The translations under genes and the position numbers were made by a program. The notes beneath the pieces are model-generated. The model ran no database searches, was not told the origin of the DNA, and saw only the letters and a program-made list of their open reading frames with translations. From a virus (lineage: Duplodnaviria; Heunggongvirae; Uroviricota; Caudoviricetes), in the IMG/VR virus record IMGVR_UViG_2595698394_000001, positions 81,866 through 145,865 of that record: a DNA stretch of 64,000 nucleotides; one strand, given 5' to 3'. Positions 1 through 64,000 of the stretch are shown here, one piece after another. Numbering within the stretch: the stretch's first letter is position 1; each line of letters opens with the position of its first letter.

Positions 1-2148
1 TAAACCCTATATCTTCGTTCTCCATTAGACATATAGCGTTGTAACCATCTAAAAGCATTTTTATTTGCCTGTAAAATTTGGTATGGGGAGCTGGTCTGGT
101 AACTAAGGAGGCAGCTATTTTATAACTATACTGGTCATTTATAAGTTGCCTTTTAAAAATATATATTGCTCCAAGAGAATCACCATCGGACTTCTCCTGT
201 TTGTAATCATCTAGTCCTGCAACGTATAGTCCATAAGGAGGCCTTACCTCAGGTACATCCTCAAACATAAGGATAGGGCACTCAATATTTCCTCCATTAT
301 GTGGGAATGTAGGCATAGGTTTTGAAGAGAAATCATAGGTTATCTGACCATTAACCTCAAAAAAATCTACTTTCTTGCCTGTTCTTCCTTCTTCTATTAT
401 TTTATTTCTGTGTCTTTTTCCTACTTCTACTGGGAAAGGATTACTGTTACCTGATTGGAATATTTCCTCTGGATCTATAGGGTAATATACTATTTCTTTC
501 ACAAGAGATTTTCTATTCTTTTTAAGCTTTTCTCTATCTGCAAGAATTATCTCATTACATCTCTTCCAATCAGTTACATTTATTCTAACTTGGTCCAGTT
601 CTTTTGTTTTATCTACTCCAAGATACTCCCAAAGACCGATTTCTCTTTTTATCATACCATCTTTGGCCGACATTTGTGCTGGAGCAAAAGTTCCAAATTT
701 CTGTCTTTTCCATGTAATATCTTCCTTAGGGATATTTCTTTCTAACTTCTCCCAGTTCATATCTAGGATACCATTATTTCTAGGGTCTGCAAGTACAGTT
801 AAAGCATCTGCACTAAGTTCCTCATTACCACCTGTACCTGATAGTATAGGGATACATCTTTTACCATAAGGAGAGTCAAATGAAGGTTTAGCAGCGTCTA
901 ATTGCTCGATAAAAGCCGCTTTCATAACCTCATCAATTGCAAAGCCATCTGGTGTATATCCTGCTAATACCTCCGAAGACTTCTCACCCCCTGCATTAAG
1001 ATTTATCACATGCAAAACACACTGAGGTATTTTTTTACCGCTCTTCTTTTTTAACCCTAATTCTACTTTAGTAGACCAGTCGTTCGTTAAATTATTAAGC
1101 GCAAATGCACCTTCAGCACCTTGGACAGACTTTTTGTAGTTCTTGGCCACTTGCCCTAAATCTTTTGCACTTGCTCCTGCAATAAGAAGTTCTTTAGCTC
1201 CTATAGTTGTCTTCCACTGGAAGTGAGATGCTAACCCAGTAGACTTGAAAAGTCTTCTTGTAGCGGCTATAAATAGTATTAGTTGCTCTGTTTCAGCTTC
1301 TCTATAAGCATCTTGAATTATATACCACTCATTGTCTCTGAGTGGAGGGTGCATAAATATATCCTTAGACTCAATTTGTTTTGTAAACTTATTTAAAACT
1401 GGCATTGGAATATCCGTTTTAAAAACGTTTAAGTGGAAATACAGCCAAGGATGAATGTATACTCCACTTATTTCTATCCCATTCCTAATTTTCTTAAATT
1501 CGTCTACATAAAACTGTAAAGTATCTCTATCCTGTTCAAAATAATGTTTCTCGGTATTCCACTCAGGAATATTTTTCTTATGTATAAGAAATTCATTATC
1601 AGGAGGGCTATCGAAATCAATAGCCATTGCTTCTATCTTGCTTTTAATATCTGGGTACATGTCTACTAGTATCCAGTGCATAGATAACGGAGCCTTAACA
1701 TTATCAAAAAAAGTTATTCCAGATAAATCTTTATTATCCTCATCAATATTTAAGTTAAGAAGATCATCCTTTAACTTCTCTACTTCCTTGAATAACTTGT
1801 TCTGTAAGCTTATTTCATTCGTTTTATTTTTTGAATTTTTAAGCTCTGTAATATCGAATGCATTTAAATAGCTATCAACTCTATCTGTATGGGTTCTGAT
1901 TATGCCTGACATTAAGTCAAGAATTTTTCTAGCATCTTTTAAATGGAGATCTGCTTCTGCTTTAGAGGCAAAATGTTTTAATCTAGTAAATATAGTTGTA
2001 CAAATACTTTGCTGTACTTTGTACTCATCTTCTTTATCAAAAACATCCTCTTTCTCCGTCCAATTGTTTGCCTTATCTTCTATATAGTCTTTAAACTTTT
2101 CAAGCTGAGGTTCATTTTGTTTAGAAAAGTTACTTACATAATCAGACA
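1..2148 (-). CDS. Probable terminase large subunit; N-terminus at 2148, C-terminus runs off the window start
   Basis: Uninterrupted minus-strand frame from ATG (revcomp 2146-2148) to window edge; hand translation (may contain errors) shows an RNaseH-like nuclease motif YVAGLDDYKQEKSDGDSLGAIYIF typical of TerL. Confidence 0.4.
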
Positions 2149-2151
2149 TAC

Positions 2152-2628
2152 TTACTTTTTATTTAATTCTCTCTCCAGCTGTTCTGTTAAAGCACCTATG
2201 CCCACAGTCTGAGATACTCCTTTATAGAAGTTTTCTTCAAATTCAGCTATTTTTTTAGTGTCAATGGCTACAAACTTTTTCTCTTTTGATAGAGCATAAA
2301 ACTGTTTTGTATGTTTTGTTATTAAAGCTTTAAATGCAGACGAAATCTCTTCGTCAAACTTTATCTCGCTATCCGAAACTAAAGTATCTTCATAACCAAA
2401 TTTAAACCTCATCTCTAGCAGCATTACATCCATTTGATGTAAGTTTTGTTCTGAGAACAACTTGAAAGCTGTCTGAAGTATTTCTTCCTCGGAAGCGTTT
2501 TTTAGTTCTTCTAAATTACCTTTAAAAGCTTCTTTTCTAGTAACCTCTTTCTTTACTTCTAAAGCTTCTACATAATCTTTCCACTCATAGTAGTATATTT
2601 CAGTTAACTCTTTTAAATCTTTACTCAT
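2152..2628 (-). CDS. Hypothetical protein (~158 aa); position upstream of TerL suggests a terminase small subunit
   Basis: ORF track 2152..2685, start moved to the internal Met (MSKDLKE) that abuts the stop of the upstream gene. Position only, no motif. Confidence 0.4.
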   Translation of the reverse strand: MSKDLKELTEIYYYEWKDYVEALEVKKEVTRKEAFKGNLEELKNASEEEILQTAFKLFSEQNLHQMDVMLLEMRFKFGYEDTLVSDSEIKFDEEISSAFKALITKHTKQFYALSKEKKFVAIDTKKIAEFEENFYKGVSQTVGIGALTEQLERELNKK

Positions 2629-2815
2629 CTTCTTTTTCTTTAGCATCTTGAACCGCTGTAAAAAAGTCTTCGTCAGAGACCTCATAAAGCCAAGCTTGGG
2701 GAGTCCTATCTCCTTTTCCTGATGTAATTATTGAATGCATTATTTGACCAAAAGTCATTTCAGGATACTCATCCATAAACTTTTGAATTTCTTTTTCGAT
2801 ATATGTTTTGTACAT
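2621..2815 (-). CDS. Hypothetical small acidic protein (64 aa)
   Basis: ORF track; tightly packed in the minus-strand operon. Confidence 0.4.
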   Translation of the reverse strand: MYKTYIEKEIQKFMDEYPEMTFGQIMHSIITSGKGDRTPQAWLYEVSDEDFFTAVQDAKEKEDE

Positions 2816-2817
2816 TC

Positions 2818-3162
2818 TTATTTTTTATATGTTCCTACTATTTGCCTTGACTCTCTTTCTCTTTGTCTTTCCTCCATCCAATGTAAAGCTTCTTGTAACT
2901 TTGTTATGGCCGTAGCACTTTCTCTTGAAGGAACTAAAGAGTTTTTAAACTTTAAGTCCTCAATCATCATTGAAAGTAAGGTCTCATGAAGAATACCATC
3001 TACTTTGTCTACTGCCTCTTCTTTTAACCTAGATCCTCTTACAAATCTAATAACTTGAGATACTCCAGGAACTTCTTGAATACCTTTTCCTTCTACTATT
3101 GTCCATATAGGAAGCTCATAATGAGTTCCTACCTCTACTGTTTTAAATTCTCTTTTACTCAT
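2818..3162 (-). CDS. Hypothetical protein (114 aa)
   Basis: ORF track; start and stop abut neighbours. Confidence 0.5.
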   Translation of the reverse strand: MSKREFKTVEVGTHYELPIWTIVEGKGIQEVPGVSQVIRFVRGSRLKEEAVDKVDGILHETLLSMMIEDLKFKNSLVPSRESATAITKLQEALHWMEERQRERESRQIVGTYKK

Positions 3163-3782
3163 CTTGATACGTTGCCTTTTATTAAAAATGTTATTTCTAC
3201 TCTAATATTAGATTTTACATACAAAAACTTTACAGTTTTACCTAAAATCTTACCTAACAAATTAGTGTTATATTTAACTTTAAATGTATAGTCATTTTCA
3301 TTTGGAGTTACTGTAGTTTCTAAACAGCCACAACTCCCTTTTGATGTTACTTTAGCCGCTCCTTCTACTTCTATTTTTAACTCGAAAGTACTATCCTCTC
3401 CATACTTAAGCTCCCCAAGATCAGCTGAAAAGTATAAACCTTCTTTAGCTATCTTTACTTTAGAAGGGGTCATATTAGTTATTTTATGAAGGCTAGATAC
3501 TATCGCCTCTTCTTCTTGCCTTACAGATAACCATTTTTTTATGGGGCAAAACTCAGTATCTATTTTAGCTTTCTCACTTATTGTACAACCACAAGTAGGG
3601 TCAGTACAATGTGCACCTGCTATAAGTTCCCAAGCTTTTCTCCCTGAAGTCTTCTGGTCTTTATCTATGTTCTTACTATTCAAAGTACAAGATGCACATA
3701 TCTCCAGTCTCTTTTCATACCAGTCAGGAAGGGACTCTCCTTGTATAAATCTGGATCTTACTATATTTATAAGCTTACTCAT
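3159..3782 (-). CDS. Hypothetical Cys-rich protein (207 aa)
   Basis: ORF track; 4-nt overlap with the downstream gene; multiple Cys pairs (CASC, CTDPTCGC, CGC). Confidence 0.55.
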   Translation of the reverse strand: MSKLINIVRSRFIQGESLPDWYEKRLEICASCTLNSKNIDKDQKTSGRKAWELIAGAHCTDPTCGCTISEKAKIDTEFCPIKKWLSVRQEEEAIVSSLHKITNMTPSKVKIAKEGLYFSADLGELKYGEDSTFELKIEVEGAAKVTSKGSCGCLETTVTPNENDYTFKVKYNTNLLGKILGKTVKFLYVKSNIRVEITFLIKGNVSR

Positions 3783-4242
3783 TCTCTTTATTTTGTATTT
3801 CTGCTATTTTACTCCACAACCTATCTGGATTTCTAGTTACATTTACATTAAAGTCTAGTTTCTTTTTAAGTTTCCTTTTTAGTAAGTAGATAAAAGGTTT
3901 TTTAGTATACTTTGTATTATGTTTCTTATCTTCTGGTAATGTTTTTATAAACTCCTCCAGAATATTTTTTCTGGGTCTAAATATGGTCTCAGACCAAATT
4001 TTATACTCTTTTACTGGGCTTTTTTCTTTATCTTTTATCTCAGTGCCTAGCTTCCACAAGTTACAGTATAAGGTTCCTAAATTTTTTCCTACATATATGC
4101 TAGTTGTTTTAGGATCTTTAGCTTTAGATTTAATAAAAGCTATATCTAATTTTATGATTTCTTCAACTTCTTTATAATCTAGACCCAGTTCCTTTGATAC
4201 TTCATCAATCAACTCTTCATGAAACTTAACAGCTGTATCCAT
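3775..4242 (-). CDS. Hypothetical protein (155 aa)
   Basis: ORF track; overlapping start and stop with neighbours. Confidence 0.55.
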   Translation of the reverse strand: MDTAVKFHEELIDEVSKELGLDYKEVEEIIKLDIAFIKSKAKDPKTTSIYVGKNLGTLYCNLWKLGTEIKDKEKSPVKEYKIWSETIFRPRKNILEEFIKTLPEDKKHNTKYTKKPFIYLLKRKLKKKLDFNVNVTRNPDRLWSKIAEIQNKENE

Positions 4243-4661
4243 TACTTACTTTTTTTAAACTCTAAAACAAGAACTTTAGTTTTGTCTGCCATAAAAGAAT
4301 CAACCATCTCTTTTAACTCTTTATCTACATAGCCCTTAGTCTTATTCCTGGACTCTGCTTTCAAGTACCCTTTTGTTCTTAGGTTAGAATTAGTAGTATT
4401 TATTTGGTTATCATTCTTCTTAAGTCTTTTCTTAGCTTCTTCTTTAGTCTCTTTTGAAAATCCGAAAAGGCAATAATAAATTAGTAACTCCTTTTCAAAA
4501 GGAAGTATTCTATCATCTTCTGCTTTATTTGTTATAGAGTATATAGATATCAATTTATCTACAAAATCTATGTCGTTTTTATACTTAACATCACATCTAT
4601 ACATTTTACCTGTAATGGCGATAAGCGTATTTTTGTAGTAATTCTCATCTTTTATACCCAC
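4242..4661 (-). CDS. Hypothetical protein (139 aa); first gene of the leftward operon
   Basis: ORF track; divergent intergenic region 4662-4828 upstream. Confidence 0.55.
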   Translation of the reverse strand: MGIKDENYYKNTLIAITGKMYRCDVKYKNDIDFVDKLISIYSITNKAEDDRILPFEKELLIYYCLFGFSKETKEEAKKRLKKNDNQINTTNSNLRTKGYLKAESRNKTKGYVDKELKEMVDSFMADKTKVLVLEFKKSK

Positions 4662-4774
4662 TGTACTTAGTTTTAAGAGGCAAACTTACAAAAATAAAAC
4701 GACTTTAACAAATATTTTACAATATATATTTTGTTTTGTAGTTTTAATTTTGTATGTGACCTAATTTTATTTAA

Positions 4775-4808
4775 TATCTTTGGCTATGTTATGCTATTAT
4801 TGTAGCTT
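4775..4808 (+). promoter_or_regulatory. Bacteroidetes-type promoter (TTTG-N20-TAgcTTTG) for the rightward genes
   Basis: tcTTTGg..(20 nt)..TAGCTTTG immediately upstream of ATG 4829. Confidence 0.4.
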
Positions 4809-4828
4809 TGTCAAAAACCTAGAGTACT

Positions 4829-5104
4829 ATGAAAAAATTAGATTACCATGAATTTTATGAGTACATATGGATGTCCGAGGACTTTGTAGATGTAATCTCA
4901 GACAATTTCATTGATGCTGAAGAAGAATTTATACGAGAGTTTACTCTACAACTGTGGAGATTATATGATTTGAAATTTGAAAGTAATGATCCTTTATCTT
5001 CAAGCTCTATTAAAAGAGTTTTTAGTATATTATTTTCAAGTTTAGCTTTGTTCACCCCGAAGTTAGAAAGTTTAAAACCTATATCTGATAAAGGGAGATT
5101 TTAA
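4829..5104 (+). CDS. Hypothetical protein (91 aa)
   Basis: ORF track; followed by a hairpin+T terminator. Confidence 0.5.
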   Translation: MKKLDYHEFYEYIWMSEDFVDVISDNFIDAEEEFIREFTLQLWRLYDLKFESNDPLSSSSIKRVFSILFSSLALFTPKLESLKPISDKGRF

Positions 5105-5124
5105 TTGATTGTTTTATTAGTATA

Positions 5125-5155
5125 ACCCTGTAATTAATAGTTACAGGGTTTTTAT
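5125..5155 (+). terminator. Rho-independent terminator
   Basis: accctgtaa-ttaatag-ttacagggt hairpin followed by TTTTTATTT. Confidence 0.6.
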
Positions 5156-5163
5156 TTATATAA

Positions 5164-5195
5164 TTTGTTTTATCCAATTATTTGTTGTATGTTTG
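5164..5195 (+). promoter_or_regulatory. Bacteroidetes sigma-A type promoter (TTTG-N20-TATGTTTG), copy 1 of a 38-nt repeat
   Basis: aaTTTG..20 nt..TATGTTTG; an identical 38-nt block recurs at 6102-6140. Confidence 0.5.
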
Positions 5196-5294
5196 CCAAA
5201 TGAAAATACAACGTTTACATTTACAAGAGCTAGAACAGCCGATTATATCGGGAGGTACTGGTGTGTAGATGAATCATTTTCATTAAAGCATTTA

Positions 5295-5327
5295 AAGCCT
5301 CTCATTAATTTGGGAGGCTTTTTTATT
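5295..5327 (+). other. Leader hairpin + T-run immediately 5' of tRNA-Pro
   Basis: agcctc-tcattaatttgg-gaggct followed by TTTTTTAT, 4 nt before the tRNA start. Confidence 0.5.
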
Positions 5328-5330
5328 TTA

Positions 5331-5407
5331 CGGGTAATAGAGGAGTCTGGTTTATCTCGCTGCATTTGGGATGCAGAGCACGCAGGTTCGAATCCTGCTT
5401 ATCCGAC
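5331..5407 (+). tRNA. tRNA-Pro (TGG)
   Basis: Cloverleaf by hand: acceptor cgggtaa/ttatccg, anticodon loop tttggga, T-arm gcaggTTCGAATcctgc. Confidence 0.7.
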
Positions 5408-5486
5408 AAGTAGACTGTTATTAATTCATAGAGGACACGTACAGTAGCTTAATGCGAGATCGGTATGTCCAGCATAGAATTAACCT

Positions 5487-5558
5487 GCTGCCATCGTCTA
5501 ACGGCTAGGACCTCAGGTTTTCATCCTGGTAATCGGAGTTCGATTCTCCGTGGCAGTA
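5487..5558 (+). tRNA. tRNA-Glu (TTC)
   Basis: Acceptor gctgcca/tggcagt, anticodon loop ttttcat, T-arm cggagTTCGATTctccg. Confidence 0.65.
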
Positions 5559-5629
5559 CAGAATCTTAAGTTTAGGCTGAATTTAAGCGTTGAGTTGCTT
5601 CTCATAACAAGTACGTTAAGCTTGTATAC

Positions 5630-5702
5630 TGGAATATGGTGTAATTGGTAACACGTCTGGTTTTGGTCCAGAAGAGTGGGGGTTCGAGACCCTCTATTCC
5701 AA
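5630..5702 (+). tRNA. tRNA-Gln (TTG)
   Basis: Acceptor tggaata/tattcca, anticodon stem tctgg/ccaga, loop ttttggt, T-arm gggggTTCGAGAccctc. Confidence 0.7.
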
Positions 5703-5704
5703 CT

Positions 5705-5778
5705 GTGTTAGAAGCTAAAGTGGTCGAAGCGTCTGGTTGTGGTCCAGAAGATAGTGAGTTCGAGTCTCATTTAACACC
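5705..5778 (+). tRNA. tRNA-His (GTG)
   Basis: Acceptor gtgttag/ttaacac, anticodon loop ttgtggt, T-arm gtgagTTCGAGTctcat; no encoded G-1. Confidence 0.65.
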
Positions 5779-5837
5779 CTATGTTCATTTAAAACTAATG
5801 TTCAGTGTACATGAACATCTATAAATTGTGAACACAT

Positions 5838-5912
5838 GCAGAGGTGGGTAAACTGGTAAAGCCGCCCGATTTAGGATCGGGAGTTCTGAGGGTTCGACTC
5901 CCTCTCTCTGTA
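5838..5912 (+). tRNA. tRNA with anticodon TAG (Leu codon CUA) but a short, type-I variable loop; identity uncertain
   Basis: Acceptor gcagagg/tctctgt (2 G-U), anticodon stem cccga/tcggg, loop tttagga, T-arm gagggTTCGACTccctc. Confidence 0.5.
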
Positions 5913-5919
5913 CTTATAT

Positions 5920-6000
5920 GCCCCAATGGTGAAACTGGTTATACACGTAGCACTTAAAATGCTATGCTTAGGCTTGCAGGTTCGATCCCTGCTTGGGGTA
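5920..6000 (+). tRNA. tRNA-Leu (TAA), type II
   Basis: Acceptor gccccaa/ttggggt, anticodon stem tagca/tgcta, loop cttaaaa, 11-nt variable arm, T-arm gcaggTTCGATCcctgc. Confidence 0.65.
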
Positions 6001-6005
6001 CAAAT

Positions 6006-6078
6006 TTTCTCATAGTTTAACTGGAAAAACACAGAGTTACGGCCTTTGAGAGTAGGGGTTCGAGTCCCTTTGAGAAAA
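6006..6078 (+). tRNA. tRNA-Arg (ACG)
   Basis: Acceptor tttctca/tgagaaa, anticodon loop ttacggc, T-arm aggggTTCGAGTccctt. Confidence 0.6.
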
Positions 6079-6105
6079 CTTTATATACAAAAATAATTTA
6101 GATAA

Positions 6106-6137
6106 TTTGTTTTATCCAATTATTTGTTGTATGTTTG
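6106..6137 (+). promoter_or_regulatory. Bacteroidetes-type promoter, copy 2 of the 38-nt repeat
   Basis: Same TTTG-N20-TATGTTTG block as 5164-5195. Confidence 0.5.
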
Positions 6138-6269
6138 CCAAGAATTTAAAAAGATAAAAGTGCAACTAACAAAAACAGGCATAACAGTTATTGATAAAAC
6201 CAAGGGAGCGAGAGCTTATCTAGGGGATACTGTTATTGGCTAATTTTTAGTTAATTCAAATATAACAGA

Positions 6270-6299
6270 AACCCTCCTAGAAATAGAGAGGGTTTTTTC
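6270..6299 (+). other. Leader hairpin + T-run 5' of a tRNA
   Basis: accctc-ctagaaataga-gagggt + TTTTTT, 6 nt before tRNA 6305. Confidence 0.5.
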
Positions 6300-6304
6300 A
6301 TTAT

Positions 6305-6377
6305 GGCCCAGTAGCTAAACTGGCTTAGCACCTCCTTTGCAAGGAGAAGTATGTGGGTTCGAGCCCCATCTGGCCCA
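6305..6377 (+). tRNA. tRNA-Ala (TGC)? The 3:70 pair is C:C rather than the G:U Ala identity element
   Basis: Acceptor ggcccag/ctggccc (one mismatch), D-arm gcta/tagc, anticodon loop tttgcaa, T-arm gtgggTTCGAGCcccat. Confidence 0.5.
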
Positions 6378-6459
6378 CTAAAATTAAAACTATGGAAAAT
6401 ATTAGAGTATTTTGTAAACAGAATTAATTACCTTCGTTTAACTAATGAGGGTAACAACT

Positions 6460-6531
6460 ACCCTCGTAGCTTAATGGCAAAGCTCCTCTCTTTTAAAGAG
6501 GCGACCGCAAGATCGGTACTTGTCGGGGGTA
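6460..6531 (+). tRNA. tRNA-Lys (TTT) with a non-canonical T-loop (ATCGGTA)
   Basis: Acceptor accctcg/cgggggt, anticodon stem cctct/agagg, loop cttttaa. Confidence 0.55.
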
Positions 6532-6546
6532 CAAAAATTAGAAAAT

Positions 6547-6831
6547 ATGAAATTTAAGTTTATATTTAGGGCTTTAAAGTATCAACTACCTTTGGAAAGA
6601 TTACTTAGAAATTTTTTTATAACTGGTAATGGTTGGGGTATGTTTAGTGTACATGCCCATGTAAATAAAAAAGGAAACCCTAAAGTTGGATATAACACTT
6701 TGGAGACAGCATTAAAATCCGCTAACAGCATGCAAAAAAAGAACGGATTTCACTATTCCTCTTATATGTGTCCTAGGTGTGGAAAGTTTCACTTAGGTAA
6801 AAACAGAGATAGTATTAACAAAGGAATATAG
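6547..6831 (+). CDS. Small zinc-ribbon protein (94 aa; ...YMCPRCGKFHLG) embedded in the tRNA array
   Basis: ORF track 6520..6831 trimmed to the internal Met (MKFKFIF); CPRC...H motif; overlaps tRNA-Ile start by 10 nt. Confidence 0.35.
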   Translation: MKFKFIFRALKYQLPLERLLRNFFITGNGWGMFSVHAHVNKKGNPKVGYNTLETALKSANSMQKKNGFHYSSYMCPRCGKFHLGKNRDSINKGI

Positions 6832-6895
6832 CTCAGTTGGTTAGAGTACTTCGCTGATACCGAAGATGTCACAAGTTCGAATCTTGTTATTCCTA
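6822..6895 (+). tRNA. tRNA-Ile (GAT)
   Basis: Acceptor aggaata/tattcct, D-arm gctc/gagt, anticodon stem cttcg/cgaag, loop ctgatac, T-arm acaagTTCGAATcttgt. Confidence 0.7.
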
Positions 6896-6999
6896 CTATA
6901 AGCCTTATCGGGTTAAGGGAAGAGTCACCTGCATTCTTGGTAACAAGATAAAACCTTTAAAAGAAAGACTACACGATAGGAAGAGGTTGCCTATCATTT

Positions 7000-7073
7000 G
7001 CAGCAATCGCATAGCGGCCTATTGCACCTGACTTCCAATCAGGATCTCGTGAGTTCGAATCTCACTTGCTGCA
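7000..7073 (+). tRNA. tRNA-Gly (TCC)
   Basis: Acceptor gcagcaa/ttgctgc, anticodon stem cctga/tcagg, loop cttccaa, T-arm gtgagTTCGAATctcac. Confidence 0.75.
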
Positions 7074-7078
7074 CAAAT

Positions 7079-7152
7079 AGCGAGGTAGAGCAGCTGGTTA
7101 GCTCGCTAGGCTCATAACCTAGAGGTCGGGAGTTCGAGTCTCCCCTTCGCCA
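7079..7152 (+). tRNA. tRNA-Met (CAT), elongator-like (or Ile2); 1:72 is A:C
   Basis: D-arm gagc/gctc, anticodon stem ctagg/cctag, loop ctcataa, T-arm gggagTTCGAGTctccc. Confidence 0.65.
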
Positions 7153-7231
7153 CAAAAGTCGCCCTATGTGTGAAAGCAGCATAGGTTAAGGAGCCTGTAC
7201 ACCTCCAGCAGTTAAGCGACAACTGCTTTAA

Positions 7232-7304
7232 AGTCTATCGGTCCAGTGGAGTGGACGCTGCCCTGTCACGGCAGAGATCACGGGTTCGAGTCCCGTATAG
7301 ACTG
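7232..7304 (+). tRNA. tRNA-Asp (GTC)
   Basis: Acceptor agtctat/atagact, D-arm gtcc/ggac, anticodon stem ctgcc/ggcag, loop ctgtcac, T-arm acgggTTCGAGTcccgt. Confidence 0.75.
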
Positions 7305-7383
7305 CTAAGAGTAAAGAAACGTGATTAAGATAGGATGCCAGCTATGCTGAAGCACTAATACGCTAAAACTTTACTCTTTTTAT

Positions 7384-7457
7384 TCCCTACGTAGCTCAAT
7401 TGGTGGAGCACTGGTTTTGTAAACCAAAGGTTGTCGGTTCGAGTCCGACCTAGGGAT
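7384..7457 (+). tRNA. tRNA-Thr (TGT)? One extra nucleotide at the acceptor/D junction
   Basis: Acceptor tccctac/ctaggga (6 of 7 pairs), anticodon loop tttgtaa, T-arm gtcggTTCGAGTccgac. Confidence 0.55.
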
Positions 7458-7604
7458 CAAAATACACCTCTCGTGAAGTTTTGAAGTGTATTATAAGGTG
7501 AATGCGAAAATACTTTGCTAGCTTTGGGTGGGACATCTACACATGCAACAAAGGACAACTGTTTAGACAACCAGGTATTTTCTGTAAAGCCCACCACCTT
7601 TTTT

Positions 7605-7678
7605 ACCAGATTAGCTCAGGGGTTTAGAGCAACTCTTTTACAAGGAGAAGGTCGATAGTTCGAATCTATCATTTGGTA
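7605..7678 (+). tRNA. tRNA-Val (TAC)
   Basis: Acceptor accagat/atttggt, D-arm gctc/gagc, anticodon loop tttacaa, T-arm gatagTTCGAATctatc. Confidence 0.65.
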
Positions 7679-7689
7679 CTTTATTTTAT

Positions 7690-7762
7690 GGGGGATTAGT
7701 TTAACTGGAAAAACTATAGGCTTCTATCCTATCGAGTAGGGGTTCGAATCCCTTATCCCCTT
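7690..7762 (+). tRNA. tRNA-Arg (TCT)
   Basis: Acceptor gggggat/atcccct, D-arm gttt/aaac, anticodon stem atagg/cctat, loop cttctat, T-arm aggggTTCGAATccctt. Confidence 0.7.
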
Positions 7763-7772
7763 CAATATTTAT

Positions 7773-7846
7773 GGCCTTGTAGCTCAGTTGGTTAGAGCAG
7801 CTCACTCATAATGAGAAGGTCTCAGGTTCGAGTCCTGACTAGGCCA
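7773..7846 (+). tRNA. tRNA with CAT anticodon (Met or lysidine-Ile2), second CAT tRNA
   Basis: Acceptor ggccttg/ctaggcc (one mismatch), D-arm gctc/gagc, anticodon loop ctcataa, T-arm tcaggTTCGAGTcctga. Confidence 0.65.
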
Positions 7847-8025
7847 CAGCATAAATAATAATTAATATATTTGGTAGTTCCATTTATATTTTGTAGTATT
7901 GCAGTATGAAAACAAATTATTGTACATATAACAATTCCAATTGGTCGTTTAGTTACGACACAGGATCGGTATGTACTCTAGGCAGTGATGGATTAATAGG
8001 TTAATTCATTTATAAAGTATATAAA

Positions 8026-8060
8026 GATCCTGTTACGAAAGTAACGGGATTTTTTATTTT
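8026..8060 (+). other. Leader hairpin + T-run 5' of tRNA-Tyr
   Basis: atcctgttac-gaaa-gtaacgggat + TTTTTTATTTT, ending 1 nt before tRNA 8061. Confidence 0.5.
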
Positions 8061-8144
8061 GGGACGGTTGCTCGGCTGGAAGAGGCGCAGGACTGTAAAT
8101 TCTGTAATCCACTAGGAATGGAGGTTCGAGTCCTCCTCGTCCCA
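8061..8144 (+). tRNA. tRNA-Tyr (GTA), type II
   Basis: Acceptor gggacgg/tcgtccc, anticodon stem cagga/ttctg, loop ctgtaaa, ~15-nt variable arm, T-arm ggaggTTCGAGTcctcc. Confidence 0.7.
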
Positions 8145-8243
8145 CGACTACTAAAACAGGTGTAGGTAAGAACTTAAGATAACTTACTTATATGCGGTAC
8201 TTATGTAAAAGAAAACTGTTGGTGTGCCGAGTTGTTTTATAAG

Positions 8244-8331
8244 GAAGGTGAATGAATCGTTGGGATGAGCCTGGTCTTGAAAACCAGTGGAGGTTTAAAA
8301 GCCTTGGGGATCGTGCCCTCCGTCTTCCGCA
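8244..8331 (+). tRNA. Degenerate tRNA-Ser(TGA)-like element, possibly a pseudogene
   Basis: Anticodon arm ctggt-cttgaaa-accag and acceptor gaaggtg/cgtcttc can be paired, but the D- and T-arms are non-canonical. Confidence 0.25.
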
Positions 8332-8414
8332 AGTGCATTATAAAGCACTATAAAGTGTAATGGGTAAGATTTTTCCCAAATATACATAAATTAGTGCCTT
8401 ATATTGCACATTAT

Positions 8415-8501
8415 AGAAAGGTGTCAGAGTGGCTTATTGAGCTAGGTTGCTAACTTAGTGGAGTGAAATACCTTCCGTGGGTTCGAATCCCATCCTTTCT
8501 T
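8415..8501 (+). tRNA. tRNA-Ser (GCT), type II
   Basis: Acceptor agaaagg/cctttct, 3-bp D-stem with a long D-loop, anticodon stem ctagg/cttag, loop ttgctaa, long variable arm, T-arm gtgggTTCGAATcccat. Confidence 0.7.
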
Positions 8502-8531
8502 CTACATATCGCATATCGCAATATGGAATAT

Positions 8532-8619
8532 TCTTGAGTTGCCGTAGTTGGCCGAACGGTCCAGACTGTTAATCTGGTGAGATTTATCTCCATCGTAGGT
8601 TCGAATCCTACCTCAAGAG
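8532..8619 (+). tRNA. Type-II (long variable arm) tRNA carrying anticodon GTT (Asn codon AAC); atypical
   Basis: Acceptor tcttgag/ctcaaga (perfect), anticodon stem ccaga/tctgg (perfect), loop ctgttaa, 17-nt variable arm with gagat/atctc stem, T-arm gtaggTTCGAATcctac. Confidence 0.5.
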
Positions 8620-8763
8620 CTTAGTATAAACTGTGGGTTTACTTGCAGAAGAACAGTCGAAAGTAGAGTGTCCAAAGCTCGTGTTCTTTACCTACCGAGG
8701 GGTTTTGCGTTCAGCGTAAAATTGACCCAAAAGGAATATCGGTTAGCAAGGATACTTTTATAT

Positions 8764-8836
8764 ACTTGAGTAGCTCAGTTGGTAGAGCAGTGGTCTCCAA
8801 AACCAAAGGTCGTAGGTTCGAGTCCTACCTCTCGTG
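8764..8836 (+). tRNA. tRNA-Trp (CCA) with two mismatches in the acceptor stem
   Basis: D-arm gctc/gagc, anticodon loop ctccaaa, T-arm gtaggTTCGAGTcctac; acceptor acttgag vs ctctcgt (pairs 3:70 and 4:69 mismatched). Confidence 0.5.
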
Positions 8837-8858
8837 CTAGTGTGTAACACTATACAAC

Positions 8859-8932
8859 GGGGTTGTAGCTGAGTTGGTACAAGCGTCCGATTGAAGCTCG
8901 GAAGTACGAAGGGTCGAAGCCTTCCTTCCCCA
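8859..8932 (+). tRNA. tRNA-Phe (GAA) with two acceptor mismatches and a G54 T-loop
   Basis: Anticodon stem tccga/tcgga, loop ttgaagc, T-arm gaaggGTCGAAGccttc; acceptor ggggttg vs cttcccc (5:68 and 6:67 are T:T). Confidence 0.5.
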
Positions 8933-8987
8933 CAACGTTGCTTATTAACCACTAAAGTTAATGTTTTGTTTATAATAAGCAACAAAT

Positions 8988-9061
8988 AGTGCTGTGCCTG
9001 AGTGGTCCAAAGGAGATGATTGCAAACCTGAAAATCGTCGGTTCGAATCCGACCAGCACCT
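8988..9061 (+). tRNA. tRNA-Cys(GCA)-like; the ttgcaaa loop is present but the anticodon stem pairs poorly
   Basis: T-arm gtcggTTCGAATccgac, acceptor agtgctg/cagcacc, loop ttgcaaa identical to the canonical Cys loop; only ~1 Watson-Crick pair in the stem. Confidence 0.4.
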
Positions 9062-9090
9062 CTAAATATTTACAATCTACGCACTTTTTA

Positions 9091-9122
9091 CTTGCATATG
9101 TCATTTATTTTTTTTACTTTTG
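9091..9122 (+). promoter_or_regulatory. Promoter-like element (cTTG-N20-TACTTTTG) within a 22-nt repeat ttgcatatgtcatttatttttt
   Basis: Repeat shared with 9731-9752; the -7 box matches TAnnTTTG. Confidence 0.4.
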
Positions 9123-9269
9123 ACATGGCGGGTAGCAGTTACAAGTCGCTATTGTTTCTGTGAATGGTAATATTATATTCTAAAGTCCCTTTAAGCAAAT
9201 AACGTTTAAGACTTAAAATCTTTAAGATCCATGATATTTAAAGAGAGTTCGATTCTCTCCCTGCTATCT

Positions 9270-9386
9270 GGAGTTATAATAGTGTGAATACTAGTTGGCA
9301 TGGATTAGGGTGCAACTTGTAAAACTTAATAGTCTTTTTAAGATGTTTCTTTTTACTTTCCACAGGTTCGATTCCTGTTAACTCTA
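9270..9386 (+). ncRNA. Over-length tRNA-like element (117 nt): good acceptor and T-arm, irregular core
   Basis: Acceptor ggagtta/taactct with T-arm acaggTTCGATTcctgt, but ~45 extra nt between the D-region and the T-arm; a T-arm+acceptor remnant gagagTTCGATTctctc-cctgcta lies immediately upstream (9243-9267). Confidence 0.25.
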
Positions 9387-9572
9387 CATAGTCTCCTTCA
9401 CCGATAAGTAGCTCTTTGAAACAGATTACTTATAATTATCCCTGAGTGAGAATCAGGTTATTTAATTATATAGGTGAAGTAAAACATTCACAGTGAGAGA
9501 ACCGTTAGTTGTGGCATTTTATGCTATAAACGAGCAAACGTCATACTCACTGTGTTTTTATTTTAAGAAGAT

Positions 9573-9725
9573 ATGAAAAGAAGTAAAAAACGATGGAACT
9601 GGACAAATAAATTTAAACGTAAGACATTAAGTCAAGGAAGGCGTAAATGCAAATGCAATTGGTGTCTCAGTATTGAATGGAGAAATAGAAAAAGAATAAC
9701 TGTTAAAAAAGATTTAGAATTATAA
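9573..9725 (+). CDS. Small, highly basic Cys-containing protein (50 aa)
   Basis: ATG..TAA frame translated by hand as MKRSKKRWNWTNKFKRKTLSQGRRKCKCNWCLSIEWRNRKRITVKKDLEL; below the ORF-track cutoff. Confidence 0.3.
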   Translation: MKRSKKRWNWTNKFKRKTLSQGRRKCKCNWCLSIEWRNRKRITVKKDLEL

Positions 9726-9729
9726 GTAA

Positions 9730-9761
9730 TTTGCATATGTCATTTATTTTTTGTACGTTTG
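9730..9761 (+). promoter_or_regulatory. Bacteroidetes-type promoter (TTTG-N20-TACGTTTG), second copy of the 22-nt repeat
   Basis: aTTTGcatatgtcatttattttttg-TACGTTTG. Confidence 0.45.
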
Positions 9762-9762
9762 C

Positions 9763-9882
9763 GGTTCGCTGAGTTTTATTTCTTCTTAATTGATAAATAA
9801 TCTTAAGGGTCCGTAAAAAGACTTATTAAACCTACCTAGGAAGAATTGGCTCAGCGGCTTTGAAAACGGGTAGGTTTTTTTG
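9763..9882 (+). ncRNA. Candidate small RNA (~120 nt) bounded by a promoter and a terminator, no ORF
   Basis: Promoter 9730-9761, then ~70 nt, then hairpin aacctacc...gggtaggtt + TTTTTTT (9828-9882). Confidence 0.35.
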
Positions 9883-10443
9883 TGCTTAAAATTGACGTAA
9901 TAACTTCGAACCGAAAGGGGAGTCAGGCCAAACAGAATCGTAACGGAGAACTGTGGTCTTTACGGGTTTAGTAACTGCACCTTTGGAATAATAAGGATAA
10001 ATAGTGGTGATGTTTGAAGAGGAGGTGAAATCTTCTCGCAATCCGATAAGTTGAAAGTCTAAGGATATAAAAGAGTAAGAGCTTAGCTCTACTAAAGTAG
10101 GAATAACGAAACTACTTTTTTGGTGAGGCCGTAAGGCAAAAACGGCTCTTTTAGAAACCACAGATAAAATCTAATAAGCTGAAAATCAAGTAATTATGAT
10201 TTTTGGTTCTGGACGTGTTCTGTCTGATTGTCAAGGTATTTTAATAGCCTGTCTCTTACTCTTGTGGGTGTTATCTATTTATATTCTACACCTAATAATT
10301 CCCCGAAAGTATTTAGATAACACCTCGTAACCACAGCAATCTAGCTAAATAGATTACACTAGTACTAGGTATTTTGGAATAGTCGTATTTTGTTTAAAAA
10401 TAATTGCTTAAACATTTGGTTTTCTGGTATTTAAGTACTAAAT

Positions 10444-12000
10444 TTGTCTATGACAAAAAATGTAACTATGGGGTTAACTCCTTTTCCAAGACAAGCTATA
10501 GCTATAAGTAAACAAGTCGCTTTTTTAGAAAGTGGTACTACCAAAAAGGGAATATTCGTGTATCCTGTTGCCTTTGGGAAATCTGTTGTTATTGCTAATG
10601 TAGCTCAAAAATTTCCTAACAAGTACTTTATAAACATTTGCCCTAATAAAGAACTTACTGATCAGAACTATAAAAAATTTATTTCTTATGGTTATGAGGC
10701 AGCAGTTTGTTGTGCTTCATTAAATAGAAATGAAATAGGTCAAGTTACTTTTGCAACCATTGGGACTTTAAAAAAACATTTAAATTTCTTTAAGGATAAG
10801 GAAGTAGTTATTTTAGTAGATGAGTGCCAGAACCATTCATTGAAAGGATCCTCCTTGCACACTTTTATCCAGTCAATAAAAAAAGTATTTGTTTTAGGTA
10901 CTACTGCAACTCCTCTAAGGTTAAAATCAGGAATGGGTGGAAGTGAGCTTAGAATGATGAACAGCTACAGAGATTGTTTCTACTCATCTATTGAAGATGT
11001 TGTGCAAATTAGTGAAGTAGTTGCAAATAAAAGGTGGTCGAAACTTATCTATGAGGTAGAGGATATAGATGAGTCATTTTTAAAACTTAATACTACTGGA
11101 ACTGAATATACTGTTTCCTCGTTAAAAGTTTTCTCAGAAAAAAACAATATTTTAGATAAAGCTAAAATTGCTGTAGAAAAACTTATAGCAGAAGGTAGAA
11201 AATCTATCCTAGTTTATATGCCTTTTATAGAAGATGCTGATGCACTAGGCGCAAGTATTGAAGGCTCTGTAGTTTTACACTCAAAAGTATCTGATAGAGT
11301 TAGATTCGATGCAATAGAAGGTTTTAAGTCAGGAAGAATAAAAGTACTGATAAATTGTTTAATTCTTGTTGAAGGGTTTGACTATCCAGAATTATCCTCT
11401 ATAGTAATGTGCAGACCTACTAACTCTATAAATCAGTACTACCAGGCATTAGGAAGGTTAACTAGAGTACATAAAAACAAAAATGACGGTAAGGTTATAG
11501 ATATCTCTGGTAACTTTAACAAGTTTGGTAAGATAGAGGATATTACTTTTGAGAATGAGGAGTGGTGTGGTGGATGGGCAGCTTTTTCTGGAGAAAGGTT
11601 ATTGACAAACTATCCTTTAAACAGTAAAATAGTTCCTACAAAACAGTCTTTAATAGAAGACTACGAAAGGAAGCTTAGAAAAGAGGATCCACTAGACCCT
11701 GTATTTAATTTTGGACAATACAAAGGTAAAAGTTTATTATCTCTGTTAAAAGATAAGACTTATGATTTCAAGTTTAAAATGACAGTAGGGGATAGGGTTG
11801 AAAGTTATATAAATTGGATAGTACAAGAAGATGCCAAAGGGAAATTCTCTTTTTATGGAGAATCAGGGGAAAAACTTAAAAGAGGTATTTACCAGCATTT
11901 AAAACTGCCAATGCCTAATAACAGTAAAAATGTTATAAGTACTACCATAGAAGAAAAACCTGTGACAAGAAATAGTTTAGGCTTCATTGTACCCTTTTAA
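10444..12000 (+). CDS. Superfamily-2 DEAD/DEAH-type helicase
   Basis: Walker A AFGKS, motif II VDECQN, motif III GTTATP, motif VI QALGRLTR. Confidence 0.7.
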   Translation: MSMTKNVTMGLTPFPRQAIAISKQVAFLESGTTKKGIFVYPVAFGKSVVIANVAQKFPNKYFINICPNKELTDQNYKKFISYGYEAAVCCASLNRNEIGQVTFATIGTLKKHLNFFKDKEVVILVDECQNHSLKGSSLHTFIQSIKKVFVLGTTATPLRLKSGMGGSELRMMNSYRDCFYSSIEDVVQISEVVANKRWSKLIYEVEDIDESFLKLNTTGTEYTVSSLKVFSEKNNILDKAKIAVEKLIAEGRKSILVYMPFIEDADALGASIEGSVVLHSKVSDRVRFDAIEGFKSGRIKVLINCLILVEGFDYPELSSIVMCRPTNSINQYYQALGRLTRVHKNKNDGKVIDISGNFNKFGKIEDITFENEEWCGGWAAFSGERLLTNYPLNSKIVPTKQSLIEDYERKLRKEDPLDPVFNFGQYKGKSLLSLLKDKTYDFKFKMTVGDRVESYINWIVQEDAKGKFSFYGESGEKLKRGIYQHLKLPMPNNSKNVISTTIEEKPVTRNSLGFIVPF

Positions 12001-12343
12001 AAATTTAGATATGAATAAAAGAGAAGTTAGAGAAGCAGTAGAGTACGTATTTCAACAAGAAAGTAAGAAGCCTGAAAGGAGGTTTATTAAATTAGTTTCT
12101 TACTGCAAAGGAAATGATGGGCCTAGAAATTATGGTACAAGTATGACTGGAGTATGCAATGACCCTGAGTGTAATAACTGCCGTAATTTTTCCAGGTTAA
12201 TGCAAGAAGAGCTTACCCTACAAATAGAGGAACTAGAATCCATAACAGCTACTAAGTACTTGACAGAAGAGGAAATAATAGACAAATATGGGTTAACAAA
12301 AGAGGATATAGAAAAACTTAAAAGTAAATACAATGATATATAA
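11987..12343 (+). CDS. Hypothetical protein (118 aa) with CNDPECNNC motif
   Basis: ORF track; overlaps the helicase stop. Confidence 0.5.
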   Translation: MYPFKNLDMNKREVREAVEYVFQQESKKPERRFIKLVSYCKGNDGPRNYGTSMTGVCNDPECNNCRNFSRLMQEELTLQIEELESITATKYLTEEEIIDKYGLTKEDIEKLKSKYNDI

Positions 12344-12542
12344 TTACCATCCAATACTAGGACTACAATATAGTTGTATGGAAATACCTATTGTTTCAAT
12401 AGATCTTGGAGCCTTACCTGTTTTAAGCAAGGAGGATTTAAATAAGTTTTTAACTGAATGGAGAGAAATTGAGAAATTAAGTATTTCATCAACAAGTGTT
12501 GTTACTGAAACTATCTATAGTCCTATAATATCAAATTTTTAA
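12333..12542 (+). CDS. Hypothetical protein (69 aa)
   Basis: ORF track. Confidence 0.4.
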   Translation: MIYNYHPILGLQYSCMEIPIVSIDLGALPVLSKEDLNKFLTEWREIEKLSISSTSVVTETIYSPIISNF

Positions 12543-12544
12543 TT

Positions 12545-12766
12545 ATGGAACAAAGAAATAATTATTTAGTCTGGGGGCATTATTATAAAAGGGAAATAAC
12601 AAGCTTAGAATACTATTGTGATGTTGTAGGAGAGTACTGGTATGAGGATGAGAATACTTCCAATTGGGTATATATCTTAGAAAGGCTTTGGGATAAGACA
12701 GAGGAGGAAGTTAAAGCTTTCTGTAATAAATATAAAACTGAAACTATATGGTACGAAATTATTTAA
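12545..12766 (+). CDS. Hypothetical Trp/Tyr-rich protein (73 aa)
   Basis: ORF track. Confidence 0.45.
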   Translation: MEQRNNYLVWGHYYKREITSLEYYCDVVGEYWYEDENTSNWVYILERLWDKTEEEVKAFCNKYKTETIWYEII

Positions 12767-13254
12767 CACTGATAATAGCATTAGTAAGTATAGTAGTATC
12801 CTCTCAGGATATTTTGTATAAAGTCATAGAAAATGACAGTACTTACATTTTTGCAGTAAGTAAGCCTCTAGTCCCTATTGTAGATGACTTTTTTACTCAC
12901 GCAAAGAAAAACAACTACTCAATTTCTAAAGTAGCTGACTTACACGGAGTCTACAAAACAAATGTGATTTCTCATTACACAGGTTCACAAGATGCTGGAT
13001 TAACTATGATAAGCAGAGATTTTAAAGATATAATATTTATAAATGATAATCTACCCACCTATTTACCCACCCTTATAGAGGTGGTAGTTTATCATGAGTT
13101 TTATCACTTCTTTGCTAATAACAAGGATCACTGTGACACTATATTTTGCCCTTATATTTTACAAAGTGGAGATAAAATAGATGTTGAGTATGTAATAAGA
13201 ACATGGGGAGAAGATGATAAAAAAGAGTACTTTGAATATTTAAAGATAAACTAG
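12748..13254 (+). CDS. Secreted or membrane-anchored protein with an HExxH motif, possibly a small zinc metallopeptidase
   Basis: N-terminal hydrophobic segment LTLIIALVSIVVSS; VVYHEFYHF contains HEFYH. Confidence 0.45.
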   Translation: MVRNYLTLIIALVSIVVSSQDILYKVIENDSTYIFAVSKPLVPIVDDFFTHAKKNNYSISKVADLHGVYKTNVISHYTGSQDAGLTMISRDFKDIIFINDNLPTYLPTLIEVVVYHEFYHFFANNKDHCDTIFCPYILQSGDKIDVEYVIRTWGEDDKKEYFEYLKIN

Positions 13255-13742
13255 TGAAACATTATAAATACTTCAGCGAAGAAATAACCGAAGAATCTGT
13301 CCAGGAATTAATAGATTCTTTATGTAGGAATAACACAGAGGTGTTATACTTTGCTACTAATGGAGGGGATACTAATTCTATGGAAGTACTAGTCTCTTTT
13401 TTGTCAGACAATGAAATAAAAGTTATTTTAACAGATAGAATAGCTAGTTGTGGTGTGGACCTACTGACAGAGTACGGAGGCTCGTTATCTATCTCTAGGA
13501 ATTTAGAGTATATACTATTTCATTTATGTGACAGAAGTTTCTCTACTACCCTTAAGGAGACTGTTTCTTCTAAAGTATTAAAAAAGGACTTAGATGATTA
13601 TAATAAAGAGCTCTTAAAAAGATATAAAACTTTAGGCCTAAGCAGTAAGCAGCTAAAGAAGATAAGCGAAGGCAAAGATGTTATTGTTTATAGAAAAGAT
13701 TTTAATAAGTTAAACCTAGAAGATGTTTCCGAAGAAAATTGA
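13254..13742 (+). CDS. ClpP-fold serine-protease-like protein (162 aa)
   Basis: ATNGGDTNSMEVLVSFL...DRIASCGVDLL resembles ClpP SPGG...GQAASMGAFLL. Confidence 0.4.
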   Translation: MKHYKYFSEEITEESVQELIDSLCRNNTEVLYFATNGGDTNSMEVLVSFLSDNEIKVILTDRIASCGVDLLTEYGGSLSISRNLEYILFHLCDRSFSTTLKETVSSKVLKKDLDDYNKELLKRYKTLGLSSKQLKKISEGKDVIVYRKDFNKLNLEDVSEEN

Positions 13743-14178
13743 TTTTAATACAGACGACTTCTCTAAACTTAAGATGTCCTCTTTAAAAAGAATGGCAGAC
13801 TACTGGTTAAGACAGTACTTACTTTCAAAAGCAAAAAGAAAAGGCTTATCTAAGAGAATATATTGCCCTATAAAAAATAGTTGGTATCCAGAAAATAAAA
13901 TTCATGTAGCTCACTATGTAGACAGAGCGTGTATGAACCTTAGGTACGATCTAAGGAACGTTAAACTTATTTCCGAACAAAGTAACATGTGGGATTCAAA
14001 AGTCCCTCACGAGGGCTATAAAAGCAAACATCATTTTGAATACTCGCAAATTTTATCTAAAAAAGACAAAGAGTACTTGGAAAGTAACAATGTTATTAAT
14101 ATATTTGCCAGACAAGACTATGTTACCTTGATAGTCAAGTTTAGAAATAAGGTAGCGTTAAAAAATAAAAATTCATAA
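13723..14178 (+). CDS. Putative HNH-like nuclease (151 aa)
   Basis: CP...HVAHYVDRA...N...N arrangement; weak. Confidence 0.35.
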   Translation: MFPKKIDFNTDDFSKLKMSSLKRMADYWLRQYLLSKAKRKGLSKRIYCPIKNSWYPENKIHVAHYVDRACMNLRYDLRNVKLISEQSNMWDSKVPHEGYKSKHHFEYSQILSKKDKEYLESNNVINIFARQDYVTLIVKFRNKVALKNKNS

Positions 14179-14179
14179 T

Positions 14180-14590
14180 ATGGAAAAAAAAGAGCATCCT
14201 TTCACCAGACTATCTAACTTGATTGCTGACTATGAAGCTAATAAAGAAAGCTTTGACTTAGACAAGCTAATTACTATGCGAGAAGACATAAGTATAACTA
14301 CTTTTAATATGTCCGATAGTGCTAGTGAAGCTTTAAGCAGGTATGATTTAGCAGAGCATGTAAGAAAAATGAAAATGGCTGAAAGAGAACAATACCATAG
14401 AGCTGGTACAGGATCTAACGGAAAGCCTATGACAGTTGCTGAGGCAGAGAATTTATCTAGGATAGAGTGCAAACAAGAAGTAGAGGATTGTAAAGAAAGT
14501 TTAAGAAAGAAAAAAAGAGTAGAAATAATCTTAAAAAGTACAGAGCAAATATTACATGCAATAAGCTCTAGAATAAAAATGATAGAATAA
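14180..14590 (+). CDS. Hypothetical protein (136 aa)
   Basis: ORF track. Confidence 0.5.
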   Translation: MEKKEHPFTRLSNLIADYEANKESFDLDKLITMREDISITTFNMSDSASEALSRYDLAEHVRKMKMAEREQYHRAGTGSNGKPMTVAEAENLSRIECKQEVEDCKESLRKKKRVEIILKSTEQILHAISSRIKMIE

Positions 14591-14591
14591 T

Positions 14592-15587
14592 ATGGCTAAG
14601 AAAAAAAATGAAATTGATAATGCCTCTTCTGCTTTAGATAAACTGTACAGCAAGTATAGTAAAACAGAGAACGTTTACAAGGCTCCAGATAAACTAGAAG
14701 ATATAGATCCTTCAGTATCTAGAATGAAATCCCCTTTCTTATCTTTTGATAGATATCTAGGAGGAGGACCTGCATATGGTAAGATCACAACTTACTCTGC
14801 TTTTGCAAGCATGGGTAAAACGTCTTTAGCTTTAGCACATGCAGGAGAAAACCCTGATAAAATAGTAGGTTTTGTCGATGCAGAGTTTAACTGGGATGAT
14901 GCTTCTTATTTATGGGTAGATAAGTATTTTGGCATAGAGAAAGAAAGAATACATATCTTACATCCTACTTATTTAGAAGAAGGGGCAGAAATGATAGAGG
15001 ATTTATGTGATGCCTGTGATATAGTAATATATGATGGATTTGACTCTATAGCTCCTAAAGGAGAGTATGAAGGCAGTATGGAAGACAACTCTATGGGGCT
15101 TCAAGCTAGGGCATACAAAAAGTTCTTTAGACGTAGTATGGGTAAAATATACAAAAGCAAAGCAGCTTTAATAATTACAAATCACCTTTATGAAAATATA
15201 GGGAATGTCTATGAACCTTTTAAGGAACCAGGAGGAAAGGCTATTGCTGATTATGCATCTCAAAAATTATTCTTAACTAGAGGCAACTTAAAGGATTCAG
15301 AAAAAAATATTACTGGACAAACTGTTAGAGTCAATGTAAATAAAGATAAACTTACTGGTAGCAGGGGTATAAAATTTGAGATACCTTATGATAACAAGAC
15401 AGGATTCGATGTAGTAGGAGACATCATAAACAATGCTATTGACCTAGGAGTTATTAAGCAAGCAGGATCTTGGTTTTCTTATGATGAAACCAAGCTAGGG
15501 CAAGGAGGAAATGCTGTAAGAGGACTGTTGGAAGATAATGTGGAGCTTCTTGAGGAAATAGTTTTAAAATGTAAATCTTTATTTTAA
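14592..15587 (+). CDS. RecA-superfamily recombinase (UvsX/Sak4/RadA-like)
   Basis: Walker A SAFASMGKTSLAL, Walker B-like IVIYDGFDS; typical RecA length and layout. Confidence 0.65.
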   Translation: MAKKKNEIDNASSALDKLYSKYSKTENVYKAPDKLEDIDPSVSRMKSPFLSFDRYLGGGPAYGKITTYSAFASMGKTSLALAHAGENPDKIVGFVDAEFNWDDASYLWVDKYFGIEKERIHILHPTYLEEGAEMIEDLCDACDIVIYDGFDSIAPKGEYEGSMEDNSMGLQARAYKKFFRRSMGKIYKSKAALIITNHLYENIGNVYEPFKEPGGKAIADYASQKLFLTRGNLKDSEKNITGQTVRVNVNKDKLTGSRGIKFEIPYDNKTGFDVVGDIINNAIDLGVIKQAGSWFSYDETKLGQGGNAVRGLLEDNVELLEEIVLKCKSLF

Positions 15588-15758
15588 CATGAGTTTTTTA
15601 GCCTTAATAGTATTACTTTATTTTGGATATAATTGGGCTTCAACCGCTTTAAAAATAGAAGAAGGAGAGCTTAAGGATAACAAAAAAACAAAATTTCTAG
15701 GGTTCCTGTTTATGGTTCCCTATGAAATTTTTATAAAAATAAAAAAATATATAAGTAA

Positions 15759-16211
15759 ATGGTAAATTGGTATCACCAAGGAATAGAAATTTTAGATGTT
15801 TCCCAAATACCAGAAGGAGTTATTGGGTTTGTTTATAGAATTGACAATTTAAATAATGGTAAAATTTATATTGGTCGAAAAGCTATACAATCTAAGCGAA
15901 AAAGAAAATTTGGGAAAAGAGAGATTGCAGCTATGCCTAATAAAAGGCTTAAAAAATGGGAACTGGTAATATCAGAAATGAAAGGCTGGAAATCCTATAC
16001 TGGAAGTTCAGAAGAGCTAAATAAGGACATAGCTAAAGGAGATAAGATCCACAAACAAATACTAGTTTATTGTACAAGTAAAAAAGAATTAGCTTACTGG
16101 GAATCGAAATATTTATTTTGTGAAGGTACAATAGAATCAGAAAATTATTATAACGGTAACATAATGGGAAAATTCTTCCCAAAAGATTTAAAAAAAGATG
16201 GCGAAGATTGA
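15759..16211 (+). CDS. GIY-YIG family endonuclease (homing-endonuclease-like)
   Basis: GFVYRIDNLNNGKIYIGRKA matches the I-TevI motif GIYQIKNTLNNKVYVGSAK; conserved downstream KRKFGKRE and ELAYWESKY. Confidence 0.65.
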   Translation: MVNWYHQGIEILDVSQIPEGVIGFVYRIDNLNNGKIYIGRKAIQSKRKRKFGKREIAAMPNKRLKKWELVISEMKGWKSYTGSSEELNKDIAKGDKIHKQILVYCTSKKELAYWESKYLFCEGTIESENYYNGNIMGKFFPKDLKKDGED

Positions 16212-17235
16212 TCACACATTTAGAGACTTATGCTCTAAAATACAACTAGAAGGCAGAGAGTACGAAAATAAAAACAGAGGGGTAAAAAGATTGCAAATAC
16301 CTAGTTATACATTAAAGCATTCTTTTGAAGACGGCTTTCCTGCAATAACAAATAAAGGGTTATTTTGGAAAGGTATTACTGGAGAGTTGATATGGTTCCT
16401 TAGAGGAGATAATGATATCGAGTATTTAAAACTCAATAAGATCGATATTTGGGACAAAGATGCATACAACTGGTACGCAAAACACCACTCTGGATTAAAA
16501 GAAGACTCAGATGAGCCATTTAGAATGTTAACATTTGAAGAATTTCAGTTGGAGGGAAAAGGGTCTGTAGGTAAAAACTACTCTGTGCAGTGGAGGGACT
16601 TCCAAGGAGTAGACCAAATCCTTAGATTAGTGACTGATATGAAAAAAGACATCATGTCCTCAAGGTTAAAAGTAAATGCCTGGAATCCTGCTGAAATATT
16701 TGAAACTGCTTTACCTCCTTGTCATTCAGAATTTCAAGTTATTGGAGTACCTTTAACAACAGATGAAAGATTTAAAATAGCAAACTTATCAGAAGAAGAA
16801 ATTGCCTATGTCGTAGATAATGACTTAGTTATGGAAGCTTTAGAAGATGTTCCTGAATTTGGGTTTGAGTTACACTGGAATCAAAGATCAGTTGATACAT
16901 TTTTAGGGTTACCGTTTAATATTGCTTCTTACGGATTACTAGCAAAAATGCTGGAGATGTTAACTGGTTACAAAGCTTTAGGAATAGAAGGCACATTGAA
17001 GTGTGTACATTTCTATGATAATCAGTATGAAGCTGTGAATCAGTTATTAGAAAGAGATCCTGATACTCATGCTAACTGTGAATTAGTTATTAGTGACTAT
17101 GTAAAAAGTTTAGACCCTTTTAAATTAGAATTAGATGAATTTTTAATGAGTATTGCTATACCAGATTTTACCTTAAAAGGGTATACTTCAGATAAAAGAA
17201 TACCTGTAAAAATGTTAGCACCTAAAAGTATTTAA
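16198..17235 (+). CDS. thyA: Thymidylate synthase (ThyA type)
   Basis: ALPPCH active-site motif and the conserved block VQWRDF within the TS-like N-terminus. Confidence 0.8.
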   Translation: MAKIDHTFRDLCSKIQLEGREYENKNRGVKRLQIPSYTLKHSFEDGFPAITNKGLFWKGITGELIWFLRGDNDIEYLKLNKIDIWDKDAYNWYAKHHSGLKEDSDEPFRMLTFEEFQLEGKGSVGKNYSVQWRDFQGVDQILRLVTDMKKDIMSSRLKVNAWNPAEIFETALPPCHSEFQVIGVPLTTDERFKIANLSEEEIAYVVDNDLVMEALEDVPEFGFELHWNQRSVDTFLGLPFNIASYGLLAKMLEMLTGYKALGIEGTLKCVHFYDNQYEAVNQLLERDPDTHANCELVISDYVKSLDPFKLELDEFLMSIAIPDFTLKGYTSDKRIPVKMLAPKSI

Positions 17236-17299
17236 AATAAAAGAGAAAATCCTTGCATATTAAATATTAAAGAATTAAATTTGTAATGAACAAAAGCAT

Positions 17300-17704
17300 A
17301 TGTATATAAAAGCAACTAAAATAGATAGGGAGTTAAATGAACAGGCCCAACTAAAGTACAAAGAATTTATTGGCCAAACCCTAAACCCTATAGAAAGGGG
17401 GCAAATTGCAGATGAAGAAGGCAGGACCAGTAAGTGGTATGAGGACTTAAATATTCCAGTTCCAGAAGAACTTAAGCCTAAAAATTCTAAGCCTTTACCT
17501 TCAAGTATATCTTTTGATGCTGTAGCTGATTACGATATAAAAAGGGTCCAAGTACAAATTAACTTAAATGAGGTCGAAGAGTTTGAAAGGGTAATAGGGG
17601 AAGAAGGTATTGAAGATTATACAGTAGTAATATACAAAAGTGGAAGAGAAATAACAATTGACGAGGAAGTGAATAGTCATGACCTCAATTCTAAATTAAA
17701 TTAA
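17300..17704 (+). CDS. Hypothetical protein (134 aa)
   Basis: ORF track. Confidence 0.5.
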   Translation: MYIKATKIDRELNEQAQLKYKEFIGQTLNPIERGQIADEEGRTSKWYEDLNIPVPEELKPKNSKPLPSSISFDAVADYDIKRVQVQINLNEVEEFERVIGEEGIEDYTVVIYKSGREITIDEEVNSHDLNSKLN

Positions 17705-17711
17705 ATAAAAG

Positions 17712-18482
17712 ATGGCAGCAAATAATGGGTCAACAGGACCAAACCAAAACTTCTATAACATAGCTTATGGAATGTTTAAATCAAAGTTTAAAAATAAACC
17801 AGAGGACAAAGAGGAAATATCCTTAACAGAGCTTAAGAGAAAAACATTAGCAGTAGAAAATGTAGATCTTAGAAAACTTTATGTAAAAGGAGAAGGTGAT
17901 TATCCTTATGCAGAGTTTTTCAGTTCTATATCAGGTAAAATTCTTAGTGTAGAAAAAGACGTTTACGATCAAGGAATATCTCTTAAAATAACCATTTTAG
18001 ACTTAGATAACGAGCAGAGTGTTCTTACAACAAGTTTCTATGGTAAGGTAGCTTCTAACTTAATGAATAGATTAGTAGCCTTAGAGTCAACTACAGACAT
18101 AGTAACTTTTAATCCTTATGCGGTTCCTGATAATTACGAAGGTAGAGCTTTTTACCAGTCTGGTGTAGTTTTATACCAAAATGATAAGAAGGTTCTAACT
18201 AAGTTTAAGCAGACAGATGGTTTGCCTAGTTCTGAGAGAGTTCAAGATGCTCAAGGTAAAGAAGTAACTTCTAGAGTTAAACAAAATAACTTTCTTTGGT
18301 TACATTTAGAGCCTATGTTTGCAAAAGAAGAAGCTAAGTTTAATGCACCTCCTGCACAGACTAACACAGCTCCTGCACAGACTAACACAGCTCCTGCACA
18401 GACTAACACAGCTCCTGCACAGACTAACACAGCTCCTGCACAGACTAACACAGCTGAAGAAGACGACGACTTACCTTTTTAA
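17712..18482 (+). CDS. SSB-like protein: N-terminal domain, (APAQTNT)x5 linker, acidic tip EEDDDLPF
   Basis: C-terminal DDDLPF mirrors the bacterial SSB tip DDDIPF; repetitive linker precedes it. Confidence 0.5.
   Translation: MAANNGSTGPNQNFYNIAYGMFKSKFKNKPEDKEEISLTELKRKTLAVENVDLRKLYVKGEGDYPYAEFFSSISGKILSVEKDVYDQGISLKITILDLDNEQSVLTTSFYGKVASNLMNRLVALESTTDIVTFNPYAVPDNYEGRAFYQSGVVLYQNDKKVLTKFKQTDGLPSSERVQDAQGKEVTSRVKQNNFLWLHLEPMFAKEEAKFNAPPAQTNTAPAQTNTAPAQTNTAPAQTNTAPAQTNTAEEDDDLPF
18351..18455 (+). repeat. Five perfect tandem copies of a 21-nt unit cctgcacagactaacacagct (in-frame, inside 17712..18482)
   Basis: Direct reading; unit boundaries at 18351/18372/18393/18414/18435. Confidence 0.9.
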
Positions 18483-18531
18483 ACAAATTACTAATATGCC
18501 CCTCTAACTATGAGGGGCTTAATTCCAAAAA

Positions 18532-19107
18532 ATGAAAGTAGTAGAAGACAAAGAAAATAAAGAAGAGAAAAAAGATTACACTAAGTACACTTTTGAAGAT
18601 AACACTGCTTTATCTATAGATACTAGTTTATATGCACACCTTTTACAAGGAATGCAAAAGCTAGTAGAGGAGTATGAGTACCAACATGATAAATATAAAG
18701 TAGTATCTAATTTACTTTTTGCTTATTTACAGAAAGAAAAAGTAGATGAGAACAACGTATCTTTAAAGTATAGCATTTTTGAATATTGTAATGATACTTT
18801 GAAAGGTTTGTTCGACAAAGAGTTGATTACGCTAGTACCTTTGAAATTCGATATCGTAAATACAGATACAGATAAAGTAGTAGCTAAAAAAGTAAAAGGT
18901 AAGAACTATAAGGATGTATTTAGTGTAGCTAAAACAGCTAGTTCCGAAAATCTTTCAAGCCAATATTTATCAGCTAATGGTCAAGTTATTCTAAGAATGT
19001 TAGATGCTTTACAAGGTGTATATATAGCTAACGTGGATTTAGGTAACGGTATAACCTTAGAAGACTTAGCTGCTAAAACAAAAGAGACGAAAGATGGAAA
19101 CAACTAA
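18532..19107 (+). CDS. Hypothetical protein (191 aa)
   Basis: ORF track. Confidence 0.5.
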   Translation: MKVVEDKENKEEKKDYTKYTFEDNTALSIDTSLYAHLLQGMQKLVEEYEYQHDKYKVVSNLLFAYLQKEKVDENNVSLKYSIFEYCNDTLKGLFDKELITLVPLKFDIVNTDTDKVVAKKVKGKNYKDVFSVAKTASSENLSSQYLSANGQVILRMLDALQGVYIANVDLGNGITLEDLAAKTKETKDGNN

Positions 19108-19450
19108 ACAGGATTTTGTACAGGAAGCTTTAGAAGAAGAATTTCTTTCTCAAACACCTTTAATCGAAAAAAAAGAGGAACCTCTTGTTATACAAACTAA
19201 CTTTGAAAAAAGCCTAGAGCTTTTTAAAAAGATACAGTTTCATAAGTCAGGTCTTAAATTAATCAAGGACAGGCTAGGTAATAAATGTAGTTACCTATCC
19301 TGGACAAGAAATGGTAATGATTATGGGATTAAGGCTATAATCAGTGGGAAAGAAATAGAAGTTGTTTTAGGAGGTACTCCTGATGATGTTGGATACGAAG
19401 AGTATGAAAGTCTTTTCGAAAAATTAAATGTGTATGGCAAAGAAAATTAG
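19094..19450 (+). CDS. Hypothetical protein (118 aa)
   Basis: ORF track. Confidence 0.5.
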   Translation: METTKQDFVQEALEEEFLSQTPLIEKKEEPLVIQTNFEKSLELFKKIQFHKSGLKLIKDRLGNKCSYLSWTRNGNDYGIKAIISGKEIEVVLGGTPDDVGYEEYESLFEKLNVYGKEN

Positions 19451-19628
19451 TAGAGAGGCTAGAGAAATGTATTTAATCTTTTTAGATGCAGGTATATTTG
19501 AAGATGAGAACTGTGATTACAAAGGTATGGTAGGAGACTACGATAAAGATATAGATTCTTTTGCATCACAGTGGGGAAAAATAAATAAGAAGATAAAGGA
19601 TATTAACATTAAATCAGAGGAAGTTTGA
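19428..19628 (+). CDS. Hypothetical protein (66 aa)
   Basis: ORF track. Confidence 0.4.
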   Translation: MCMAKKISREAREMYLIFLDAGIFEDENCDYKGMVGDYDKDIDSFASQWGKINKKIKDINIKSEEV

Positions 19629-19945
19629 GAATAAAGTCACTAGATATGATTTGGGTCAAAACCCGAACAAAGAAACAAACAGATACAGGGATTATTTTAG
19701 GAGCAGGGCAATCTTGGAGTAGCAGATTAAAAGGTAATTTTTTTGAAGCTGAAGTGATTATAATTGGGTCCTCGATCCCTAAAGAGCTTTTAGGGGATAA
19801 AGATGGAACTTTAGAAGTAGGAGATACTATTTTTATACAAAAATGGAGTGACGAGATAGAGTGGCAAAGAGCTATTGTGGTAGACAACGAAGAGTTTCTG
19901 CTTCTAAGTACTCACGATATTCTTGGATTTGAAAAGAAAAAGTAA
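19625..19945 (+). CDS. GroES / T4 gp31-like co-chaperonin
   Basis: IKSLDMIWVK...TDTGIIL...LEVGDTIFI...EEFLLLSTHDILGFE aligns with GroES IRPLHDRVIVK...SAGGIVL...VKVGDIVIF...EEVLIMSESDILAIVE. Confidence 0.65.
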   Translation: MRIKSLDMIWVKTRTKKQTDTGIILGAGQSWSSRLKGNFFEAEVIIIGSSIPKELLGDKDGTLEVGDTIFIQKWSDEIEWQRAIVVDNEEFLLLSTHDILGFEKKK

Positions 19946-19947
19946 TA

Positions 19948-20163
19948 ATGGCAAAAAAGAATAGTCCTATACCTAGTAGAGATTCTGAGGTAATGTTACT
20001 CTTAGACACATTTCTTAAAGATAAGTGTCAAACTATAGATAAAGACTATAGCCCTGATAAGGTTACTGCCATAACGTTTGAAGGGAGTGACCTAGTACAA
20101 AATTTTTTCTTAAACGGGAAGGATTATATAATGACAATTGACTGGAGATTAGTTCAGGAATAA
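19948..20163 (+). CDS. Hypothetical protein (71 aa)
   Basis: ORF track. Confidence 0.45.
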   Translation: MAKKNSPIPSRDSEVMLLLDTFLKDKCQTIDKDYSPDKVTAITFEGSDLVQNFFLNGKDYIMTIDWRLVQE

Positions 20164-20230
20164 TTAAAAGGCCTACAAATAAGTAGGTCTTTTTTTGTTT
20201 TACAAATATTTTTAATTTATCTTTGTTAAG

Positions 20231-20551
20231 ATGAAAAGATATAGTTTTTATTTAGAGAATAGTAAGTGGTATGTGTCTATGCCTGAATGGTTAGGAGACA
20301 AAGAAGACCTAGAGATGGTGTGTGGAGCTGATACAATGCTGGATATAATTAGCCAAGGTCAGGCCTCAGCCTCTGTAGTTATTAGTGAGGAACCTTTTGA
20401 AGGTTATACTAATCACCTAAAGCTAGTAGATGAAAGTAATGGAGGAGGAGACTATATACTAATAAGTGAGTTCTCATCTTTTGAGGTTTGGTTGTGTTCA
20501 GTAGTAAAATTTGTTTATGGTAAAATACCTAATAATTTATATTTAAGATGA
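20231..20551 (+). CDS. Hypothetical protein (106 aa)
   Basis: ORF track. Confidence 0.5.
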   Translation: MKRYSFYLENSKWYVSMPEWLGDKEDLEMVCGADTMLDIISQGQASASVVISEEPFEGYTNHLKLVDESNGGGDYILISEFSSFEVWLCSVVKFVYGKIPNNLYLR

Positions 20552-20805
20552 AAGAATTTAAAGTAACTCAGAATTATGGTAAAGGTACAAAGGCCTTTCT
20601 CTACTTTAGTGTAGTAGGAGTGCCACACCTTGATTTAGTGGAGAGAATTGCAATTAAAAAGGCAAAAGAAGACTGGAAGAAAGTAAAATCAGGGCCTACA
20701 TTTTTTAGTACTCCAGAGAAAGCAAGACCAACTATAAAAGTAGAAGAAGTAATAGAAGGTAAAAAAGTAAAAAATGGTATTAATTTTAAATGTAAGTGGA
20801 GATGA
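20548..20805 (+). CDS. Hypothetical protein (85 aa)
   Basis: ORF track; 4-nt overlap. Confidence 0.5.
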   Translation: MKEFKVTQNYGKGTKAFLYFSVVGVPHLDLVERIAIKKAKEDWKKVKSGPTFFSTPEKARPTIKVEEVIEGKKVKNGINFKCKWR

Positions 20806-21044
20806 TAAAATACTATCCTAAAAATACTTCTAGTGCACCAGAAAGGTACAAGTCAAGAATGTTACACGGCATGGATGTAATTGATTTAGTTAAGTTTTGG
20901 GATTTAGACTTTAATGAGGGAAATATACTAAAGTACTTATTAAGAGATAAAGGTGAAGACATCAGTGACATGGATAAGATAGCTGATTACGCAACAAGAC
21001 AATCAAACCATTTAAAAAAAGTAGAAGATGATAGTAGAAAATAG
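20796..21044 (+). CDS. Hypothetical protein (82 aa)
   Basis: ORF track. Confidence 0.45.
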   Translation: MEMIKYYPKNTSSAPERYKSRMLHGMDVIDLVKFWDLDFNEGNILKYLLRDKGEDISDMDKIADYATRQSNHLKKVEDDSRK

Positions 21045-21486
21045 ATTAGTAAAAGATAAAACGTTTGCAACCAGGTTCTATTCGTTTGTAAAAGATATGA
21101 GGGGCAACTGTGCTTGCTCTGAGGAGGAAGTAGAATCCATGCAGAGTTATGCTAAGGAACTTCTAAAATTACAATGCACTACAGCAACGGATAAAGATGA
21201 AATATTATATTTAAAAAGAGTTGGTGTATATGATGAGTTTTCCAAACCTATTTTAACGACTTATGATAAAATAAAAGTTTATGACCCTAATAAGATAATA
21301 TTCACTTGCTTAAAAAATCCAGATGTTAATGACGATCTTATATCTGTATTGGCATCCAAGCCATTAAAACCTAACAGAGTCTACTTTAGTGATAGATCAC
21401 ACGCATATGTCTATCTTGAATTAAACAAGATTCAATTCTCTAAAAAGGATATGATAGCTTGGGCAGAAAAACAAAAGAATGTTTAA
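21028..21486 (+). CDS. Hypothetical protein (152 aa)
   Basis: ORF track. Confidence 0.5.
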   Translation: MIVENRLVKDKTFATRFYSFVKDMRGNCACSEEEVESMQSYAKELLKLQCTTATDKDEILYLKRVGVYDEFSKPILTTYDKIKVYDPNKIIFTCLKNPDVNDDLISVLASKPLKPNRVYFSDRSHAYVYLELNKIQFSKKDMIAWAEKQKNV

Positions 21487-21661
21487 GGAGTGGCTAGTAA
21501 GAAACTTTGTGGTTTTAACTACAGAGCAAGCTAAAGAAAAAGGACTTAAATTTACATTTAATGTTTATGGTGATAAAATAAATACACTAAATTGTAGAAG
21601 TGTCTGGGAGAATGATAAAGGTAAAAAATATAGAGTACAAGAGTTATGGGAAAAGTATTAG
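21479..21661 (+). CDS. Hypothetical protein (60 aa)
   Basis: ORF track. Confidence 0.35.
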   Translation: MFKEWLVRNFVVLTTEQAKEKGLKFTFNVYGDKINTLNCRSVWENDKGKKYRVQELWEKY

Positions 21662-22005
21662 TAAACACAAGTTGTATAGAGTCAGCATATTTGACTAGGG
21701 AAAAGTCTACAGAGTATTTGTTTATGCCTGAGGTTAAGAAAAAATCTTTTTTTAGCAGAAAAGAGAAAATACTATACAAAGCAGGGTACTGGGAATATGG
21801 AGAGTATAGGGATGGCCTCTTTAATTTTTATGAAACTATTCCTGATGAGTATACAGAAAAAAATGGTAGGCTAATAGCTAAAGCTAAAGTAGAAGGATAT
21901 ACAGGAAAACACTTAATATTTAGAAAACGATTTTCCTCTAATAGAGAAGCAGAACTTTTCTGTAGTACTCATTTATCTAATTTAAATCTAACATTCGAAA
22001 ACTAA
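21646..22005 (+). CDS. Hypothetical protein (119 aa)
   Basis: ORF track. Confidence 0.5.
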   Translation: MGKVLVNTSCIESAYLTREKSTEYLFMPEVKKKSFFSRKEKILYKAGYWEYGEYRDGLFNFYETIPDEYTEKNGRLIAKAKVEGYTGKHLIFRKRFSSNREAELFCSTHLSNLNLTFEN

Positions 22006-22009
22006 TAAT

Positions 22010-22393
22010 ATGAATCAAAACGATACACCTTACCATGAACTGTTTTTATCAATTAAAGGAGCAGACGATTATTGGCCAGTAGAGGAAAGAGAGGAAGTTC
22101 TATCTCTAGTTAAAAAATTGCACGATAGAGAGCAAGATAGGTTAGCAGAAGAAGATGAGGAAGGAAAATATGGTCTTAGGTACAAGACTATACATGATGA
22201 CTCTAGATTTTCTGATACTCATGAACAATTCTTCTCCAGTAAGAGTAAGAGGGAGAAAGTCTTCTTAGATTGGAAGAAAGGTGTTACTTGGGATAGCATT
22301 TTTGAGACTGAACTAGAGTACCCTACTCCAGGAGGCAATTTTCACGGGATGGTGAAAATATTTAAAGAGGGAACTAAAACATATGAAGAATGA
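22010..22393 (+). CDS. Hypothetical protein (127 aa)
   Basis: ORF track. Confidence 0.5.
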   Translation: MNQNDTPYHELFLSIKGADDYWPVEEREEVLSLVKKLHDREQDRLAEEDEEGKYGLRYKTIHDDSRFSDTHEQFFSSKSKREKVFLDWKKGVTWDSIFETELEYPTPGGNFHGMVKIFKEGTKTYEE

Positions 22394-22647
22394 GTAAATA
22401 TAAGAAAAAGCTTAAGGCCTTCTTAGAGGGGCTTGAGATGCAAGATATAGATAGTTTATTAGAGAAAGATGCAAGTGCTTTTAAATTCTTAGGAGAAGTG
22501 ATGGCCGTTAGGGTAAAAATCAAACAGGAGAGTTTTGACAAAGTATATAGTGTAGGTATTGATCCTATAACTGAAGGTACTAGTTTTGGTACCTGTAACT
22601 GTGGAATCACATGTGTAAATAAAAGTAATTGTAGATGGAGGAGTTAA
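22390..22647 (+). CDS. Hypothetical protein (85 aa)
   Basis: ORF track. Confidence 0.45.
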   Translation: MSKYKKKLKAFLEGLEMQDIDSLLEKDASAFKFLGEVMAVRVKIKQESFDKVYSVGIDPITEGTSFGTCNCGITCVNKSNCRWRS

Positions 22648-23072
22648 AAGAACTAATAGCAAAAGCGTGGGCAGAGTTAATAGGGGATGTATATATTTTG
22701 TACAGACATTCAATAGACTCAGAGGGATGGTTAGAAGTAAATGAAAGTGATTATCGCTTTCAATATAATACTTCTATAGCTGGTAGGTGGAGTGGTAAAG
22801 GGTACAATCCACTAGCAAAAGGGAAAAGGACTCAAAACAAACTGTATGTCAGGCCTAAAAGTATAGATAAAATAATGCTTAATAATGGATGGACAGTTTT
22901 AAATAGTAGAGATGACCTCCCAACTGAAGAAGGGAGTTTTTACACAGTAGTAGACACTGAGGGAAGAATAGTAGAATATCACTACAAAGAAACTGAGCAG
23001 CTAAAAAAATATTGGCTTGAAAATTTTACCCATTATAAGAAAGTAGTCCCTCTTAAGCCTCCTTTATGGTAA
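22635..23072 (+). CDS. Hypothetical protein (145 aa)
   Basis: ORF track. Confidence 0.5.
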   Translation: MEELKELIAKAWAELIGDVYILYRHSIDSEGWLEVNESDYRFQYNTSIAGRWSGKGYNPLAKGKRTQNKLYVRPKSIDKIMLNNGWTVLNSRDDLPTEEGSFYTVVDTEGRIVEYHYKETEQLKKYWLENFTHYKKVVPLKPPLW

Positions 23073-23251
23073 GGTTAAACAAAAATATATTATATAACTA
23101 GTAATTAAATTTAACATAAGAAAATAATTTAATATGATATATTGGAATATTAAAACTCCAAAACGACTATTTGCTAGTTGTATATGGAATTTAAGTGAAT
23201 ACTTTGAATTTGGACTTGGAAGATATGGTCCTATTGTTTTTGGATGGATGA

Positions 23252-23674
23252 TTGGATCTAATGGAAATAAAAAATAAAATAATGAAAACACTCCTAACCA
23301 TATTAACCATTTTAATGCTATTATCCTGTGGAAAGCACGAAACACAATACGAAGAACTAAACATGTCTTTTACAGTTCCTACGTTCTTAGATAAGTGTGG
23401 GGAGCCTGTAGAAGCGATATTAGTAATTAACGGTGTATTGCATCAATCAAAATTAAATGCGATCTCAGGAGGTTGGAAAATGGATGGCATACTAGTGGAA
23501 GATGGAAAAAGCACAATTACAAAACTAGTATTAATAGACAAACAGGGAACAGAACTATACACCGCTGTAGGATATATGGATAGATACCGATTTGATTTGA
23601 TTAACGATAGCAATCCAATGAGGGTATCAAGATATACTAAGATAGGTGTTGGAGTGGCTGTAATTTGTTTATGA
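23252..23674 (+). CDS. Putative lipoprotein (140 aa)
   Basis: Signal peptide + lipobox LLSCG. Confidence 0.5.
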   Translation: MDLMEIKNKIMKTLLTILTILMLLSCGKHETQYEELNMSFTVPTFLDKCGEPVEAILVINGVLHQSKLNAISGGWKMDGILVEDGKSTITKLVLIDKQGTELYTAVGYMDRYRFDLINDSNPMRVSRYTKIGVGVAVICL

Positions 23675-23687
23675 AAATTTAATTAAA

Positions 23688-23978
23688 ATGACAATAGAAG
23701 AACTGATAGCAAGCAAAACAAAAACGATGACTGATTTGGGTGGAAAGAAAACAAAAGTTCTCTACCTTAAAGATGAAAGTGAAATAGAAGACTTTAAAAA
23801 TCAATTACTTATGTATAGTGTTAGCGACACGTTTAAGGATTTTTACAAGCCTACGTTTGAGCAATTTATTAAAGGCAGCAAACTGACCCAAGGTGTTGAT
23901 GGAAAGTATTTTTATGAAGATAGCCTTTACACTTACGCTCAATTGTTTTGTAAATACAAAAAATTATTCGACTTATAA
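23688..23978 (+). CDS. Hypothetical protein (96 aa)
   Basis: ORF track. Confidence 0.5.
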   Translation: MTIEELIASKTKTMTDLGGKKTKVLYLKDESEIEDFKNQLLMYSVSDTFKDFYKPTFEQFIKGSKLTQGVDGKYFYEDSLYTYAQLFCKYKKLFDL

Positions 23979-24246
23979 ACTTAAATTATGACAACAACAT
24001 TATTTTGGATAGGACTGATATTAGTGGTAATAGTATGCAGTAAACTTAAACTCGTAAAGTCTCCAGACTATAGAGATAAAGTAGAGGAAGATGATTGGCT
24101 GGTATAAAAAAGCCTTCCCTAAATAAACAGAGAAGGCTCAAAACTAACTAACCAAAATGAATAGCCAACGCTCAAAGATAAATATAAACAAGCGATTTAT
24201 GAAAATAATTTCGTAAATTTGATAAAATAATTAAAAATTAAGTAAG

Positions 24247-24438
24247 ATGAAATTAGATATTAAAGAAAACAAGCCTAAAAAAGAGGAAGTTATATTGTTT
24301 AAAGATAAGCTTTCAACACATCCAGAAGTTGGAATTTATCAAGAGTTTGATGATGTTTGTAAAGTGTATGTAATTAGCTGCGATGATGTTGCTGACTTAG
24401 ATACTATTGATTGGTGGATGAAAATACCTCAAGATTAA
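24247..24438 (+). CDS. Hypothetical protein (63 aa)
   Basis: ORF track. Confidence 0.4.
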   Translation: MKLDIKENKPKKEEVILFKDKLSTHPEVGIYQEFDDVCKVYVISCDDVADLDTIDWWMKIPQD

Positions 24439-24648
24439 TATGGCGTACATGGTAAAAAGCAAATTAACAAGCTAACTAAATGAAAATATTTAAAAGAATA
24501 AAATCAGGAGTTTTAAAAGGATACACAATAAGAGTATCTAAAAATGGATGGTATGATTTATATTCAGAAAATGGAATAAGCCAAAGTAGTAAAAAAAATA
24601 CACTTGAAGAAATAGAAAGCGTAATTAACAAACTAACAAGTAAGTGAT

Positions 24649-24870
24649 ATGACTGATATAATGAATGGTGGAATAATAGCTAACATATTAAAATATATTC
24701 AAGATAAAGGTGGTATATTGAAAAAAGAGGACGAAGAATTTATGAATAAAATGCTTGACTTACCTAAAAATGAATGGATTTCTCTAGATGCTAATGGCGA
24801 ACCCATAACACAAAAACAAGCAAATGAAGAGTTTATGTCTGAATTAACTAAATACAGACATATAAAATAG
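24649..24870 (+). CDS. Hypothetical protein (73 aa)
   Basis: ORF track. Confidence 0.45.
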   Translation: MTDIMNGGIIANILKYIQDKGGILKKEDEEFMNKMLDLPKNEWISLDANGEPITQKQANEEFMSELTKYRHIK

Positions 24871-24885
24871 GGTAATTTATAAAAC

Positions 24886-25095
24886 ATGAAAAACGCACCT
24901 CTATCCGATTTAATACTACTTCTATTTATAGGTTTAAAGCTTACTAATGAAATAGATTGGAATTGGATATTAGTGTTATCTCCTTTTATATTAAAGGTCA
25001 TATACTTAACTTATGTAGATTTTAAAAGAAACAAGGTTAAGCCAAAGGATAAGATTAAAGAATTAATTAATAATATTAACAAACAACAAAACTAA
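24886..25095 (+). CDS. Small membrane protein, 2 predicted TM segments (69 aa)
   Basis: Hydrophobic stretches LILLLFIGLKL and WILVLSPFILKVIYL. Confidence 0.45.
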   Translation: MKNAPLSDLILLLFIGLKLTNEIDWNWILVLSPFILKVIYLTYVDFKRNKVKPKDKIKELINNINKQQN

Positions 25096-25096
25096 G

Positions 25097-25291
25097 ATGG
25101 AATACATAAGCGTAAAAGAAAGATTACCAGAAAACAATAGATTCAGACACGTTATTTGTAGAGATGGAGCTAATATAGGTTTTTATTGTGATGCCGGGAA
25201 AAACTGGTTTAATAGACAGAATACTTTTGTTTACAATGTCGTATCATGGCAAGAACTACCAGATGAAGTAGAAGTAAATATATCAATGTAA
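25097..25291 (+). CDS. Hypothetical protein (64 aa)
   Basis: ORF track. Confidence 0.4.
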   Translation: MEYISVKERLPENNRFRHVICRDGANIGFYCDAGKNWFNRQNTFVYNVVSWQELPDEVEVNISM

Positions 25292-25330
25292 TGAAACTAC
25301 TATCTAACGGTAAATTTTACAAGTAAACAT

Positions 25331-26122
25331 ATGAAATATTTTTTAGACACAGAATTTATAGAAGGAACCCAAAAGAAAAAAATACTTGGAATACCTTACG
25401 GAGAAACACAAAATACTATAGACTTGATCTCTATTGGAATTGTATCTGAAGACAAAAGAGAGTATTACGCTATATCAAAAGACTTCAACATTAAAGAAGC
25501 CTGGAATAGATATCAAATAAAGGAAGTCCGTGGTAGTGATTATTGGGATGAGGTAAAAGAATATTGGATAAGAGAAAATGTTCTTAAGCCAATATTTGAT
25601 GAAATGGAATTTTGGTACCGTAGGGATTTTCAATGGAGACTAAAAGAAGAAGGGGAGTACATCTATTCTAAAAAAGCTAAGTTCACTCTCAATCAATTTA
25701 AATACCTATTATCTGTATATGGAAAGACCAATAAGGAGATAGCTAAGGAAGTAATAGACTTTTGTAGTGGATTTGAAGGGGATTTTAATCAAGTAATGGA
25801 TGATAACATACAATTTTACGCATATTACTGTTCTTACGACTGGGTAGTATTTTGCTGGTTATTTGGAAAGATGATTGACTTACCAAAAGGATTTCCAAAG
25901 TACTGTAACGATCTTAAAGTTATGTTAAATGATATAGCGGCCAGAAGAGATTTACAATTAGCAGTTAATGACAGTATCCCATTAAAAGGGATAGATCAAT
26001 TAGAATTACACCCTGATTACCCTAAAAAAGAAGGAGAACACAATGCACTACAGGATGCTTGGTGGGACTTCAGATTATATAACTTTATAAACAAAGTAAG
26101 TAAACAAGATGACAAAATTTAG
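25331..26122 (+). CDS. DEDDh (DnaQ-like) 3'-5' exonuclease
   Basis: Exo I FLDTEF, C-terminal Exo III HNALQDAW. Confidence 0.6.
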   Translation: MKYFLDTEFIEGTQKKKILGIPYGETQNTIDLISIGIVSEDKREYYAISKDFNIKEAWNRYQIKEVRGSDYWDEVKEYWIRENVLKPIFDEMEFWYRRDFQWRLKEEGEYIYSKKAKFTLNQFKYLLSVYGKTNKEIAKEVIDFCSGFEGDFNQVMDDNIQFYAYYCSYDWVVFCWLFGKMIDLPKGFPKYCNDLKVMLNDIAARRDLQLAVNDSIPLKGIDQLELHPDYPKKEGEHNALQDAWWDFRLYNFINKVSKQDDKI

Positions 26123-26375
26123 AAAGAAACCAGTAGTAATAGATGCAATAAAATTTACCAGAAATACATTTGATGAGGTAAAAGCATTTACAGAAGGACA
26201 AGCGCATACTTTATCTATTGAAAGAAGTATAAATGGTAAGTGTACATGTGTAATACCTACATTAGAAGGTCCTATGACCGCTTCTGAGAATGATTGGATT
26301 ATAAAAGGAGTAAGTGGAGAGTTCTACCCTTGCAAACCTGATATATTCGAAAAGACCTATGAGGAAGTAGGATAA
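26109..26375 (+). CDS. Hypothetical protein (88 aa)
   Basis: ORF track. Confidence 0.45.
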   Translation: MTKFRKKPVVIDAIKFTRNTFDEVKAFTEGQAHTLSIERSINGKCTCVIPTLEGPMTASENDWIIKGVSGEFYPCKPDIFEKTYEEVG

Positions 26376-26628
26376 TATCATTTCAGAAAATTTTGTATGT
26401 ACGCCCTCCAGACAAGGTACCCTAGCAGAAGACCTCCCCCCGTTCTTCGACTTTTCGGATACCCCCTGGGGTCAGGACCAATTGACTTTTTCCATGCCTT
26501 AGATCTCTTTAAAATGAGTCTAGGGCTTTTTTATTTTTACTACTTATAAACTCACTCTATTTAGTTACTATTTAAACTAGTTTAGGAGTATAGATATATT
26601 TTATGTTTTAGAAACTGTATATTTATTT

Positions 26629-26643
26629 ATATATATATATATA
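26629..26643. repeat. (TA)n microsatellite in an AT-rich intergenic region, followed by gttaaaatt direct repeats
   Basis: Direct reading. Confidence 0.8.
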
Positions 26644-26766
26644 GGGCTTACTTATATTTTAATTGCAAAATGTTAAAATTGTTAAAATTTTGTTAAGAAT
26701 AGTTTAGTATCGATTTTGTTTAGATATCTTTGTCAAAGAATTAATTAACCCACTAAATTTAATACT

Positions 26767-26991
26767 ATGCAAGTACTAACATTAACACACTTAATTATTA
26801 AAATAGAAGCGCTACCAATTAAAGAACGTTTAATTGAACTTAACACTTTAGAAGAAATTAAGACAAAGGAAATTGAACGCTGTGAGTGCTCACCGTTACC
26901 CTTTATGCGTGGCAACGTTAATAATTTAAAGGCAGAACGTATGGAAATTAGAAGGGCTATAAATACAGCTAAAAACTTAACAATATATTAA
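26767..26991 (+). CDS. Hypothetical protein (74 aa)
   Basis: ORF track; TAtcTTTG promoter-like box ~25 nt upstream. Confidence 0.45.
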   Translation: MQVLTLTHLIIKIEALPIKERLIELNTLEEIKTKEIERCECSPLPFMRGNVNNLKAERMEIRRAINTAKNLTIY

Positions 26992-27010
26992 TATAATAAT
27001 ACTTACAACT

Positions 27011-27511
27011 ATGAAATATTTTGAAGACTGCCAAACTTTAGACGCTGCAAAGACTGCATTTAAAAAACTTTGTTTTAAGTTACACCCAGATACTAGTGGT
27101 TTTGATTCGCAACAATTGTTTATTGATATGCAAAGGGAATTTAAGACCGTTAGTAATACCTTAAAATTTAAAACGGGTTTTGATACAGACAAAAATTTTA
27201 ACGCTGACAAATTTTACAATATTGTGAGAAAGTTTGACGGTTTAATAGATATTAATATAATGTTTATAGGTGATTTTATATGGCTTAATGATATTGTAGA
27301 GGGTGCAACAAAATCACAGAAAGAAACTATTAAAAGTATATTAATTGAAGGGTACAAAGATGTGTTTTGGCATCGTACTCAAAAGTGTTGGGTGTTTAGT
27401 CCCTTAAGTTATAAAGCAAAGTATAGCAAAAAAGGACAAAGTTTAAACGATATTAAACAAAAATATGGTAGTACAGAGTTTAAAAGCAAATCAGTAACTA
27501 GATTAAATTAA
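27011..27511 (+). CDS. J-domain (DnaJ-like) protein
   Basis: FKKLCFKLHPDTSG contains the HPD motif in a J-domain-like N-terminus. Confidence 0.5.
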   Translation: MKYFEDCQTLDAAKTAFKKLCFKLHPDTSGFDSQQLFIDMQREFKTVSNTLKFKTGFDTDKNFNADKFYNIVRKFDGLIDINIMFIGDFIWLNDIVEGATKSQKETIKSILIEGYKDVFWHRTQKCWVFSPLSYKAKYSKKGQSLNDIKQKYGSTEFKSKSVTRLN

Positions 27512-27573
27512 CAAATTATTAACAAATAGGTGTAATTAAATTACTAAATTGCACCTAATTAAAAAATTATATT

Positions 27574-27885
27574 ATGACTTTAATAGGATATTTAGCAGAA
27601 ACACCAATAAAAGAACTTTTAAGAGCGGTTAATAGTGACAAAGAATATTTATTTTTTGATATATCAGTCTTTAATGTAGGTACGGCAATAACTGTAAAAT
27701 GTACAGACACGTACAAAGAAATAAATCGTAATACTTGGAACGGTTACGATTTTATAATAGAGAATAATGAAACTACAAAAAACTTTATTGCAAATAGTTT
27801 ATTTGACAGATACAAAGAAGACAAAAAACAATTTACACCGAACCAATTAGCAAGAACTATAAAAGCAATTAAAAGCCATGCGTAA
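27574..27885 (+). CDS. Hypothetical protein (103 aa)
   Basis: ORF track. Confidence 0.45.
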   Translation: MTLIGYLAETPIKELLRAVNSDKEYLFFDISVFNVGTAITVKCTDTYKEINRNTWNGYDFIIENNETTKNFIANSLFDRYKEDKKQFTPNQLARTIKAIKSHA

Positions 27886-28014
27886 ACAGTTAAGAGAGTA
27901 CTTAAAACATGTATATACTTACAAAGAAGCCTATATAATTTTATCACTAGCATTTTTAGCCTTAATTTATACGGCTGCATTAATCAATTTAGCAATAGAA
28001 AAAATATAAATACC

Positions 28015-28224
28015 ATGCAAGCAATTAAAACACACTTACAAGCAATTAAAGAAGATACTTTAAATACTGAGACGTTAACGAATTTAATTATGGCTAGGCA
28101 AAATAAAACAGTTATCAATGGCATAGAAATAATTTTACCTATACAAGGCAATAAGATGACTTTTAAAGAACGATTAAGGGACGCAAAGAAACAAGCTGAA
28201 ACAATTGTTAAACTTTTAAATTAG
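28015..28224 (+). CDS. Hypothetical protein (69 aa)
   Basis: ORF track. Confidence 0.4.
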   Translation: MQAIKTHLQAIKEDTLNTETLTNLIMARQNKTVINGIEIILPIQGNKMTFKERLRDAKKQAETIVKLLN

Positions 28225-28228
28225 TACT

Positions 28229-28498
28229 ATGCAATCAATTGAAAAAATGTTAATTAGTAAGCTTATTGAGTCGGGTTTCAGTGAACCACAAGCAATTGAA
28301 GCGATAGAAACGCAAAGAGAGCCAATAAATAAGGATCTTAAAATACATGGTTTATCATTGAGCTCTTATGATTACGATACACTTATAAATAGCTTAATAT
28401 TTGAAACTATGAAACCACATATTTTAAATTATATTGATACCTATAAACCAAATGCATGGTTTAGAGCCTTATTCACCGCCACAAATTTAAAAAGATAA
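28229..28498 (+). CDS. Hypothetical protein (89 aa)
   Basis: ORF track. Confidence 0.45.
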   Translation: MQSIEKMLISKLIESGFSEPQAIEAIETQREPINKDLKIHGLSLSSYDYDTLINSLIFETMKPHILNYIDTYKPNAWFRALFTATNLKR

Positions 28499-28502
28499 GA
28501 TT

Positions 28503-28649
28503 ATGAGTAGTAAAAAGAAACTACAGATTGCAATAGGGGCACTAATAGTTACTATAGGCATAACATACCCCGAAAACGTCCCAAAGGAGTGTTTATATAT
28601 AGTGGGAATAGGGGTGCTTTTAATACTTGATGTAGTTTTAAGCGATTGA
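28503..28649 (+). CDS. Small 2-TM membrane protein (48 aa)
   Basis: Hand translation MSSKKKLQIAIGALIVTIGITYPENVPKECLYIVGIGVLLILDVVLSD; starts 2 nt after the upstream stop. Confidence 0.35.
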   Translation: MSSKKKLQIAIGALIVTIGITYPENVPKECLYIVGIGVLLILDVVLSD

Positions 28650-28974
28650 AAGAGAGAAAGACAATGAAGGGATACACTAAAAGCCCTTAATAAAGGTTTT
28701 AGCGTCTTAAATAATGGGGCGATATGTTACATAGTTATATACACAATAAACATACATAGAGCCTTTTTAAGAGTTCTTTGTTTTACTATAGGTATATTAT
28801 ATACTTATTATGATAAAAGTTATTAGGAAGGCTTATTTATCTTTATTAGGATGTTTAAACCTTTGCGCAAAAGTTTAATTATTAATAGATATAACATTTG
28901 TTAAAATTTAGTTAAAAGCAATTAAGAAACAATATTGTTTTAGTACATTTACAAAGCAATTAAAGAAGTATAAA

Positions 28975-29187
28975 ATGAAGTACAATTATATGTTATTAGG
29001 TAGGCTACAAATGGACTTGGATTATTATTTAGGTTTTGGAGGTAGAAACGAAAAACATTTATTTTATAGTAGTATAGAGGAACACATAAGAGAAACTATA
29101 AATTTATGGAAATTGTTACCTGTTAAGCCTGAATGGTTACGAGCTACAAAGTTAATTGAATATAAAAATAAAGCACTTAAAAACTAG
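28975..29187 (+). CDS. Hypothetical protein (70 aa)
   Basis: ORF track. Confidence 0.4.
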   Translation: MKYNYMLLGRLQMDLDYYLGFGGRNEKHLFYSSIEEHIRETINLWKLLPVKPEWLRATKLIEYKNKALKN

Positions 29188-29191
29188 TATT

Positions 29192-29377
29192 ATGACTATA
29201 GAGGTATCAGAAGAAACGTTTTACAAAGTATTTGATAAGCCTATTAAGATTGAGGTAGAAAGAAACGGAGTATTAGAAAAACATCATTATAATTGCAAAG
29301 AACAACGGGGTGTTAAAATATGGAACTTTGCAAGCTCAAAAAAGCATCAATACTATTTATTTGATATAAACTACTAA
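29192..29377 (+). CDS. Hypothetical protein (61 aa from the internal Met)
   Basis: ORF track 29156..29377 trimmed to the Met after the upstream stop. Confidence 0.35.
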   Translation: MTIEVSEETFYKVFDKPIKIEVERNGVLEKHHYNCKEQRGVKIWNFASSKKHQYYLFDINY

Positions 29378-29388
29378 AAACTATTTTT

Positions 29389-29748
29389 ATGTTATCATAT
29401 AGCACTATATTACAAGGGCATACAACCACAGAAGAAGCAGCAAAAGAATGGGCACAAGGTTTTGATTTCTCACAAGATGAGGTAGAAGAAAATAGCTACA
29501 GTCATTCTAGGTATATTGACACTATTAATAATATTGAAATTCATTATTGTTATGGTGCAGATTATTACTTTTTTTGTGATGCTGCCACGGAGGATAAAAA
29601 AATTAAAGACTTCAAAGAAGGTATTGAAGGTATTGAGTTTTTAAGAAATGCCGTTCAATGGTTTAATTACAGAGATGAACATTTAAATGCAGAGAAAACG
29701 CCTAAACAATTGTTAAACGAATATTTAGAAGAGGTCAATCATGGTTAA
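29389..29748 (+). CDS. Hypothetical protein (119 aa)
   Basis: ORF track. Confidence 0.5.
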   Translation: MLSYSTILQGHTTTEEAAKEWAQGFDFSQDEVEENSYSHSRYIDTINNIEIHYCYGADYYFFCDAATEDKKIKDFKEGIEGIEFLRNAVQWFNYRDEHLNAEKTPKQLLNEYLEEVNHG

Positions 29749-30001
29749 ACTAAACTATAATAAATTAATAGCGTTAAAACCAACTGTTTTAACTACTATA
29801 AAAAATCAAATTGGGCAAACAATAGAAATTGTAGAGCACCCAACAAAAGGAGATTCTAGCCCAACAATTGCAATATTTCACGAAGAAAAAGAAGCTGTTT
29901 TAACTGATTTTTTTGATACTGAGGACTTATACGAAGGTAGCGACTACAACCCTGTATATATGAACGGGAAAATTAATTTAGCTTACGAACTAGGACTTTA
30001 A
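29741..30001 (+). CDS. Hypothetical protein (86 aa)
   Basis: ORF track. Confidence 0.45.
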   Translation: MVKLNYNKLIALKPTVLTTIKNQIGQTIEIVEHPTKGDSSPTIAIFHEEKEAVLTDFFDTEDLYEGSDYNPVYMNGKINLAYELGL

Positions 30002-30012
30002 AAATTAATAGA

Positions 30013-30540
30013 ATGAACTTAGAAGAAATTAGAACGGCATTAAAAGAAGGTAAAACAGTATACTGGCATAATAGCAATTATAAGGTAGTCGAAGACAATA
30101 ACAATAAACTATTTATTACATGCTTATTAAATAGTAATATTGTGTTATTAGATGAAGGTGGTGAAAATTTCTTCTTTGATTTATTTGAACACTATGAAAA
30201 TCAGCCTAAAAACTTAGAAGGGATACTACTAAAGTGGTCCGAAAAAATTGATGAGGGGTTAAATTATTTTGAAAATGAAGAACTCTTAAAAGAAGTTAAA
30301 GACATAGGTTATACTTTTAATTATCAATTAAATAGCGAGCCTTTTAATTTGCGCTTAATGGTAGAAGAAGAAAGAAATGAGCATATTAATAAGCATGGGT
30401 TAAATTTTGATTTATACTTGTTAAGTGATACAGTTATAAAAACAGAAGAAAATATATACAAGAATCAGGAAACCCAATATAAAAAAAGCTTTACTAAGAA
30501 AGATCTTAAAAAGTGGTATTTTAGAGAATACTCAAATTAA
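30013..30540 (+). CDS. Hypothetical protein (175 aa)
   Basis: ORF track. Confidence 0.5.
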   Translation: MNLEEIRTALKEGKTVYWHNSNYKVVEDNNNKLFITCLLNSNIVLLDEGGENFFFDLFEHYENQPKNLEGILLKWSEKIDEGLNYFENEELLKEVKDIGYTFNYQLNSEPFNLRLMVEEERNEHINKHGLNFDLYLLSDTVIKTEENIYKNQETQYKKSFTKKDLKKWYFREYSN

Positions 30541-30616
30541 TAAATTTTTTAACAATTAGTTAACAAAAAATAGGAACTAAAGCACTATCTTTACACCAAG
30601 CAAAAACAAAAATATT

Positions 30617-31276
30617 ATGGTAAATACAACAGAGTTAAGAGACACTAAAACAATTAGAGAAGATATAAGAGTACTACTAAAAGACTACAATAAATTAAAC
30701 CTAATAAATGGCGAAGACTACCAAGCATTAAAAAAAGAGTTGGACTATACTATAAAGGAGTTAAAGAACAACGAAATGTATTTATTTATTGAAGCTCAAA
30801 ACATAACACATAAAAGGCTAAACAAAGTAATTCCAAATGCTTTAATTCTTATTAAAAATATAATAGGGGAAAAGTATTTAAATATGGATAACAGCATAAA
30901 CCATAAGTATAAAAATTACTTTGATTCTGTAGAGCAAGAAGAGAAAAAAGAGCTTAAAAATTATACTTACAGAATAACAACAAGAACAAGAGTTGTGCAT
31001 AATAATTTTGTTATTGATGTTAGTATAAGAGTATGGAATAAAAACGGAAGCGCAGATTATTCGAATGTAAAGTATTTAGCAACATTTGAAAATGGCACAA
31101 GTTTTAAAGATTTGTATGGTTTTGACGAAGAATTTAATACATACAATTTAAAAGCAGAAGTAAAAAAGATGCATAAATACGAGCAACTAAAAAAGGAATT
31201 GGAAGAAACAAGACTAAAACTAAATACTAGTTTTACGGAAAAATTTTTGTACGGATACAGAAAAGACTCATACTAA
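30617..31276 (+). CDS. Hypothetical protein (219 aa)
   Basis: ORF track. Confidence 0.5.
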   Translation: MVNTTELRDTKTIREDIRVLLKDYNKLNLINGEDYQALKKELDYTIKELKNNEMYLFIEAQNITHKRLNKVIPNALILIKNIIGEKYLNMDNSINHKYKNYFDSVEQEEKKELKNYTYRITTRTRVVHNNFVIDVSIRVWNKNGSADYSNVKYLATFENGTSFKDLYGFDEEFNTYNLKAEVKKMHKYEQLKKELEETRLKLNTSFTEKFLYGYRKDSY

Positions 31277-31318
31277 TAAAACAATCAATAATATTTACCC
31301 TTTTAAATATATAAAAAA

Positions 31319-33439
31319 ATGGATACATTCAACAAATATTTCAAGATATCAAAAGAAGTTTATACCAAAGAATTAACAATTGAAGAATATTTTAAAAACC
31401 TGCAAATAATAAAGGATGCAGAGGAAGAAATTAAAGCAGAGTTAAAAAGTAAAACTGTAAAGGTTTTAAAAAGTGTTAACTACCAGTTGGGGAATTGGTC
31501 AGACAACAGAGATAAAAAAGCCGACTTAATAAACAAAGCTTTTAAAGCCTTAATAGAATACTTTTATTTAAATAGAAATATCAGTTATTTTGTAGGGGAA
31601 GAAACACACCAAAGCGCACAAGACAAGTTAATACAAGGTACAACAGCCGAAACGCTAGAGAGCTTCTACAAAGAAAGAAGAGAAAAAAAAGAAGCTATTA
31701 AAAAATCGATTGAAAACCCTCAAACAATAGCAGAGTTTAACAAGTTTATTGAAATAGAAGGAAAAGAAAAACTAACTGCGGAGCAGCTAACACAGTACGA
31801 AAAACTTTTAGCCGATGTAGCACTAGAAAGGCAACAAAGAGCCAAGGAACAGGAAGCAAAAATTACTAAAATAGAGAATGCAAATGTAGAGTTTGCACTA
31901 CATGAAACAAAACATAGTAAGACAGGCGAAGATATTTTTACAGTCTTAATGATTAATAGAGTTGAACGAGAAGAGTTTAACACGCTCAAAACAAAAGCTA
32001 AAAAAATAGGAGGTTACTATTCAAGATTTACAAATCTAAGAGCAGAGCCACCAATTAAAGCAGGTTTTAACTTTGAGACTTTAGAAGACGCTCAAAAATT
32101 TATGTCTTTAAAAGAAGGAGAACAAGACACAACCGAAAAGACAGAAGCGAAAGAAGAGGAGAAGCAGCAAACAGCAGGAGAAAGAATGAAGGAAAGAGCT
32201 GAGAAAATGATTTCAAAGGCTGAGGAGAGTTTAAACCAAGAAAGAAGAACTAACACCCACCGCCAAGCAGGGCAAGCAGCAAGCGCAGAAGATAAAGCAA
32301 GAAAGGAAATAATCTTTGCAAAGAAATTGATTAAAATTGCTGAAGGTTTTGATAATGGAACTATCAAATACTTACATGCATTAAGAAACGGCAAGCAGTT
32401 GGAACAGTTAGAGAGTATTTTAAAGTATGGGAAGTATAACAGAATACACGAAATGAAGTTAACACATACACAGCGTTTAAATGAAGAGGCAGAAAGTAAG
32501 CCTTTAGAAGATGTAAATTATATAAAATACCCTTTTCCTGTTTTTTACATTGAAATGATAAAGAGTATTTTATTACCTTATTCTGATACAAAAGGAATGA
32601 AACAAGCAGTTAACAAAATATTAAAAAACTACTCTAATCTACCTAAAGACCAAAACGATAAAATAGTATTAAAAGGGGATTATATAATACAACTATTTAA
32701 GGAGACAGCAAATAAAATTCCAGACCAGTGGGAAAAAGAGAGAATTTTAACACCAATTAAGGACTACGAAAGAGTACAAAAAATGGGGTTAACTAATGAA
32801 GCGCTTTTAAAAACTGCATTAAGAGAATTAATACAACTAAGTGAAGGAACAAAATTAAGCCAAGAAGAGAAAGAAAAAATAAAATTAAAAGAGCTCGAAA
32901 GGTCATTTATAGGGAAGAAAATAGAGGGCTTTTTCCCTACTCCAGAGCCTTTAATTAATAGAATGTTTTCAATGGGAAAAGTTTTCGAGGGGGAAACAGT
33001 AAGAGAGCCGAGTGCAGGACTAGGACACATAGCCGAAGCAATTAAAAACAAGTACCCAAAAAATAAATTAATTGTAAACGAGTACAACAGCAGTTTGTCT
33101 GATGTGTTAAAATTAAAAGGTTTTGAAGTTTCAGAAAATTTTAACTTTCTACACGAGACAGAAAAAACGGATGTTATTTTTATGAATCCTCCTTTTGAGA
33201 AGCATCAAGATATAGAGCACGTAAACCATGCTTTTAACTTATTGAATCCTGGTGGTCGATTGGTTGCTATAATGGCAGGAAATAAGTACGAAGAGAGTAA
33301 GAACAAAAAAATAACTGATTTCTTAGAAATGGTTAAAAAGTATGGATATAGCCAACAAAATGAAGAGGGCAGTTTTAAAAGTGCTTTTAATAGTACTAAT
33401 GTAAATACTATTACTGTATACTTAGAGAGACCACTTTAA
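31319..33439 (+). CDS. 706-aa protein: long charged/coiled-coil N-terminal region fused to a C-terminal N6-adenine DNA methyltransferase domain
   Basis: Motif I-like EPSAGLGHIAEAI and motif IV VIFMNPPF (NPPF) in the last ~150 aa. Confidence 0.6.
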   Translation: MDTFNKYFKISKEVYTKELTIEEYFKNLQIIKDAEEEIKAELKSKTVKVLKSVNYQLGNWSDNRDKKADLINKAFKALIEYFYLNRNISYFVGEETHQSAQDKLIQGTTAETLESFYKERREKKEAIKKSIENPQTIAEFNKFIEIEGKEKLTAEQLTQYEKLLADVALERQQRAKEQEAKITKIENANVEFALHETKHSKTGEDIFTVLMINRVEREEFNTLKTKAKKIGGYYSRFTNLRAEPPIKAGFNFETLEDAQKFMSLKEGEQDTTEKTEAKEEEKQQTAGERMKERAEKMISKAEESLNQERRTNTHRQAGQAASAEDKARKEIIFAKKLIKIAEGFDNGTIKYLHALRNGKQLEQLESILKYGKYNRIHEMKLTHTQRLNEEAESKPLEDVNYIKYPFPVFYIEMIKSILLPYSDTKGMKQAVNKILKNYSNLPKDQNDKIVLKGDYIIQLFKETANKIPDQWEKERILTPIKDYERVQKMGLTNEALLKTALRELIQLSEGTKLSQEEKEKIKLKELERSFIGKKIEGFFPTPEPLINRMFSMGKVFEGETVREPSAGLGHIAEAIKNKYPKNKLIVNEYNSSLSDVLKLKGFEVSENFNFLHETEKTDVIFMNPPFEKHQDIEHVNHAFNLLNPGGRLVAIMAGNKYEESKNKKITDFLEMVKKYGYSQQNEEGSFKSAFNSTNVNTITVYLERPL

Positions 33440-33597
33440 ATAATTAGTATGATAACATTAACAGCTAAAAGAGAAGGTACTAGCGTAGCTGTATACAACA
33501 GTAAAGGGGAATTTAAAGGTAGATTCCCCAATACGGGATATAGACCAACAAAGGCAACTAAAACAATTATATTAAACTGTTTCAAATTTAAATTAGA

Positions 33598-34278
33598 ATG
33601 GAAAAAAGAAAATTATATTTATTGATTGCAAAAGCTTTAGACGATGTAAATAACTCATTAGCTCACCTTCGTAGTATTTGGGAAGATAACGAAGAAGCAG
33701 AAGAAATTTTAAACAATGATGAGTATCCTTTTGCTGGGGACTTAGGGGATAACTGTATTTTTTCAGACTATGCAGAAACTTGTTTAAAGCTACTTATTGA
33801 GAGAGAGGAAAAAAGATTTAAAGTACTAAACAAGTATGAATACAAATTATCAACTGGTACAATTTGGGGTTCTTTTGACCACGGGGAAGTGATCGCAGAA
33901 AATGAAGAAGAAGCAATAAAAAAAGCTAAAAAAGAACTTACAGAAAACCTAGAAAAAATTAATCTAGCTATGAAACATTGCGATATAACAAGCGGTTTTG
34001 TTTTAGATATGAATATTGATAGTTTAGAATTTGAGTTTATAGGAGTAAGTTCAGTAGAAGGAAAAGGTAAAACAGTAAAAAAGCTAAATCGTTTAGTTAA
34101 AGCCCTTAATACAGAGCGAATACCTTTTACATTGATAAGGGAACAAGAACAATTTAGAATAAATATCGATAATAGTCCTACTGTATATTTTATAATTAAC
34201 AGCAAAGGTTATTTTACTTATGATAGTATTAGTATTACTATTATGGATATAAAAAAATTTGCACAAGAGCATAAATAA
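33598..34278 (+). CDS. Hypothetical protein (226 aa)
   Basis: ORF track. Confidence 0.5.
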   Translation: MEKRKLYLLIAKALDDVNNSLAHLRSIWEDNEEAEEILNNDEYPFAGDLGDNCIFSDYAETCLKLLIEREEKRFKVLNKYEYKLSTGTIWGSFDHGEVIAENEEEAIKKAKKELTENLEKINLAMKHCDITSGFVLDMNIDSLEFEFIGVSSVEGKGKTVKKLNRLVKALNTERIPFTLIREQEQFRINIDNSPTVYFIINSKGYFTYDSISITIMDIKKFAQEHK

Positions 34279-34445
34279 ATTAGGTTTTTAAAAAAGTTAT
34301 TACTATCTTTGGAGTCGATAAGTACATTATGTTAACTTAACAGAGTGTTAACCTTAAAAATTTTAATTATGAAGTAGCAATGAAGGTGGCGACCAAGGAC
34401 GCATGTATTATAAATTTAAATAAATAAGATCTAAACATTTAAAAA

Positions 34446-34478
34446 ACTCCTATAACTTGTGTATAGGAGTTTTTTTTA
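34446..34478 (+). terminator. Rho-independent terminator
   Basis: actcctata-cttgtg-tataggagt + TTTTTTTT. Confidence 0.65.
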
Positions 34479-34487
34479 TGCCTTAAA

Positions 34488-34552
34488 AATAAAAGTTAAA
34501 ACTTTGTTAACTGCACCTCAAAATCAAGTACAATAAACTATCTTTGGTGTAA
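34488..34552 (+). promoter_or_regulatory. ~60-nt repeated intergenic element containing aaactTTGttaa and TAtcTTTG (copy 1)
   Basis: Near-identical element at 36940-37000 (gtacaataNactatctttgNgtNtaag). Confidence 0.45.
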
Positions 34553-34699
34553 GTAAAATAATAGGATTATGAAAAATGGACTCAGCTAAAAAATGGTTTG
34601 ATAGATTTAATTAATGCTAACGGATTTATTAAAACGAGGTTTGAAACCTCAAAAAGGAAGGTATAACCATTTTTTTAAAAATCAAATAAATTAAACAAT

Positions 34700-34963
34700 A
34701 TGAAAAAACATTTTCTAATAACAGACAACGACAGCAATTTAGGGGTATTTGAATACTCAACAAACGAAGAAGCCGACAGATTAATAATGCAAATAGTTTG
34801 TGAGTATTACTGTACTGAGGATTGCCATTTAGATCACGGTTTTAAAATTGAAAATTGTAGTTTTAAATACTTTAGAATGACAGGGCAAATGTTAGATAAT
34901 GGCGAAGACACAAACTACGAAATTTACATTGAACAAATAGGAGTATACTCAACTAAAAAATAA
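34700..34963 (+). CDS. Hypothetical protein (87 aa)
   Basis: ORF track. Confidence 0.45.
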   Translation: MKKHFLITDNDSNLGVFEYSTNEEADRLIMQIVCEYYCTEDCHLDHGFKIENCSFKYFRMTGQMLDNGEDTNYEIYIEQIGVYSTKK

Positions 34964-34974
34964 AACATAGACAC

Positions 34975-35397
34975 ATGGTAAGAAAATATAGAAGTAAGGA
35001 AGAGTTAAAAAGTTATTTCGGGAGAACTTTATTTTTCGTTATGACAACCTTAAAAGAAGGCTACATAACTACAGTGATAAATACAAGAGAAGTGTACAAT
35101 CCTCTAGACTTTAAAAGACTCCATAGGAGTACACCTTGTGAAGGCTGTGATATTGTAATAGGGCATAATTCAACTAATAGTGACTATATCTACGATATAA
35201 ATAAAGAAGCTAACCACAATATTGGGAGCTTTTCACTTCATAGGTATAACGAAATAAACTATTTTAACTACTGTGAAGAGAACCAAGTCGAAGAGGTTAA
35301 AGCAATGTATTTAGAAGCTATTAAAAAGGATGTTTCAGGGCTTATATTAGAATTAAAAGAAGAGATAAGCACGTTAGAAAAAATAGTAATCAACTAA
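34975..35397 (+). CDS. Hypothetical protein (140 aa)
   Basis: ORF track. Confidence 0.5.
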   Translation: MVRKYRSKEELKSYFGRTLFFVMTTLKEGYITTVINTREVYNPLDFKRLHRSTPCEGCDIVIGHNSTNSDYIYDINKEANHNIGSFSLHRYNEINYFNYCEENQVEEVKAMYLEAIKKDVSGLILELKEEISTLEKIVIN

Positions 35398-35408
35398 AAA
35401 ATATAAAA

Positions 35409-35597
35409 ATGAAAAAGGCAAACAAAATAATGGCAAGAATAGGTTTTGAAGATGTAATACTCCCGATAGAGGACGTAGAAAAAAGCTTATCTGTAGTAGA
35501 TGAAAAAGGAGATACTTTTGGAGGAACATACCTAATAGGTTATGAAGACGAAGACGGAGAAGAGTGCGAAGAGGATGGAACTTACTTAAATCAATAA
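35409..35597 (+). CDS. Small acidic protein (62 aa)
   Basis: ORF track. Confidence 0.4.
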   Translation: MKKANKIMARIGFEDVILPIEDVEKSLSVVDEKGDTFGGTYLIGYEDEDGEECEEDGTYLNQ

Positions 35598-35624
35598 TCA
35601 AAAGACAAAATAAATACTAAAGAA

Positions 35625-36230
35625 ATGAGCACTTCACAAACAAATTGGACAAACGCTAGTACTAGTAAAATAGAAATATTAGAGGGATTAAAAAATGCTT
35701 TATTAACAGGTAAGAATGCTTGGATAGAGATAAGAAATAATATTTATGGAGAAGGAAAAGAGGGGTGCAAGTTTCCTTTAACAACTAAAAATAGTGGGTT
35801 AAATAATCCTTTTAATTGGACAATGGCATACGGAACTATATTTTCTAAGGATTACCCAAGCAAGTTTCACAATGATACAGAAAAAGATCTACACCTAAAT
35901 TGGACTGTCTTATTCTCGACTAAAGAAGCAAGAGAGATATATATAAAAGAAGGTAGAGTCATAGAAGGTTTAAATAACGGTATGGGTGTATGTACTCCAG
36001 TTAAAATAGCAGACGCTGATAAAACTAGAAAGGATGGATACAAACATAGTCCAAGAACTATAGTTTGGAAGGCTTTAGATTCAGCTTATAGGGTACCTGA
36101 TGGGAGTATTAAAAAAGTTTTTGTTGTTGTTACAGAAGGAAGCTTAGAAGGGTACGAAGATGAAATTTTAGACAAAATTGGCAATGCTACTGTATTTTTA
36201 AAAAATAATAAACTAGAAAATGGCAACTAA
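35625..36230 (+). CDS. Hypothetical protein (201 aa)
   Basis: ORF track. Confidence 0.5.
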   Translation: MSTSQTNWTNASTSKIEILEGLKNALLTGKNAWIEIRNNIYGEGKEGCKFPLTTKNSGLNNPFNWTMAYGTIFSKDYPSKFHNDTEKDLHLNWTVLFSTKEAREIYIKEGRVIEGLNNGMGVCTPVKIADADKTRKDGYKHSPRTIVWKALDSAYRVPDGSIKKVFVVVTEGSLEGYEDEILDKIGNATVFLKNNKLENGN

Positions 36231-36939
36231 AAAAGCAAAAATAGCAATGTTACCTACAGAAGACCTTTATGAAGGTGTTATACTGTTAAGACATATATGG
36301 AAAGGTCACCGATTAGAATGTAGAAGTTTATGGCAATACAAAGATACTGAAGTTATTGGTGGAGTAACACAATACACCACATTAAATGGCAGTTTTAGAG
36401 ACCAAACTGAATGTTTTGAACCTCAACATCTATATTTAACTGTAGACGAGAAGCCTAGAAGTGGAGATTGGTTTGTATTAGAGGGTAAAGAAGTGTTTAA
36501 GGCTTATAACAGCACTAACTCTGGTATATGGTTTAGAAGAGATGGAAAAAGTGGTTATGAAGCAAGTATTAAGGACTGTCGTAAAATAGTAGCTACAACT
36601 GATACATCATTAAGATTTGGGCATGATGATACAGTACCTTACCCAAAAAGAAAGACATTACCATCACCATCACAAGCATTTATCAAGAAGTATTGTGACT
36701 TAGGTGGTATTGATGAGGTGCTGATTGAGTATACATTAAAAGGTCATCCAAGTATACCTTCTAAGCATTGGGATATAATACCTAAAGTAGATTCTCATAA
36801 CACTATTACAATTAAACCTTTTAAAGATAGTTGGAGTAAAGAAGAGGTAACAAAAGTATTACTAGAGTACTCTAAAGAACAGTATGGTACTGCGAAAAAT
36901 AGTAAGTATGTGCTAGATTGGGTTGAAGAGAATTTATAG
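36220..36939 (+). CDS. Hypothetical protein (239 aa); paralog of 48791..49573
   Basis: Shares ATTDTSL...LPSPSQAFIKKYC(D/E)LGGIDEVL(I/V)EY...NTITIK with the 48.8 kb gene. Confidence 0.55.
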   Translation: MATKKAKIAMLPTEDLYEGVILLRHIWKGHRLECRSLWQYKDTEVIGGVTQYTTLNGSFRDQTECFEPQHLYLTVDEKPRSGDWFVLEGKEVFKAYNSTNSGIWFRRDGKSGYEASIKDCRKIVATTDTSLRFGHDDTVPYPKRKTLPSPSQAFIKKYCDLGGIDEVLIEYTLKGHPSIPSKHWDIIPKVDSHNTITIKPFKDSWSKEEVTKVLLEYSKEQYGTAKNSKYVLDWVEENL

Positions 36940-37000
36940 TTAAAACTTTGTTAAACGGAGTTTAAAAGTGAGTACAATACACTATCTTTGAGTAAGCAAA
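36940..37000 (+). promoter_or_regulatory. Repeated intergenic promoter-like element (copy 2)
   Basis: Matches 34488-34552. Confidence 0.45.
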
Positions 37001-37023
37001 ACATTAACAGTAGATAAATAATC

Positions 37024-37848
37024 ATGACACAAGAACAACAAAAAATATTAGCACAAATCAGTACAGATACTATTTTATACTTTTTAAGAGAAGTAAGGTG
37101 CACAGCAATTCAAATATGGCAGCCTTTGGATGTTATAGGAAAAGCTAAAGAGATGGGTTTTGAAATAACAGAGGAACAAGCTATAGATATTATAGCAGAT
37201 ATTAGAAAAAATAAGGATTGTGTTATAGGGATAACATGGGACACAATAGAAAATCACATCGAGGATTTAATTATTAAGAACTCTTTTACACTAAATACAG
37301 TTGAGTCTGGAGAAGTTAAATTTTGTTCTTTAGAGACTAATGATGAGGTAGGGAACTACTGGGATGATGATTCTTTTGGTTACTATGGCTTAACTAAGGA
37401 ACAAATTTTAAATGGTGAGTGCGAATCTTTTACAGTAAAAAAGGAGAAGGCTATAGTATTTATGGATGGATATGATGAAGTAAGACTTGCAAAGGATCAC
37501 TCAGTAATTTTTTCTACAAAGATTCCTGAAACAATTGCAGAATATTTTGACAGGGAAACTATAGTTCATAGTGTAATAGATGAGGTGGTCAGTATATGGA
37601 ACGAAACTGAAGACCTAAGTAAAGTGGATAACTACTTATTAGATGAAGGCGAGTGTACCCAAGAGGAGAGAGAAGTGATTACTGAAATGTTGTATAAATT
37701 TTTTACAGTAAAAAAGGAATTAACTAAGGAAAGAGTAAAGGAAGAGATGGAACTTCATAATAATGATGAAGCAGGAATAAACAACCAATGGACTTATGAA
37801 GATGCAGAGTACCATCTTTTATTAAGTGATGAATTTTATAAAAACTAA
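37024..37848 (+). CDS. Hypothetical acidic protein (274 aa)
   Basis: ORF track. Confidence 0.5.
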   Translation: MTQEQQKILAQISTDTILYFLREVRCTAIQIWQPLDVIGKAKEMGFEITEEQAIDIIADIRKNKDCVIGITWDTIENHIEDLIIKNSFTLNTVESGEVKFCSLETNDEVGNYWDDDSFGYYGLTKEQILNGECESFTVKKEKAIVFMDGYDEVRLAKDHSVIFSTKIPETIAEYFDRETIVHSVIDEVVSIWNETEDLSKVDNYLLDEGECTQEEREVITEMLYKFFTVKKELTKERVKEEMELHNNDEAGINNQWTYEDAEYHLLLSDEFYKN

Positions 37849-37850
37849 TT

Positions 37851-38435
37851 ATGAAAATAGAAACATATTTACCAATTTTTCCAGGATTCTATGGAACTGA
37901 CTTTGACTGTAACGAAGAAGACCAAATTTGTGAAGAGGAAAATCTTGAATACTCAGAAATAAATTGGAACTATAAAGATTATAGAGAAAGAGTTGCAATA
38001 GCTAGTTGCCAAATTATAGAGGAGTATCTTAAACATGATGGGTTTAATTTTGAGTTTAAATTTCAAGAGGTAGTTTCTCCAAGAGAATACAACTTTGTAA
38101 ATGACAGTATTAATGTAGAAGTGATCTTACTTAAGACAGAGTTTAATATTTTAATAGGCTATTTAAAAAGTAATTTAAGCGATTTTAAGGAGTTTTTAGA
38201 GGAGCACTATACATCTAGATCAGGATTCTGTAGTTTCTATGAGACAGCCCCTGAAATATGGATTAATGAGTATTTAAAACCATCTAGTGATAAGTATGAG
38301 CATTGTTTTGGTGCAGTACTAGGATTTTATTTAATAAATGAAGGGTTTACAGAAGATGAACTATTAAGTCAAGTAAGCCATGAAACTGGGACAATAGACT
38401 GGGAAGTAAAAGAAGAACTAATTGAAATGGAGTAA
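37851..38435 (+). CDS. Hypothetical protein (194 aa)
   Basis: ORF track. Confidence 0.5.
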   Translation: MKIETYLPIFPGFYGTDFDCNEEDQICEEENLEYSEINWNYKDYRERVAIASCQIIEEYLKHDGFNFEFKFQEVVSPREYNFVNDSINVEVILLKTEFNILIGYLKSNLSDFKEFLEEHYTSRSGFCSFYETAPEIWINEYLKPSSDKYEHCFGAVLGFYLINEGFTEDELLSQVSHETGTIDWEVKEELIEME

Positions 38436-38437
38436 TT

Positions 38438-38743
38438 ATGTTAGATTTTGTAAAAAAAGTTTTAGAAGATAAAGATACTTTTGGAGGATTTGAAATAGTC
38501 TCTTATAAACAGGGGAGTTTTCCTAGTAAAGAAGGTCCAACTTGGTATGGTAAGGCTAAGGATAGAACAGGAATGACTATTATACACTGGAATACAGAAG
38601 GACACTGTTGTACTTATTTTGGAGAAGAGTTGAAACCAAACATAAGTGTTTGCATTAGTAAAGATGGAGACACCAGAACAGTGTTCAATGGGTATTGTTT
38701 TACAAAAACAGATTTAAAAAAAGTGTTAAAATTGACTTGGTAA
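38438..38743 (+). CDS. Hypothetical protein (101 aa)
   Basis: ORF track. Confidence 0.5.
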   Translation: MLDFVKKVLEDKDTFGGFEIVSYKQGSFPSKEGPTWYGKAKDRTGMTIIHWNTEGHCCTYFGEELKPNISVCISKDGDTRTVFNGYCFTKTDLKKVLKLTW

Positions 38744-38744
38744 T

Positions 38745-39002
38745 ATGAATCATAAGCAAAAATTTCCAAACGGGTTTACTAGTTGGCAAGAAACTCATTT
38801 TGAAGTAGTGTCAAAACTAGTTAAAACAGTACATTTTTCAGGGAGTACTGCCCATAGAAAAAATGAAGAACAAGGAACTGGAGGTCTATATGAATTAGCA
38901 GAAGACTTAACAGATAAATTTGAGAAAGGTAATAAAGGGGCTGATTGGGAAGAGAAAAGCTTCTTTGACACAATAGAAACCTTCTTAAAAAAAGAGTTGT
39001 AG
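38745..39002 (+). CDS. Hypothetical protein (85 aa)
   Basis: ORF track. Confidence 0.45.
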   Translation: MNHKQKFPNGFTSWQETHFEVVSKLVKTVHFSGSTAHRKNEEQGTGGLYELAEDLTDKFEKGNKGADWEEKSFFDTIETFLKKEL

Positions 39003-39003
39003 T

Positions 39004-39468
39004 ATGGAAAAAATCGATTTTCACGGAGGTTGTAGGGGATGTACAATGCAAGAAGACCACGGAGTAACTAAGTGTGTAGGATGCCAGTACTTTAAAGCTG
39101 ATTGGAACTTACCTGATTTAAACACAGGTAAAAGTGAAGAAAAGGAAAGAACTGAGACTAGACTACTCGCAATAGAATTAACTGAAAAAGGAGCAAAATT
39201 TTCAAAAGGACACTGGTACTCTAAAAGAGAGTTTAGTATCTATAAATATAGAGCTAAATTTATAGCAGAAAATGGTAAGGGAGAAGATTTAGTAAACATG
39301 GATGTTTATACTACCAATACTAGTAAAGAAGAGCTTAAGTTTATTTTAACTGTAGCCGCACAAAAAAAGTTTTTGAGCAGTAATGTAAGAGGTAAAATAG
39401 TAAATTGGAGTAGTAAGGAAGCAGACCTTAAAATGGAAAACGATATAGATTTTTTATTAGATTTTTAA
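39004..39468 (+). CDS. Hypothetical protein (154 aa) with N-terminal CxxC...CxxC
   Basis: GGCRGCTMQ...CVGCQY. Confidence 0.5.
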   Translation: MEKIDFHGGCRGCTMQEDHGVTKCVGCQYFKADWNLPDLNTGKSEEKERTETRLLAIELTEKGAKFSKGHWYSKREFSIYKYRAKFIAENGKGEDLVNMDVYTTNTSKEELKFILTVAAQKKFLSSNVRGKIVNWSSKEADLKMENDIDFLLDF

Positions 39469-39470
39469 TT

Positions 39471-39659
39471 ATGAAAACATTAGTTAGTATTATAACAGGA
39501 AGAAAAGATTATCCTATATTTACAGGAAATAGTAATAATGAAGCTATATTAAAATACCTATCAGTGACAGAAGCAATAGAAGCTAAGTTAGATGAAGATA
39601 TTATAATTACAGACTCGGATGAGTTTAAAATAATAAATGTTGAGGAGGTAGTATTATGA
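39471..39659 (+). CDS. Hypothetical protein (62 aa)
   Basis: ORF track. Confidence 0.4.
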   Translation: MKTLVSIITGRKDYPIFTGNSNNEAILKYLSVTEAIEAKLDEDIIITDSDEFKIINVEEVVL

Positions 39660-39850
39660 GTAAAATATTAACAAAACTTTCGCAGTTTATTTCTACAGAA
39701 GAACTTACTTTGCAGGAATCTTATGATAAACTACTAAATCAAGAGAATTTAGATAGCACAGTTATAGCAGATGATGTTATAGATATGTGGGAGCCTCTGG
39801 AATACAGTTTAACAGTAGGTGATTTATTAAGAATAATTAGGAAAGAATAG
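39656..39850 (+). CDS. Hypothetical protein (64 aa)
   Basis: ORF track. Confidence 0.4.
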   Translation: MSKILTKLSQFISTEELTLQESYDKLLNQENLDSTVIADDVIDMWEPLEYSLTVGDLLRIIRKE

Positions 39851-40189
39851 ATGAGACAAATAGATTCATTTTTTAGGAGTAATGTAGAAGAGGATGACCA
39901 TAGTATATATAAAATGTTTCTAGTCATCTTAAAAAGAGAAGGAACCACTATAATACAAAAAGGTATTGATAGCTATATTCTTTTAAATGAAAAAGAAGAG
40001 GAGTGTCTGGTAATAGGGAGTAGGCTGATAGAGATTATTCAGAAAGGAAATATAATTATGGTTGCTCCACATGATTATATTAGAGAAAAAATAATTGAGA
40101 GGACTAAAGAAGAGATAGACTCCAAGATACAAAATATTAAAACAAAAGTAGATATACTTAGAATTAACCAAATTAAAAATTTATTATGA
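39851..40189 (+). CDS. Hypothetical protein (112 aa)
   Basis: ORF track. Confidence 0.5.
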   Translation: MRQIDSFFRSNVEEDDHSIYKMFLVILKREGTTIIQKGIDSYILLNEKEEECLVIGSRLIEIIQKGNIIMVAPHDYIREKIIERTKEEIDSKIQNIKTKVDILRINQIKNLL

Positions 40190-40482
40190 GCGAATCGTTA
40201 GAATTATATGCAAAAGATGATAAAGGAGTTCTAAGAGAAGTTACCCTTTTTGCTGTGCTATCAGCTGAATTTGAAAGAGCTGGCTTTAAAATGGACTCTG
40301 GAGCTTGGAAAGATGAAGACCATAATTGGTTAGGGATAGTACAAGAGAACTCTAAGTCTGAACAAATTGTGACTAACATAACTTTCCAAAACAATATGAA
40401 TACCATAACTGGCTTAGACATTTATGTTACTCCAATCAAAAGAGTTGTAGATGAAGATGAATCTGTAAATATCACTGGATAA
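40186..40482 (+). CDS. Hypothetical protein (98 aa)
   Basis: ORF track. Confidence 0.5.
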   Translation: MSESLELYAKDDKGVLREVTLFAVLSAEFERAGFKMDSGAWKDEDHNWLGIVQENSKSEQIVTNITFQNNMNTITGLDIYVTPIKRVVDEDESVNITG

Positions 40483-40706
40483 TGGCTGTAATTAAACTAG
40501 AAATAGAGAGTTGCAAAGATTGCCCAAATTTCAGAAGAGAAAGACACTATACTGGAGATAGTTGGGAAGAAGCATATAATTGGCATTGTAAAGCAAAAGA
40601 AGATAAAAAAATTCAAGGGTATGTAGAGTGGATGGATGAAAAGCACATAAAGATTCCTGAATGGTGCCCTATTAAAGAAAAAGAAGATGAAAGTATACCT
40701 AAGTAG
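40482..40706 (+). CDS. Small zinc-ribbon-like protein (74 aa)
   Basis: CKDCPNF...HC...WCP. Confidence 0.45.
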   Translation: MAVIKLEIESCKDCPNFRRERHYTGDSWEEAYNWHCKAKEDKKIQGYVEWMDEKHIKIPEWCPIKEKEDESIPK

Positions 40707-40890
40707 ATATAGCAATAAAGATACATATATAAAAGGCTTCCCTGATAAAAAAGAAGTCGTTGTGTCAATGGGAGAAGCAGTTAAACTTGCCAGGGAGAAA
40801 ATAGCAGAGACTAGGGGTACAACTACTTTTGTAGGGTTTAAGATCCATGATTTAGACGAAAATTTAAAACACAGTTTACCAAGCTATTAA
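40687..40890 (+). CDS. Hypothetical protein (67 aa)
   Basis: ORF track. Confidence 0.4.
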   Translation: MKVYLSRYSNKDTYIKGFPDKKEVVVSMGEAVKLAREKIAETRGTTTFVGFKIHDLDENLKHSLPSY

Positions 40891-40893
40891 GAT

Positions 40894-41364
40894 ATGACAG
40901 AATACGAAATATTAGGTATCAGAAAATGGGCTACAGTAGAAGAAGCTAAGGTAGCGTATAAGAAACTTGCAAAGAAATACCATCCAGATAAAACTGGAGG
41001 AGATGAAACTGCAACAAAAAGATTTTTAGCTATTAAAAAGGCTTATGAAAAGTTGTCCTCAGAAAAAAATACTTTGAGAAGTGGAGAAATAACAAGTGTA
41101 AACGAGAATGCAGATGGTTCTATAGAGTTTCAGGTTAGGTTTACTAAAGGAGTAAGTAGCGTACATATTGGTGACCTTGTATTCACTCCTAGGTTTGATA
41201 ATCTTTTTGGTAGAATAACTTTAGAAAAAGCTTACTTAGAAAAAAGGGAGTATTTACTTATAATACGTTTTGTAGATATTCTAGGCAATGTTGTATCCTC
41301 TTACACATACAATGACAATTCAAAAAATAGTTGGTGGGTAAAACTTAAAAACTTTTTTAGGTAA
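40894..41364 (+). CDS. J-domain (DnaJ-like) protein
   Basis: YEILGIRKWATVEEAKVAYKKLAKKYHPDK with the HPD motif. Confidence 0.6.
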   Translation: MTEYEILGIRKWATVEEAKVAYKKLAKKYHPDKTGGDETATKRFLAIKKAYEKLSSEKNTLRSGEITSVNENADGSIEFQVRFTKGVSSVHIGDLVFTPRFDNLFGRITLEKAYLEKREYLLIIRFVDILGNVVSSYTYNDNSKNSWWVKLKNFFR

Positions 41365-41469
41365 TATGGAAAAAGAAGAGAAATGCCAGTACGTAAAAAG
41401 AGAGGGCGAAAGTTGTACCTTAAATAATAACTGCACTTTCCCAAATTGTATAGATAAAACCTTAAAGAA

Positions 41470-41802
41470 ATGAAGTATATATCTGAGGAAGATTTTTTAG
41501 CTAGTGCTGACAAAAGTTTAATTGCTGCTGTAATTAAATCAATAAAGAACGCCATAATTAAGAGTAATCATATAGAGGGAGATATAGGGGAGGGGTTCTC
41601 TAATTATACTTTTGATAACTCTGAAACTATAGTTGTTATAATATATAAGTACAAATTACTTAAAGAATTAAAAGCTGAGACAAGTTTTGACGCTTATATA
41701 GGTAAGGAAGTAAATGATTTAGTATTAGACAAAATAAATGCTATTAAAGCAAGGGCAGAAGCTAGAGGAGACGGTTTTACTTGGGAAGAAAAACAAAAGT
41801 AA
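41470..41802 (+). CDS. Hypothetical protein (110 aa)
   Basis: ORF track. Confidence 0.5.
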   Translation: MKYISEEDFLASADKSLIAAVIKSIKNAIIKSNHIEGDIGEGFSNYTFDNSETIVVIIYKYKLLKELKAETSFDAYIGKEVNDLVLDKINAIKARAEARGDGFTWEEKQK

Positions 41803-41803
41803 T

Positions 41804-42142
41804 ATGGAAATATTGAGTATTAAAGAAGGTCTATTTAAAGAAATATACGAGCATCAAGCTTTTCAAGAACTAAGGATAACTATGGATTGGGATGTAGATG
41901 AAGCAATATATCAACAAGAAAATTACTTATTTGATTGGTTACCATCTTATTACATTGTGTTTGACTTATATATTCGAGAGATAATTCAAGGAAGGGATCC
42001 TCACAGAGAGCGAGTAAGAGTAAACCTAGATATAGAAGATATTAGAGTCTACCCTAAAGAAAATAATGTTAAGCTTGAGTTAAAGTACTTGGACAAAGAC
42101 TTTATAAAGCAGTATATTTGTGGCATACTAAAAACAGAGTAG
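41804..42142 (+). CDS. Hypothetical protein (~112 aa)
   Basis: ORF track 41738..42142 trimmed to the Met (MEILS) that follows the upstream stop. Confidence 0.45.
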   Translation: MEILSIKEGLFKEIYEHQAFQELRITMDWDVDEAIYQQENYLFDWLPSYYIVFDLYIREIIQGRDPHRERVRVNLDIEDIRVYPKENNVKLELKYLDKDFIKQYICGILKTE

Positions 42143-42210
42143 ATGAAGATAAAAAAATATAACCCAAAACACTATAGTAAAAGTAAGGCTGAAATGCATC
42201 TTACTCCTTT

Positions 42211-42471
42211 TTGGCCTATAGTGGTAATTATAGGCTCTTTTATAATAGGGATCTTAATAGCTGTCTTATGTTTTACTTAGGAGCTATAGTAGCTGCAACT
42301 AGGAAGAAAAGGCAGGGAAAAAGAAAAAATAAGAGAAAAAAGGACTCTCATCCAATACATAATACAAGTAAGGAAGAGTATTACCATAGAATTAGTAAAG
42401 GTAAATGTGGAAGTTGTGGTGAAGACTCTGGAGAGTACTTGGGCATCTGTGACGAGTGTAGATATAGTTAG
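42211..42471 (+). CDS. Basic protein with a C-terminal CxxC...CxxC zinc ribbon (86 aa)
   Basis: KRQGKRKNKRKK...CGSCG...CDEC. Confidence 0.45.
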   Translation: MAYSGNYRLFYNRDLNSCLMFYLGAIVAATRKKRQGKRKNKRKKDSHPIHNTSKEEYYHRISKGKCGSCGEDSGEYLGICDECRYS

Positions 42472-42487
42472 TAAAAATATCATAAAA

Positions 42488-42691
42488 ATGAATAGTGAAT
42501 CAAAATTTTTTGACGGGGAAGAGGATTATATATTTTGGGAACAAAGACCTTTTATTCCTACAAATAATAGAAAACTAAATGTTATTGAAGCAAATGACAT
42601 TGTAAATAAATTAATGCTATCTTGTCAAGATGCAAAGACTTTAGAAGAAGCGGAACAGCTTAAAAGCTGGATCAAAAATAGAGAGGTATGA
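42488..42691 (+). CDS. Hypothetical protein (67 aa)
   Basis: ORF track 42407..42691 trimmed to the Met after the upstream stop. Confidence 0.35.
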   Translation: MNSESKFFDGEEDYIFWEQRPFIPTNNRKLNVIEANDIVNKLMLSCQDAKTLEEAEQLKSWIKNREV

Positions 42692-42808
42692 AATGGCTAA
42701 AAAAAGCTTTTTTGTACTACTTAATGGTAGAAATTAGAGAGTTAGATACCCCAGAAGGGAGAATTATTTATAGATGGGCTAGGTTAAATCATCACAAATT
42801 AAAGAAAA

Positions 42809-43609
42809 ATGAAAGTAGGATACAAAAGTACCAGTATTGAAGGTAAATGTTTAAAAAATACCTACGAGGTAGGGAAAGAATACATCGTAGATAAAAAGGA
42901 AGTGATTAGAGAAATAAGTACTCTTGGAGCATCACCTGTTGAAGATAAAAGCTTACGAGTACATTCTGAGGAAGTGATACATTACTGTGATAATTTTTCT
43001 GACTGCCAAAATTGGGCAAAGCCTAAGTACCACACTAGGTTTTTTGAAATCCAAGTTTTAGGAAGGTTCAAAAATGAACTTACTAAGAGTGGTACAACTC
43101 ATATTAAAATATTAAAAGAATTATCAGAAAGTGATATTAAAAGCTTAAAAGAGAAGGCTCTTGAAAATGCAGTAGATACAATTTTAGGGCTTAAGAAGTT
43201 AAGAAAATTACAAAAGGCTTTCCCTAATTTAATAGTAGGAGGAAGCATTTCTTTGTTTTTACAAGGAGTAAAGTTAGGAAGATTAACAGCTAGAGACCGT
43301 GATCCGAGTGATTTTGATTTAATTAGCCCTTACTGGATTAATTTAGAAGACGTAGGAGCAGAATTACTAGACTCCAAAAATAGTGGAAACTCATTTAATG
43401 AGACCTATACTTATGAAGGCATAAAATTAGACTTAGCTATATCTAATACTAGCAAGTTTAGTATTGTAGAACACAACGGACATAAGTACAAAGTTAATAG
43501 CATATTTGAGATTTTAGGACATAAAATAAGTTATGCAACACAAAAAAATGGGCATAAACACAGGAAGGATATTATGGAGATTATTGGAATTAAAACAGAG
43601 AACAAATGA
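42809..43609 (+). CDS. Hypothetical protein (266 aa)
   Basis: ORF track; overlaps the downstream exonuclease start. Confidence 0.5.
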   Translation: MKVGYKSTSIEGKCLKNTYEVGKEYIVDKKEVIREISTLGASPVEDKSLRVHSEEVIHYCDNFSDCQNWAKPKYHTRFFEIQVLGRFKNELTKSGTTHIKILKELSESDIKSLKEKALENAVDTILGLKKLRKLQKAFPNLIVGGSISLFLQGVKLGRLTARDRDPSDFDLISPYWINLEDVGAELLDSKNSGNSFNETYTYEGIKLDLAISNTSKFSIVEHNGHKYKVNSIFEILGHKISYATQKNGHKHRKDIMEIIGIKTENK

Positions 43610-44586
43610 ACAACAAAGTTAGAACAGTAAACATTGAGAGTTTATTATTTTTAGACATAGAGACTGTCTCTAGAAATAAGGAGTTAGATTTAGAGGGAGA
43701 AGAGTATGATCTTTTTGCCTGGAAGCAAAGGGATAGAGATACAGACCGTCTTAAAATAAACACTGAGTTAGAGCTACTTTATACCACCAAAGCAGCCTTA
43801 TCTCCAGTTTTTAATAGGATAGTTTGTGTTACTGTAGCTTATGTAAGAGGTACTACAGTGTACTATAAGGCTATTACAGGGCATGAGAAAGACATTCTTG
43901 AAGAAGTGTATTCAATATTAAACTCAGAAAATTGGATGCCTTGTGGGTACAATATCACTAATTTTGACATGCCTGTTATGAGGTTAAAAGCTTATCAAAG
44001 TAAAGTAGAAACAATCTTAAAAGATACTCTATCTGACAGTGGTAAAAAGCCTTGGGATATGTCAAAATATTTCTTAGATTTAATGGACGTGTTTAGAGGG
44101 ACTATATTCAGTAACATGTCTTTAGAAGAAGCTTGTTATTTATCTGGAATACCTTCACCAAAAACAACTATAAAAGGGCATGAGGTTACCAGAACATTCT
44201 ATAGAGCAGAAAATGGGTTAGAGACAATAGCAAATTATTGTAATGCAGATACTATAGCCTGTGTAAAATTGGTTGCTCAGATGAAAGGTATGGACATATC
44301 CCTTTTAAACTATGTAGATAGAACAGGAGTTCAGAAAAAAGAAGTTGTAGACAACAGAACTACGTTAGAGAAACTTTATGATAACAATGGTTTTACTGCT
44401 GATATTAAAGAAGAACTTACAGTTGCTCTTAGAAAAAAGAGAATGACTAAAAAAGATAAAGAGAACATCTTTACTATTTTAAGAGGAGTATTGGTAAGAG
44501 CAGACTTTGAAAATAACGACCAAGATTCTAAGGCGAAAATAAAAGAAAAAGAAGACAGTATTAATGAATTTATAAGCACATTATAA
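43606..44586 (+). CDS. DEDDy-type 3'-5' exonuclease (RNase H-like fold)
   Basis: Exo I LFLDIETV, Exo II YNITNFDMPVM, Exo III YCNADTIACVKL. Confidence 0.6.
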   Translation: MNNKVRTVNIESLLFLDIETVSRNKELDLEGEEYDLFAWKQRDRDTDRLKINTELELLYTTKAALSPVFNRIVCVTVAYVRGTTVYYKAITGHEKDILEEVYSILNSENWMPCGYNITNFDMPVMRLKAYQSKVETILKDTLSDSGKKPWDMSKYFLDLMDVFRGTIFSNMSLEEACYLSGIPSPKTTIKGHEVTRTFYRAENGLETIANYCNADTIACVKLVAQMKGMDISLLNYVDRTGVQKKEVVDNRTTLEKLYDNNGFTADIKEELTVALRKKRMTKKDKENIFTILRGVLVRADFENNDQDSKAKIKEKEDSINEFISTL

Positions 44587-45338
44587 TGGCCAGAGCAAAA
44601 ATAGTATTACCCAGTATCTTAACAAAAGACAGTTGGTTTTATAAAGAAAACAAAGATATATGTGATCCACATTTAGGTAAACCTTATATTTCTTATTCAA
44701 CATCAACCTCTTGGATAAGTTATAGAGAAGATTTGATTAAGCAAAAGTTTGCTAAAATTAAATTAGATGCCAAAAAACTTTATGCCGAGTTAGGTAATTA
44801 CTTAGGGGAAGCAGTAGAAAATGGTAAGTTTGGAGAGAACCCTAATCAATTTACAGGGCAAGAGAACTTTAGGCTTATACCAAGACCAGAAGGTGCTGAG
44901 TATGAAAAAATGATCTTAATTGATATGGGAGACTATATAATTTTAGGATTCATTGATATTTTCTTAGAAACCTCAGAGTTTGAACTTCCAGAGAAAGTAG
45001 GAGGTAAAACTAATGTTAAGGTAGCTGTAGCCAATGTACAGGATTTAAAGACTGGAGGTAAGAAAAAAGAAGATGAGTATGCTTCAGAAGACTATACACA
45101 AGTTATCTTGTATGCCAAAGCTTTAGAGAATAGAGGGTATAAGATAGGAAAAACAAGTGTTTGGTTTGTTCGTAGAACAGGGAGTCATATAAACCCTCCT
45201 TTACATATATCAGATGAACAGTTTGAAATTCCTTTAGAGTATAATGAGGCTAGAGTTGACTTTGCACTAAAAAAGATAGATAAGTCAGTTAGAGAAATAT
45301 CTGACTGTTATAAAACGTACCTTAAGTTTTTTGGATAA
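44586..45338 (+). CDS. Possible PD-(D/E)xK nuclease (250 aa)
   Basis: ILGFIDIFLE...ELPEK D...E.K pattern; weak. Confidence 0.3.
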   Translation: MARAKIVLPSILTKDSWFYKENKDICDPHLGKPYISYSTSTSWISYREDLIKQKFAKIKLDAKKLYAELGNYLGEAVENGKFGENPNQFTGQENFRLIPRPEGAEYEKMILIDMGDYIILGFIDIFLETSEFELPEKVGGKTNVKVAVANVQDLKTGGKKKEDEYASEDYTQVILYAKALENRGYKIGKTSVWFVRRTGSHINPPLHISDEQFEIPLEYNEARVDFALKKIDKSVREISDCYKTYLKFFG

Positions 45339-45495
45339 TGGATGAGGATATAATTAAGTATATATTTTATAGGTTAGTAGTTTTGGTTCTTATTTTATGC
45401 TCACTAATATTTGCAGCAGGATATTTTTTAGGACAACATTAACATATACTTCCAAATAAAAGAGTACCTTTGACAAAGAAACCAATAGCAACAAA

Positions 45496-45669
45496 ATGAA
45501 CAAAAGTGTAAAAGCAATAATTTTAACAGGGTTGGCAGTAATTTTTGCAATAGGTGCTCTTATTGGAGTATGTATTTGTTTAGCAGCAGAAAATCTTAGG
45601 TTAGGTTGGATAACAACAACCTTTGCAGTATTAAGTGGGGTAACACTCTTATTAAAAAATGAAATATAA
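45496..45669 (+). CDS. Small 2-TM membrane protein (57 aa)
   Basis: Hand translation MNKSVKAIILTGLAVIFAIGALIGVCICLAAENLRLGWITTTFAVLSGVTLLLKNEI; below the ORF-track cutoff. Confidence 0.4.
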   Translation: MNKSVKAIILTGLAVIFAIGALIGVCICLAAENLRLGWITTTFAVLSGVTLLLKNEI

Positions 45670-45840
45670 ATGGAAACAAGGAGCAAATTATTGAAGTATT
45701 TACTGTATATTTGTCAGGCAATAGCAGTAGCGTACATAGCTATGTACATGTTTAGATCGGATTACCCCTTTTTAGTGGTTCCTCTTATTATTGGAGTAGC
45801 GATTGTATTAATTTTAGTTTTAACAAGAAAAAAGAAGTAA
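45670..45840 (+). CDS. Small 2-TM membrane protein with a basic C-terminus (56 aa); holin-like topology
   Basis: METRSKLLKYLLYICQAIAVAYIAMYMFRSDYPFLVVPLIIGVAIVLILVLTRKKK; abuts the upstream stop and the downstream ATG. Confidence 0.4.
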   Translation: METRSKLLKYLLYICQAIAVAYIAMYMFRSDYPFLVVPLIIGVAIVLILVLTRKKK

Positions 45841-45843
45841 AGA

Positions 45844-46623
45844 ATGAAAAAGTTTATTGGATTATTATTAGTAGCATCAGTTTTTATGTCATGTAACAGG
45901 CCAGAGCCTAACTATGAAGGGGTGCTAATGACAGATTACGGTAGAAATGGCATAGAGTCATTTAAAGTAGTAACAGGAGCACAAGGCCCTTTAGGACCAG
46001 GATCAGAGTTGTATGAAGTTCCTATGTGGGAGCAAAAAGGAGATCCTAGAGTTGTAGAAATTTCTGCAAAAGATGCTGGAGTGTTTACAGTGGATCCTGC
46101 CTACACTTATATTCCTATTAGAGGTAAAGGACCTGAAATTGTGTTAGCTTATAAAAATTATAATGTAAATAACCCTAACTCTTTCTTTGAGTCAGTTGAG
46201 GAAAATGTAATTAATAAAAGGGTGACAGACGCTTACAGAGAAGAAGCTAGAGGGTACACGACAGACTCTTTAATGAATAATTTAACAGGTTACGAGAATG
46301 CAGTACAAAACAGATTAAAGAAGGAGTTTAATTCTAAGTACTTTGAGTTGACTACACTTACCTCAGGATTAAAACCACCAAAGTCTATGGCTGACGCTAT
46401 TGAAAGAAGAAATAGGTCAATACAAGAAGCTAATGAGGTAGAGAATCAGTTAAGGACTGCTGAAATGTTATTACAGAAAGCCACTATTGACGCTGAAACT
46501 AATAGAGTGTCTTCTTTAGGGTTAACAAAAGAAATTTTAACAGCTAGGTATATTGAAGCTCTTAGAAATTCTAAGAATAGAATAATTATAACAGATGGCA
46601 AGACTCCAGTAATTTTAAATTAA
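45844..46623 (+). CDS. SPFH/band-7 (stomatin/prohibitin-like) lipoprotein
   Basis: Lipobox VFMSCN; C-terminal ...TARYIEALRNSKNRIIITDGKTPVILN typical of the SPFH family. Confidence 0.55.
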   Translation: MKKFIGLLLVASVFMSCNRPEPNYEGVLMTDYGRNGIESFKVVTGAQGPLGPGSELYEVPMWEQKGDPRVVEISAKDAGVFTVDPAYTYIPIRGKGPEIVLAYKNYNVNNPNSFFESVEENVINKRVTDAYREEARGYTTDSLMNNLTGYENAVQNRLKKEFNSKYFELTTLTSGLKPPKSMADAIERRNRSIQEANEVENQLRTAEMLLQKATIDAETNRVSSLGLTKEILTARYIEALRNSKNRIIITDGKTPVILN

Positions 46624-46743
46624 AATGAGTGTTCAATCAGATTACAAGGCAATAAAAGACTTCAGTGGTGATTGGAGTAAATCTCTAAGAGAGAAATACA
46701 ACATGACAGAGGAAGAAGTATTAAATAACATAGAACTATAAAA

Positions 46744-47727
46744 ATGAAACAATTTAAAATTATTACAGCTATAATGCTGTTAAGTGTATTTACAGTTAGT
46801 GCCCAAGAGTATTCTAAGTCATCTATCCAAGTAACAGCAGGAGGAACTAAAATACAAGACATAACATCAGTTGAGCTTTTTAATGTTGACTTAGCTTATA
46901 GGTATATGGCTAATACAAAGTTTGGAGCAGAAGTAAACGTAAATTACACGTCTATTCCTGATTATACTACTAAGTATTACACTGCTGGGTTACATGGTGT
47001 AGTGAATGTAGGTAGAGTATTAGGTTTTGAGTCTTTCTCTAAAGATTATACCATCTTAGCAGGGCTTGGAGGGACTTATTCAGACTCTAATGATCCTACT
47101 AATATTTTAGTTTATCATAGAAAATCGAACTTCCATGTGTCTTGGTTTATAGATAATGAGTTTAGGTTAAATAACACTTTATTTTTAAAAGCTGGATTAG
47201 ATGTAATAACAGATGTTAATCATAGACCATTTACAACTGGGCTAAACTCTGAGACAACTAACATAATAAACTTCAATGTAGGAGTAGTTATTAACTTAGG
47301 TAAAAAAGAACATGCCGATTGGCATATTCCAGAAGTAGTTACTAACACTATTGTTGAAAAACATTTTACTACAGTTGAACAACCTATTGATAGAACTATT
47401 ACTAACTATTATCCAGAGAAGGATAACACAGAGTATGTATACTTTGCCAATGATAGTTTTAATATTACACAAGAAGGTTATGATAACATTGAGAACATAG
47501 CTTCAACTAAGGCTCAAATGATATACATTGATGCTTATTGTTCTAATGTAGGTACAGTAGATTATAATAAGACATTAGCAAAGGCTAGAGCTACTGCTAT
47601 TAAATTCTATTTGTTAGAATTAGGTGTATCGGAAGATAGAATAGAAATTACTGCACATGGTATAGATAATAATAGGTCATATAAGATACCTGAATTAGCT
47701 AGACGTGTAGTATTAAGAGCAGAGTAA
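46744..47727 (+). CDS. OmpA-family protein: signal peptide, beta-rich N-terminal region, C-terminal OmpA peptidoglycan-binding domain
   Basis: Signal LLSVFTVSAQE; C-terminus NKTLAKARATAIKFYLLELGVSEDRIEITAHG matches the OmpA_C consensus. Confidence 0.55.
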   Translation: MKQFKIITAIMLLSVFTVSAQEYSKSSIQVTAGGTKIQDITSVELFNVDLAYRYMANTKFGAEVNVNYTSIPDYTTKYYTAGLHGVVNVGRVLGFESFSKDYTILAGLGGTYSDSNDPTNILVYHRKSNFHVSWFIDNEFRLNNTLFLKAGLDVITDVNHRPFTTGLNSETTNIINFNVGVVINLGKKEHADWHIPEVVTNTIVEKHFTTVEQPIDRTITNYYPEKDNTEYVYFANDSFNITQEGYDNIENIASTKAQMIYIDAYCSNVGTVDYNKTLAKARATAIKFYLLELGVSEDRIEITAHGIDNNRSYKIPELARRVVLRAE

Positions 47728-48110
47728 AAATATAAACTCTTTGTTCAAAGATGAGCATCATACTCAGATTGGTAACTCCTCTGCTTAGGCATGAAACTGA
47801 GAGTCCCTGTAAACTGTATCAGCAGTTGTGTTTATTCGAGATGTATAAAGTGAGACGTTTTCTGCAACTAAGTGCCCAAATGAGACACGCAGATTTATAT
47901 CCAGACTGATATTCTGGCGAAGAGTTTTTAAAACAGTAGGTAGCATATTAGGTTTAATGCGTTTACTAAGAATGGAAGCCTATACCTGAATGCGTGTATA
48001 ATGTACTAAAAAGCGCTAGTATGGTTAGTTTTTGTTTGGTGTATAGGTCTTGGTAGCTCCTTGACTGATAAGAGAAGGAGGGTTCGAGCCCCTCTCCTGC
48101 TACTATAATT

Positions 48111-48413
48111 ATGAGTTGTACCTTAAACAACTGTTTTACTAATTTAAAATTAAGATTGATGGCGACAAAAGTAAGGCTGTTTATATGTACTAAAGGTAAT
48201 GGTAGGGGAATATTTGAAGGTCAAACATTAGAAATTTATGGTTCTATGTTTATGATGCATGGTTACTATATATCTCATATTAAAACATATAAAGACTTTT
48301 ATAATAGTACATCTAAATGGAAAGAGGTAAGGACTATAAAAGATTTAACTGAGGAGGAAAGAAATAGTGTGTATATAAAGAGATTATTTCTAGAACATAT
48401 TCCTGTAGTGTAA
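48111..48413 (+). CDS. Hypothetical protein (100 aa)
   Basis: ORF track. Confidence 0.45.
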   Translation: MSCTLNNCFTNLKLRLMATKVRLFICTKGNGRGIFEGQTLEIYGSMFMMHGYYISHIKTYKDFYNSTSKWKEVRTIKDLTEEERNSVYIKRLFLEHIPVV

Positions 48414-48435
48414 ATTATAACTAAAACTAAGACCA

Positions 48436-48798
48436 ATGGGCACATTAAAAGAAAAGAAATTATTTTACAGGGTAGTAAATGATGATAGTAAAGAAGGATT
48501 GTGGTATAACTATTCTGGGGAGTTTCATGGTAATATTCATGATAAATACTCATTTTGTTTGAATAACGAATTAAAAATGCCATTTGATGAAAATGTAGTT
48601 GGGTGGTTATCAACTGCTGATACATTAGAATCTTTATTCCAATGGTTTCCTAAAAAAGATATAGTAGAGTTACAAAACCATGGCTTTAAATTATATTTGT
48701 TTGAATCTGAAGAATATAAAATGTATAAGAATCATTGGATTATCAAACAAGATTCAGCTAAAATTATAGGGGGTATTAAAATATACAATCATGATTAA
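48436..48798 (+). CDS. Hypothetical protein (120 aa)
   Basis: ORF track. Confidence 0.5.
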   Translation: MGTLKEKKLFYRVVNDDSKEGLWYNYSGEFHGNIHDKYSFCLNNELKMPFDENVVGWLSTADTLESLFQWFPKKDIVELQNHGFKLYLFESEEYKMYKNHWIIKQDSAKIIGGIKIYNHD

Positions 48799-49573
48799 AG
48801 AAATAGAAGGTAAATACTTCAAAGAATGTAATGCAGTAATGATGGCTGTAAATAAAAATAATGCCCCAAAAGAGGGAGAATTTTGCATATGTGATCATAG
48901 AACTAATTTAGGATGTGGACCAAGAGGTGAATCTAAGTATTTAGCGAAGACAATATCAGGAAAGACCTTAGAGGAAATAATCATATCTAAATATAAACAT
49001 CTATATCTAACTGTAGATGAGGAGATTAAAGAGGGTGATTGTGTACTCTATAATCAGAAAGAAATACTTCAAGTACAAATGGTAACTTCAGAATCTTATC
49101 ATTTTACAAATGGAGAATACGAAATGAAAACTAATATATTTTTATTAGTTAAAATAATAGCTACAACTGATACATCATTGACCAAGAAGGTAATGGACTA
49201 CAGTAAACCTGATAAATATGATGTAGGGAATGAAATGTTCAAGGGTAAACCACAGTATAAGAAAGAACATTTACCATCACCATCACAAGCATTCATCAAG
49301 AAGTATTGCGAATTAGGTGGTATTGATGAGGTGTTAGTTGAGTATGAATTAGATGATAGAAATATGTTACCTTTTAGTGATACGAATTATCCTGCTAAAC
49401 TTAAAACAGATTCTTATAATACTATCACAATTAAATCTGTAGAAGAAAAGACTTATAGTAAATCAGAGTTGCAAGTATTAAAATCTGATATCCAACATCT
49501 ATGCACTTGGTATCAAGGCAGAGATGTAGATAGATGTGAAAGAGTAGAAAATTGGATTAAAGAAAACTTATAA
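48791..49573 (+). CDS. Hypothetical protein (260 aa); paralog of 36220..36939
   Basis: Conserved block IATTDTSL...LPSPSQAFIKKYCELGGIDEVLVEY...NTITIK. Confidence 0.55.
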   Translation: MIKEIEGKYFKECNAVMMAVNKNNAPKEGEFCICDHRTNLGCGPRGESKYLAKTISGKTLEEIIISKYKHLYLTVDEEIKEGDCVLYNQKEILQVQMVTSESYHFTNGEYEMKTNIFLLVKIIATTDTSLTKKVMDYSKPDKYDVGNEMFKGKPQYKKEHLPSPSQAFIKKYCELGGIDEVLVEYELDDRNMLPFSDTNYPAKLKTDSYNTITIKSVEEKTYSKSELQVLKSDIQHLCTWYQGRDVDRCERVENWIKENL

Positions 49574-49716
49574 ACGGGAAAATAAAAGTAAGTAATATGC
49601 ATGATTTAAATAAGCTGCAATATACCATCATGACCCTACTCTTATTAGTGGACTAGTTAATCTTAAATGAATAGGATTCAGCTAATAAGAAAGAGGGCGC
49701 TAATAAAACAAGTAAT

Positions 49717-50058
49717 ATGAATAAATTAAGAATAAATAGTTTAATTTTAGTTGAGGGAGAAGTACACTATATATCTGAACTCTTTAAAGAGGCCTGTATT
49801 AGTAAAAGAGGAGGAAAATTGAGTTGTACTGCATACTCTCAAATTGAGGTCATACCTTTAACTACAGACTGGCTAATTGATTTAGGATTAAAAAAGTTTG
49901 GAGTGAGTACGTTTTATATTGGCACTTTTAAAATCCACAAAAGAAAAGCAGGATTTTTTATAGCAAAAAGGTATAAAGAAGTAAAATATGTGCACGAATT
50001 GCAAAATATAGTTTTAGATTTAATAGATAAAGAGTTACATTATGATAAGATTAAATAA
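49717..50058 (+). CDS. Hypothetical protein (113 aa)
   Basis: ORF track. Confidence 0.5.
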   Translation: MNKLRINSLILVEGEVHYISELFKEACISKRGGKLSCTAYSQIEVIPLTTDWLIDLGLKKFGVSTFYIGTFKIHKRKAGFFIAKRYKEVKYVHELQNIVLDLIDKELHYDKIK

Positions 50059-50296
50059 GTACTACACAATATCAAGTGACAAGAATAACTGGATATTGAA
50101 CTATGAAAAAGAAAGGTTTGATGAAGTGAAAGGAAAAACAATAACTTCAAAAGATGAGTGGTTTTTTAGTAAGCTAGAGGACGCTTTGAAAAACTTTATT
50201 AATGCCTCAATAAAAGATGTAGAGAAAGGTCAAACAATTCTCGATGCAATAAACAGTGCACATGAAACTATAAAAAATGTAAAATGGGACAAGTAA
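50042..50296 (+). CDS. Hypothetical protein (84 aa)
   Basis: ORF track. Confidence 0.45.
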   Translation: MIRLNKYYTISSDKNNWILNYEKERFDEVKGKTITSKDEWFFSKLEDALKNFINASIKDVEKGQTILDAINSAHETIKNVKWDK

Positions 50297-50306
50297 ATTC
50301 AGGAAC

Positions 50307-50567
50307 ATGGTAATAACAGTCAAAAGCGAATACACAGGGAAAAAAGATTATTTTGTCCACGACAATATCTTAATGAAATGTTTAAAAGACTTAGGGTACA
50401 AAAACATTTACTTGGGATTTGGCGAGTGGGATGCTCAAAAGTGGTACCTATTTGGACTTATTAAAATAAATGTAGAAGGAGAAGTTTCTCCAGCAGCAAA
50501 CGAACAATTAAAGTATCTTTCAGACAACCCTTGGCCTGTTGATACAGAAATAGACTTAACTATATAA
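50307..50567 (+). CDS. Hypothetical protein (86 aa)
   Basis: ORF track. Confidence 0.45.
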   Translation: MVITVKSEYTGKKDYFVHDNILMKCLKDLGYKNIYLGFGEWDAQKWYLFGLIKINVEGEVSPAANEQLKYLSDNPWPVDTEIDLTI

Positions 50568-50568
50568 T

Positions 50569-50760
50569 ATGACCCCAGACAGCCCACTAACCCCCGAAAG
50601 TGATTGGGAAAAAATAAGAAACAAATTAACTGTTTTTCTAATGGTACTAGAAAGTGCTGAAAGGAAAGAGATAAAAGCAGAGCTAATAAAAATAGCTTAT
50701 GTTAGTATAGAAGAAGCAAAAGAATTACTGGACACTCTTGAAAAGAGATATAAGAAATGA
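50569..50760 (+). CDS. Hypothetical protein (63 aa)
   Basis: ORF track. Confidence 0.4.
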   Translation: MTPDSPLTPESDWEKIRNKLTVFLMVLESAERKEIKAELIKIAYVSIEEAKELLDTLEKRYKK

Positions 50761-50861
50761 GTGTTTATAAATACTCCCAGAGTAATGTTCTATACAACAA
50801 ACATAAATATTTAATAGTTTTGATTTTGTAACATAAAATGTATACTTTTGTACTTTACATA

Positions 50862-50896
50862 ACCCTCTGGGAAATAAAACCTCAGAGGGTTTTTTA
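50862..50896 (+). terminator. Rho-independent terminator
   Basis: ccctctg-ggaaataaaacct-cagaggg + TTTTTT. Confidence 0.65.
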
Positions 50897-50921
50897 GCCT
50901 TAATAATTAAATTAATAGTAA

Positions 50922-51905
50922 ATGTCAGTATTTGTAAAAACACATCATATAGATCCCAAGTATAACCACTTGAAAAAGTATGTTAATGTTATGTATAAAG
51001 GACTGTGGACTCCTGCTAAGTACGAAAAACTTATATCAGAGGTAGACGCTCCTCAGTATTTTAATGAGATGTCAGATCTAAACAAGGAAATAATAAAACG
51101 TTGTATTGTAGCAGTGTCTATGGTAGAAGATAAAGTAAAACTTTACTGGCCAACGATAGCTATAGACTTCCCTCAAACTATAATTGGAGACATAGGAGGC
51201 CTTTTTGGACAATCTGAGGTAACTCATAGAATATCTTATCATTCGTTGGCAGAGGTCCTAAAAATAGACACAGCAGAGATGGAAAAGCATCCTGCTTTAA
51301 AGGATAGGTTAGCTTACCTCCAGAAACATTTAGAGAAAGACCCTAAAATAATAGGTAAGAAAAGAGTACTGAAGAAATTAGTTCTTTTCACCTCTTTAAT
51401 AGAAAAAGGAAGCCTTTTTACCCAGTTCTATATTTTAATGAAGTATGATAAGGAGAAAAAAGGGTTGGCTACAATATCTGCTTTACAACAAAGTACTGCC
51501 ATAGAAGAAAATGTACATTTCAGTTTTGGGATAGAACTAATAAACATAGTTAAAAAAGAAAGTCCTCAACTATGGGATGAGTATCTAATTGATTTAGTTA
51601 CTAAAAATATAGATATGGCATATAAGGCTGAGCTAAAGTTAATAGACTGGTTTTTTGAAAAAGGATATCCAGATCATTTAAGCAAAGAGGAAGTAGTCAA
51701 TTTTTTAAACTACAACTTTAATTCTATAGCTAAGAGCTTAGGGTTAGAAAAAGAGTATGCATATGATGTAGATTTGTATAGAAAAGAGAATGAGTGGTTT
51801 ACAGTTAAAACTGTGGCTCCTGTTTCCCCAGATTTCTTTGACAATGCTGTTGGAGGGTATGCTCATGAAGAAGAAGAAGTGAATTTTAACAATTTTAAAT
51901 TTTAA
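50922..51905 (+). CDS. nrdB: Ribonucleotide reductase small subunit (class I, R2/NrdB-like)
   Basis: Ferritin-like blocks ...SLIEKGSLFTQFY... and ...EENVHFSFGIELIN; directly upstream of the large subunit. Confidence 0.65.
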   Translation: MSVFVKTHHIDPKYNHLKKYVNVMYKGLWTPAKYEKLISEVDAPQYFNEMSDLNKEIIKRCIVAVSMVEDKVKLYWPTIAIDFPQTIIGDIGGLFGQSEVTHRISYHSLAEVLKIDTAEMEKHPALKDRLAYLQKHLEKDPKIIGKKRVLKKLVLFTSLIEKGSLFTQFYILMKYDKEKKGLATISALQQSTAIEENVHFSFGIELINIVKKESPQLWDEYLIDLVTKNIDMAYKAELKLIDWFFEKGYPDHLSKEEVVNFLNYNFNSIAKSLGLEKEYAYDVDLYRKENEWFTVKTVAPVSPDFFDNAVGGYAHEEEEVNFNNFKF

Positions 51906-51908
51906 TAA

Positions 51909-53591
51909 ATGTTTGGACCAAAACAACTAGAGTTCCTAAGAAAAAAGAAGTACTTAGAAAAAGGAGAAACCCCAGAATCTAGAATAAAAGACATAGTAGG
52001 TGTAGTTAGAAAGTATGAGAGTGAATACTCAAAAGGGTTGGCAGACCGTGTTGAGGCTTTAATTAAGAAAAAGAAACTCTCTCTTTCTACTCCACAACTA
52101 GCAAATTTAGGAAGGGAAAGAATACCTGGTAAAAATACTATAGATTTAAATTGTAGCTGTAATATAACTACAGTGCCTAACAGTATTTCTGGTATTTACT
52201 ACTCAATAGGGGAGACTGCTATGTTATCTAAGTTGGGTGCAGGGGTAGGAGGAAGTTGGTTAGAAGTAGCTGACAAAAACTCTTTCCTATCTGAGGGCTT
52301 TTATACTAATTCTAAATTGGATTGGGTAGAAGATCAACTAAGAGCTAGCCAAAAAGTATCTCAGGGAGCTAAAAGAAGAGGATACTCAGTTCCTTTCTTT
52401 AGTTTTGATGACCCTGAGTTTGGCACTATTTTAGAAAGAAATAGTAAAACAAATCCAGACAAGAAAGATCCTTTTATTACGAACAACATTGGATTTGTAA
52501 TGCCAGTAGGTTTTAGAACAAGAGTAAAAAATGGGGATGCAGAATCACAAAGAAGGTTTTTAAAAGTACTATCTCTTAGGAAAGCAACAGGAAAAGCTTA
52601 TTTAGTAGATATAGAGAATATGAATAAAAATCAATCTCCTGTATACAAAATACTAAAACAACAAGTAGTAGCTACTAATATTTGTACTGAAGTTGTTACT
52701 CCTTTTTATGAGGATAAAACTTTTGCTTGTATCATAGCATCTTTAAATGCCATGAAGATGGACGAAATTACAGACCAAGATATTAAAGACATGTTTATGT
52801 TTTTAGATATCAATGTATCTGAATACATTAAGGATACTGAAGGGGTACCTTTTCTAGAAAAAGCTAGAAGATCTGCTATTGAAAAGAGAGATATAGGTTT
52901 AGGAGTTTTAGGTTTTCATGACTTGCTTCAAAGTAAGGGGTACGCTGTAGGAGATATGTACAGTAGAAGCCTAAATAAGGCTATATTTTCTAGAATTAGA
53001 AAATTAGGGGAAGAAGTTACTAAAGAAATGGCTTTAAAACTTGGATCACCTAAAATGTGTGAAGAAGCAGGGCTTATAAGAAGAAATGTTTCTTTAATGA
53101 TGGTTGCTCCTAATAAGTCTACTGCATTTTTTATGGATACTACAGAAGGTTGTGGGTTAAGACTAAGTAACTATTTTATAAGTGCCTTAGCTGGTATCCA
53201 AGTAGTGGAGAAAAATAAGATTTTAATGAATTTATTAGAAGAAAAAGGAAAGAATACCCCAGAAATTTGGGAAAGTATTCTTACTAACTTAGGATCAGTT
53301 AAACATTTAGATTTTTTAGATGACAGAGAAAAGTCTATATTTAAAACAGCTTCTGAGGTTTCTCCTAAAGATATTTTAGATTTAGCAGCAGACAGACAAG
53401 AGTTTATAGATATGGCTCAAAGTATAAATCTATACAACCGTCCTAACTATTCTTTGCAAGATATTTATAATATTCACATGTATGCTTTTGATAAAGGTAT
53501 TAAAACCTTGTATTACTTCTACCCTCAAGCTCATGCAGCTTTGGAGCAAGAAGGTGAAAATTGGGATGCCTGTGAAGGGTGTGCAGATTAA
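51909..53591 (+). CDS. nrdA: Ribonucleotide reductase large subunit (NrdA-like; 560 aa, apparently lacking the ATP-cone)
   Basis: Active-site block TNICTEVVTP (cf. NLCTEI) and C-terminal redox pair CEGC; adjacent to nrdB. Confidence 0.65.
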   Translation: MFGPKQLEFLRKKKYLEKGETPESRIKDIVGVVRKYESEYSKGLADRVEALIKKKKLSLSTPQLANLGRERIPGKNTIDLNCSCNITTVPNSISGIYYSIGETAMLSKLGAGVGGSWLEVADKNSFLSEGFYTNSKLDWVEDQLRASQKVSQGAKRRGYSVPFFSFDDPEFGTILERNSKTNPDKKDPFITNNIGFVMPVGFRTRVKNGDAESQRRFLKVLSLRKATGKAYLVDIENMNKNQSPVYKILKQQVVATNICTEVVTPFYEDKTFACIIASLNAMKMDEITDQDIKDMFMFLDINVSEYIKDTEGVPFLEKARRSAIEKRDIGLGVLGFHDLLQSKGYAVGDMYSRSLNKAIFSRIRKLGEEVTKEMALKLGSPKMCEEAGLIRRNVSLMMVAPNKSTAFFMDTTEGCGLRLSNYFISALAGIQVVEKNKILMNLLEEKGKNTPEIWESILTNLGSVKHLDFLDDREKSIFKTASEVSPKDILDLAADRQEFIDMAQSINLYNRPNYSLQDIYNIHMYAFDKGIKTLYYFYPQAHAALEQEGENWDACEGCAD

Positions 53592-53613
53592 AATAAGTTA
53601 AAAAGAAGTTAAA

Positions 53614-53644
53614 ACCCTATCATTAATTTGGTAGGGTTTTTTAT
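53614..53644 (+). terminator. Rho-independent terminator
   Basis: ccctat-cattaatttg-gtaggg + TTTTTTATTT. Confidence 0.55.
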
Positions 53645-53675
53645 TTCTATACATTTGGAGTCTAATACAATAGAT

Positions 53676-54254
53676 ATGTTTAAAAAAGGAGATACAGTAC
53701 AAAGTTCAGTTGATTTGTTATTTAGAAGTAAAGGAGAGGTTTTTGAAGTTTTAGAGGTAAATGAAAAAACTCTTCAGATAAAATATCAACCTAATATGGA
53801 AGTTAATCCTAAATGGGGAGAAGCTGAGAGCTTTGAATCTACTCTTACCACATTCCCTGAAACAGGCTGGTGCCGAAAACTTTCTAAGACTCTTAAACAC
53901 GAAATGCGTAAGCTTGATTGGAATCACGGTCTTAAAATAGGGAATAATGGCGTGGCATGGGATTTAAGGAATAAGTCTTGTTGGCCAATACAAGGAGTAA
54001 GTAGCAAGAAAGAGTACAGTGAATCAGAGCTTATGAGTGCCTTGGGACCAGAAAGAAAAGTTATTTGTGGACACTCACACTCTAATGACAAGATGACAAT
54101 AACAGCCCCTAGCTTACTTTATAACCCTACTTTTCCATCAATTAATCTATTAACAGGAAGCCAAGCAGTAGGAAGATATTTAAGAGAAGATAAGGATGCT
54201 CCTTTGGTAATTAAAAAAAGAGAAAAAAGAAAAGCTAAGTTAATAATCTGTTAA
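53676..54254 (+). CDS. Hypothetical protein (~193 aa)
   Basis: ORF track 53628..54254 trimmed to the Met (MFKKGDT) because the upstream part overlaps the terminator hairpin. Confidence 0.45.
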   Translation: MFKKGDTVQSSVDLLFRSKGEVFEVLEVNEKTLQIKYQPNMEVNPKWGEAESFESTLTTFPETGWCRKLSKTLKHEMRKLDWNHGLKIGNNGVAWDLRNKSCWPIQGVSSKKEYSESELMSALGPERKVICGHSHSNDKMTITAPSLLYNPTFPSINLLTGSQAVGRYLREDKDAPLVIKKREKRKAKLIIC

Positions 54255-54316
54255 AAAGAGTTTATATTCAAATAAATAGACATACATTTGTATCAACATT
54301 AAAACAAAATTAAAAT

Positions 54317-54667
54317 ATGGAAACAACAATTATGAAAGCTTACGTTAGAAAAGTAATGGCAAAGTTAACTGGAGACAAAAACAAAGAGTTAGCAGAAAGA
54401 AACTTTATTAAAGCTACCTTAGGTGCAGATCAGCAAATTTCTTCTTTAAAGTATAAATTAGCAGAAGCTAAGATATCTTTAGAAGACAAAAAAAAGGAGG
54501 TTGATAACGCAAAATACCCTGAGACTCTTATAGGAGATGTCAAAGTATATTTTTCTGCTATTAAATCTGCTGAGGAATCTGTAGAAGTAGAAGAGGAGAA
54601 AATATTAGATTTAGAAAATTCAATAGAGTTTTTTGAGGCTCTAAAGGTAGAGTTTAACCAAGATTAA
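54317..54667 (+). CDS. Hypothetical coiled-coil protein (116 aa)
   Basis: ORF track. Confidence 0.5.
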   Translation: METTIMKAYVRKVMAKLTGDKNKELAERNFIKATLGADQQISSLKYKLAEAKISLEDKKKEVDNAKYPETLIGDVKVYFSAIKSAEESVEVEEEKILDLENSIEFFEALKVEFNQD

Positions 54668-54675
54668 TAAATAAT

Positions 54676-56817
54676 ATGAAAGAGTTTAATACAAAAATAC
54701 AAAAGCAATTAGATAAGATATCAAAAGGTGGAAAACTATTTAGAGTAGAATTGACAGGAGAAGAAATTTGGTCTTTGTACTTAAACTCTTTTGAAAAAGG
54801 GGATGACCCTGTATTTAGAGATCCTGAGTCTACAGTCCACAATTGTAACCATTGCAACAACTTTGTCCGAAGATATGGTAATGTAGTGGCAATAAATAAA
54901 GATATGGAGATTGAGTCTATATTTGATGTGGATATTGAAGGGGAATTTAAACCAGTTGCGGCAGCTATGGCCAAAGCTATTAGAAACTCTAAAATTAATA
55001 ATGTTTTCATAGAAACATTTCAAAACTTGAAAGAGGCTCCTTATGAGAAGTGCACTAAAAATAATGAAGTATTTCTTCTTGGAGTAGATAAAAACGCAAA
55101 AGCATACACAGAGTTAGAAGCTAAGAAATTTGGAGTAGTAAAGGCAGGTGATGTTAAACTGTTTAACCACTTGCATATGACTTTAGATAAGTCTTTTGTA
55201 GATATGTCAGGTAAATCTGAGGCTTCTATTTTAGCTAACTATAGAAGTAGCAAAGAGGTTTTTGAAAGAGCAATGGAGGAGATATCTTTAGATACCTTAA
55301 CTCTTGTTAAAGAGTTAATTAATCAAGGTTCATTACTTAATGGTGATGCTTTCTTACATAAAATAAAGTCTATATCTTCTAAGAAGAAAGCATATGACCT
55401 TGCTAAAAGGTTTTCTCCTTCTAGCCTTAACAATTGGTGCTGGGACAGATCTTACGGTTATGACCTAGCTAAGTTTAGAAATGAGCTTATTGGAGTCCTA
55501 TGTACTGAAATTACTGAAGGTAAAGATTTAACTAAAGCATGTCTTGCTTGGAACAAAAGAGTAGATCCTGCAAACTTTATGTTAGCTGTGGCTCCAATAA
55601 CTGAGACTCAGAAAAAGAATGCTAAGAAATTTGCGGAGGAAAATGGGTACTTAGATTCTTTTGATAGAGAATTTGCGAAGTTGGATGATATTTTAGTAGA
55701 TGAAATACAGCATATTAATTCAGGTGATGGTACTATTAAAGTTGCCTCTGTTTTTGATAAGGTAAAAACTCCTTCTACCCAACATAAAAGGAGTGAATTT
55801 AAAAACATTCCTGAGGTTGGTATAGATAAGTTTATGGCAGACATTCTGCCTGGTTGTACCTCTGTAGAAGTGTTTCTAGAGAATAAACATGAAAGAAATT
55901 TAGTCACCATGACTACTTCTAAAAATAAAGGCTGTAAACCTATGTTTAAATGGGACAATCCTTATTCTTGGACTTATAAAGGTAACTTAGCAGGTGTTTC
56001 TCTTATCAAAGAAGCTATTAAGTCTAGGGGTGGAGATACTACTGGATGCCTAAATATTAGAATGGCCTTTCCTGATACGACAAACGATTATGATCTCCAT
56101 ATGAAAGAGCCTACGAAAAATCTTATATACTATAATAATGTTAGACAGAGACATTCTTCTTCTGGTATGCTAGATTTAGACGCTCAAGGAGTAGATGGCA
56201 ATCAAACACCTGAAAATAGAGTAGAGAATATTAATTATCAAGATATTAACTCTATGCCTGAAGGTATTTATACAGTTTCAGTGGAGGACTATTCTGGAGG
56301 AAAATTTCCTGCAAATTGCTATTTAGAGGTAGAGTTTGGAGGGGAGACTACTTCTCTTGTGATTGAAGCTAAAAATACTAAAAATAATTCAGTTGAAGTG
56401 TGCCAAATTATTTTAAAGAATGGGGAATTTACTATAAAACCTTCTGATAAAGTAGTTTTAACAGGCTCAGAGAGCTTAACTAAAAATGTGTATGGATTAG
56501 ATACTAATAAGTTCCATAAGGTTAACTTAATGTGTCTATCCCCTAATTACTGGAGTAATAACGAAGTGGGCTTTAAGCACTTCTTCTTTATGCTAGATAA
56601 GTGTAAGACGGACACAGCTATCAAAAGTTTTCACACTGAGAACTTAAACCAAGATTTAGTGCCTCATAGAAAAGTACTTGATGTTTTAAGTGCTACAACT
56701 ATGATAGAGCCTAAAGGTGCTCAGCTTTCGGGGTTAGGGTTTAATGCTACAGTAAGAGATGAAGTAGTATTAAAATTATCTGGAAGTTTTAAAAGAACTA
56801 TCAAAGTTAAATTTTAA
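54676..56817 (+). CDS. Large hypothetical protein (713 aa) with an N-terminal His/Cys cluster (HNCNHCNNF)
   Basis: Longest ORF in the window; no recognisable catalytic motif by eye. Confidence 0.6.
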   Translation: MKEFNTKIQKQLDKISKGGKLFRVELTGEEIWSLYLNSFEKGDDPVFRDPESTVHNCNHCNNFVRRYGNVVAINKDMEIESIFDVDIEGEFKPVAAAMAKAIRNSKINNVFIETFQNLKEAPYEKCTKNNEVFLLGVDKNAKAYTELEAKKFGVVKAGDVKLFNHLHMTLDKSFVDMSGKSEASILANYRSSKEVFERAMEEISLDTLTLVKELINQGSLLNGDAFLHKIKSISSKKKAYDLAKRFSPSSLNNWCWDRSYGYDLAKFRNELIGVLCTEITEGKDLTKACLAWNKRVDPANFMLAVAPITETQKKNAKKFAEENGYLDSFDREFAKLDDILVDEIQHINSGDGTIKVASVFDKVKTPSTQHKRSEFKNIPEVGIDKFMADILPGCTSVEVFLENKHERNLVTMTTSKNKGCKPMFKWDNPYSWTYKGNLAGVSLIKEAIKSRGGDTTGCLNIRMAFPDTTNDYDLHMKEPTKNLIYYNNVRQRHSSSGMLDLDAQGVDGNQTPENRVENINYQDINSMPEGIYTVSVEDYSGGKFPANCYLEVEFGGETTSLVIEAKNTKNNSVEVCQIILKNGEFTIKPSDKVVLTGSESLTKNVYGLDTNKFHKVNLMCLSPNYWSNNEVGFKHFFFMLDKCKTDTAIKSFHTENLNQDLVPHRKVLDVLSATTMIEPKGAQLSGLGFNATVRDEVVLKLSGSFKRTIKVKF

Positions 56818-56834
56818 AGTATAGTAGCAATGTG

Positions 56835-56880
56835 TTAAACCTCTGTTAATTAATTTTAGCAGAGGTTTAAATGTTTTATA
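56835..56880 (+). terminator. Hairpin with T-rich tail (terminator-like)
   Basis: ttaaacctctg-ttaattaatttta-gcagaggtttaa, then atgTTTTaTaTTT. Confidence 0.4.
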
Positions 56881-56929
56881 TTTACAGTGTAAAAAGCAAA
56901 AATAGTAGTAATTTTTAAAAAATAAACAT

Positions 56930-57220
56930 ATGAAAAATTTAAAAACAAGAATAAGTTATGTATTATGTCTGTTACTGGCAGCTCTCTTATTTACAGGGTG
57001 TGCAGAAGTAACATTTATTGAACAATGTACCACAGTTGAACCTTATGGATTTTGGGGAGGATTATGGCATGGAATAATTGCACCTATTTCTTTTTTAGGT
57101 AGTCTGTTCTTTGATGATATAGCAATGTATGCTATAAATAATAATGGTGGATGGTATGACTTTGGATTTGCAATTGGTTCAGGAATAATTTTTACTGGTG
57201 GAAGTAGTTCTAGTAAATAA
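56930..57220 (+). CDS. Putative lipoprotein (96 aa)
   Basis: Signal + lipobox LFTGCAE. Confidence 0.5.
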   Translation: MKNLKTRISYVLCLLLAALLFTGCAEVTFIEQCTTVEPYGFWGGLWHGIIAPISFLGSLFFDDIAMYAINNNGGWYDFGFAIGSGIIFTGGSSSSK

Positions 57221-57435
57221 TGAAAGCCATAGACAAAATGCAAAGAGATTGCGACAACTTTATGAGGGAAGTAATTATATTTTGGGCTGCTATATTTGTA
57301 TTCCCATTTAAGACTGTTAGAATTTTAGCCTGGAAGTGGGAGAGATGGATTCAAAACTCTGAAGCCATTATAAAAGAAAGGCATAGAGTTATAAATGATT
57401 CAGTCTATGGTAAAGTAAAAAACTTAAAAAAATAA
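57220..57435 (+). CDS. Small membrane protein (71 aa)
   Basis: Hydrophobic segment IIFWAAIFVFPF. Confidence 0.4.
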   Translation: MKAIDKMQRDCDNFMREVIIFWAAIFVFPFKTVRILAWKWERWIQNSEAIIKERHRVINDSVYGKVKNLKK

Positions 57436-57437
57436 TT

Positions 57438-57686
57438 ATGAAAAACAAAGGATTAGCTGTTGTAATAAAAAATGAACTAGAGTTTAATTTAATTAAGGAG
57501 TTTTTAGGTAAAGAAAACTTGTATATTCACTTTGTCCCTCAAATGGCTGAAATAAAAACATCTATTGTTATTTTCGCAGACAGATGCACTTTTTTATCTA
57601 CAGGAACAGTAGGCAAGGCCGAAATGCAGGAGAATCTAGGATTAAGATTAGTTGAATTTAATAACTTTTTTAAACTAACAACATAA
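57438..57686 (+). CDS. Hypothetical protein (82 aa)
   Basis: ORF track. Confidence 0.45.
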   Translation: MKNKGLAVVIKNELEFNLIKEFLGKENLYIHFVPQMAEIKTSIVIFADRCTFLSTGTVGKAEMQENLGLRLVEFNNFFKLTT

Positions 57687-57690
57687 GAGT

Positions 57691-58101
57691 ATGAAAATAG
57701 AAAACAAAGAGAAATTAGAATTAAAACATATTGCACCTTACTTGCCTTATGAGTTAAGTATACTGGTAAAAACAAGAGGTAACTTTACCTGTGATCCTGA
57801 AGTCGTAGAAAAAACGATATTGACGCCAAATAACTTATTTAGATTTTTAGGTAAAAAGCCATATAGGTGCTTAAGTCAGAAACTTCTGCTAAAACCGTTA
57901 AGTGATTTAATTGAAGATGAGGAATTTTACGAATCTTTTTACACAACTTTTATCGAGGAAGATAATATTGGATATTTATGTGAATCAAAAAAAGATATCT
58001 CAAGAAGTGGACTAAGCTATTCATGCCTTATTTTTCTTATTGAAAATCATTTTGATGTTTTCGGACTTATAGAAAAAGGACTAGCAGAACCAATTAAATA
58101 A
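57691..58101 (+). CDS. Hypothetical protein (136 aa)
   Basis: ORF track. Confidence 0.5.
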   Translation: MKIENKEKLELKHIAPYLPYELSILVKTRGNFTCDPEVVEKTILTPNNLFRFLGKKPYRCLSQKLLLKPLSDLIEDEEFYESFYTTFIEEDNIGYLCESKKDISRSGLSYSCLIFLIENHFDVFGLIEKGLAEPIK

Positions 58102-58107
58102 AACGAT

Positions 58108-58854
58108 ATGAATACAATTAAAGAAAACAATTATAGAGTAGTAAGGTATTTTGATGACAATTTTGATGGTTTTGTAGGAGAAAAACACTTGTCAAAATCT
58201 GATGCTGAGGAACTAGCTAATAAGTATCGTAAAGGATCTAAGTACCTAACAACATTTAGTGTGAAAGAACAAGTAGCTATTTTAGGTATACAGAAATTTA
58301 ATGACGGGAAAGCATATATATTCAACAGGATTCCAGAGAAAGCAGAGAATGGAAATGTCTGTATTACAGCAGAATCTTATGAATCGTTAATGGATTGTTT
58401 TGTATTTTGTTCTTATCAAATGCATGAGAAGAAACTAGAGAATCTTGAAAAAGAGTACTATGCAAGAGGTGGTATTTTTTATGACACATACCAAGGATAT
58501 AAGGAAGAAGTATTGAATCCAGAGAAAGATAAAAGACGCAATGAGTTTAGGGTTGAACTTATTGAAAAATTACTTAAGCATAATTTCAGAGAAGTTGGGA
58601 AGCAAAAATACTACAATGAAGAACTTGGAATTACTGTTCAACAAGTAGATACAAACAGAGTAAGTCTTAGCCACCCTCATTGTAAAAAACATGAAGATAT
58701 TGAGAATATTGGATTCTTTAATAGAATGTTCCTTGGGTCCATGTTTTCTGAGTATACGGACGACTATAGACAGTTAACTCCTAACTTATTTAATATACCT
58801 TGCCAAAAAGATAATAAAGGGTATACCCACTTAGTATTTGAAGTGACAATTTAA
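58108..58854 (+). CDS. Hypothetical protein (248 aa)
   Basis: ORF track. Confidence 0.5.
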   Translation: MNTIKENNYRVVRYFDDNFDGFVGEKHLSKSDAEELANKYRKGSKYLTTFSVKEQVAILGIQKFNDGKAYIFNRIPEKAENGNVCITAESYESLMDCFVFCSYQMHEKKLENLEKEYYARGGIFYDTYQGYKEEVLNPEKDKRRNEFRVELIEKLLKHNFREVGKQKYYNEELGITVQQVDTNRVSLSHPHCKKHEDIENIGFFNRMFLGSMFSEYTDDYRQLTPNLFNIPCQKDNKGYTHLVFEVTI

Positions 58855-58869
58855 TATAACATCAGTAAT

Positions 58870-59112
58870 ATGGAGTACAAAAATAAAACACCAGAAGAGG
58901 TTGATTACATAATTAGTAAATATACACCTAACAAGCAATTACTTATACACGGTGTTAGTGAGAGTGCTTTTGAAATTAAGCCTATATCTATGGAATTAAG
59001 CGAAATCCTTAAACAGCATCTTGCAAGTATAGAACAAGCCAATAAGTTAGTAGAAACTTTAGTAAGTAAACTTGGAATACCTGAAAAAAACTTTGGTGAG
59101 CATTCTCACTAA
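58870..59112 (+). CDS. Hypothetical protein (80 aa)
   Basis: ORF track. Confidence 0.45.
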   Translation: MEYKNKTPEEVDYIISKYTPNKQLLIHGVSESAFEIKPISMELSEILKQHLASIEQANKLVETLVSKLGIPEKNFGEHSH

Positions 59113-59204
59113 CGGCTACGGCTATGAAGTGTTGCCGAAGAAAGACACTTTCAAAATTGCACCAATGCTGATAGCAATAATTTATAGCCGTTGTTAGCTA
59201 TCTG

Positions 59205-59393
59205 GTGCGGAAATTAAGAAAAATGATAAATAATACTTTAGATGCCTATAATAATTGGGGTAATGTAGCAGATTACGAATCTGACGAAACAACAGTTACT
59301 TTATTAGACAAAAATGGAGTTGCATTAGCAGAATTTAATTACCCTAAGTTTACTTCTACTGATTTTGAAAGGTATGTTAACACTTGTTGTTAA
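59205..59393 (+). CDS. Hypothetical protein (62 aa)
   Basis: ORF track. Confidence 0.4.
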   Translation: MRKLRKMINNTLDAYNNWGNVADYESDETTVTLLDKNGVALAEFNYPKFTSTDFERYVNTCC

Positions 59394-59441
59394 CAATGTT
59401 ATATAGTTAACTACACACAAAAAATTATTAAATTAAAACAA
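59394..59441 (+). promoter_or_regulatory. Duplicated ~50-nt leader caatgttatatagttaactacaca...aaaaaattattaaattaaaacaa (copy 1) ending at an ATG
   Basis: Near-identical copy at 59788-59840, also ending at an ATG. Confidence 0.45.
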
Positions 59442-59777
59442 ATGACTACAAAAGAAATAGCATTAACAATATGTGAGAAAATGCAGAATGAATACCCTAA
59501 AAGACCTATATGGCAAACTATGTTAGAAATAGAGGACTTAATAAATAAGCACGTAGAAAAGCAATTATCTATGCACGGTGTTGTATTTAACGAAGCGAAA
59601 ACAATTGATAAGCAAACGCAAAAGAAACATATTGAAGATATTATGCAATCAGATGAAGAACTTGGTTTGTATAGCGAACAGTTGTTTTGTGATTGTGGTA
59701 AAAACAAGCCTATAATAAAAGAACCTGCTTATATTCATTGCACTTGGTGTGATAAAACATATTCAGAAACAAAATAA
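59442..59777 (+). CDS. Hypothetical protein (111 aa) with C-terminal CDCG...HCTWCD zinc-ribbon-like motif
   Basis: ORF track; preceded by the duplicated leader. Confidence 0.5.
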   Translation: MTTKEIALTICEKMQNEYPKRPIWQTMLEIEDLINKHVEKQLSMHGVVFNEAKTIDKQTQKKHIEDIMQSDEELGLYSEQLFCDCGKNKPIIKEPAYIHCTWCDKTYSETK

Positions 59778-59787
59778 TTGTTTACAA

Positions 59788-59840
59788 CAATGTTATATAG
59801 TTAACTACACAACACACAAAAAATTATTAAATTAAAACAA
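59788..59840 (+). promoter_or_regulatory. Duplicated leader (copy 2)
   Basis: Matches 59394-59441. Confidence 0.45.
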
Positions 59841-60140
59841 ATGACTGAACAATTAAAAAATATTTTGCTAGAGATACTAACCCATTTTAAAACAGGCTTA
59901 GATGACATAGAGGCAGGAAGTGAAGAAAGACAGCCAATGCAAGATGAGATAGACTTCGCTCTGCCACTAGTTGAAAAATTATCTATACATAGTACTATAG
60001 ATCGTATTTCTAGAATGAAAGATGACTCTGGCAGACAAGGATGTACTTATGGTGATACTGAGTTTGATAGTCTGAGTGTAGTTTATGGTTATAACCGAGC
60101 GATTGATGATGTGATCGAAACTATTAAAAAGATTGAGTAA
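59841..60140 (+). CDS. Hypothetical protein (99 aa)
   Basis: ORF track; preceded by the duplicated leader. Confidence 0.5.
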   Translation: MTEQLKNILLEILTHFKTGLDDIEAGSEERQPMQDEIDFALPLVEKLSIHSTIDRISRMKDDSGRQGCTYGDTEFDSLSVVYGYNRAIDDVIETIKKIE

Positions 60141-60362
60141 AATATAATGAATTATGAAAAATGAAGAATTATTAGACTTATTAAACGATAACAACCAAGT
60201 TTTAAATGATGCTTTAGAGCAAATAGATTTCTCAACTTATGTTACCAATAAAATAAAAGAACAGATAAAAACAAATAATATTACCATAGAAGCTGTTAAA
60301 TAAAAGTTAAAGAGGATTATTAATCAAATATGTTTTAATACATTTGTATCAAACAAAACAAC

Positions 60363-60890
60363 ATGGAGACAAAGAGTAAAAGTATTTTTAGTAAAATAGT
60401 TAAGTATTCGGATTTAGTCCAGGCTATGGTAGATGGCCTTACTAAAGAGTGGGTTAAAGTAGATATGAGTACTTTTGGAGAATACAGAGTAGAAAATAAA
60501 AAAGGTATTTTAGGTTACTTCTCCTCTCCAAAAAAAGTATGCTACGGATGTGCAGCCACGAACACTTTATGCGAATTGATGGGAAAACCTTTTCCTGTTG
60601 ATACAGTAGGACTCAACTATAAAAGAGCTGAAACCTTAAATTTAACCCGTGCAGAGTTAACTAGTTTTGAATTATCTGTAGATGATTTAAGAAAGGGGCA
60701 TATAATATCTAGTACGGAACTCTTTTTAGATTATATGCAATGGGGTAATTCTTCTATATCTGAATCTGAAAGAGACGCTATCCTATCTATTGCAGGTAAA
60801 ATGGACCTACCTCTAATGTACTGTAAAGACTTAGAACAGTTAAATAAGTACCAACTTTTTGCTACAGAACTTAAAAATAATAATTTGTAA
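60363..60890 (+). CDS. Hypothetical protein (175 aa)
   Basis: ORF track. Confidence 0.5.
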   Translation: METKSKSIFSKIVKYSDLVQAMVDGLTKEWVKVDMSTFGEYRVENKKGILGYFSSPKKVCYGCAATNTLCELMGKPFPVDTVGLNYKRAETLNLTRAELTSFELSVDDLRKGHIISSTELFLDYMQWGNSSISESERDAILSIAGKMDLPLMYCKDLEQLNKYQLFATELKNNNL

Positions 60891-60961
60891 AAATCTTGCA
60901 TAATTAAATATAGTAGTATATATTTGCATCAATATAAAAATTAATCCTTAATTATTTTAAC

Positions 60962-61162
60962 ATGAAAAAAGTAACATTATTATTATCTATGCTAATGATT
61001 TTAGCATTTACATTTACGCCAACAGAAGTGGATGCCCAGGTCGCTCTGCCGAATCCAGATACAAACAGGATTTGTAAGACTGTTAAGGTAACTAAGTATT
61101 TTCTGATGTTTATACCTTATGAAAGTTATGAAACTCGTTGTAGATACCAGTATACTTATTAA
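60962..61162 (+). CDS. Small secreted protein (66 aa)
   Basis: Signal peptide MKKVTLLLSMLMILAFTFTPTEVDAQ. Confidence 0.45.
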   Translation: MKKVTLLLSMLMILAFTFTPTEVDAQVALPNPDTNRICKTVKVTKYFLMFIPYESYETRCRYQYTY

Positions 61163-61333
61163 CATGGCATAAAAATAGAATTGTAAGTTCAAAGTAATAA
61201 AACTCATACTGACCGAAGGCGTGTAAAGAGGGTCGAGCCTCAAAATAAAAGTACACAGTAGGAGGTATAGCATTCTAGAAGGCAGGTAAAGAGCCTGAAG
61301 AGCTTACAATTCTTATTATATTAAAAGTAAATA

Positions 61334-61481
61334 TTCGGATATAGCTCAGTTGGTAGAGCGTAGCACCAATCGGGTAGTTCAATTGGTAGAACATCACACT
61401 GATAATGTGAAGGTTGTGGGTTCGAGTCCCATCCCGATTACCATAAAAGCTAAGGTCGGTGGTTCGATTCCATCTATCCGT
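61334..61481 (+). ncRNA. Split tRNA-like gene whose anticodon-loop region is interrupted by a complete tRNA-Ile
   Basis: 5' half tcggata-ta-gctc-agttggta-gagc-g-tagca-cc (61334-61366) and 3' half ccataaa-agcta-aggtc-ggtggTTCGATTccatc-tatccgt (61440-61480) pair as acceptor, D-arm, anticodon stem and T-arm around the 73-nt insert. Confidence 0.35.
61367..61439 (+). tRNA. tRNA-Ile (GAT), second copy, nested inside the split tRNA-like gene
   Basis: Perfect cloverleaf: aatcggg-ta-gttc-aattggta-gaac-a-tcaca-ctgataa-tgtga-aggtt-gtgggTTCGAGTcccat-cccgatt-a. Confidence 0.7.
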
Positions 61482-61506
61482 ACTAATAATTAATAAACAA
61501 GTAATA

Positions 61507-61893
61507 ATGGAAATTTTTAAACAAGCAGCTAAAGAGAAACTTAGATTTGAAACCTCTAAAGGTTTTGTCACAGTAGAGCAGTTATTCGACTTAAATATAA
61601 CAGCTTTAACTAGAATAATTAAAAATCTTAAAAAAGAACTTTCTAAAGATAACGATGACGAGTTATCTTTTTTAGATGAAACTTCTGCTCCAGTAAATAA
61701 AAAAGTTACTTTGCAATTTAATATTGCTAAAGAAGTTTATTTAGAGCGTAAGAAAGAAAATGAGGATGCAGCTGAAGCCTTAGCTAAAAAAGAGGCTAGA
61801 CAAAAAGCTATTGAAGAAAAAGCTAGGAGACAAGAAAAAGCTATCACAACTATCAGTGATGATGAGTTGGAGGCTATTATAAACCAAAAATAA
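61507..61893 (+). CDS. Hypothetical coiled-coil protein (~129 aa)
   Basis: ORF track 61459..61893 trimmed to the Met (MEIFKQAA), since the upstream part overlaps the tRNA. Confidence 0.45.
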   Translation: MEIFKQAAKEKLRFETSKGFVTVEQLFDLNITALTRIIKNLKKELSKDNDDELSFLDETSAPVNKKVTLQFNIAKEVYLERKKENEDAAEALAKKEARQKAIEEKARRQEKAITTISDDELEAIINQK

Positions 61894-62020
61894 TGGGTGT
61901 AATAGCAATAATCATTGCTTATTTTTACTTTAAACCATTTATTGCTCTAGATAAAGAAAGCAATAAATGGTTTATCCATTATTGGAGTATAGATAGGTCT
62001 AAAATTTTAAAATACGAATT

Positions 62021-62233
62021 ATGAAAGATAGCTATTTAGAAAGAAGAGTAAACTCTGCTGTAGATGACGGAGTTTCTGCTGTAGATGAGCTTAGGAGCGT
62101 GGCTGAAGACTTAGTACAGGAAATTGAGAAGTTAGAAGATGAAGTAGCTGACTATGAGAACAAGGTTAGTGAGTTAGAACAAAGGATTGAAGATCTTAAA
62201 ATAGAGATCGAGGAACTAGAGAACGAAGACTAG
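62021..62233 (+). CDS. Small acidic coiled-coil protein (70 aa)
   Basis: ORF track. Confidence 0.45.
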   Translation: MKDSYLERRVNSAVDDGVSAVDELRSVAEDLVQEIEKLEDEVADYENKVSELEQRIEDLKIEIEELENED

Positions 62234-62234
62234 T

Positions 62235-62831
62235 ATGTACTTGAACATAAAACTTATCCATGAATTAGGTTTTGACGCTATTGATATTTTGCAGATGCAA
62301 TTGTTAAAGCAGAACAGAAACGAAGACTTAACAGAAATACTTCCAGAGTATTTTGAAGAGGAGGTTATAGAAAAACTAAGTACCCAAGGTATTCTAGTAA
62401 AAGTTAAAAAGAAAAAGAAGTCTGACAGTGATATGTCTATTATCAGGCTCTCTAAAAAAGGACAAGATATATTAGATAAAGTTTGTACTCCAAAAGTAGA
62501 AGAAAGAGACTACCAAATGTTAGAGTACTTAACTGAGATGTATCTTTCTCATGAAGACTCTGAAAGAAAAGTAGGGAATAAGAAAAAAGTTGTCCAGTAT
62601 ATCTCTATCTTTAGAAATCATATGGGGTTCTCTATCCACCAAACTTATTGGTTATTATGGAGATTTTTACAAGACTTTTCATATACAAAAGTTCTGGAGT
62701 ATCTATTTTTTAATAGTAATAAGAATAGGTATGGAACTTTTGAGGCTAATATTGAAGATAGTCCAATATACCAGTACTATGAAGAGAACAAAGAAAGTAT
62801 TGAACAACTTTGGAAAAATAAAATAAAATAG
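62235..62831 (+). CDS. Hypothetical protein (198 aa); position suggests a helicase accessory/loader role, with no motif support
   Basis: ORF track; immediately upstream of the RecA-fold ATPase. Confidence 0.5.
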   Translation: MYLNIKLIHELGFDAIDILQMQLLKQNRNEDLTEILPEYFEEEVIEKLSTQGILVKVKKKKKSDSDMSIIRLSKKGQDILDKVCTPKVEERDYQMLEYLTEMYLSHEDSERKVGNKKKVVQYISIFRNHMGFSIHQTYWLLWRFLQDFSYTKVLEYLFFNSNKNRYGTFEANIEDSPIYQYYEENKESIEQLWKNKIK

Positions 62832-62834
62832 AGT

Positions 62835-63941
62835 ATGGATATAAAGTTATTCAAAGATTTTACAAAAGAAGCTTTTTTAGAGTTGAATAAGCTTCAAAAA
62901 GGGGAGAAGAGGTTGCCTAAAACAGGTGAGGATTTTATTGATAGTCATATAGGGTGTATTTTACCAGGAGATGTTATTCTTATCTCAGCTCTTTCTGGCC
63001 AAGGTAAGACTGAGACTCTTCAAAGAATGAAAAAGAAAATACTTAGTTTAACTGTAAATCCAGATGCTGAAAATTATGTCTTTTTAGATGTGTCTTTAGA
63101 AATGAAAGTTTTCAATATCCTTTTAAGAGGTATAGCTGGAACCATAAAAAAGAAAAAATCTGATATTCTTTTTAAAGAATTTACAGAAGAAGAAAAAGAG
63201 GAAGTAAATAAGTATTATAAAGGTGTTAATGACAAAAGGCACTACCTTTCTCAGTCTCCTACAACTGTAGACCAATTTGAAGAAAAGGTTAGGGAGTTTT
63301 TAACTGAACATAAGGACAAGGAGGCTGTTTTTGTAGCTTTAGATCACGTATTACTTTTTAAAGGGGCTGAGAAACAGAGTTTGTTAGAAAAGCTTTGTGA
63401 GGCTGTTAATCAGTTGAAATTAGAGTTTTCTAACGTGTATTTTATTTTAATTTCTCAAAATAACAGAGCTCTTGTGGGTAGGATAGCTGAAAAAAGTAAC
63501 AGTGCGTCACCAAATGCTGGTGATGTCTTTGGAAGTAGTTTCTTAGATCAATTATGTAGCTTTAACATTATTCTATATGATGCTTTTAAAATGGGGATTA
63601 GTCAATACATGAAGGTTAATCCTGATAGATATGATTATCTTAGCGAGTACTTTGGAGATGAGGATAGTAAAGGTAAAGTAAGTTTTGAAACTGAAAATAA
63701 GATCTTTGTCCATCTTATTAAAACCAGAGAGTCTGATACTCCTTATAAAGATATATTTGTAATTGAAAAAGATGTATCCGAAGAAAGTAAGGCTAGAGTA
63801 TCCTTTAAAGAGAAGACTCCTTCAGGACCTAAGTTTACCTTACCTGATGAAAAGACTGTTTTTGCAGAGCCAGAAATAAAAGTTCTTTCCCCTTTTGAGG
63901 CCTTCGGAGGACCAGAGGAAGAAGACGATAAACCGTTTTAA
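62835..63941 (+). CDS. RecA-fold / DnaB-like ATPase (probable replicative helicase) with an acidic C-terminal tail ...EEEDDKPF
   Basis: Walker A SALSGQGKTETL; Walker B-like VFVALDHVLLF; C-terminal acidic tail ending in Phe. Confidence 0.55.
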   Translation: MDIKLFKDFTKEAFLELNKLQKGEKRLPKTGEDFIDSHIGCILPGDVILISALSGQGKTETLQRMKKKILSLTVNPDAENYVFLDVSLEMKVFNILLRGIAGTIKKKKSDILFKEFTEEEKEEVNKYYKGVNDKRHYLSQSPTTVDQFEEKVREFLTEHKDKEAVFVALDHVLLFKGAEKQSLLEKLCEAVNQLKLEFSNVYFILISQNNRALVGRIAEKSNSASPNAGDVFGSSFLDQLCSFNIILYDAFKMGISQYMKVNPDRYDYLSEYFGDEDSKGKVSFETENKIFVHLIKTRESDTPYKDIFVIEKDVSEESKARVSFKEKTPSGPKFTLPDEKTVFAEPEIKVLSPFEAFGGPEEEDDKPF

Positions 63942-63957
63942 TGTTAAAAAAATCCCA

Positions 63958-63994
63958 ATTATTAAGTTAGTTGGGATTTTTTGTTTTACATTTG
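63958..63994 (+). terminator. Rho-independent terminator
   Basis: aatcccaa-ttattaagttag-ttgggatt + TTTTTGTTTT. Confidence 0.6.
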
Positions 63995-64000
63995 TAAGGT

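Follow-up and report, generated by a model that had tools for sequence, protein, structure and literature searches.

A long-variable-arm tRNA of Cellulophaga phage phi4:1 with an asparagine anticodon is probably a working asparagine tRNA

Long variable arms are held by rule to be confined to Leu, Ser, Tyr and Sec tRNAs. What, then, is encoded by a phage gene that combines such an arm with the asparagine anticodon GTT? The gene lies at positions 8532–8619 of the 64,000-nt stretch of viral DNA analyzed here (the window), which makes up the final 64,000 nt of the marine Cellulophaga phage phi4:1 (Lightbulbvirus Cba41). A 1-kb query was 99.1% identical to the GenBank phi4:1 records and the tRNA itself 100% identical; the gene is the same in the records phi4:1, phi4:1_13 and phi4:1_18, and GenBank labels it ‘tRNA-OTHER / tRNA-Pseudo’. 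It resides in a cluster of about 23 tRNAs (5331–9061), between tRNA-Ser(GCU) and tRNA-Trp. ARAGORN found no other tRNA-Asn in the 64-kb window; all 24 of the tRNAs annotated in the GenBank record fall within the window, and the gene is the only tRNA-Asn that phi4:1 encodes. According to the GenBank annotation, the rest of the window contains no tRNA repair genes, aminoacyl-tRNA synthetases or CCA-adding enzyme. An ARAGORN ‘tmRNA*’ call at 8054–8715, which covers three of the tRNA genes, was rejected as a false permuted-tmRNA call.

The first-pass annotation, made from the letters of the DNA, had described a type II tRNA with a GTT anticodon and had left two explanations side by side: a Ser/Leu-type scaffold that might cause mischarging or recoding, or simply an unusual tRNA. 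The structural description held up, as the acceptor, anticodon and T stems are perfect, the 17-nt variable region contains a 4-bp hairpin, and ARAGORN, Rfam and a covariance model of the family described below agree on it. The full RNA reads UCUUGAG-UUG-CCGU-AGUUGGCCGA-ACGG-U-CCAGA-CUGUUAA-UCUGG-UGAGAUUUAUCUCCAUC-GUAGG-UUCGAAU-CCUAC-CUCAAGA-G, and the gene does not encode CCA (Table 1). The acceptor strands TCTTGAG (8532–8538) and CTCAAGA (8612–8618) form seven of seven Watson-Crick pairs, beginning with U1:A72 (U8532:A8618), and the anticodon stem forms five of five, with U36-A-A-U-C followed by U41. The acceptor/T branch is 7/5. Among the features of an elongator cloverleaf, U8, A14, G18G19, U33 and the T-loop UUCGAAU are all present, and the D loop AGUUGGCCGA is canonical (A14, G15, G18, G19 and A21). 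The variable region consists of U8578, a stem of GAGA (8579–8582) and UCUC (8587–8590) closed by the loop UUUA, and an unpaired 3′ tail, CAUC (8591–8594), of which C8594 is C48, the partner of G15. This geometry (1 nt, 4 bp and 4 unpaired 3′ nt), in a variable region of more than 10 nt with its own helix, is that of a type II tRNA. The connector between the acceptor and D stems is normally 2 nt long and is 3 nt long here. We considered an alternative D register, implied by ARAGORN, in which G8541 opens a 5-bp stem with a G.U pair (G10-U25) and residue 26 is absent. It fitted the family worse: the columns of the chosen register (11–14/25–28) are 100% paired, and the alternative pair 10–29 is G.U in 14 sequences and unpaired in 9.

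Table 1. Features of the type II tRNA gene and its surroundings (window coordinates)
Feature	Position	Strand	Basis or remark
Type II tRNA gene, anticodon GTT (Asn), 88 nt through G73	8532..8619	+	ARAGORN, Rfam, family covariance model
Acceptor stem, 5′ strand UCUUGAG	8532..8538	+	U1:A72, C2:G71, U3:A70
Connector UUG, acceptor to D stem, 3 nt	8539..8541	+	Rfam alignment and covariation
D arm: stem CCGU (8542–8545)/ACGG (8556–8559), loop AGUUGGCCGA	8542..8559	+	Rfam alignment, covariation
Anticodon arm: stem CCAGA/UCUGG, loop CUGUUAA, anticodon GUU at 8568–8570	8561..8577	+	Sequence, ARAGORN, covariation
Variable region, 17 nt, TGAGATTTATCTCCATC	8578..8594	+	Sequence, arm geometry, covariation
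T arm GUAGG/UUCGAAU/CCUAC, 5/5 pairs	8595..8611	+	Sequence, covariation
Acceptor stem, 3′ strand CUCAAGA, and discriminator G73 (8619)	8612..8619	+	Sequence
Cassette wholly unlike its phi17:2 counterpart	8533..8756	+	Flanks nearly identical

Because the single-sequence minimum-energy fold of 8532–8619 was uninformative (no cloverleaf, z = -1.9), we relied on covariance models and on covariation. ARAGORN called tRNA-Asn(gtt) at 8532–8620. The general tRNA model, Rfam RF00005, gave 44.9 bits (E=1.7e-7; gathering score 29), which is among the lowest scores in the phi4:1 tRNA cluster. A family covariance model trained on 25 relatives but not on the window tRNA matched exactly 8532–8619 over model positions 1–88 with 106.2 bits (E ~9e-27); the runner-up in the window, a tRNA-Ser, had 47.7 bits. 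Family members in other loci scored 60–104 bits, and the window tRNA exceeded every match in the 97 loci searched. No scanner assigns the anticodon to another position.

The relatives were collected as follows. BLAST detected type II tRNAs of about 85% similarity with Lys anticodons in two uncultured phages of about 635 kb. We scanned IMG/VR with a pattern of CAGACTNTTAATCTG, then 13–24 nt, then GGTTCGANTCC, which selects NTT anticodons, and obtained at least 120 loci. Among the matches listed, ARAGORN recognized 42 unique long tRNAs for Asn(GTT) and 54 for Lys(TTT/CTT). Also among the matches listed were long-arm tRNAs for Thr-UGU (9), Met (10), Ile (13), Cys (5), Trp (4) and His (3), all of which fall outside the pattern's own selection, and no long-arm Ala or Gly tRNAs. 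Any enrichment of isoacceptors in this sample is biased, because the sample was picked by an NTT-anticodon pattern. We then scanned for the D arm alone (CCGTAGTTGGYCGAACGG), leaving the anticodon free, and obtained 16 loci, of which all 16 were type II and all 16 had NTT anticodons (GTT in 10, TTT/CTT in 6). Members of the family are also present in cultured phages, the Xanthomonas jumbo phages XacN1 and X1, as an 87-nt tRNA with the anticodon CTT that is annotated as a plain ‘tRNA-Lys’ and that, in XacN1, adjoins a type I tRNA-Lys. The XacN1 paper is silent on the arm and counts as canonical 26 tRNAs with amino-acid anticodons, which should include the long-arm tRNA-Lys. We found no published account of type II Asn or Lys tRNAs in the open-access literature, and the family of type II Asn/Lys tRNAs, which occurs chiefly in phages, is large and apparently undescribed. 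The view of the gene as simply an unusual tRNA thus came nearer to the facts than recoding did, and it understated them, since the gene belongs to a large family.

The alignment of this family bears on the pseudogene label. In 23 aligned sequences, 98.5% of the cells are standard pairs, versus 78% after shuffling, and sliding the partner columns lowers the pairing to 32–48%. Changes on both sides were found in 17 of 24 pairs, with each of the five helices represented, the variable arm too; by helix, they affect 6 of 7 acceptor pairs, 4 of 4 D-stem pairs and 2 of the 3 scored pairs of the variable arm. The tertiary positions are invariant in the alignment, including G15 and the C48 at the end of the variable region, and the tail of the variable region, C-C-A-N-C, is conserved in the Asn-II and Lys-II tRNAs (the type II tRNAs with Asn and Lys anticodons). 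Among the relatives of the scaffold are 80-nt tRNAs whose variable loop is 11 nt long and unstructured, and the core of the scaffold is about equally similar to Ser, Tyr and Leu tRNAs (identity of ~0.64–0.69). A decaying or non-functional gene, as the ‘tRNA-Pseudo’ label from the annotation pipeline would have it, is in accord with the low Rfam score and the abnormal connector; we nevertheless regard it as very improbable. All the stems are perfect, the gene has dozens of relatives with compensatory changes and invariant tertiary bases, the family model returns 106 bits, the identity marks are conserved, and three phage records carry the same gene. A pseudo flag is, moreover, what would be expected of a scorer trained on type I Asn tRNAs.

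To assess which amino acid the tRNA is likely to receive, we compared its identity marks with those of the other tRNAs retrieved. The combination of U1:A72 and G73 occurs, among the matches listed, in 30 of 42 Asn-II tRNAs, 38 of 57 type I tRNA-Asn and none of 82 genuine tRNA-Ser. G73 by itself is found in 38 of 42 Asn-II, 52 of 57 Asn-I and 0 of 54 Lys-II tRNAs among the matches listed, and 45 of the 54 Lys-II tRNAs have A73, as do type I Lys tRNAs. The D-arm scan gave the same division on near-identical tRNA bodies: G73 accompanied GTT in 10 of 10 cases and A73 accompanied TTT/CTT in 6 of 6 (Fisher p=1.2e-4, with kinship ignored). Asparagine identity resides in the anticodon and G73 and can be transplanted into tRNA-Lys, which uses A73; U1-A72 is the determinant for the Asp-tRNA(Asn) amidotransferase (PMC9976931). 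The switch between G73 and A73 along with the anticodon is the Asn-versus-Lys rule of the class IIb synthetases, and in the type II Asn/Lys family the identity marks go with the anticodon, not with the scaffold. The window tRNA itself carries the bacterial tRNA-Asn marks G34, U35 and U36, G73 (G8619) and U1:A72.

The marks of the other long-arm tRNAs are different. Among the matches listed, tRNA-Ser has G2:C71 in 78 of 81 cases, compared with 16 of 41 for Asn-II, and A3:U70 in 68 of 81; at both 2:71 and 3:70 the Asn-II tRNAs among the matches listed resemble type I tRNA-Asn. At least three unpaired 3′ arm nucleotides are present in 30 of 41 Asn-II and in 1 of 81 tRNA-Ser among the matches listed, and in this respect tRNA-Tyr matches Asn-II. 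Overall, the arm geometry is 1 nt, ~5 bp and 1 nt in Ser tRNAs, and 1 nt, ~4 bp and 3–4 nt in Asn-II and Lys-II tRNAs. The window tRNA, with U1:A72 and C2:G71, has neither the G1:C72 nor the G2:C71 of tRNA-Ser, and its arm of 4 bp and 4 nt is not the Ser-type arm of ~5 bp with one unpaired 3′ nucleotide. As for tRNA-Tyr, all 36 among the matches listed have A73; its marks A73, G1:C72 and GUA are replaced by G73, U1:A72 and GUU in the window tRNA. G73 does not discriminate between Asn and Ser, because it is common to both identity sets.

These comparisons also bear on the proposal that the gene encodes a missense tRNA, charged by SerRS (or TyrRS) through the long arm, which would insert Ser (or Tyr) at Asn codons as deliberate mistranslation or recoding. 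[quoted passage not shown] The anticodon arm is, in addition, one base from the GUA arm of tRNA-Tyr, and one Chromatiales MAG (L134) contains a true tRNA-Tyr body (G1:C72, A73, CCA) with a GTT anticodon. Against this stand the acceptor end of the window tRNA, whose U1:A72 and C2:G71 depart from a tRNA-Ser set that, among the matches listed, almost always has G2:C71 (78/81) and never U1:A72 with G73; an arm geometry unlike that of Ser; and the antideterminant roles of C2-G71, described for SerRS in the case of E. coli tRNA-Leu, and of G73, for TyrRS and LeuRS (PMC9976931). A design for Ser charging would, furthermore, leave the A73 switch on scaffolds with Lys anticodons unexplained. Codon usage points the same way. 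When the ribonucleotide reductase (RNR) alpha of the phage was aligned with 113 homologues, the sites encoded by AAT/AAC had Asn as the majority residue in 22 of 31 cases and Ser in 0 of 31; AAY codons thus align with conserved Asn and never with Ser, and on this ground we rejected full AAY recoding. The window tRNA is the sole tRNA-Asn of the phage, and a Ser inserter would harm the phage's own proteins, because Asn codons account for 6.2% of the codons in long ORFs. We therefore consider a missense tRNA quite unlikely, and the mischarging or recoding proposed at first pass gave way before the Asn marks U1:A72 and G73, C2:G71, the Tyr-like arm, the A73 of the Lys members and the reading of AAY as Asn.

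We conclude, with a probability of roughly 0.7, that the gene encodes a working elongator tRNA that decodes AAC/AAU as asparagine on a type II scaffold, whose variable arm is long and whose acceptor/T branch is 7/5. In the likely course of events, host enzymes would mature the tRNA by RNase P cleavage, 3′ trimming and addition of CCA; the host AsnRS would charge it by way of G34-U35-U36 and G73, and it would then decode the Asn codons, ~6% of the phage's total. SerRS would be kept off by C2:G71, by the missing G1:C72 and G2:C71 and by the Tyr-like arm geometry, and TyrRS and LeuRS by G73. The GenBank ‘tRNA-Pseudo’ flag, the three-nucleotide connector and the non-cloverleaf minimum-energy fold count against the working-tRNA reading. 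Lengthening of the variable stem, in work by Himeno and colleagues from 1990, reportedly gives E. coli tRNA-Tyr some serine acceptance; because of this precedent and because G73 fits both Asn and Ser, some serylation of a G73 tRNA with a 4-bp arm is possible. Class II synthetases come at the tRNA from the variable-loop side, so the arm could also hinder AsnRS.

Comparison with known tRNAs places the molecule between several classes. Type I tRNA-Asn(GUU), such as that of the sister phage phi17:2, has the same anticodon and occupies the same slot between tRNA-Ser(GCU) and tRNA-Trp, and U1:A72 with G73 is the commonest acceptor end in both Asn types among the matches listed; it differs in its variable region of ~5 nt, as opposed to the 17 nt with a helix, and the three-nucleotide connector, of the window tRNA. 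The nearest structural relative is the bacterial tRNA-Tyr(GUA), with a similar arm (1 nt on the 5′ side, a 3–4 bp stem and 3–4 unpaired 3′ nt) and a similar anticodon arm, in which the anticodon is one base off; tRNA-Tyr has G1:C72 and A73, whereas the window tRNA has U1:A72, G73 and U36. Bacterial tRNA-Ser shares with it the long arm, G73 and C11:G24, but its G1:C72, G2:C71, A3:U70, ~5 bp stem and single unpaired 3′ nucleotide are all absent from the window tRNA. The nev-/nov-tRNAs of nematodes and other eukaryotes are said, after the 2016 study by Hamashima and colleagues, to have a V arm and non-Leu/Ser anticodons while keeping Leu or Ser identity. They resemble the window tRNA in having a long arm on an anticodon that is normally type I, but they are charged according to the arm, whereas the marks of the window family follow the anticodon and its setting is bacterial and phage; since nev-/nov-tRNAs retain Leu or Ser identity, the window tRNA does not count as one of them. 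The allo-tRNAs, or (8/4) tRNA-Ser/His, likewise have a long V arm, occur in phage tRNA clusters and often bear unexpected anticodons (Mukai et al. 2017, PMC5389517). Their branch is 8/4 or 9/3, their D arm is Sec-like and their marks are of the Ser type, in contrast to the 7/5 branch and Asn marks found here; because of its 7/5 branch, the window tRNA is not an allo-tRNA.

Type II tRNA-Asn genes also occur in cellular genomes. We searched 185,579 species genomes with the GTT version of the first pattern and obtained 13 loci, several of which are phage-like tRNA clusters on MAG contigs. Neither Cellulophaga nor any other member of the Flavobacteriaceae is among these 13 matches to the GTT pattern, which fixes the anticodon stem. 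Four Solirubrobacterales MAGs and one unclassified bacterial MAG each contain a lone type II tRNA-Asn of 84–85 nt with U1:A72 and G73. This gene sits 1–2 kb from dgt-dnaG, in a synteny that extends across the five MAGs, whose DnaG proteins are 61–87% identical; a further Solirubrobacterales MAG carries a sixth copy, with a terminator after it, at the locus edge. In actinobacteria, asnT usually sits in the dgt-dnaG neighbourhood. Given this synteny and position, the Solirubrobacterales appear to use the type II tRNA-Asn as a housekeeping gene on the chromosome, and would then be a cellular lineage with a type II housekeeping tRNA-Asn.

Between the sister phages, the gene differs by a sharply bounded cassette swap. 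The Tyr-Ser spacer upstream is identical between phi4:1 and phi17:2 at 268 of 269 positions; the identity ends at the first base of the tRNA and returns a few nucleotides before tRNA-Trp. In the same slot phi17:2 has a canonical 73-nt tRNA-Asn (L003:2654-2726) with a sequence unrelated to the phi4:1 gene, and in Calle_1, a more distant Cellulophaga phage, this slot is likewise taken by a type I tRNA-Asn. A BLAST search for the donor, with 8503–8763 against all the loci fetched, matched the tRNA alone; the 137-nt spacer downstream thus has no relative in the sample.

What might the arm be for? Because its helix and tail are conserved and type I/II pairs often lie side by side, some function seems likely. 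The PARIS nuclease AriB cleaves Lys-UUU, Thr-UGU and Asn-GUU tRNAs between positions 40 and 41, and phage T5 evades AriB with type I variants of its Lys, Thr and Asn tRNAs (PMC12409363); Lys-UUU is also cut by a bacterial Schlafen. By analogy, the arm may plausibly serve to escape, through its shape, host defences that cleave tRNAs. Speculatively, the arm could alter the shape of the tRNA beside the anticodon stem, so that the Asn/Lys supply escapes host nucleases or soaks them up: emerging 3–4 nt from the 40/41 cut site, it might exclude the enzymes or turn the tRNA into a decoy. The isoacceptors enriched for type II forms among the matches listed (Lys, Asn, Thr-UGU, Ile and Met) speak for a role in defence, with the bias of the sample borne in mind; the retention in the window tRNA of U16-U17 and U36AAUC, which AriB reads in E. 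coli tRNA-Lys, speaks against it. The T5 anti-PARIS set would be the nearest functional analogue, as it likewise consists of phage versions of the same isoacceptors, which persist because the host's own copies are cleaved by its nucleases. T5 relies on type I variants that escape through point changes at positions 16, 39 and 41, whereas the window tRNA keeps U16, U39 and C40 and adds an arm. The null alternative remains that the arm is an insertion which class IIb synthetases tolerated and which was fixed later.

A stronger version of the decoy idea holds that the tRNA does little decoding, and that its shape binds host tRNA nucleases or another factor, such that uncharged or poorly charged copies shield the host tRNA-Asn. 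The AriB-read bases retained under an arm placed beside the 40|41 cut site would suit such a sponge, as would the several phages among the matches listed in which type II and type I Asn or Lys genes adjoin. In phi4:1, however, the type II gene replaces the canonical tRNA-Asn instead of joining it; a full Asn identity set, a canonical T loop and conserved D/T tertiary positions would be needless for a decoy; and in the Solirubrobacterales the type II tRNA-Asn occupies a housekeeping chromosomal locus. We regard a pure decoy as unlikely and favour the working asparagine tRNA.

Taken together, the observations allow a broader interpretation, which we put forward tentatively and think less probable than not. 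The rule that long arms belong only to Leu, Ser, Tyr and Sec tRNAs would often fail in phages, and would fail too in one or more bacterial orders; there, Asn and Lys tRNAs, and less often those for Thr, Ile, Met, Cys, Trp and His, would have moved onto type II scaffolds with their cognate marks kept. In phages, this would amount to a shape-based counter-defence, by steric escape or as a decoy, against the immune nucleases that cut these tRNAs (PARIS AriB, PrrC, Schlafen-like and colicin E5-like), and the swap between phi4:1 and phi17:2 would be a snapshot of the arms race. If the arm does guard against tRNA-cleaving immunity, it would represent a new type of phage counter-defence, which is directly testable on phi4:1 and phi17:2, a pair of near-identical phages differing in the cassette. 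If the type II tRNAs are charged with Asn and Lys, then isoacceptors supposed always to be type I can bear a big arm and still be accepted by class IIb synthetases, EF-Tu and the ribosome; the natural design space of tRNAs would be wider and would offer ready scaffolds for tRNA engineering, and the ‘pseudo’ and ‘OTHER’ labels, or the plain tRNA-Lys annotation, given by pipelines would be accounted for.

That a tRNA can change type in nature and keep its cognate identity is known from the type I tRNA-Leu of Streptomyces coelicolor (PMC6614811), where the change went from type II to type I, the reverse of that in the window tRNA, and concerned another amino acid. The phi4:1 cluster also includes a type I tRNA-Leu, at 5838–5913.

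Long-arm tRNAs of other isoacceptors, specifying Thr-UGU, Met, Ile-GAU, Cys, Trp and His, were also present in the viral loci (L006–L125, selected from IMG/VR by the NTT-anticodon pattern; examples in the table). Among the matches listed, the discriminators of these long-arm tRNAs matched the anticodon class: Trp tRNAs carried G73, His tRNAs carried C73, with an extra 5′ leading G seen in several, and Cys tRNAs carried U73 in four of six cases. The tRNA-Ile(UAU) genes in the viral loci had a variable region of 23–27 nt, frequently with CAGATTAG.

Switching of tRNA type in phages goes both ways, because type I Leu tRNAs were almost as frequent as type II ones in the sampled viral loci (42 versus 49 among the matches listed). 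The phi4:1 window itself encodes a type I tRNA-Leu, and a cellular precedent for type I tRNA-Leu has been described in Streptomyces (PMC6614811).

The scaffold of the window's type II tRNA-Asn was shared by the tRNA-Lys(CUU) of the cultured jumbo phage XacN1, which has A73 and an encoded CCA. Directly downstream of it lie a tRNA-Lys(UUU) of type I and a tRNA-Tyr, and the two neighbouring tRNA-Lys genes of different types would suit experiments as a convenient pair. The 80-nt tRNA-Lys(UUU) genes of six viral loci have the connector, D arm and anticodon arm in common with the type II Asn/Lys scaffold; their variable loop is 11 nt long without an obvious helix, and they carry U73. As judged from their sequences, these genes look like forms intermediate between type I and type II.

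Among the loci obtained by scanning species genomes, six MAG loci (L130, L132, L133, L135, L137 and L138) each contained one 84–85 nt type II tRNA-Asn(GUU) with U1:A72 and G73. Base changes in the arm were compensatory (GCCC/GGGC against GUCC/GGAC). A terminator followed the copy in L132, and dgt-dnaG was found 1–2 kb away in L130, L133, L135, L137 and L138. Solirubrobacterales thus looks like a cellular lineage with a type II chromosomal tRNA-Asn. In a Chromatiales MAG (L134), one gene has a body typical of tRNA-Tyr, with G1:C72, A73, an encoded CCA and D and variable arms like those of tRNA-Tyr, but its anticodon is GTT where tRNA-Tyr has GTA. A missense tRNA that inserts Tyr, a mutated copy and an error in sequencing are all possible explanations.

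Coordinates of tRNA and tRNA-like features
Feature	Location	Strand	Remarks
tRNA-like sequence	window 8243–8328	+	weak Rfam tRNA-Sec match
Candidate tRNA, anticodon GCA (Cys)	window 8988–9061	+	Rfam tRNA, 40.1 bits
Permuted 'tmRNA*'	window 8054–8715	+	ARAGORN call
tRNA-Leu(UAG), type I	window 5838–5913	+	76 nt, short variable loop, A73
tRNA-Lys(UUU), type I	window 6460–6532	+	phi4:1's own; T loop non-consensus
Long-arm tRNA examples	L091:1513–1606; L044:2362–2455; L033:11562–11656		viral loci
tRNA-Lys(CUU), type II, 87 nt	L140:1497–1583	+	Xanthomonas phage XacN1
tRNA-Lys(UUU), 80 nt	L020:7967–8046; also L040, L057, L065, L112, L044
tRNA-Tyr body, anticodon GTT	L134:5291–5376	+	Chromatiales MAG
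tRNA-Asn(GUU), type II	L137:4045–4129	-	Solirubrobacterales MAG
tRNA-Asn(GUU), type II	L130:2570–2654	-	Solirubrobacterales MAG
tRNA-Asn(GUU), type II	L135:132–216	-	Solirubrobacterales MAG
tRNA-Asn(GUU), type II	L138:2846–2930	-	Solirubrobacterales MAG
tRNA-Asn(GUU), type II	L133:2524–2607	-	unclassified bacterial MAG
tRNA-Asn(GUU), type II	edge of L132		Solirubrobacterales MAG

Within the phi4:1 cluster, the tRNA-like sequence at 8243–8328 scored 29.3 bits against Rfam tRNA-Sec, under the gathering score. The ARAGORN run on the window gave no tRNA call there, and GenBank has no tRNA feature at this position, only a 34-aa 'hypothetical protein' (Phi4113_076). Its acceptor stem is 8 bp long (GGAAGGUG/CGUCUUCC), its T arm combines a 4-bp stem with a degenerate 6-nt loop, and its anticodon loop, CUUGAAA, gives the anticodon UGA (Ser, UCN codons). 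An identical copy is present in the sister phage phi17:2, and the corresponding slot of the more distant phage Calle_1 holds a normal tRNA-Ser(UGA). From its sequence, this element may be an (8/4) tRNA-Ser(UGA) of the phage kind reported by Mukai et al. (PMC5389517).

The Cys-anticodon sequence, conserved in phi17:2, was likewise not called as a tRNA by ARAGORN on the window and is labelled 'tRNA-Pseudo' in GenBank. Its anticodon stem is mismatched nearly throughout and its D arm is type II-like in appearance; it would be the sole Cys tRNA of the cluster. The 'tmRNA*' covers three tRNA genes (Tyr, Ser and the type II Asn), and its 'tag peptide' runs through the last of these; the call is almost certainly false. 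The type I tRNA-Lys(UUU) of phi4:1 has the T loop AUCGGUA in place of UUCGAAU.

Follow-up and report, generated by a model that had tools for sequence, protein, structure and literature searches.

A stand-alone SegE-type GIY-YIG nuclease between the recA-like gene and thyA of Cellulophaga phage phi4:1

Does a small GIY-YIG nuclease gene beside a phage thymidylate synthase gene mark a homing arrangement like that of I-TevI and td in T4, or is it a resident enzyme of the phage? The question is raised by gp089 of Cellulophaga phage phi4:1, a stand-alone 150-aa ORF (15759..16211, plus strand) deposited under the name 'NAD synthetase'. We examined it in a window of 64,000 nucleotides, the whole stretch of phi4:1 DNA analysed here, and compared it with related loci elsewhere. 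A first-pass annotation had described gp089 as a GIY-YIG endonuclease fused 5' to thymidylate synthase in an I-TevI/td-like association, and had taken it to fit a homing or mobile endonuclease with this conserved locus as its target.

gp089 is a GIY-YIG nuclease

Profile searches placed gp089 in Pfam family PF19835 (SegE_GIY-YIG) at E=1.3e-29 and 103.3 bits, against a curated gathering threshold of 25 bits, with a full-length match of residues 4-135 to profile positions 1-123 of 123. The AF2 model was confident and contained the GIY-YIG alpha/beta fold, and its best match among solved structures was the catalytic domain of I-TevI. Sequence searches with gp089 returned no PDB match better than E=0.7, no NCBIfam match at E<=1 and no PADLOC match. 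Based on the Pfam match and the model, the original observation is confirmed: gp089 is a genuine GIY-YIG nuclease gene and, within a family already known though not characterised, an ordinary one. Nor does its base composition stand out (GC of 30.2% compared to 32.1% for the window).

The GIY...YIG beta-hairpin occupies residues 23-42 (GFVYRIDNLNNGKIYIGRKA; 15825..15884, plus strand), with modelled strands at 23-30 and 36-42, and in a 16-sequence alignment its residues G23, Y26, Y37, G39 and K41 are family-invariant. Across the same 16 relatives, Y26 (of FVY), Y37 (of YIG), R47, E115 and N132 occupy invariant columns. R47 lies 10 residues past the YIG tyrosine, the same spacing as in I-TevI, which suggests that the two positions correspond. 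E115 (16101-16103) and N132 (16152-16154) delimit the C-terminal catalytic segment (16101..16154, plus strand) and, judging from motif order and spacing, are probably the positional counterparts of I-TevI E75 and N90. Between these elements lies a Lys/Arg-rich, family-specific insertion (residues 43-76; 15885..15986, plus strand), which hhalign found to be missing from T4 SegE. It is modelled as an additional beta-hairpin (strands at 44-50 and 67-73), contains the invariant residues R47, K62 and K65, and is a presumed DNA-binding surface. Pfam searches of gp089 for NUMOD, zinc-finger and HTH domains found none, and 15 residues remain past the nuclease domain; gp089 has no DNA-binding domain. 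I-TevI, by comparison, carries Zn-finger, NUMOD3 and helix-turn-helix modules (PF22635, PF20987 and PF07460), none of which gp089 matches.

The short 'SegE-like GIY-YIG domain' proteins of PF19835, most of which carry the label 'NAD synthetase', form the family to which gp089 belongs; examples are PSSM2_218 of Prochlorococcus phage P-SSM2 (T4-GC 213) and ORF106 of Felixounavirus Alf5. They share with gp089 a length of ~130-165 aa, an N-terminal extension, a basic insertion and the invariant catalytic residues, are likewise single-copy in large lytic myoviruses, and in cyanophages are 31-38% identical to it. T4 SegE and gp089 have homologous catalytic domains (hhalign probability of 86% over SegE residues 3-86) with YIGK and Y-x-GS motifs in common, and both are free-standing and located between phage DNA-metabolism genes. 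SegE is longer (205 aa), continues into a C-terminal region past the nuclease domain and matches PF19835 weakly (36 bits), whereas gp089 has no such region and is instead extended by 22 aa at its N-terminus and interrupted by a ~27-aa basic insertion.

The recA-thyA locus and its counterparts in related phages

Upstream of gp089 lie gp087, a RecA/UvsX-like recombinase (14592..15587, plus strand; PF00154 and PF21096), and gp088, a hydrophobic 58-aa ORF (15589..15765, plus strand; phrog_32237). Downstream is gp090, a T4 td-like thymidylate synthase, ThyA (16198..17235, plus strand; PF00303, E=1.7e-61), whose best PDB match is T4 thymidylate synthase (1tis, E=2.7e-36). The first interpretation is partly supported: the nuclease is free-standing, with only its catalytic domain, between the recA-like gene and thyA. 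The gp089 stop does overlap the thyA start, by 14 nt, but in a different frame, and the two genes are overlapping rather than fused. Together with a 7-nt overlap between gp088 and gp089, this arrangement suggests that gp089 is probably co-translated with its neighbors.

The likeness to I-TevI and td is not supported. I-TevI is encoded within a group I intron of T4 td, whereas the nuclease ORF here lies upstream of an intron-less thyA, a single continuous 345-codon ORF whose Pfam match spans positions 2-264 of 266. Rfam searches of 13000-19000 gave no match at E<=1, and we therefore conclude that this region contains no intron and no riboswitch. In a sigma-70 promoter and terminator scan of 12000-20000, counts were not above those of shuffled sequences, Bacteroidota promoters being outside the coverage of the model.

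Related IMG/VR loci, found using an 8-sequence alignment, revealed which of these neighbors recur. RecA is a recurrent upstream neighbor of the nuclease family, lying within 3 kb in 9 of 33 dereplicated clusters and directly abutting the nuclease in 5; it is also found near the nuclease in relatives L005, L008 and L016. Thymidylate synthase, in contrast, was absent from the 122 ORFs located within two positions of the nuclease in the 33 dereplicated loci (0/122). Adjacency to thyA is peculiar to phi4:1 and phi17:2, and thyA is a neighbor rather than a conserved partner. Syntenic relatives, L005 and L008 among them, retained the nuclease while the flanking genes changed: the closest of the syntenic metagenomic loci still has the nuclease after RecA, with thyA swapped for a dGTP-diphosphohydrolase-like gene, and a second relative has the order RecA-RNaseH-nuclease-unknown. 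The gp088 position is a variable slot, occupied in relatives by a 169-aa ORF or by RNase H.

More broadly, the neighbors of the family are replication, recombination and nucleotide-metabolism genes, including RecA, primase/helicase, RNase H, exonucleases, PhoH, MazG/dGTP-diphosphohydrolase, RNR, ThyX and dNMP kinase. They differ by phage group, with thyA in phi4:1, nrdB and talC in cyanophages, and exonuclease, MazG and RNR in Felix O1-like phages. Two cyanophage genera have the nuclease at the same position (nrdB...talC-x-x-nuclease-x-tRNA). One family member, L014, has an HNH-NUMOD4 gene and another GIY-YIG gene next to it. Variation in the directly flanking genes is a pattern that mobile nucleases show too.

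Distribution, selection and mosaicism

A profile search retrieved 3,246 family cluster representatives (clusters at 50% identity, E<=1e-3), and the best 150 of these were all full-length matches of 119-185 aa. Each of 80 IMG/VR loci contained one copy of the nuclease (median ORF of 153 aa, maximum of 171 aa), and copy number was always one in the larger record sets (460 and 761 records, each set having as many places as records). Near-identical patterns were found at 85 loci in IMG/VR compared to a single locus in 185,579 species genomes, and the subfamily is essentially viral. That single locus sits on a 136-kb contig, which may itself be phage.

Among T4-like phages, the short nuclease family is present in those of cyanobacteria, Stenotrophomonas, Sinorhizobium and Methylophilales. 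Both Lightbulbvirus genomes carry the nuclease. It was detected in 339 'Synechococcus' records compared to 382 with a T4-type portal (~89%, at a syntenic site) and in 45-46 'Cyanophage' records compared to 62 with that portal, such that a detectable copy is missing from ~11-26% of cyanomyovirus records.

We searched for an ORF-less allele of the recA-thyA locus and found none, which comes close to the lack of presence/absence polymorphism that the first-pass annotation had itself named as refuting its reading. Three relatives identified through RecA (L023-L025, 33-36% identity) have no nuclease within 6 kb, but their divergence is too great for an empty site to be recognized. In the one published case of presence/absence, the supplement of Sullivan et al. 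2010 lists the nuclease as differing between P-HM1 and P-HM2. This polymorphism proved to be a gene-calling artifact, as the ORF is intact in P-HM2 (92.5% identity) and had simply been left unannotated. Between these two phages, the nuclease has a dN/dS of 0.10-0.14, and it is under purifying selection (dN/dS ~0.1).

Within its block, the nuclease shows the highest conservation, with 66% identity between phi4:1 and L005 compared to 25-48% for syntenic neighbors, and in 72 of 91 pairs it also exceeded RecA in conservation. Nuclease and RecA distances were moderately correlated (Spearman 0.44), the phi4:1 and L005 pair being discordant (65% compared to 29%). Between phi4:1 and phi17:2, an 857-nt tract covering the RecA 3' end, gp088 and the nuclease is free of SNPs, while thyA contains 20. 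We rejected this tract as a co-conversion signature: 500-nt bins over 30 kb ranged from 0 to 69 differences, many having 0-1, and the tract is therefore ordinary mosaicism and no evidence of homing.

Possible roles of gp089

The explanation we favor, with about as much doubt as conviction, is that gp089 is a fixed, vertically inherited, Seg-derived DNA endonuclease of low specificity that belongs to the phage DNA-metabolism module. The protein, which has no DNA-binding domain, would descend from the catalytic domain of a Seg-type homing endonuclease and would form part of the block of replication, recombination and nucleotide-metabolism genes. Its active site (Y26, Y37, R47, E115 and N132) would nick or cut DNA with one divalent metal, contacting the substrate through the N-terminal beta-hairpin and the Lys/Arg-rich inserted hairpin; as neither is a sequence-reading domain, low specificity would be expected. 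Breaks made early in infection could be passed to phage exonucleases, supplying ThyA, RNR and MazG-type enzymes with nucleotides, and could also be used by RecA for recombination-dependent replication. We infer the substrate, the low specificity and the biological role from sequence, model and gene context; the searched literature yielded no biochemical or genetic data on any family member. Several points count against this explanation: the variable flanking genes, the ~11-26% of cyanomyovirus records with no detectable copy, the setting of L014, and the moderate correlation with RecA distances, with phi4:1 and L005 discordant. A further difficulty is self-protection, as phage DNA would also be exposed to a nuclease of low specificity.

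By this account gp089 would be a functional analog, and not a homolog, of T4 endonuclease II (DenA). DenA (136 aa) and gp089 (150 aa) are each a small GIY-YIG nuclease of a single domain, with an N-terminal extension ahead of the GIY motif and no separate DNA-binding domain, and T4 denA lies in a td-nrdA-nrdB-denA block much as gp089 lies among nucleotide-metabolism genes. Sequence homology between the two was not detected (BLASTP E=39; hhalign probability of 1.1%, in the motif region only), nor did DenA match PF19835. A tblastn search with DenA (E<=1e-3) retrieved 1,303 records, the ten commonest organism names all being enterobacterial or Aeromonas T4-like phages, and DenA and the gp089 family have complementary distributions among T4-like phages.

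Among the alternatives, it is possible, though we consider it doubtful, that gp089 works with the phage RecA/UvsX in recombination or repair, as a structure-specific nuclease cutting branched or D-loop DNA, as GIY-YIG domains are used in Slx1 and UvrC, and that it takes no part in host-DNA degradation. Both the DenA-like and the RecA-linked role are putative. A free-standing mobile endonuclease targeting the recA-thyA locus, with the basic hairpin insertion providing enough DNA recognition, appears improbable. It would explain why the catalytic domain most resembles Seg and I-TevI homing enzymes, why gp089 adjoins the highly conserved recA and thyA (a common setting for homing genes), why flanking genes differ between relatives and why L014 lies within a cluster of HEG-like genes. 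Also in its favor, the nucleases of phi4:1 and L005 are far more similar than their flanking genes, as could likewise result from a recent transfer. Site-specific GIY-YIG homing enzymes need a DNA-binding domain, and one is present in none of the best 150 family representatives. Seg genes in T4 are sporadic and multi-copy, whereas the family of gp089 is conserved and always single-copy, syntenic and highly prevalent in cyanomyoviruses, and under strong purifying selection. Further points against homing are that no ORF-less allele was found, the published polymorphism being an annotation artifact, that thyA is not a conserved neighbor, that the SNP-free tract is unexceptional against a patchy genome-wide background and that nuclease base composition is not deviant. 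The homing and td reading is thus not supported, the place of gp089 beside thyA does not appear to be an I-TevI/td-like homing arrangement, and the finding becomes an ordinary one: the phage was already sequenced and annotated, and the protein falls into a Pfam family that already exists.

A role as a weapon, either excluding co-infecting phages and satellites or destroying host defense or plasmid DNA, is more improbable still. Genes with that role tend to be lineage-specific and to evolve fast, whereas this nuclease is broadly conserved and slow-evolving and lies outside the variable islands of cyanophages; PADLOC found no match. The defense enzyme PD-T4-3 (PDB 9u75), a 248-aa bacterial GIY-YIG restriction enzyme specific for 5hmC, is 18% identical to gp089, which differs in being phage-encoded and unmatched in PADLOC. 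As for the deposited identity, an NAD synthetase acting as an auxiliary metabolic gene, we give it practically no chance. In its favor is the propagated label, found in GenBank/RefSeq and PHROGs (phrog_447) and on most phage records among the matches listed, several hundred records carrying the gene. A protein of 150 aa is too small for a NadE-type enzyme, the fold and motifs are those of GIY-YIG, and the label is unsupported because no NAD-synthetase family matched in Pfam or NCBIfam (both at E<=1). At least one study (PMC7238727) took the label at face value and placed the gene among auxiliary metabolic genes, under photosynthetic electron transport; we find no support for the label.

Returning to the favored low-specificity endonuclease, what remains is a large, single-copy family under strong purifying selection that uniformly lacks a DNA-binding domain and often surpasses the adjacent RecA in conservation. 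Its size, copy number and strong purifying selection argue for an important task in phage DNA metabolism. T4-like cyanophages and many other marine myoviruses have no detectable denA. Tentatively, the family may represent a homing-endonuclease catalytic domain domesticated into a housekeeping enzyme, and may fill a long-standing gap in T4-like cyanophages and many other marine myoviruses, as the nuclease that initiates breakdown of the host chromosome and/or provides the breaks for RecA/UvsX-driven replication, taking the functional and roughly positional place of endonuclease II downstream of nrdB. Biochemistry on the family, or knock-outs in cyanophages, would cost little, and the family is a possible case of a selfish nuclease domain turned core phage function.

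A short GIY-YIG protein upstream of thyA

Nucleotides 14000–18500 are 100% identical to Cellulophaga phage phi4:1 (KC821632/NC_021788, 145,865 bp, Lightbulbvirus; record coordinates minus 81865 give window coordinates) and 99.2% identical to phage phi17:2. Within this region, Phi4:1_gp089 runs on the plus strand from 15759 (ATG) to 16211 (TGA) and encodes 150 aa. Upstream lie the RecA-like gene (14592..15587) and gp088 (15589..15765), a 58-aa ORF whose end overlaps the start of gp089 by 7 nt, while thyA (gp090) begins at 16198, overlapping gp089 by 14 nt in another frame. The first-pass annotation was therefore correct in placing the gene between the RecA-like gene and thyA with its stop overlapping the latter, but its description of the ORF as fused to thyA does not hold: the arrangement is an overlap as in tightly packed phage operons.

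The GIY-YIG motif noted earlier, GFVYRIDNLNNGKIYIGRKA at residues 23–42, is confirmed by a strong Pfam match to PF19835 ('SegE_GIY-YIG'; E = 1.3e-29, 103 bits against a cut-off of 25), compared with a far weaker match to the generic PF01541 (E = 0.021). Because it matches the defining profile, gp089 is classified by sequence as a PF19835 member. The full profile is spanned by residues 4–135 of 150, confirming the proposal that only the catalytic domain is present. Invariant positions among 16 aligned relatives (G23, Y26, Y37, G39, K41, R47, K62, K65, W77, Y80, S83, E115 and N132) include the catalytic residues: both motif tyrosines, an Arg 10 residues past the second Tyr, a Glu and an Asn. The last two are those expected for an active GIY-YIG site and, judging from order and spacing, these residues probably correspond one by one to I-TevI Y6/Y17/R27/E75/N90. 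GC content of the gene is unremarkable.

The deposited name of gp089, 'NAD synthetase', was based on similarity to cyanophage P-SSM2 YP_214449, from which the label has since passed to numerous phage genomes as well as to PHROGs phrog_447, the family matched by gp089 (weaker matches were to homing-endonuclease phrogs). Searches of Pfam and NCBIfam gave no match to an NAD-synthetase family and so lend the name no support.

Family architecture and distribution

Among 1.84 billion cluster representatives, a profile built from the 16 sequences retrieved 3,246 proteins at E ≤ 1e-3 (1,932 at E ≤ 1e-10), and the best 150 of the 3,246 match end to end at lengths of 119–185 aa. A word-indexed search found 17 relatives of 126–161 aa, each with PF19835 only. 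In a viral structure library, the top three matches were short 'SegE-like GIY-YIG domain' proteins (131–159 aa), the remainder being mostly longer Seg-like homing enzymes (~170–360 aa). T4 SegE itself matches PF19835 weakly (36 bits), T4 DenA does not match it and I-TevI hits the generic GIY-YIG model as well as models for its DNA-binding modules. In profile–sequence comparisons, the family aligns with SegE residues 3–86 (probability 86%, E = 4.9e-6) but has 22 extra residues at the N terminus and, further in, ~27 inserted residues rich in Lys and Arg, both absent in SegE; with DenA, the motif alone aligns (probability 1%). By sequence, the uniform short length and these comparisons mark a distinct, very large clade whose catalytic domain is related to that of Seg homing enzymes and whose members lack a C-terminal DNA-binding domain. 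The family was already known and is uncharacterised, with gp089 a further member; literature searches found no experimental work on any of its proteins.

Using gp089 as a tblastn query, we found 460 phage records with exactly one copy in each, including 339 Synechococcus phages, 45 'Cyanophage', 22 Prochlorococcus phages, 16 Stenotrophomonas, 7 Sinorhizobium, 4 Flavobacterium and 4 Methylophilales, plus others. The P-SSM2 homologue retrieved 761 records, again single copy, the gain being Felix O1-like phages of Escherichia, Salmonella, Shigella and Erwinia. With the T4 portal protein as a rough denominator (382 'Synechococcus' and 62 'Cyanophage' records), the nuclease is carried by ~89% and ~73% of these groups, respectively, approximate values based on grouping by the first word of the organism name. 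Near-identical search patterns recovered 85 confirmed IMG/VR loci versus 1 in 185,579 species genomes, the latter in a Flavobacteriaceae MAG, on a 136-kb contig that may itself be a phage genome; the gp089 subfamily is essentially viral.

Cyanophage nucleases are 60–74% identical among themselves, and Syn33 and S-RIM8, from different genera, share a common site (nrdB ... talC – two small ORFs – nuclease – small ORF – tRNA-Arg). In the supplement of Sullivan et al. 2010 (PMC3037559), the cluster containing this gene, T4-GC 213 ('NAD Synthetase'), was reported in most of 16 cyanomyoviruses and, of the pair P-HM1 and P-HM2, was tabulated for P-HM1 alone. We reject this presence/absence difference as an artefact: P-HM2 (NC_015284) has an intact ORF at the same site (positions 2597–3082 of locus L027, about 161271–161756), 92.5% identical to PHM1_182 of P-HM1, which was left unannotated, with two small ORFs, PHM2_182 and PHM2_183, entered in its stead; this gave rise to the false difference in the table. 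dN/dS between the two orthologues is 0.10–0.14.

Neighbouring genes and the thyA link

An I-TevI/td-like association had been proposed for this locus, but the thyA ORF is uninterrupted (best solved relative, T4 td, 1tis), Rfam found no intron in the region, and thymidylate synthase was absent from all 122 Pfam-scanned ORFs lying within two positions of the nuclease in 80 IMG/VR loci (33 clusters at 80% identity). Recurrent neighbours were DUF2201 metallopeptidase/VWA (7), RecA (6), Toprim/AAA_25 primase-helicase (6), DnaG primase (6) and sulfotransferase (6), with single cases of RNase H, exonucleases, PhoH, dGTP diphosphohydrolase and SbcCD-like proteins. The closest metagenomic relative (L005; nuclease 66% identical, syntenic neighbours 25–48%) preserves the order helicase – gp085 – gp086 – RecA – x – nuclease – x – gp091..gp095 – Cpn10, with a 169-aa ORF in the gp088 slot and a 122-aa dGTP-diphosphohydrolase-like gene in the thyA slot. 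Other contexts include RecA – RNase H – nuclease – unknown – Cpn60 (L008; nuclease 55% identical), rIIA-rIIB-nuclease (L009 and L013), RecA ... nuclease – PhoH (L016), exodeoxyribonuclease – nuclease – x – MazG ... RNR in Felix O1-like Alf5, and tail spike – nuclease in Flavobacterium phage immuto, where thyA is 73 kb away. Neither the thyA link nor homing signatures are conserved among the relatives.

RecA lies within 3 kb of the nuclease in 9 of the 33 clusters and abuts it directly in five (gap −7 to +12 nt). In pairwise comparisons among 14 loci with a linked RecA, the nuclease proved better conserved than RecA in 72 of 91 pairs, with a moderate correlation between the two identities (Spearman's ρ = 0.44). 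Such a pattern is consistent with a gene that evolves slowly and descends mostly vertically, with discordant pairs leaving some room for exchange. On one IMG/VR contig, a family member is preceded, 1.5 kb upstream, by a RecA-like ORF of 680 aa, ~2× normal length (L057:1387–3429), which could be an intein, fusion or read-through. The only context resembling a mobile-nuclease cluster was a metagenomic phage contig (L014:5547–7880) on which a 138-aa family member is directly followed by a 157-aa generic GIY-YIG ORF (PF01541), with an HNH-NUMOD4 homing-type gene two genes upstream.

Comparing phi4:1 with phi17:2 shows a single synonymous change in the nuclease gene and 20 base differences in thyA. 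This contrast is no homing signal, because divergence is patchy throughout positions 1–30000 (500-nt bins hold between 0 and 69 differences). The most divergent stretches lie at about 1500–3000, 18000–18500 (a repeat), 22000–24000 and 26000–27000, and several segments are unalignable; such strong patchiness between two 99%-identical phages indicates mosaic exchange. The repeat, in gp092 (17712–18482), is a perfect 21-nt tandem array (5.1 copies, 18349–18455; CTCCTGCACAGACTAACACAG) encoding the repeated unit APAQTNT, with five exact copies in phi4:1 and three in phi17:2, a 42-nt length polymorphism. Upstream of the helicase–RecA block, at about 5900–9100 (record 87785–90926), is a dense array of ~20 tRNA genes including pseudo-tRNAs; the phi17:2 set differs slightly, with an annotated tRNA-Asn at about the position of a phi4:1 pseudo-tRNA.

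ThyA (345 aa) has a ~42-residue insertion relative to T4 td (16738–16863, residues 181–222) between the PPCH active-site segment and the QRSVD motif, and further extra residues near 88–110; the insertion is too short to be an intein. A 63-nt stretch (16876–16938) is 95% identical to thyA of phage immuto, which otherwise lacks megablast-level similarity to the 4.5-kb query. It encodes the most conserved ThyA motif, HWNQRSVDTFLGLPFNIASYG, which in our alignment to T4 td contains the T4 td intron insertion position.

Possible roles of gp089

An intact GIY-YIG active site sits on a single-domain protein of ~150 aa with two family-specific elements: an N-terminal beta-hairpin (modelled strands 4–6 and 9–11) and a basic inserted hairpin (modelled strands 44–50 and 67–73) containing the invariant R47, K62 and K65. 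The gene is one of a series of overlapping genes, all read in one direction, for replication, recombination and nucleotide metabolism. gp089 would bind DNA mainly via the basic hairpin and, because a sequence-reading domain is absent, would cut or nick with low specificity. It may introduce the initial breaks in the host's DNA, with exonucleases then releasing nucleotides for ThyA, RNR and MazG-type enzymes. Such a role on its own, by analogy with T4 EndoII, is the one we favour, though tentatively. T4 denA likewise encodes a small single-domain GIY-YIG enzyme, within a td-nrdA-nrdB-denA block; gp089 and T4 EndoII are alike in architecture and context but are not sequence homologues. The ten most frequent organism names among 1,303 DenA records are all enterobacterial or Aeromonas T4-like phages, whereas the gp089 family occurs in T4-like phages of cyanobacteria, Stenotrophomonas, Sinorhizobium and Methylophilales.

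The main alternative, that gp089 is a RecA-coupled recombination nuclease, draws on the repeated direct adjacency to RecA and is rather unlikely. It need not exclude an EndoII-like function; T7 endonuclease I performs both. A weak PHROGs match (E = 0.004) links gp085 (13723–14178) to NinG/Rap junction-specific endonuclease; if gp085 resolves junctions for the phage, as it may, this would affect whether gp089 is needed for that task. gp089 shares its GIY-YIG chemistry with I-TevI and the Seg enzymes but lacks the testable defining features of the mobile, homing endonuclease suggested in the first-pass annotation, having no DNA-binding domain, no sporadic distribution and no intron location; homing is improbable, and conceivable only if the basic insertion confers unexpected specificity. 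We consider gp089 probably a conserved, non-mobile nuclease of DNA metabolism rather than a td-targeting homing enzyme. A more speculative and rather doubtful extension would make the family a homing nuclease that has been domesticated and fills the place of EndoII in cyanophages.

These results have practical value, as the unsupported 'NAD synthetase' label has already led to the gene being listed among the auxiliary metabolic genes for photosynthetic electron transport (PMC7238727). They also single out the gp089 family of phage nucleases, which is very large and under strong constraint, as a candidate for breaking down host DNA or initiating recombination.

Follow-up and report, generated by a model that had tools for sequence, protein, structure and literature searches.

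Background

The SPFH (Band 7) lipoprotein gp165 of the marine Cellulophaga phage phi4:1, the protein at the center of this analysis, has its best structural match in the eukaryotic mitochondrial prohibitin PHB1/PHB2 (8rrh, 9o9z, 9unl; E = 8e-12 and TMq 0.58 for 8rrh over ~275 aligned columns). The two proteins are of similar length (272 aa for prohibitin and 259 aa for gp165) and share the same domain order, but prohibitin is a hetero-oligomer with an N-terminal hydrophobic anchor whereas gp165 carries a lipobox. Among bacterial systems, the HflK/C-FtsH complex of Escherichia coli (7vhq, 7wi3, 9cz2) resembles gp165 in the SPFH domain, the wall helix, the roof helix and the C-terminal cap (Foldseek E = 1e-9 to 1e-7), although sequence identity is only 13-18%. 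HflK/C forms a membrane-fencing cage, most of which projects from the inner membrane into the periplasm, and the arrangement predicted for gp165 can be likened to it. The differences are that HflK/C consists of two paralogous SPFH subunits whereas the phi4:1 cluster and all related phage loci contain a single SPFH gene, and that HflK/C is anchored by an N-terminal transmembrane (TM) helix whereas gp165 combines a lipid anchor with a separate two-TM mini-protein. The SPFH-NfeD operons, exemplified by QmcA-YbbJ of E. coli (8z5g), join an SPFH gene with a gene for a small membrane protein, as in the phage pair described below, and the QmcA structure matches gp165 with E = 5.5e-8. However, the partner in these operons contains an NfeD/OB-fold domain, whereas the phage partner (~50-75 aa) lacks it and has no Pfam match; furthermore, QmcA faces the cytoplasm whereas gp165 is predicted to be exported.

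The family to which gp165 itself belongs is PHROG 200, which includes N4 gp20, phiE125 gp43, phiCbK gp180 and the Vi01-like 'SPFH band 7 lipoprotein'; these proteins have in common with gp165 the lipobox, the motif that follows the lipobox Cys, and a small TM gene upstream. Within this family, gp165 represents a Bacteroidota-phage branch that is ~26% identical to the enterobacterial branch, and the turn motifs of the respective partner proteins differ as well (F-R-S-x-x-P in the Bacteroidota-phage branch vs P-x-L-I-S-A-K-D in the enterobacterial one). The presence of SPFH proteins in phages has been called unexplained in papers up to 2026 (PMC13239085).

Organization of the gp163-gp167 gene cluster

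The window analyzed here is the last 64 kb of the phi4:1 genome. The SPFH gene lies in a compact cluster, gp163-gp167, on the plus strand, with intergenic spacing of 0-3 nt, a 53-nt gap upstream and a ~380-nt gap downstream, in a neighborhood of replication and nucleotide-metabolism genes; no Bacteroidetes-type promoter was found between positions 44,626 and 50,819. The open reading frames (ORFs) of gp163, gp164, gp165 and gp167 are GenBank coding sequences of phi4:1 (100% identity, with the coordinates given in the initial annotation). That annotation described four consecutive genes, but the cluster comprises five ORFs: gp166 (46625-46741, plus strand), encoding an acidic soluble protein of 38 aa between gp165 and gp167, had been overlooked. 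The two small membrane proteins that it described are both present by hydropathy. The first, gp163 (45496-45669, plus strand; 57 aa), has a strong hydrophobic segment at about residues 4-34 and a weaker second one at 39-53; the second, gp164 (45670-45840, plus strand; 56 aa), has two clear segments and ends in the basic tail LTRKKK, as had been noticed. Just 5' of the cluster, gp162 (45338-45442, plus strand) encodes a 34-aa protein with a single TM segment predicted from hydropathy of the ORF.

Three of these short ORFs are lineage-specific additions. Full-length matches of gp162, gp163 and gp166 are confined to PHROG 36344, PHROG 31221 and PHROG 34020, respectively, all small families without annotated function, and no counterparts were seen in other lineages; in particular, no counterpart of gp166 adjoins other OmpA-like genes. 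Neither gp162 (E = 0.37) nor gp163 (E = 0.3, a negative control) matches the profile of gp164-like partner proteins described below. At some other SPFH loci, the position of gp163 is occupied by an unrelated second TM protein. Comparison with phage phi17:2, in which gp166 is identical and both gp163 and gp164 show 2 synonymous and 0 non-synonymous differences, lends weak support to purifying selection on the small ORFs. The evolutionary core of the cluster is the pair gp164 + gp165.

gp165 is a lipoprotein with the architecture of cage-forming SPFH proteins

The assignment of gp165 (45844-46623, plus strand; 259 aa) as an SPFH lipoprotein, already made in the initial annotation, is borne out by matches to Pfam Band_7 (PF01145; E = 9.1e-9, 36 bits against a cut-off of 23.6 bits) and to PHROG 200, annotated as 'lipoprotein' (E = 8.5e-37, residues 4-255). 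A signal peptide precedes the lipobox VFMS-C17; Cys17 is invariant across 41 homologues with 30-79% identity and is part of the motif C-x-R-x-x-P-N-Y-x-G-V. The lipoprotein signal is followed by the SPFH domain (24-173), a long helix (180-224), a further helix (229-242) and a conserved C-terminal tail. In the AlphaFold2 (AF2) model (mean pLDDT 79.5), the long helix spans 45 residues, and the full-length model matches, in addition to the prohibitin, HflK/C and QmcA-YbbJ structures discussed above, those of stomatin, erlin and flotillin; a profile search against the sequences in the PDB yielded no match. Thus, as judged from the model, gp165 possesses the full architecture of cage-forming SPFH proteins, with the signal peptide and lipobox Cys17 replacing the N-terminal TM helix as the membrane anchor. 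Hydropathy analysis revealed no C-terminal hydrophobic segment.

The residue at position +2 after the lipid-modified Cys is Asp in the homologues from the E. coli phages Cyrano and Stx2a and the Burkholderia phage phiE125. Under the established '+2 rule' of E. coli, Asp at this position leads to Lol avoidance and retention in the inner membrane. The sequences of the E. coli and Burkholderia phage homologues, and only these, hence support inner-membrane retention. In gp165, the +2 residue is Asn, and because sorting rules in Bacteroidota are not established, location in the inner leaflet of the outer membrane is possible in Cellulophaga.

A different destination is suggested by the GenBank record, in which the depositors note gp165 as 'part of structural virion based on experimental MS/MS proteomics', the only product so flagged among those of the ~125 plus-strand genes of phi4:1. 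SPFH lipoproteins have also been detected by mass spectrometry in preparations of two further phages, Sajous1 (PMC10892097) and RisingSun (PMC6034870), and all three detections are evidence of expression. Taken at face value, these observations would make gp165 a genuine virion component that is delivered with the particle. However, the RisingSun data come from a crude lysate, the reported presence of a prophage HflK/C-like protein in outer-membrane vesicles (PMC9872710) suggests instead that membrane material co-purifies, and the gp165 gene is located far from the structural module. Moreover, given the Sec/SPII signal and the invariant lipobox Cys, gp165 would be exported from the cytoplasm, the site of virion assembly in tailed phages. 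We therefore regard a role in the virion as extremely improbable.

gp164 and gp165 form a conserved gene pair

The small protein encoded immediately upstream of gp165 is predicted to adopt an N-in/C-in topology, with Lys and Arg residues at both termini rather than in the periplasmic turn, MFRSDYPFL; the same layout, with charged termini and a polar, conserved turn in the middle of the protein, is found in the partner proteins generally. A hidden Markov model (HMM) trained on 9 partner ORFs that came from other phages and did not include gp164 recovers gp164 with E = 1.9e-9, the runner-up among the 397 ORFs of the window being at E = 0.008. No Pfam match above noise was detected for gp164, which consists of the two TM helices only.

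The pairing was assessed in 29 loci encoding lipoprotein-type PHROG 200 proteins (21 of the Bacteroidota type and 8 from phages of Proteobacteria). A small two-TM ORF abuts or overlaps the start of the SPFH gene in 27 of these, counting GAP31, where a short, 54-aa ORF separates the two genes; the remaining two have, respectively, a one-TM ORF (TL gp11) and a three-TM ORF (phiCbK gp181). When small TM ORFs are counted regardless of the number of TM segments, 28/29 abut or overlap the SPFH start. With TL, phiCbK and GAP31 as the deviating cases, the pairing is not perfectly uniform. All 21 Bacteroidota-type loci contain a two-TM ORF of 48-75 aa that ends between -17 and +40 nt from the SPFH start; several of these ORFs are unannotated in GenBank. 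A two-TM ORF also directly precedes the SPFH gene in Cyrano, an Stx2a-converting phage, the N4-like phage Jura (gp19/gp20), Gekk3-15 and phiE125, and paired loci are present in crAss-like phages and LoVEphage. The gaps or overlaps of a few nucleotides point to translational coupling. In FL-1 and Atuin, the SPFH protein has a TM hairpin of its own at the N-terminus; because the predicted orientation of this hairpin is opposite to that of gp164, these proteins do not provide clean gene-fusion proof of contact between the partners.

PHROG 200 covers all the SPFH proteins tested, including ten comparison proteins. The E. coli phage version of the lipoprotein is matched by 413 phage records, and the two Bacteroidota branches comprise about 3,000 clusters at 90% identity, one of which, of the LoVEphage type, contains 1,933 gut-metagenome sequences. 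Hundreds of unrelated phages carry the gene pair, coliphage N4 and Shiga-toxin phages among them, and the hosts of the phages in which it is conserved belong to the Bacteroidota and to the Alpha-, Beta- and Gammaproteobacteria. In every lineage examined, the pair adjoins genes for RecT, RecA, exonucleases, Holliday-junction resolvase, HKD nuclease or DnaB.

The placement of periplasm-facing membrane proteins alongside replication-type genes would suit a role in which the cage and the hairpin, perhaps together with gp163 and gp167, alter the envelope of the infected cell so that later phages fail to deliver their DNA or progeny escape loss to debris, a function like that of T4 Imm and Sp or T5 Llp. 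Phage T4 encodes its small early membrane proteins Imm and Sp amid replication genes, and Llp of T5 belongs to the lipoproteins. The neighbors of the pair in phi4:1, three further envelope or small proteins with the OmpA-like outer-membrane protein among them, are also tightly packed with it. Against such superinfection exclusion or envelope protection, Pfam, PHROG and PADLOC searches revealed no relation to known exclusion proteins, and the OmpA-like gene is linked to the pair nowhere else. Exclusion is, furthermore, usually phage- or receptor-specific, whereas conservation of the pair across phages of Bacteroidota and Proteobacteria argues for a universal target. On balance, we consider this explanation rather unlikely.

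The cluster is not a lysis cassette

The initial annotation remarked that no lysin is evident nearby and suggested looking for one elsewhere in the genome. Indeed, no endolysin was found in the window, and the search located the annotated amidase gp058 (record positions 70349-70978; PHROG 435, E = 1.2e-44; Amidase_3, E = 1.9e-28) outside it, ~57 kb from the cluster, on the minus strand, within the late structural module and next to genes for proteins with TM and coiled-coil segments. With the endolysin at this distance and on the other strand, and the cluster itself among replication genes, a lysis cassette can be rejected. The spanin-like system that was also proposed finds no support: gp165 is not a u-spanin because it lacks a C-terminal TM segment, at 259 aa it is far larger than an o-spanin, and no spanin PHROG is matched.

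The suggestion of a holin or lysis-timing function fared better with respect to topology than with respect to context. Two TM segments, N-in/C-in topology and a charged C-terminus, all traits of class II holins, are found in both gp163 and gp164, albeit with a weak second segment in gp163, and T4 Imm and Sp, too, are small proteins of the inner membrane that have charged termini and two TM helices. There is, however, no sequence similarity of gp163 or gp164 to any of these proteins, no holin family was matched in Pfam (E <= 1) or PHROGs (E <= 0.01), and neither gene lies in a lysis cassette. One could envisage that gp163 and/or gp164 act as a holin or pinholin, with the SPFH cage as an antiholin-like restraint that, by lysis inhibition, determines the moment of membrane permeabilization. 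The size of gp164 (~56 aa) and its basic tail would suit such a role, and neither a canonical multi-TM holin nor an o-spanin lipoprotein turned up beside the phi4:1 amidase, next to which only the single-TM coiled-coil proteins gp057 and gp060 are encoded, the latter with a weak match to Rz-like spanins (E = 0.005). A precedent for a lysis regulator encoded far from the lysin is T4 rI. Nevertheless, the partner protein co-varies with the SPFH gene and never with a lysin in ~29 loci, its homologues accompanying the SPFH gene in replication and recombination modules. Stx and N4-type phages, moreover, have their own lysis cassettes elsewhere. A lysis-timing function is therefore distinctly improbable.

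gp167 is an independent, mobile accessory gene

The product of gp167 (46744-47727, plus strand; 327 aa) is an OmpA-domain outer-membrane protein, as initially recognized (Pfam OmpA, PF00691, E = 1.7e-13). It consists of an SPI-type signal peptide (cleavage VSA|QE), a barrel (26-184), a disordered linker (200-225) and an OmpA_C domain (229-326), the layout of E. coli OmpA; the AF2 model (mean pLDDT 78.9) comprises eight strands followed by the OmpA_C domain. The top Foldseek match is a full-length OmpA model (9a2m, E = 1e-10), with the barrels of Ail, OmpX, NspA and the OmpA TM domain also retrieved, and the C-terminal domain aligns with Pal and OprF at an rmsd of about 3 Å and 27-29% identity (28% for Pal). 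Unlike E. coli OmpA and Pal, gp167 is phage-borne, and its closest cellular relatives are 21-39% identical. Ser267 and Arg282 are invariant in all 15 members of the family; as we read the alignment, Ser267 would occupy the position of the Asp in the canonical peptidoglycan-binding motif G-x-T-D, and Arg282 would be the Arg that, paired with this Asp, binds the peptidoglycan stem peptide.

The tight spacing of gp163 to gp167, the flanking gaps and the prediction that every product except gp166 is an envelope protein could be taken to indicate an integrated complex in which the hairpins in the inner membrane join the SPFH lipoprotein and the OmpA-like protein of the outer membrane to span the periplasm. 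The distribution of the genes makes such a trans-envelope assembly very unlikely. The gp167 family (15 clusters, including phi14:2 gp002 and one chromosomal member) is found in phi14:2, on an uncultured phage contig and in a bacterial chromosome, in each case without an SPFH gene; conversely, no OmpA-like neighbor was found at the other SPFH loci examined, and no counterparts of gp162, gp163 and gp166 were seen in other lineages. The single four-gene module of the initial annotation thus holds physically, and in phi4:1 only, whereas evolutionarily it splits into the conserved pair, a mobile gp167 and lineage-specific ORFs. As far as can be judged from sequence comparison, gp167 is a separate, horizontally mobile accessory gene with a putatively altered peptidoglycan-binding site.

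The conserved segment immediately 3' of gp167 (47728-47909), which overlaps the annotated gp168 (47751-47909), possibly delimits the OmpA-like cassette. Over its first ~115 nt, it shares ~92% identity with the sequence that follows the OmpA-like gene in the unrelated phage phi14:2, compared with ~72% in the coding region. No Rfam family matches the segment, nor does it fold stably (z = +0.42). The gp168 ORF has 0 differences from phi17:2, and the four codon differences from phi14:2 are all non-synonymous (4/4) by our reading of the alignment.

A putative SPFH cage with a membrane partner

Among the functions initially proposed, a membrane microdomain scaffold is the best supported, given the cage-forming SPFH architecture seen in the AF2 model and the Foldseek matches; the cage itself we infer. 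In the scenario that we favor, gp165 would, after export, receive a lipid at Cys17 that anchors it in the periplasmic leaflet of the inner membrane. There, by means of the long helix and the C-terminal tail, it would oligomerize into a cage in the shape of a ring or dome, as prohibitin, stomatin and HflK/C do. The two-helix hairpin of gp164 would reside in the same membrane, with its periplasmic turn, the only conserved part of the protein, contacting the SPFH domain, so that gp164 might supply in trans the TM 'fence' that canonical SPFH proteins have in cis. Together, the two proteins could fence off a patch of the inner membrane. The pair is probably expressed with the replication and nucleotide-metabolism block rather than with the late lysis and structural genes, which, from gene position only, would correspond to early or middle timing.

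Because the hosts of the phages that carry the family belong to several bacterial phyla, the client of such a cage would have to be universal. Our leading guess, prompted by the parallel with HflK/C-FtsH and prohibitin-m-AAA, is an FtsH-type membrane protease, the sequestration of which would alter the turnover of membrane proteins in the infected cell; no FtsH-related gene linked to the pair was found. To the overall reading, a periplasm-facing inner-membrane SPFH cage with a TM partner, probably corralling a conserved client such as FtsH, we assign a probability of roughly 0.4.

Conclusions

Among the accessory genes of tailed phages that still lack an explanation, those for SPFH 'lipoproteins' are some of the commoner ones. 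Recognizing their fixed pairing with a tiny two-helix membrane protein, which often goes unannotated, makes a defined two-component system out of a vague annotation. The reading of the phi4:1 cluster as a lysis cassette is corrected, and the OmpA-like gene is set apart as an independent mobile accessory common to unrelated Cellulophaga phages. The function of the pair can be tested directly, since its members are found in experimentally tractable phages of E. coli (N4-like, Stx2a and Cyrano). In its broadest form, a proposal that we make only tentatively and consider possible but doubtful, gp164/gp165 (the N4 gp19/gp20 type) would be a previously unrecognized, near-universal two-component host-takeover module of phages with diderm hosts, in which a self-assembling, lipid-anchored periplasmic SPFH nanocage, with a TM fence provided by the mini-protein, may capture a conserved machine of the inner membrane, FtsH for example, and thereby rewire membrane proteostasis or integrity in the infected host.

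Organization of the gp162-gp167 gene cluster

Positions 44500-48200 of the window match Cellulophaga phage phi4:1 (KC821632.1; 145,865 bp; genus Lightbulbvirus) at 100% identity, with window coordinates equal to those of the record minus 81,865. The four ORFs of the initial annotation are present at exactly the coordinates it gave and correspond to the GenBank CDSs gp163, gp164, gp165 (45844-46623) and gp167 (46744-47727), all on the plus strand; that annotation overlooked gp166 (38 aa, 46625-46741), located between gp165 and gp167, as well as gp162, a 34-aa ORF with a single transmembrane (TM) segment upstream of the cluster. The genes gp163 to gp167 are spaced by 0-3 nt, with flanking gaps of 53 nt upstream and approximately 380 nt downstream, and the cluster lies on the plus strand among genes for ribonucleotide reductase and two exonucleases, one PolB-type 3'-5' and one PD-(D/E)XK-like. 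Across this stretch, phi4:1 shares 98% identity with its sister phage phi17:2; gp163 and gp164 each show two differences, all synonymous, and gp165 shows seven synonymous and two non-synonymous ones.

Both small proteins, gp163 (57 aa) and gp164 (56 aa), had been described as two-TM; by hydropathy, this description holds for gp164, with two hydrophobic segments, and in part for gp163, which has one strong and one weaker segment. The assignment of gp165 as an SPFH lipoprotein is borne out by a Pfam Band_7 match above the gathering threshold and by a match to PHROG 200, the phage SPFH 'lipoprotein' family (E = 8.5e-37), and that of gp167 as an OmpA-domain protein by a Pfam OmpA match (E = 1.7e-13) along with a cleavable signal peptide. 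NCBIfam yielded no match for gp163, gp164 or gp165.

The SPFH lipoprotein family

The N-terminus of gp165 (MKKFIGLLLVASVFMS-C) is a lipoprotein signal, and the lipobox Cys together with the ensuing C-x-R-x-x-P-N-Y-x-G-V segment does not vary among 41 aligned homologs, down to 30% identity. In the AlphaFold2 (AF2) model obtained from this 41-sequence alignment (mean pLDDT 79.5), an SPFH alpha/beta domain (residues 24-173) is followed by two helices, one of 45 residues (180-224) and another at 229-242, and by a conserved C-terminal tail. A Foldseek search of the PDB with this model retrieved full-length matches to cage-forming SPFH proteins at 13-18% identity, including human prohibitin (8rrh; E = 8e-12, TMq 0.58), stomatin, HflK/C with FtsH, erlin, QmcA-YbbJ, flotillin and vault. 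Searching the PDB sequences with a sequence profile of the family yielded coiled-coil noise only and no solved structure.

By sequence, the gp165 family is isolated, with just 227 of 1.84 billion clusters (50% identity) detected at E <= 1e-3. Within these bounds it is very abundant. The phi4:1 branch includes 936 clusters at 90% identity, many of them approximately 71% identical and carried by large phage contigs or Capnocytophaga-type prophages; the LoVEphage branch, from gut Bacteroides, includes 2,069 clusters at the same threshold. The SPFH lipoprotein of Leptolyngbya phage Lbo-JY46 (positions 3866-4648 of L003, its record), to which a cyanobacterial host is assigned, is 62.5% identical to that of phi4:1 at the protein level and 65% at the DNA level, far nearer than that of any other named phage, which suggests either that the gene was horizontally transferred or that the assigned host deserves a second look.

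A conserved two-TM partner of the SPFH lipoprotein

Inspection of SPFH loci from crAss-like phages, LoVEphage/BI-TP1, Capnocytophaga-type phage contigs, a contig of approximately 305 kb, IMG/VR contigs and Lbo-JY46 identified a 48-75-aa two-TM ORF in all 21 of 21 loci, ending between -17 and +40 nt from the SPFH start codon. Three of these partner ORFs are absent from the GenBank annotation, namely those of Lbo-JY46 (L003, 3697-3879), the uncultured phage cr128_1 (L007, 2799-3002) and Bacteroides phage BI-TP1 (L010, 2844-3017). Partners of the closer branch share an interhelical turn motif, F-[RE]-S-[DE]-x-P-[FY]-L, which reads MFRSDYPFL in gp164. An HMM built from nine partner ORFs, with gp164 left out, was searched against all 397 ORFs of the window and detected gp164 at E = 1.9e-9, the next-best ORF scoring 0.008; for gp163 and gp162 the E-values were only 0.3-0.4. 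As a base rate, two hydrophobic segments are found in 5 of the 61 plus-strand window ORFs of 40-80 aa, gp163 and gp164 being two of these five.

The same pair is found in phages of Proteobacteria. The Escherichia coli phage Cyrano encodes RecA, followed by a 66-aa two-TM protein and then the SPFH lipoprotein, and the latter, used as a query, retrieved 413 phage records, a sample of which was inspected for the partner. This sample includes the pair in an Stx2a-converting phage, the N4-like phage Jura (gp19/gp20, named for N4 gp19/gp20), Aeromonas phage Gekk3-15 and Burkholderia phage phiE125 (gp44/gp43), with three deviations: in Cronobacter phage GAP31 a short ORF intervenes between the upstream two-TM ORF and the SPFH gene, and the upstream ORFs of Caulobacter phage phiCbK and Pseudomonas phage TL have three TMs and one TM, respectively. 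All SPFH proteins of Cyrano and the sampled Proteobacteria-phage loci belong to PHROG 200; their partners have another turn motif in common, P-x-[LM]-[IVM]-S-[AM]-[KL]-[DS], as well as a basic tail.

Predicted topology and membrane location

Lys and Arg residues are concentrated at both termini of every partner and are scarce in the turn, from which the positive-inside rule predicts an N-in/C-in hairpin whose conserved turn faces the periplasm, the same side as the exported SPFH domain. The residue following the lipidated Cys is Asp in the SPFH homologs of Cyrano, the Stx2a phage and phiE125. Asp at position +2 is the classical Lol-avoidance signal that causes inner-membrane retention in E. 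coli, and helical TM proteins such as the partners can be located only in the inner membrane. Together with the predicted topology, these features support a periplasm-facing inner-membrane assembly, the same geometry as that of HflK/C; for Cellulophaga, the inner-membrane placement is an extrapolation, given that gp165 has Asn at +2.

The SPFH proteins of FL-1 and Atuin possess an N-terminal TM hairpin of their own; they lack a lipobox, and no separate gene for a small TM protein accompanies them, which suggests an alternative anchoring solution. We considered these hairpins as gene-fusion proof of contact between gp164 and gp165 and downgraded this argument because their predicted orientation is opposite to that of gp164.

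Gene context and expression

In every lineage inspected, the SPFH/partner pair is embedded, in the same orientation, among replication and recombination genes, the neighbors including RecT, DUF1351, RecA, exonucleases, a Holliday-junction resolvase, an HKD nuclease, a methylase and DnaB. The window is enriched for the Bacteroidetes promoter motif TTTG-N17-21-TAnnTTTG (13 sites compared to 3.5 expected), with sites at 4681-10446, 20194, 50819 and 53627, clustered at the divergent-strand junction and the tRNA region; two of them, at 5164 and 6106, are identical copies of 32 nt. No site is present between 44,626 and 50,819, the interval that includes the cluster, which is consistent with read-through from upstream. 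A scan for sigma-70-type promoters showed no enrichment (28 sites compared to 37.5 expected).

The gp165 protein is made: it was flagged by the depositors as seen in virion MS/MS, the sole such flag among the approximately 125 plus-strand (non-structural) genes. SPFH lipoproteins were also seen by mass spectrometry in preparations of Sajous1 (PMC10892097) and RisingSun (PMC6034870), and an HflK/C-like protein of a Pasteurella multocida prophage, with no kinship to the gp165 family implied, has been reported in outer-membrane vesicles (PMC9872710). A function of gp165 in the virion itself would account for the flag; because gp165 is a Sec-exported lipoprotein, we interpret it instead as carried-over, co-purifying membrane material and consider a virion role very improbable.

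The cluster is apparently not a lysis cassette

The small TM proteins had been read as holin-like and the cluster as a possible lysis-timing or spanin-like system. The endolysin of phi4:1 is the N-acetylmuramoyl-L-alanine amidase gp058 (PHROG 435, E = 1.2e-44; Amidase_3, E = 1.9e-28), which is encoded approximately 57 kb from the plus-strand cluster, within the minus-strand structural module. Neither gp163 nor gp164 matches a holin family in Pfam or PHROG, and gp165 is not a u-spanin because it lacks a C-terminal TM. A spanin-like role is not supported for gp165, the genomic context speaks against a holin role for gp163 and gp164, and we regard lysis timing as improbable. A candidate lysis cassette is located on the minus strand outside the window (69643-71810 of the phi4:1 record) and consists of gp060, with one TM, a coiled coil and a weak Rz-like match (E = 0.005), the cupin gp059, gp058, and gp057, with an N-terminal TM, a long coiled coil and a structural flag from MS. 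Around the amidase, we detected no canonical holin and, by a regular-expression search, no o-spanin lipoprotein.

The OmpA-like protein and the downstream region

The AF2 model of gp167 (mean pLDDT 78.9) has eight beta-strands (residues 26-184) that a disordered linker connects to an OmpA_C domain, and Foldseek ranks the full-length E. coli OmpA model first, followed by the Ail, OmpX and NspA barrels and Pal-type domains. The family is small (15 clusters); its members include gp002 of the unrelated crAss-like Cellulophaga phage phi14:2 (46% amino acid identity), one gene on an uncultured phage contig and one on a chromosome, located by yidC and clpB (37%). We found no close host source: identity to the nearest cellular relatives is 21-39%, and a non-exhaustive scan of species-representative genomes with a single peptide pattern yielded relatives of 21-32% identity only, none in Cellulophaga. 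At residue 267, the position that we align with the canonical peptidoglycan-binding Asp of G-x-T-D is Ser in all 15 family members, with the Arg retained, so that ligand binding may be altered.

The tight spacing of gp163 to gp167 could reflect a single trans-envelope complex. Elsewhere, gp167-family genes occur without an SPFH gene and the other SPFH loci inspected have no OmpA-like neighbor; gp167 is therefore an independent accessory gene that happens to lie next to the pair here, and a joint complex is highly unlikely. We also rejected the idea that gp166 is a conserved companion of the OmpA-like gene, since it has no counterpart in phi14:2 or in locus L034.

Within the segment downstream of gp167 (47728-47909), identity to the phi14:2 counterpart is about 92% over the approximately 115 nt right after the stop codon, compared to about 72% in the coding region. 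No difference from phi17:2 is present in the annotated gp168 ORF (47751-47909), and all four codon differences from phi14:2 in this ORF are non-synonymous, so that it is probably not a gene. A structured RNA is not supported for this segment (fold z = +0.42; a single copy in the window; elsewhere found only in phi14:2), and an E-value-based Rfam scan of 45200-48500 gave no match. In the gap of approximately 380 nt after gp167, positions 48060-48106 (GGAGGGTTCGAGCCCCTCTCCTGCTAC) resemble the 3' half of a tRNA, with a T-arm-like stem-loop. This sequence, called by neither ARAGORN nor Rfam, may be what is left of a tRNA or a scar of integration at the edge of the cassette. The window also contains 22 clustered tRNA genes (5331-8933), where the ARAGORN 'tmRNA*' call at 8054-8715 is probably an artefact, as it covers tRNA-Tyr, tRNA-Ser and tRNA-Asn.

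A putative phage SPFH cage

The SPFH and OmpA annotations in GenBank and PHROG 200 were known beforehand. Our literature search found no functional study of phage SPFH lipoproteins, no function for N4 gp19/gp20 and no mention of the conserved two-TM partner; a 2026 paper considers the reason for SPFH lipoproteins in phages unclear (PMC13239085). What we rate as new is the combination of a lipid-anchored SPFH scaffold with a minimal membrane partner that, in contrast to SPFH-NfeD systems, is not an NfeD protein.

We propose, with a probability of roughly 0.65, that gp164 and gp165 form an SPFH cage on the inner membrane that would face the periplasm, with gp164 supplying the TM fence in trans; the pair would be made ahead of the late genes. 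Superinfection exclusion by these envelope proteins is an alternative that we find unlikely, albeit less so than lysis timing; PADLOC gave no defense-system match (only MkoB, E = 0.018). The retention of the pair in phages of Bacteroidota and of Alpha-, Beta- and Gammaproteobacteria implies that the client of the putative cage should be a universal target. Given that prohibitin and HflK/C both enclose FtsH-family proteases, FtsH would be the leading, if tentative, candidate for this client.
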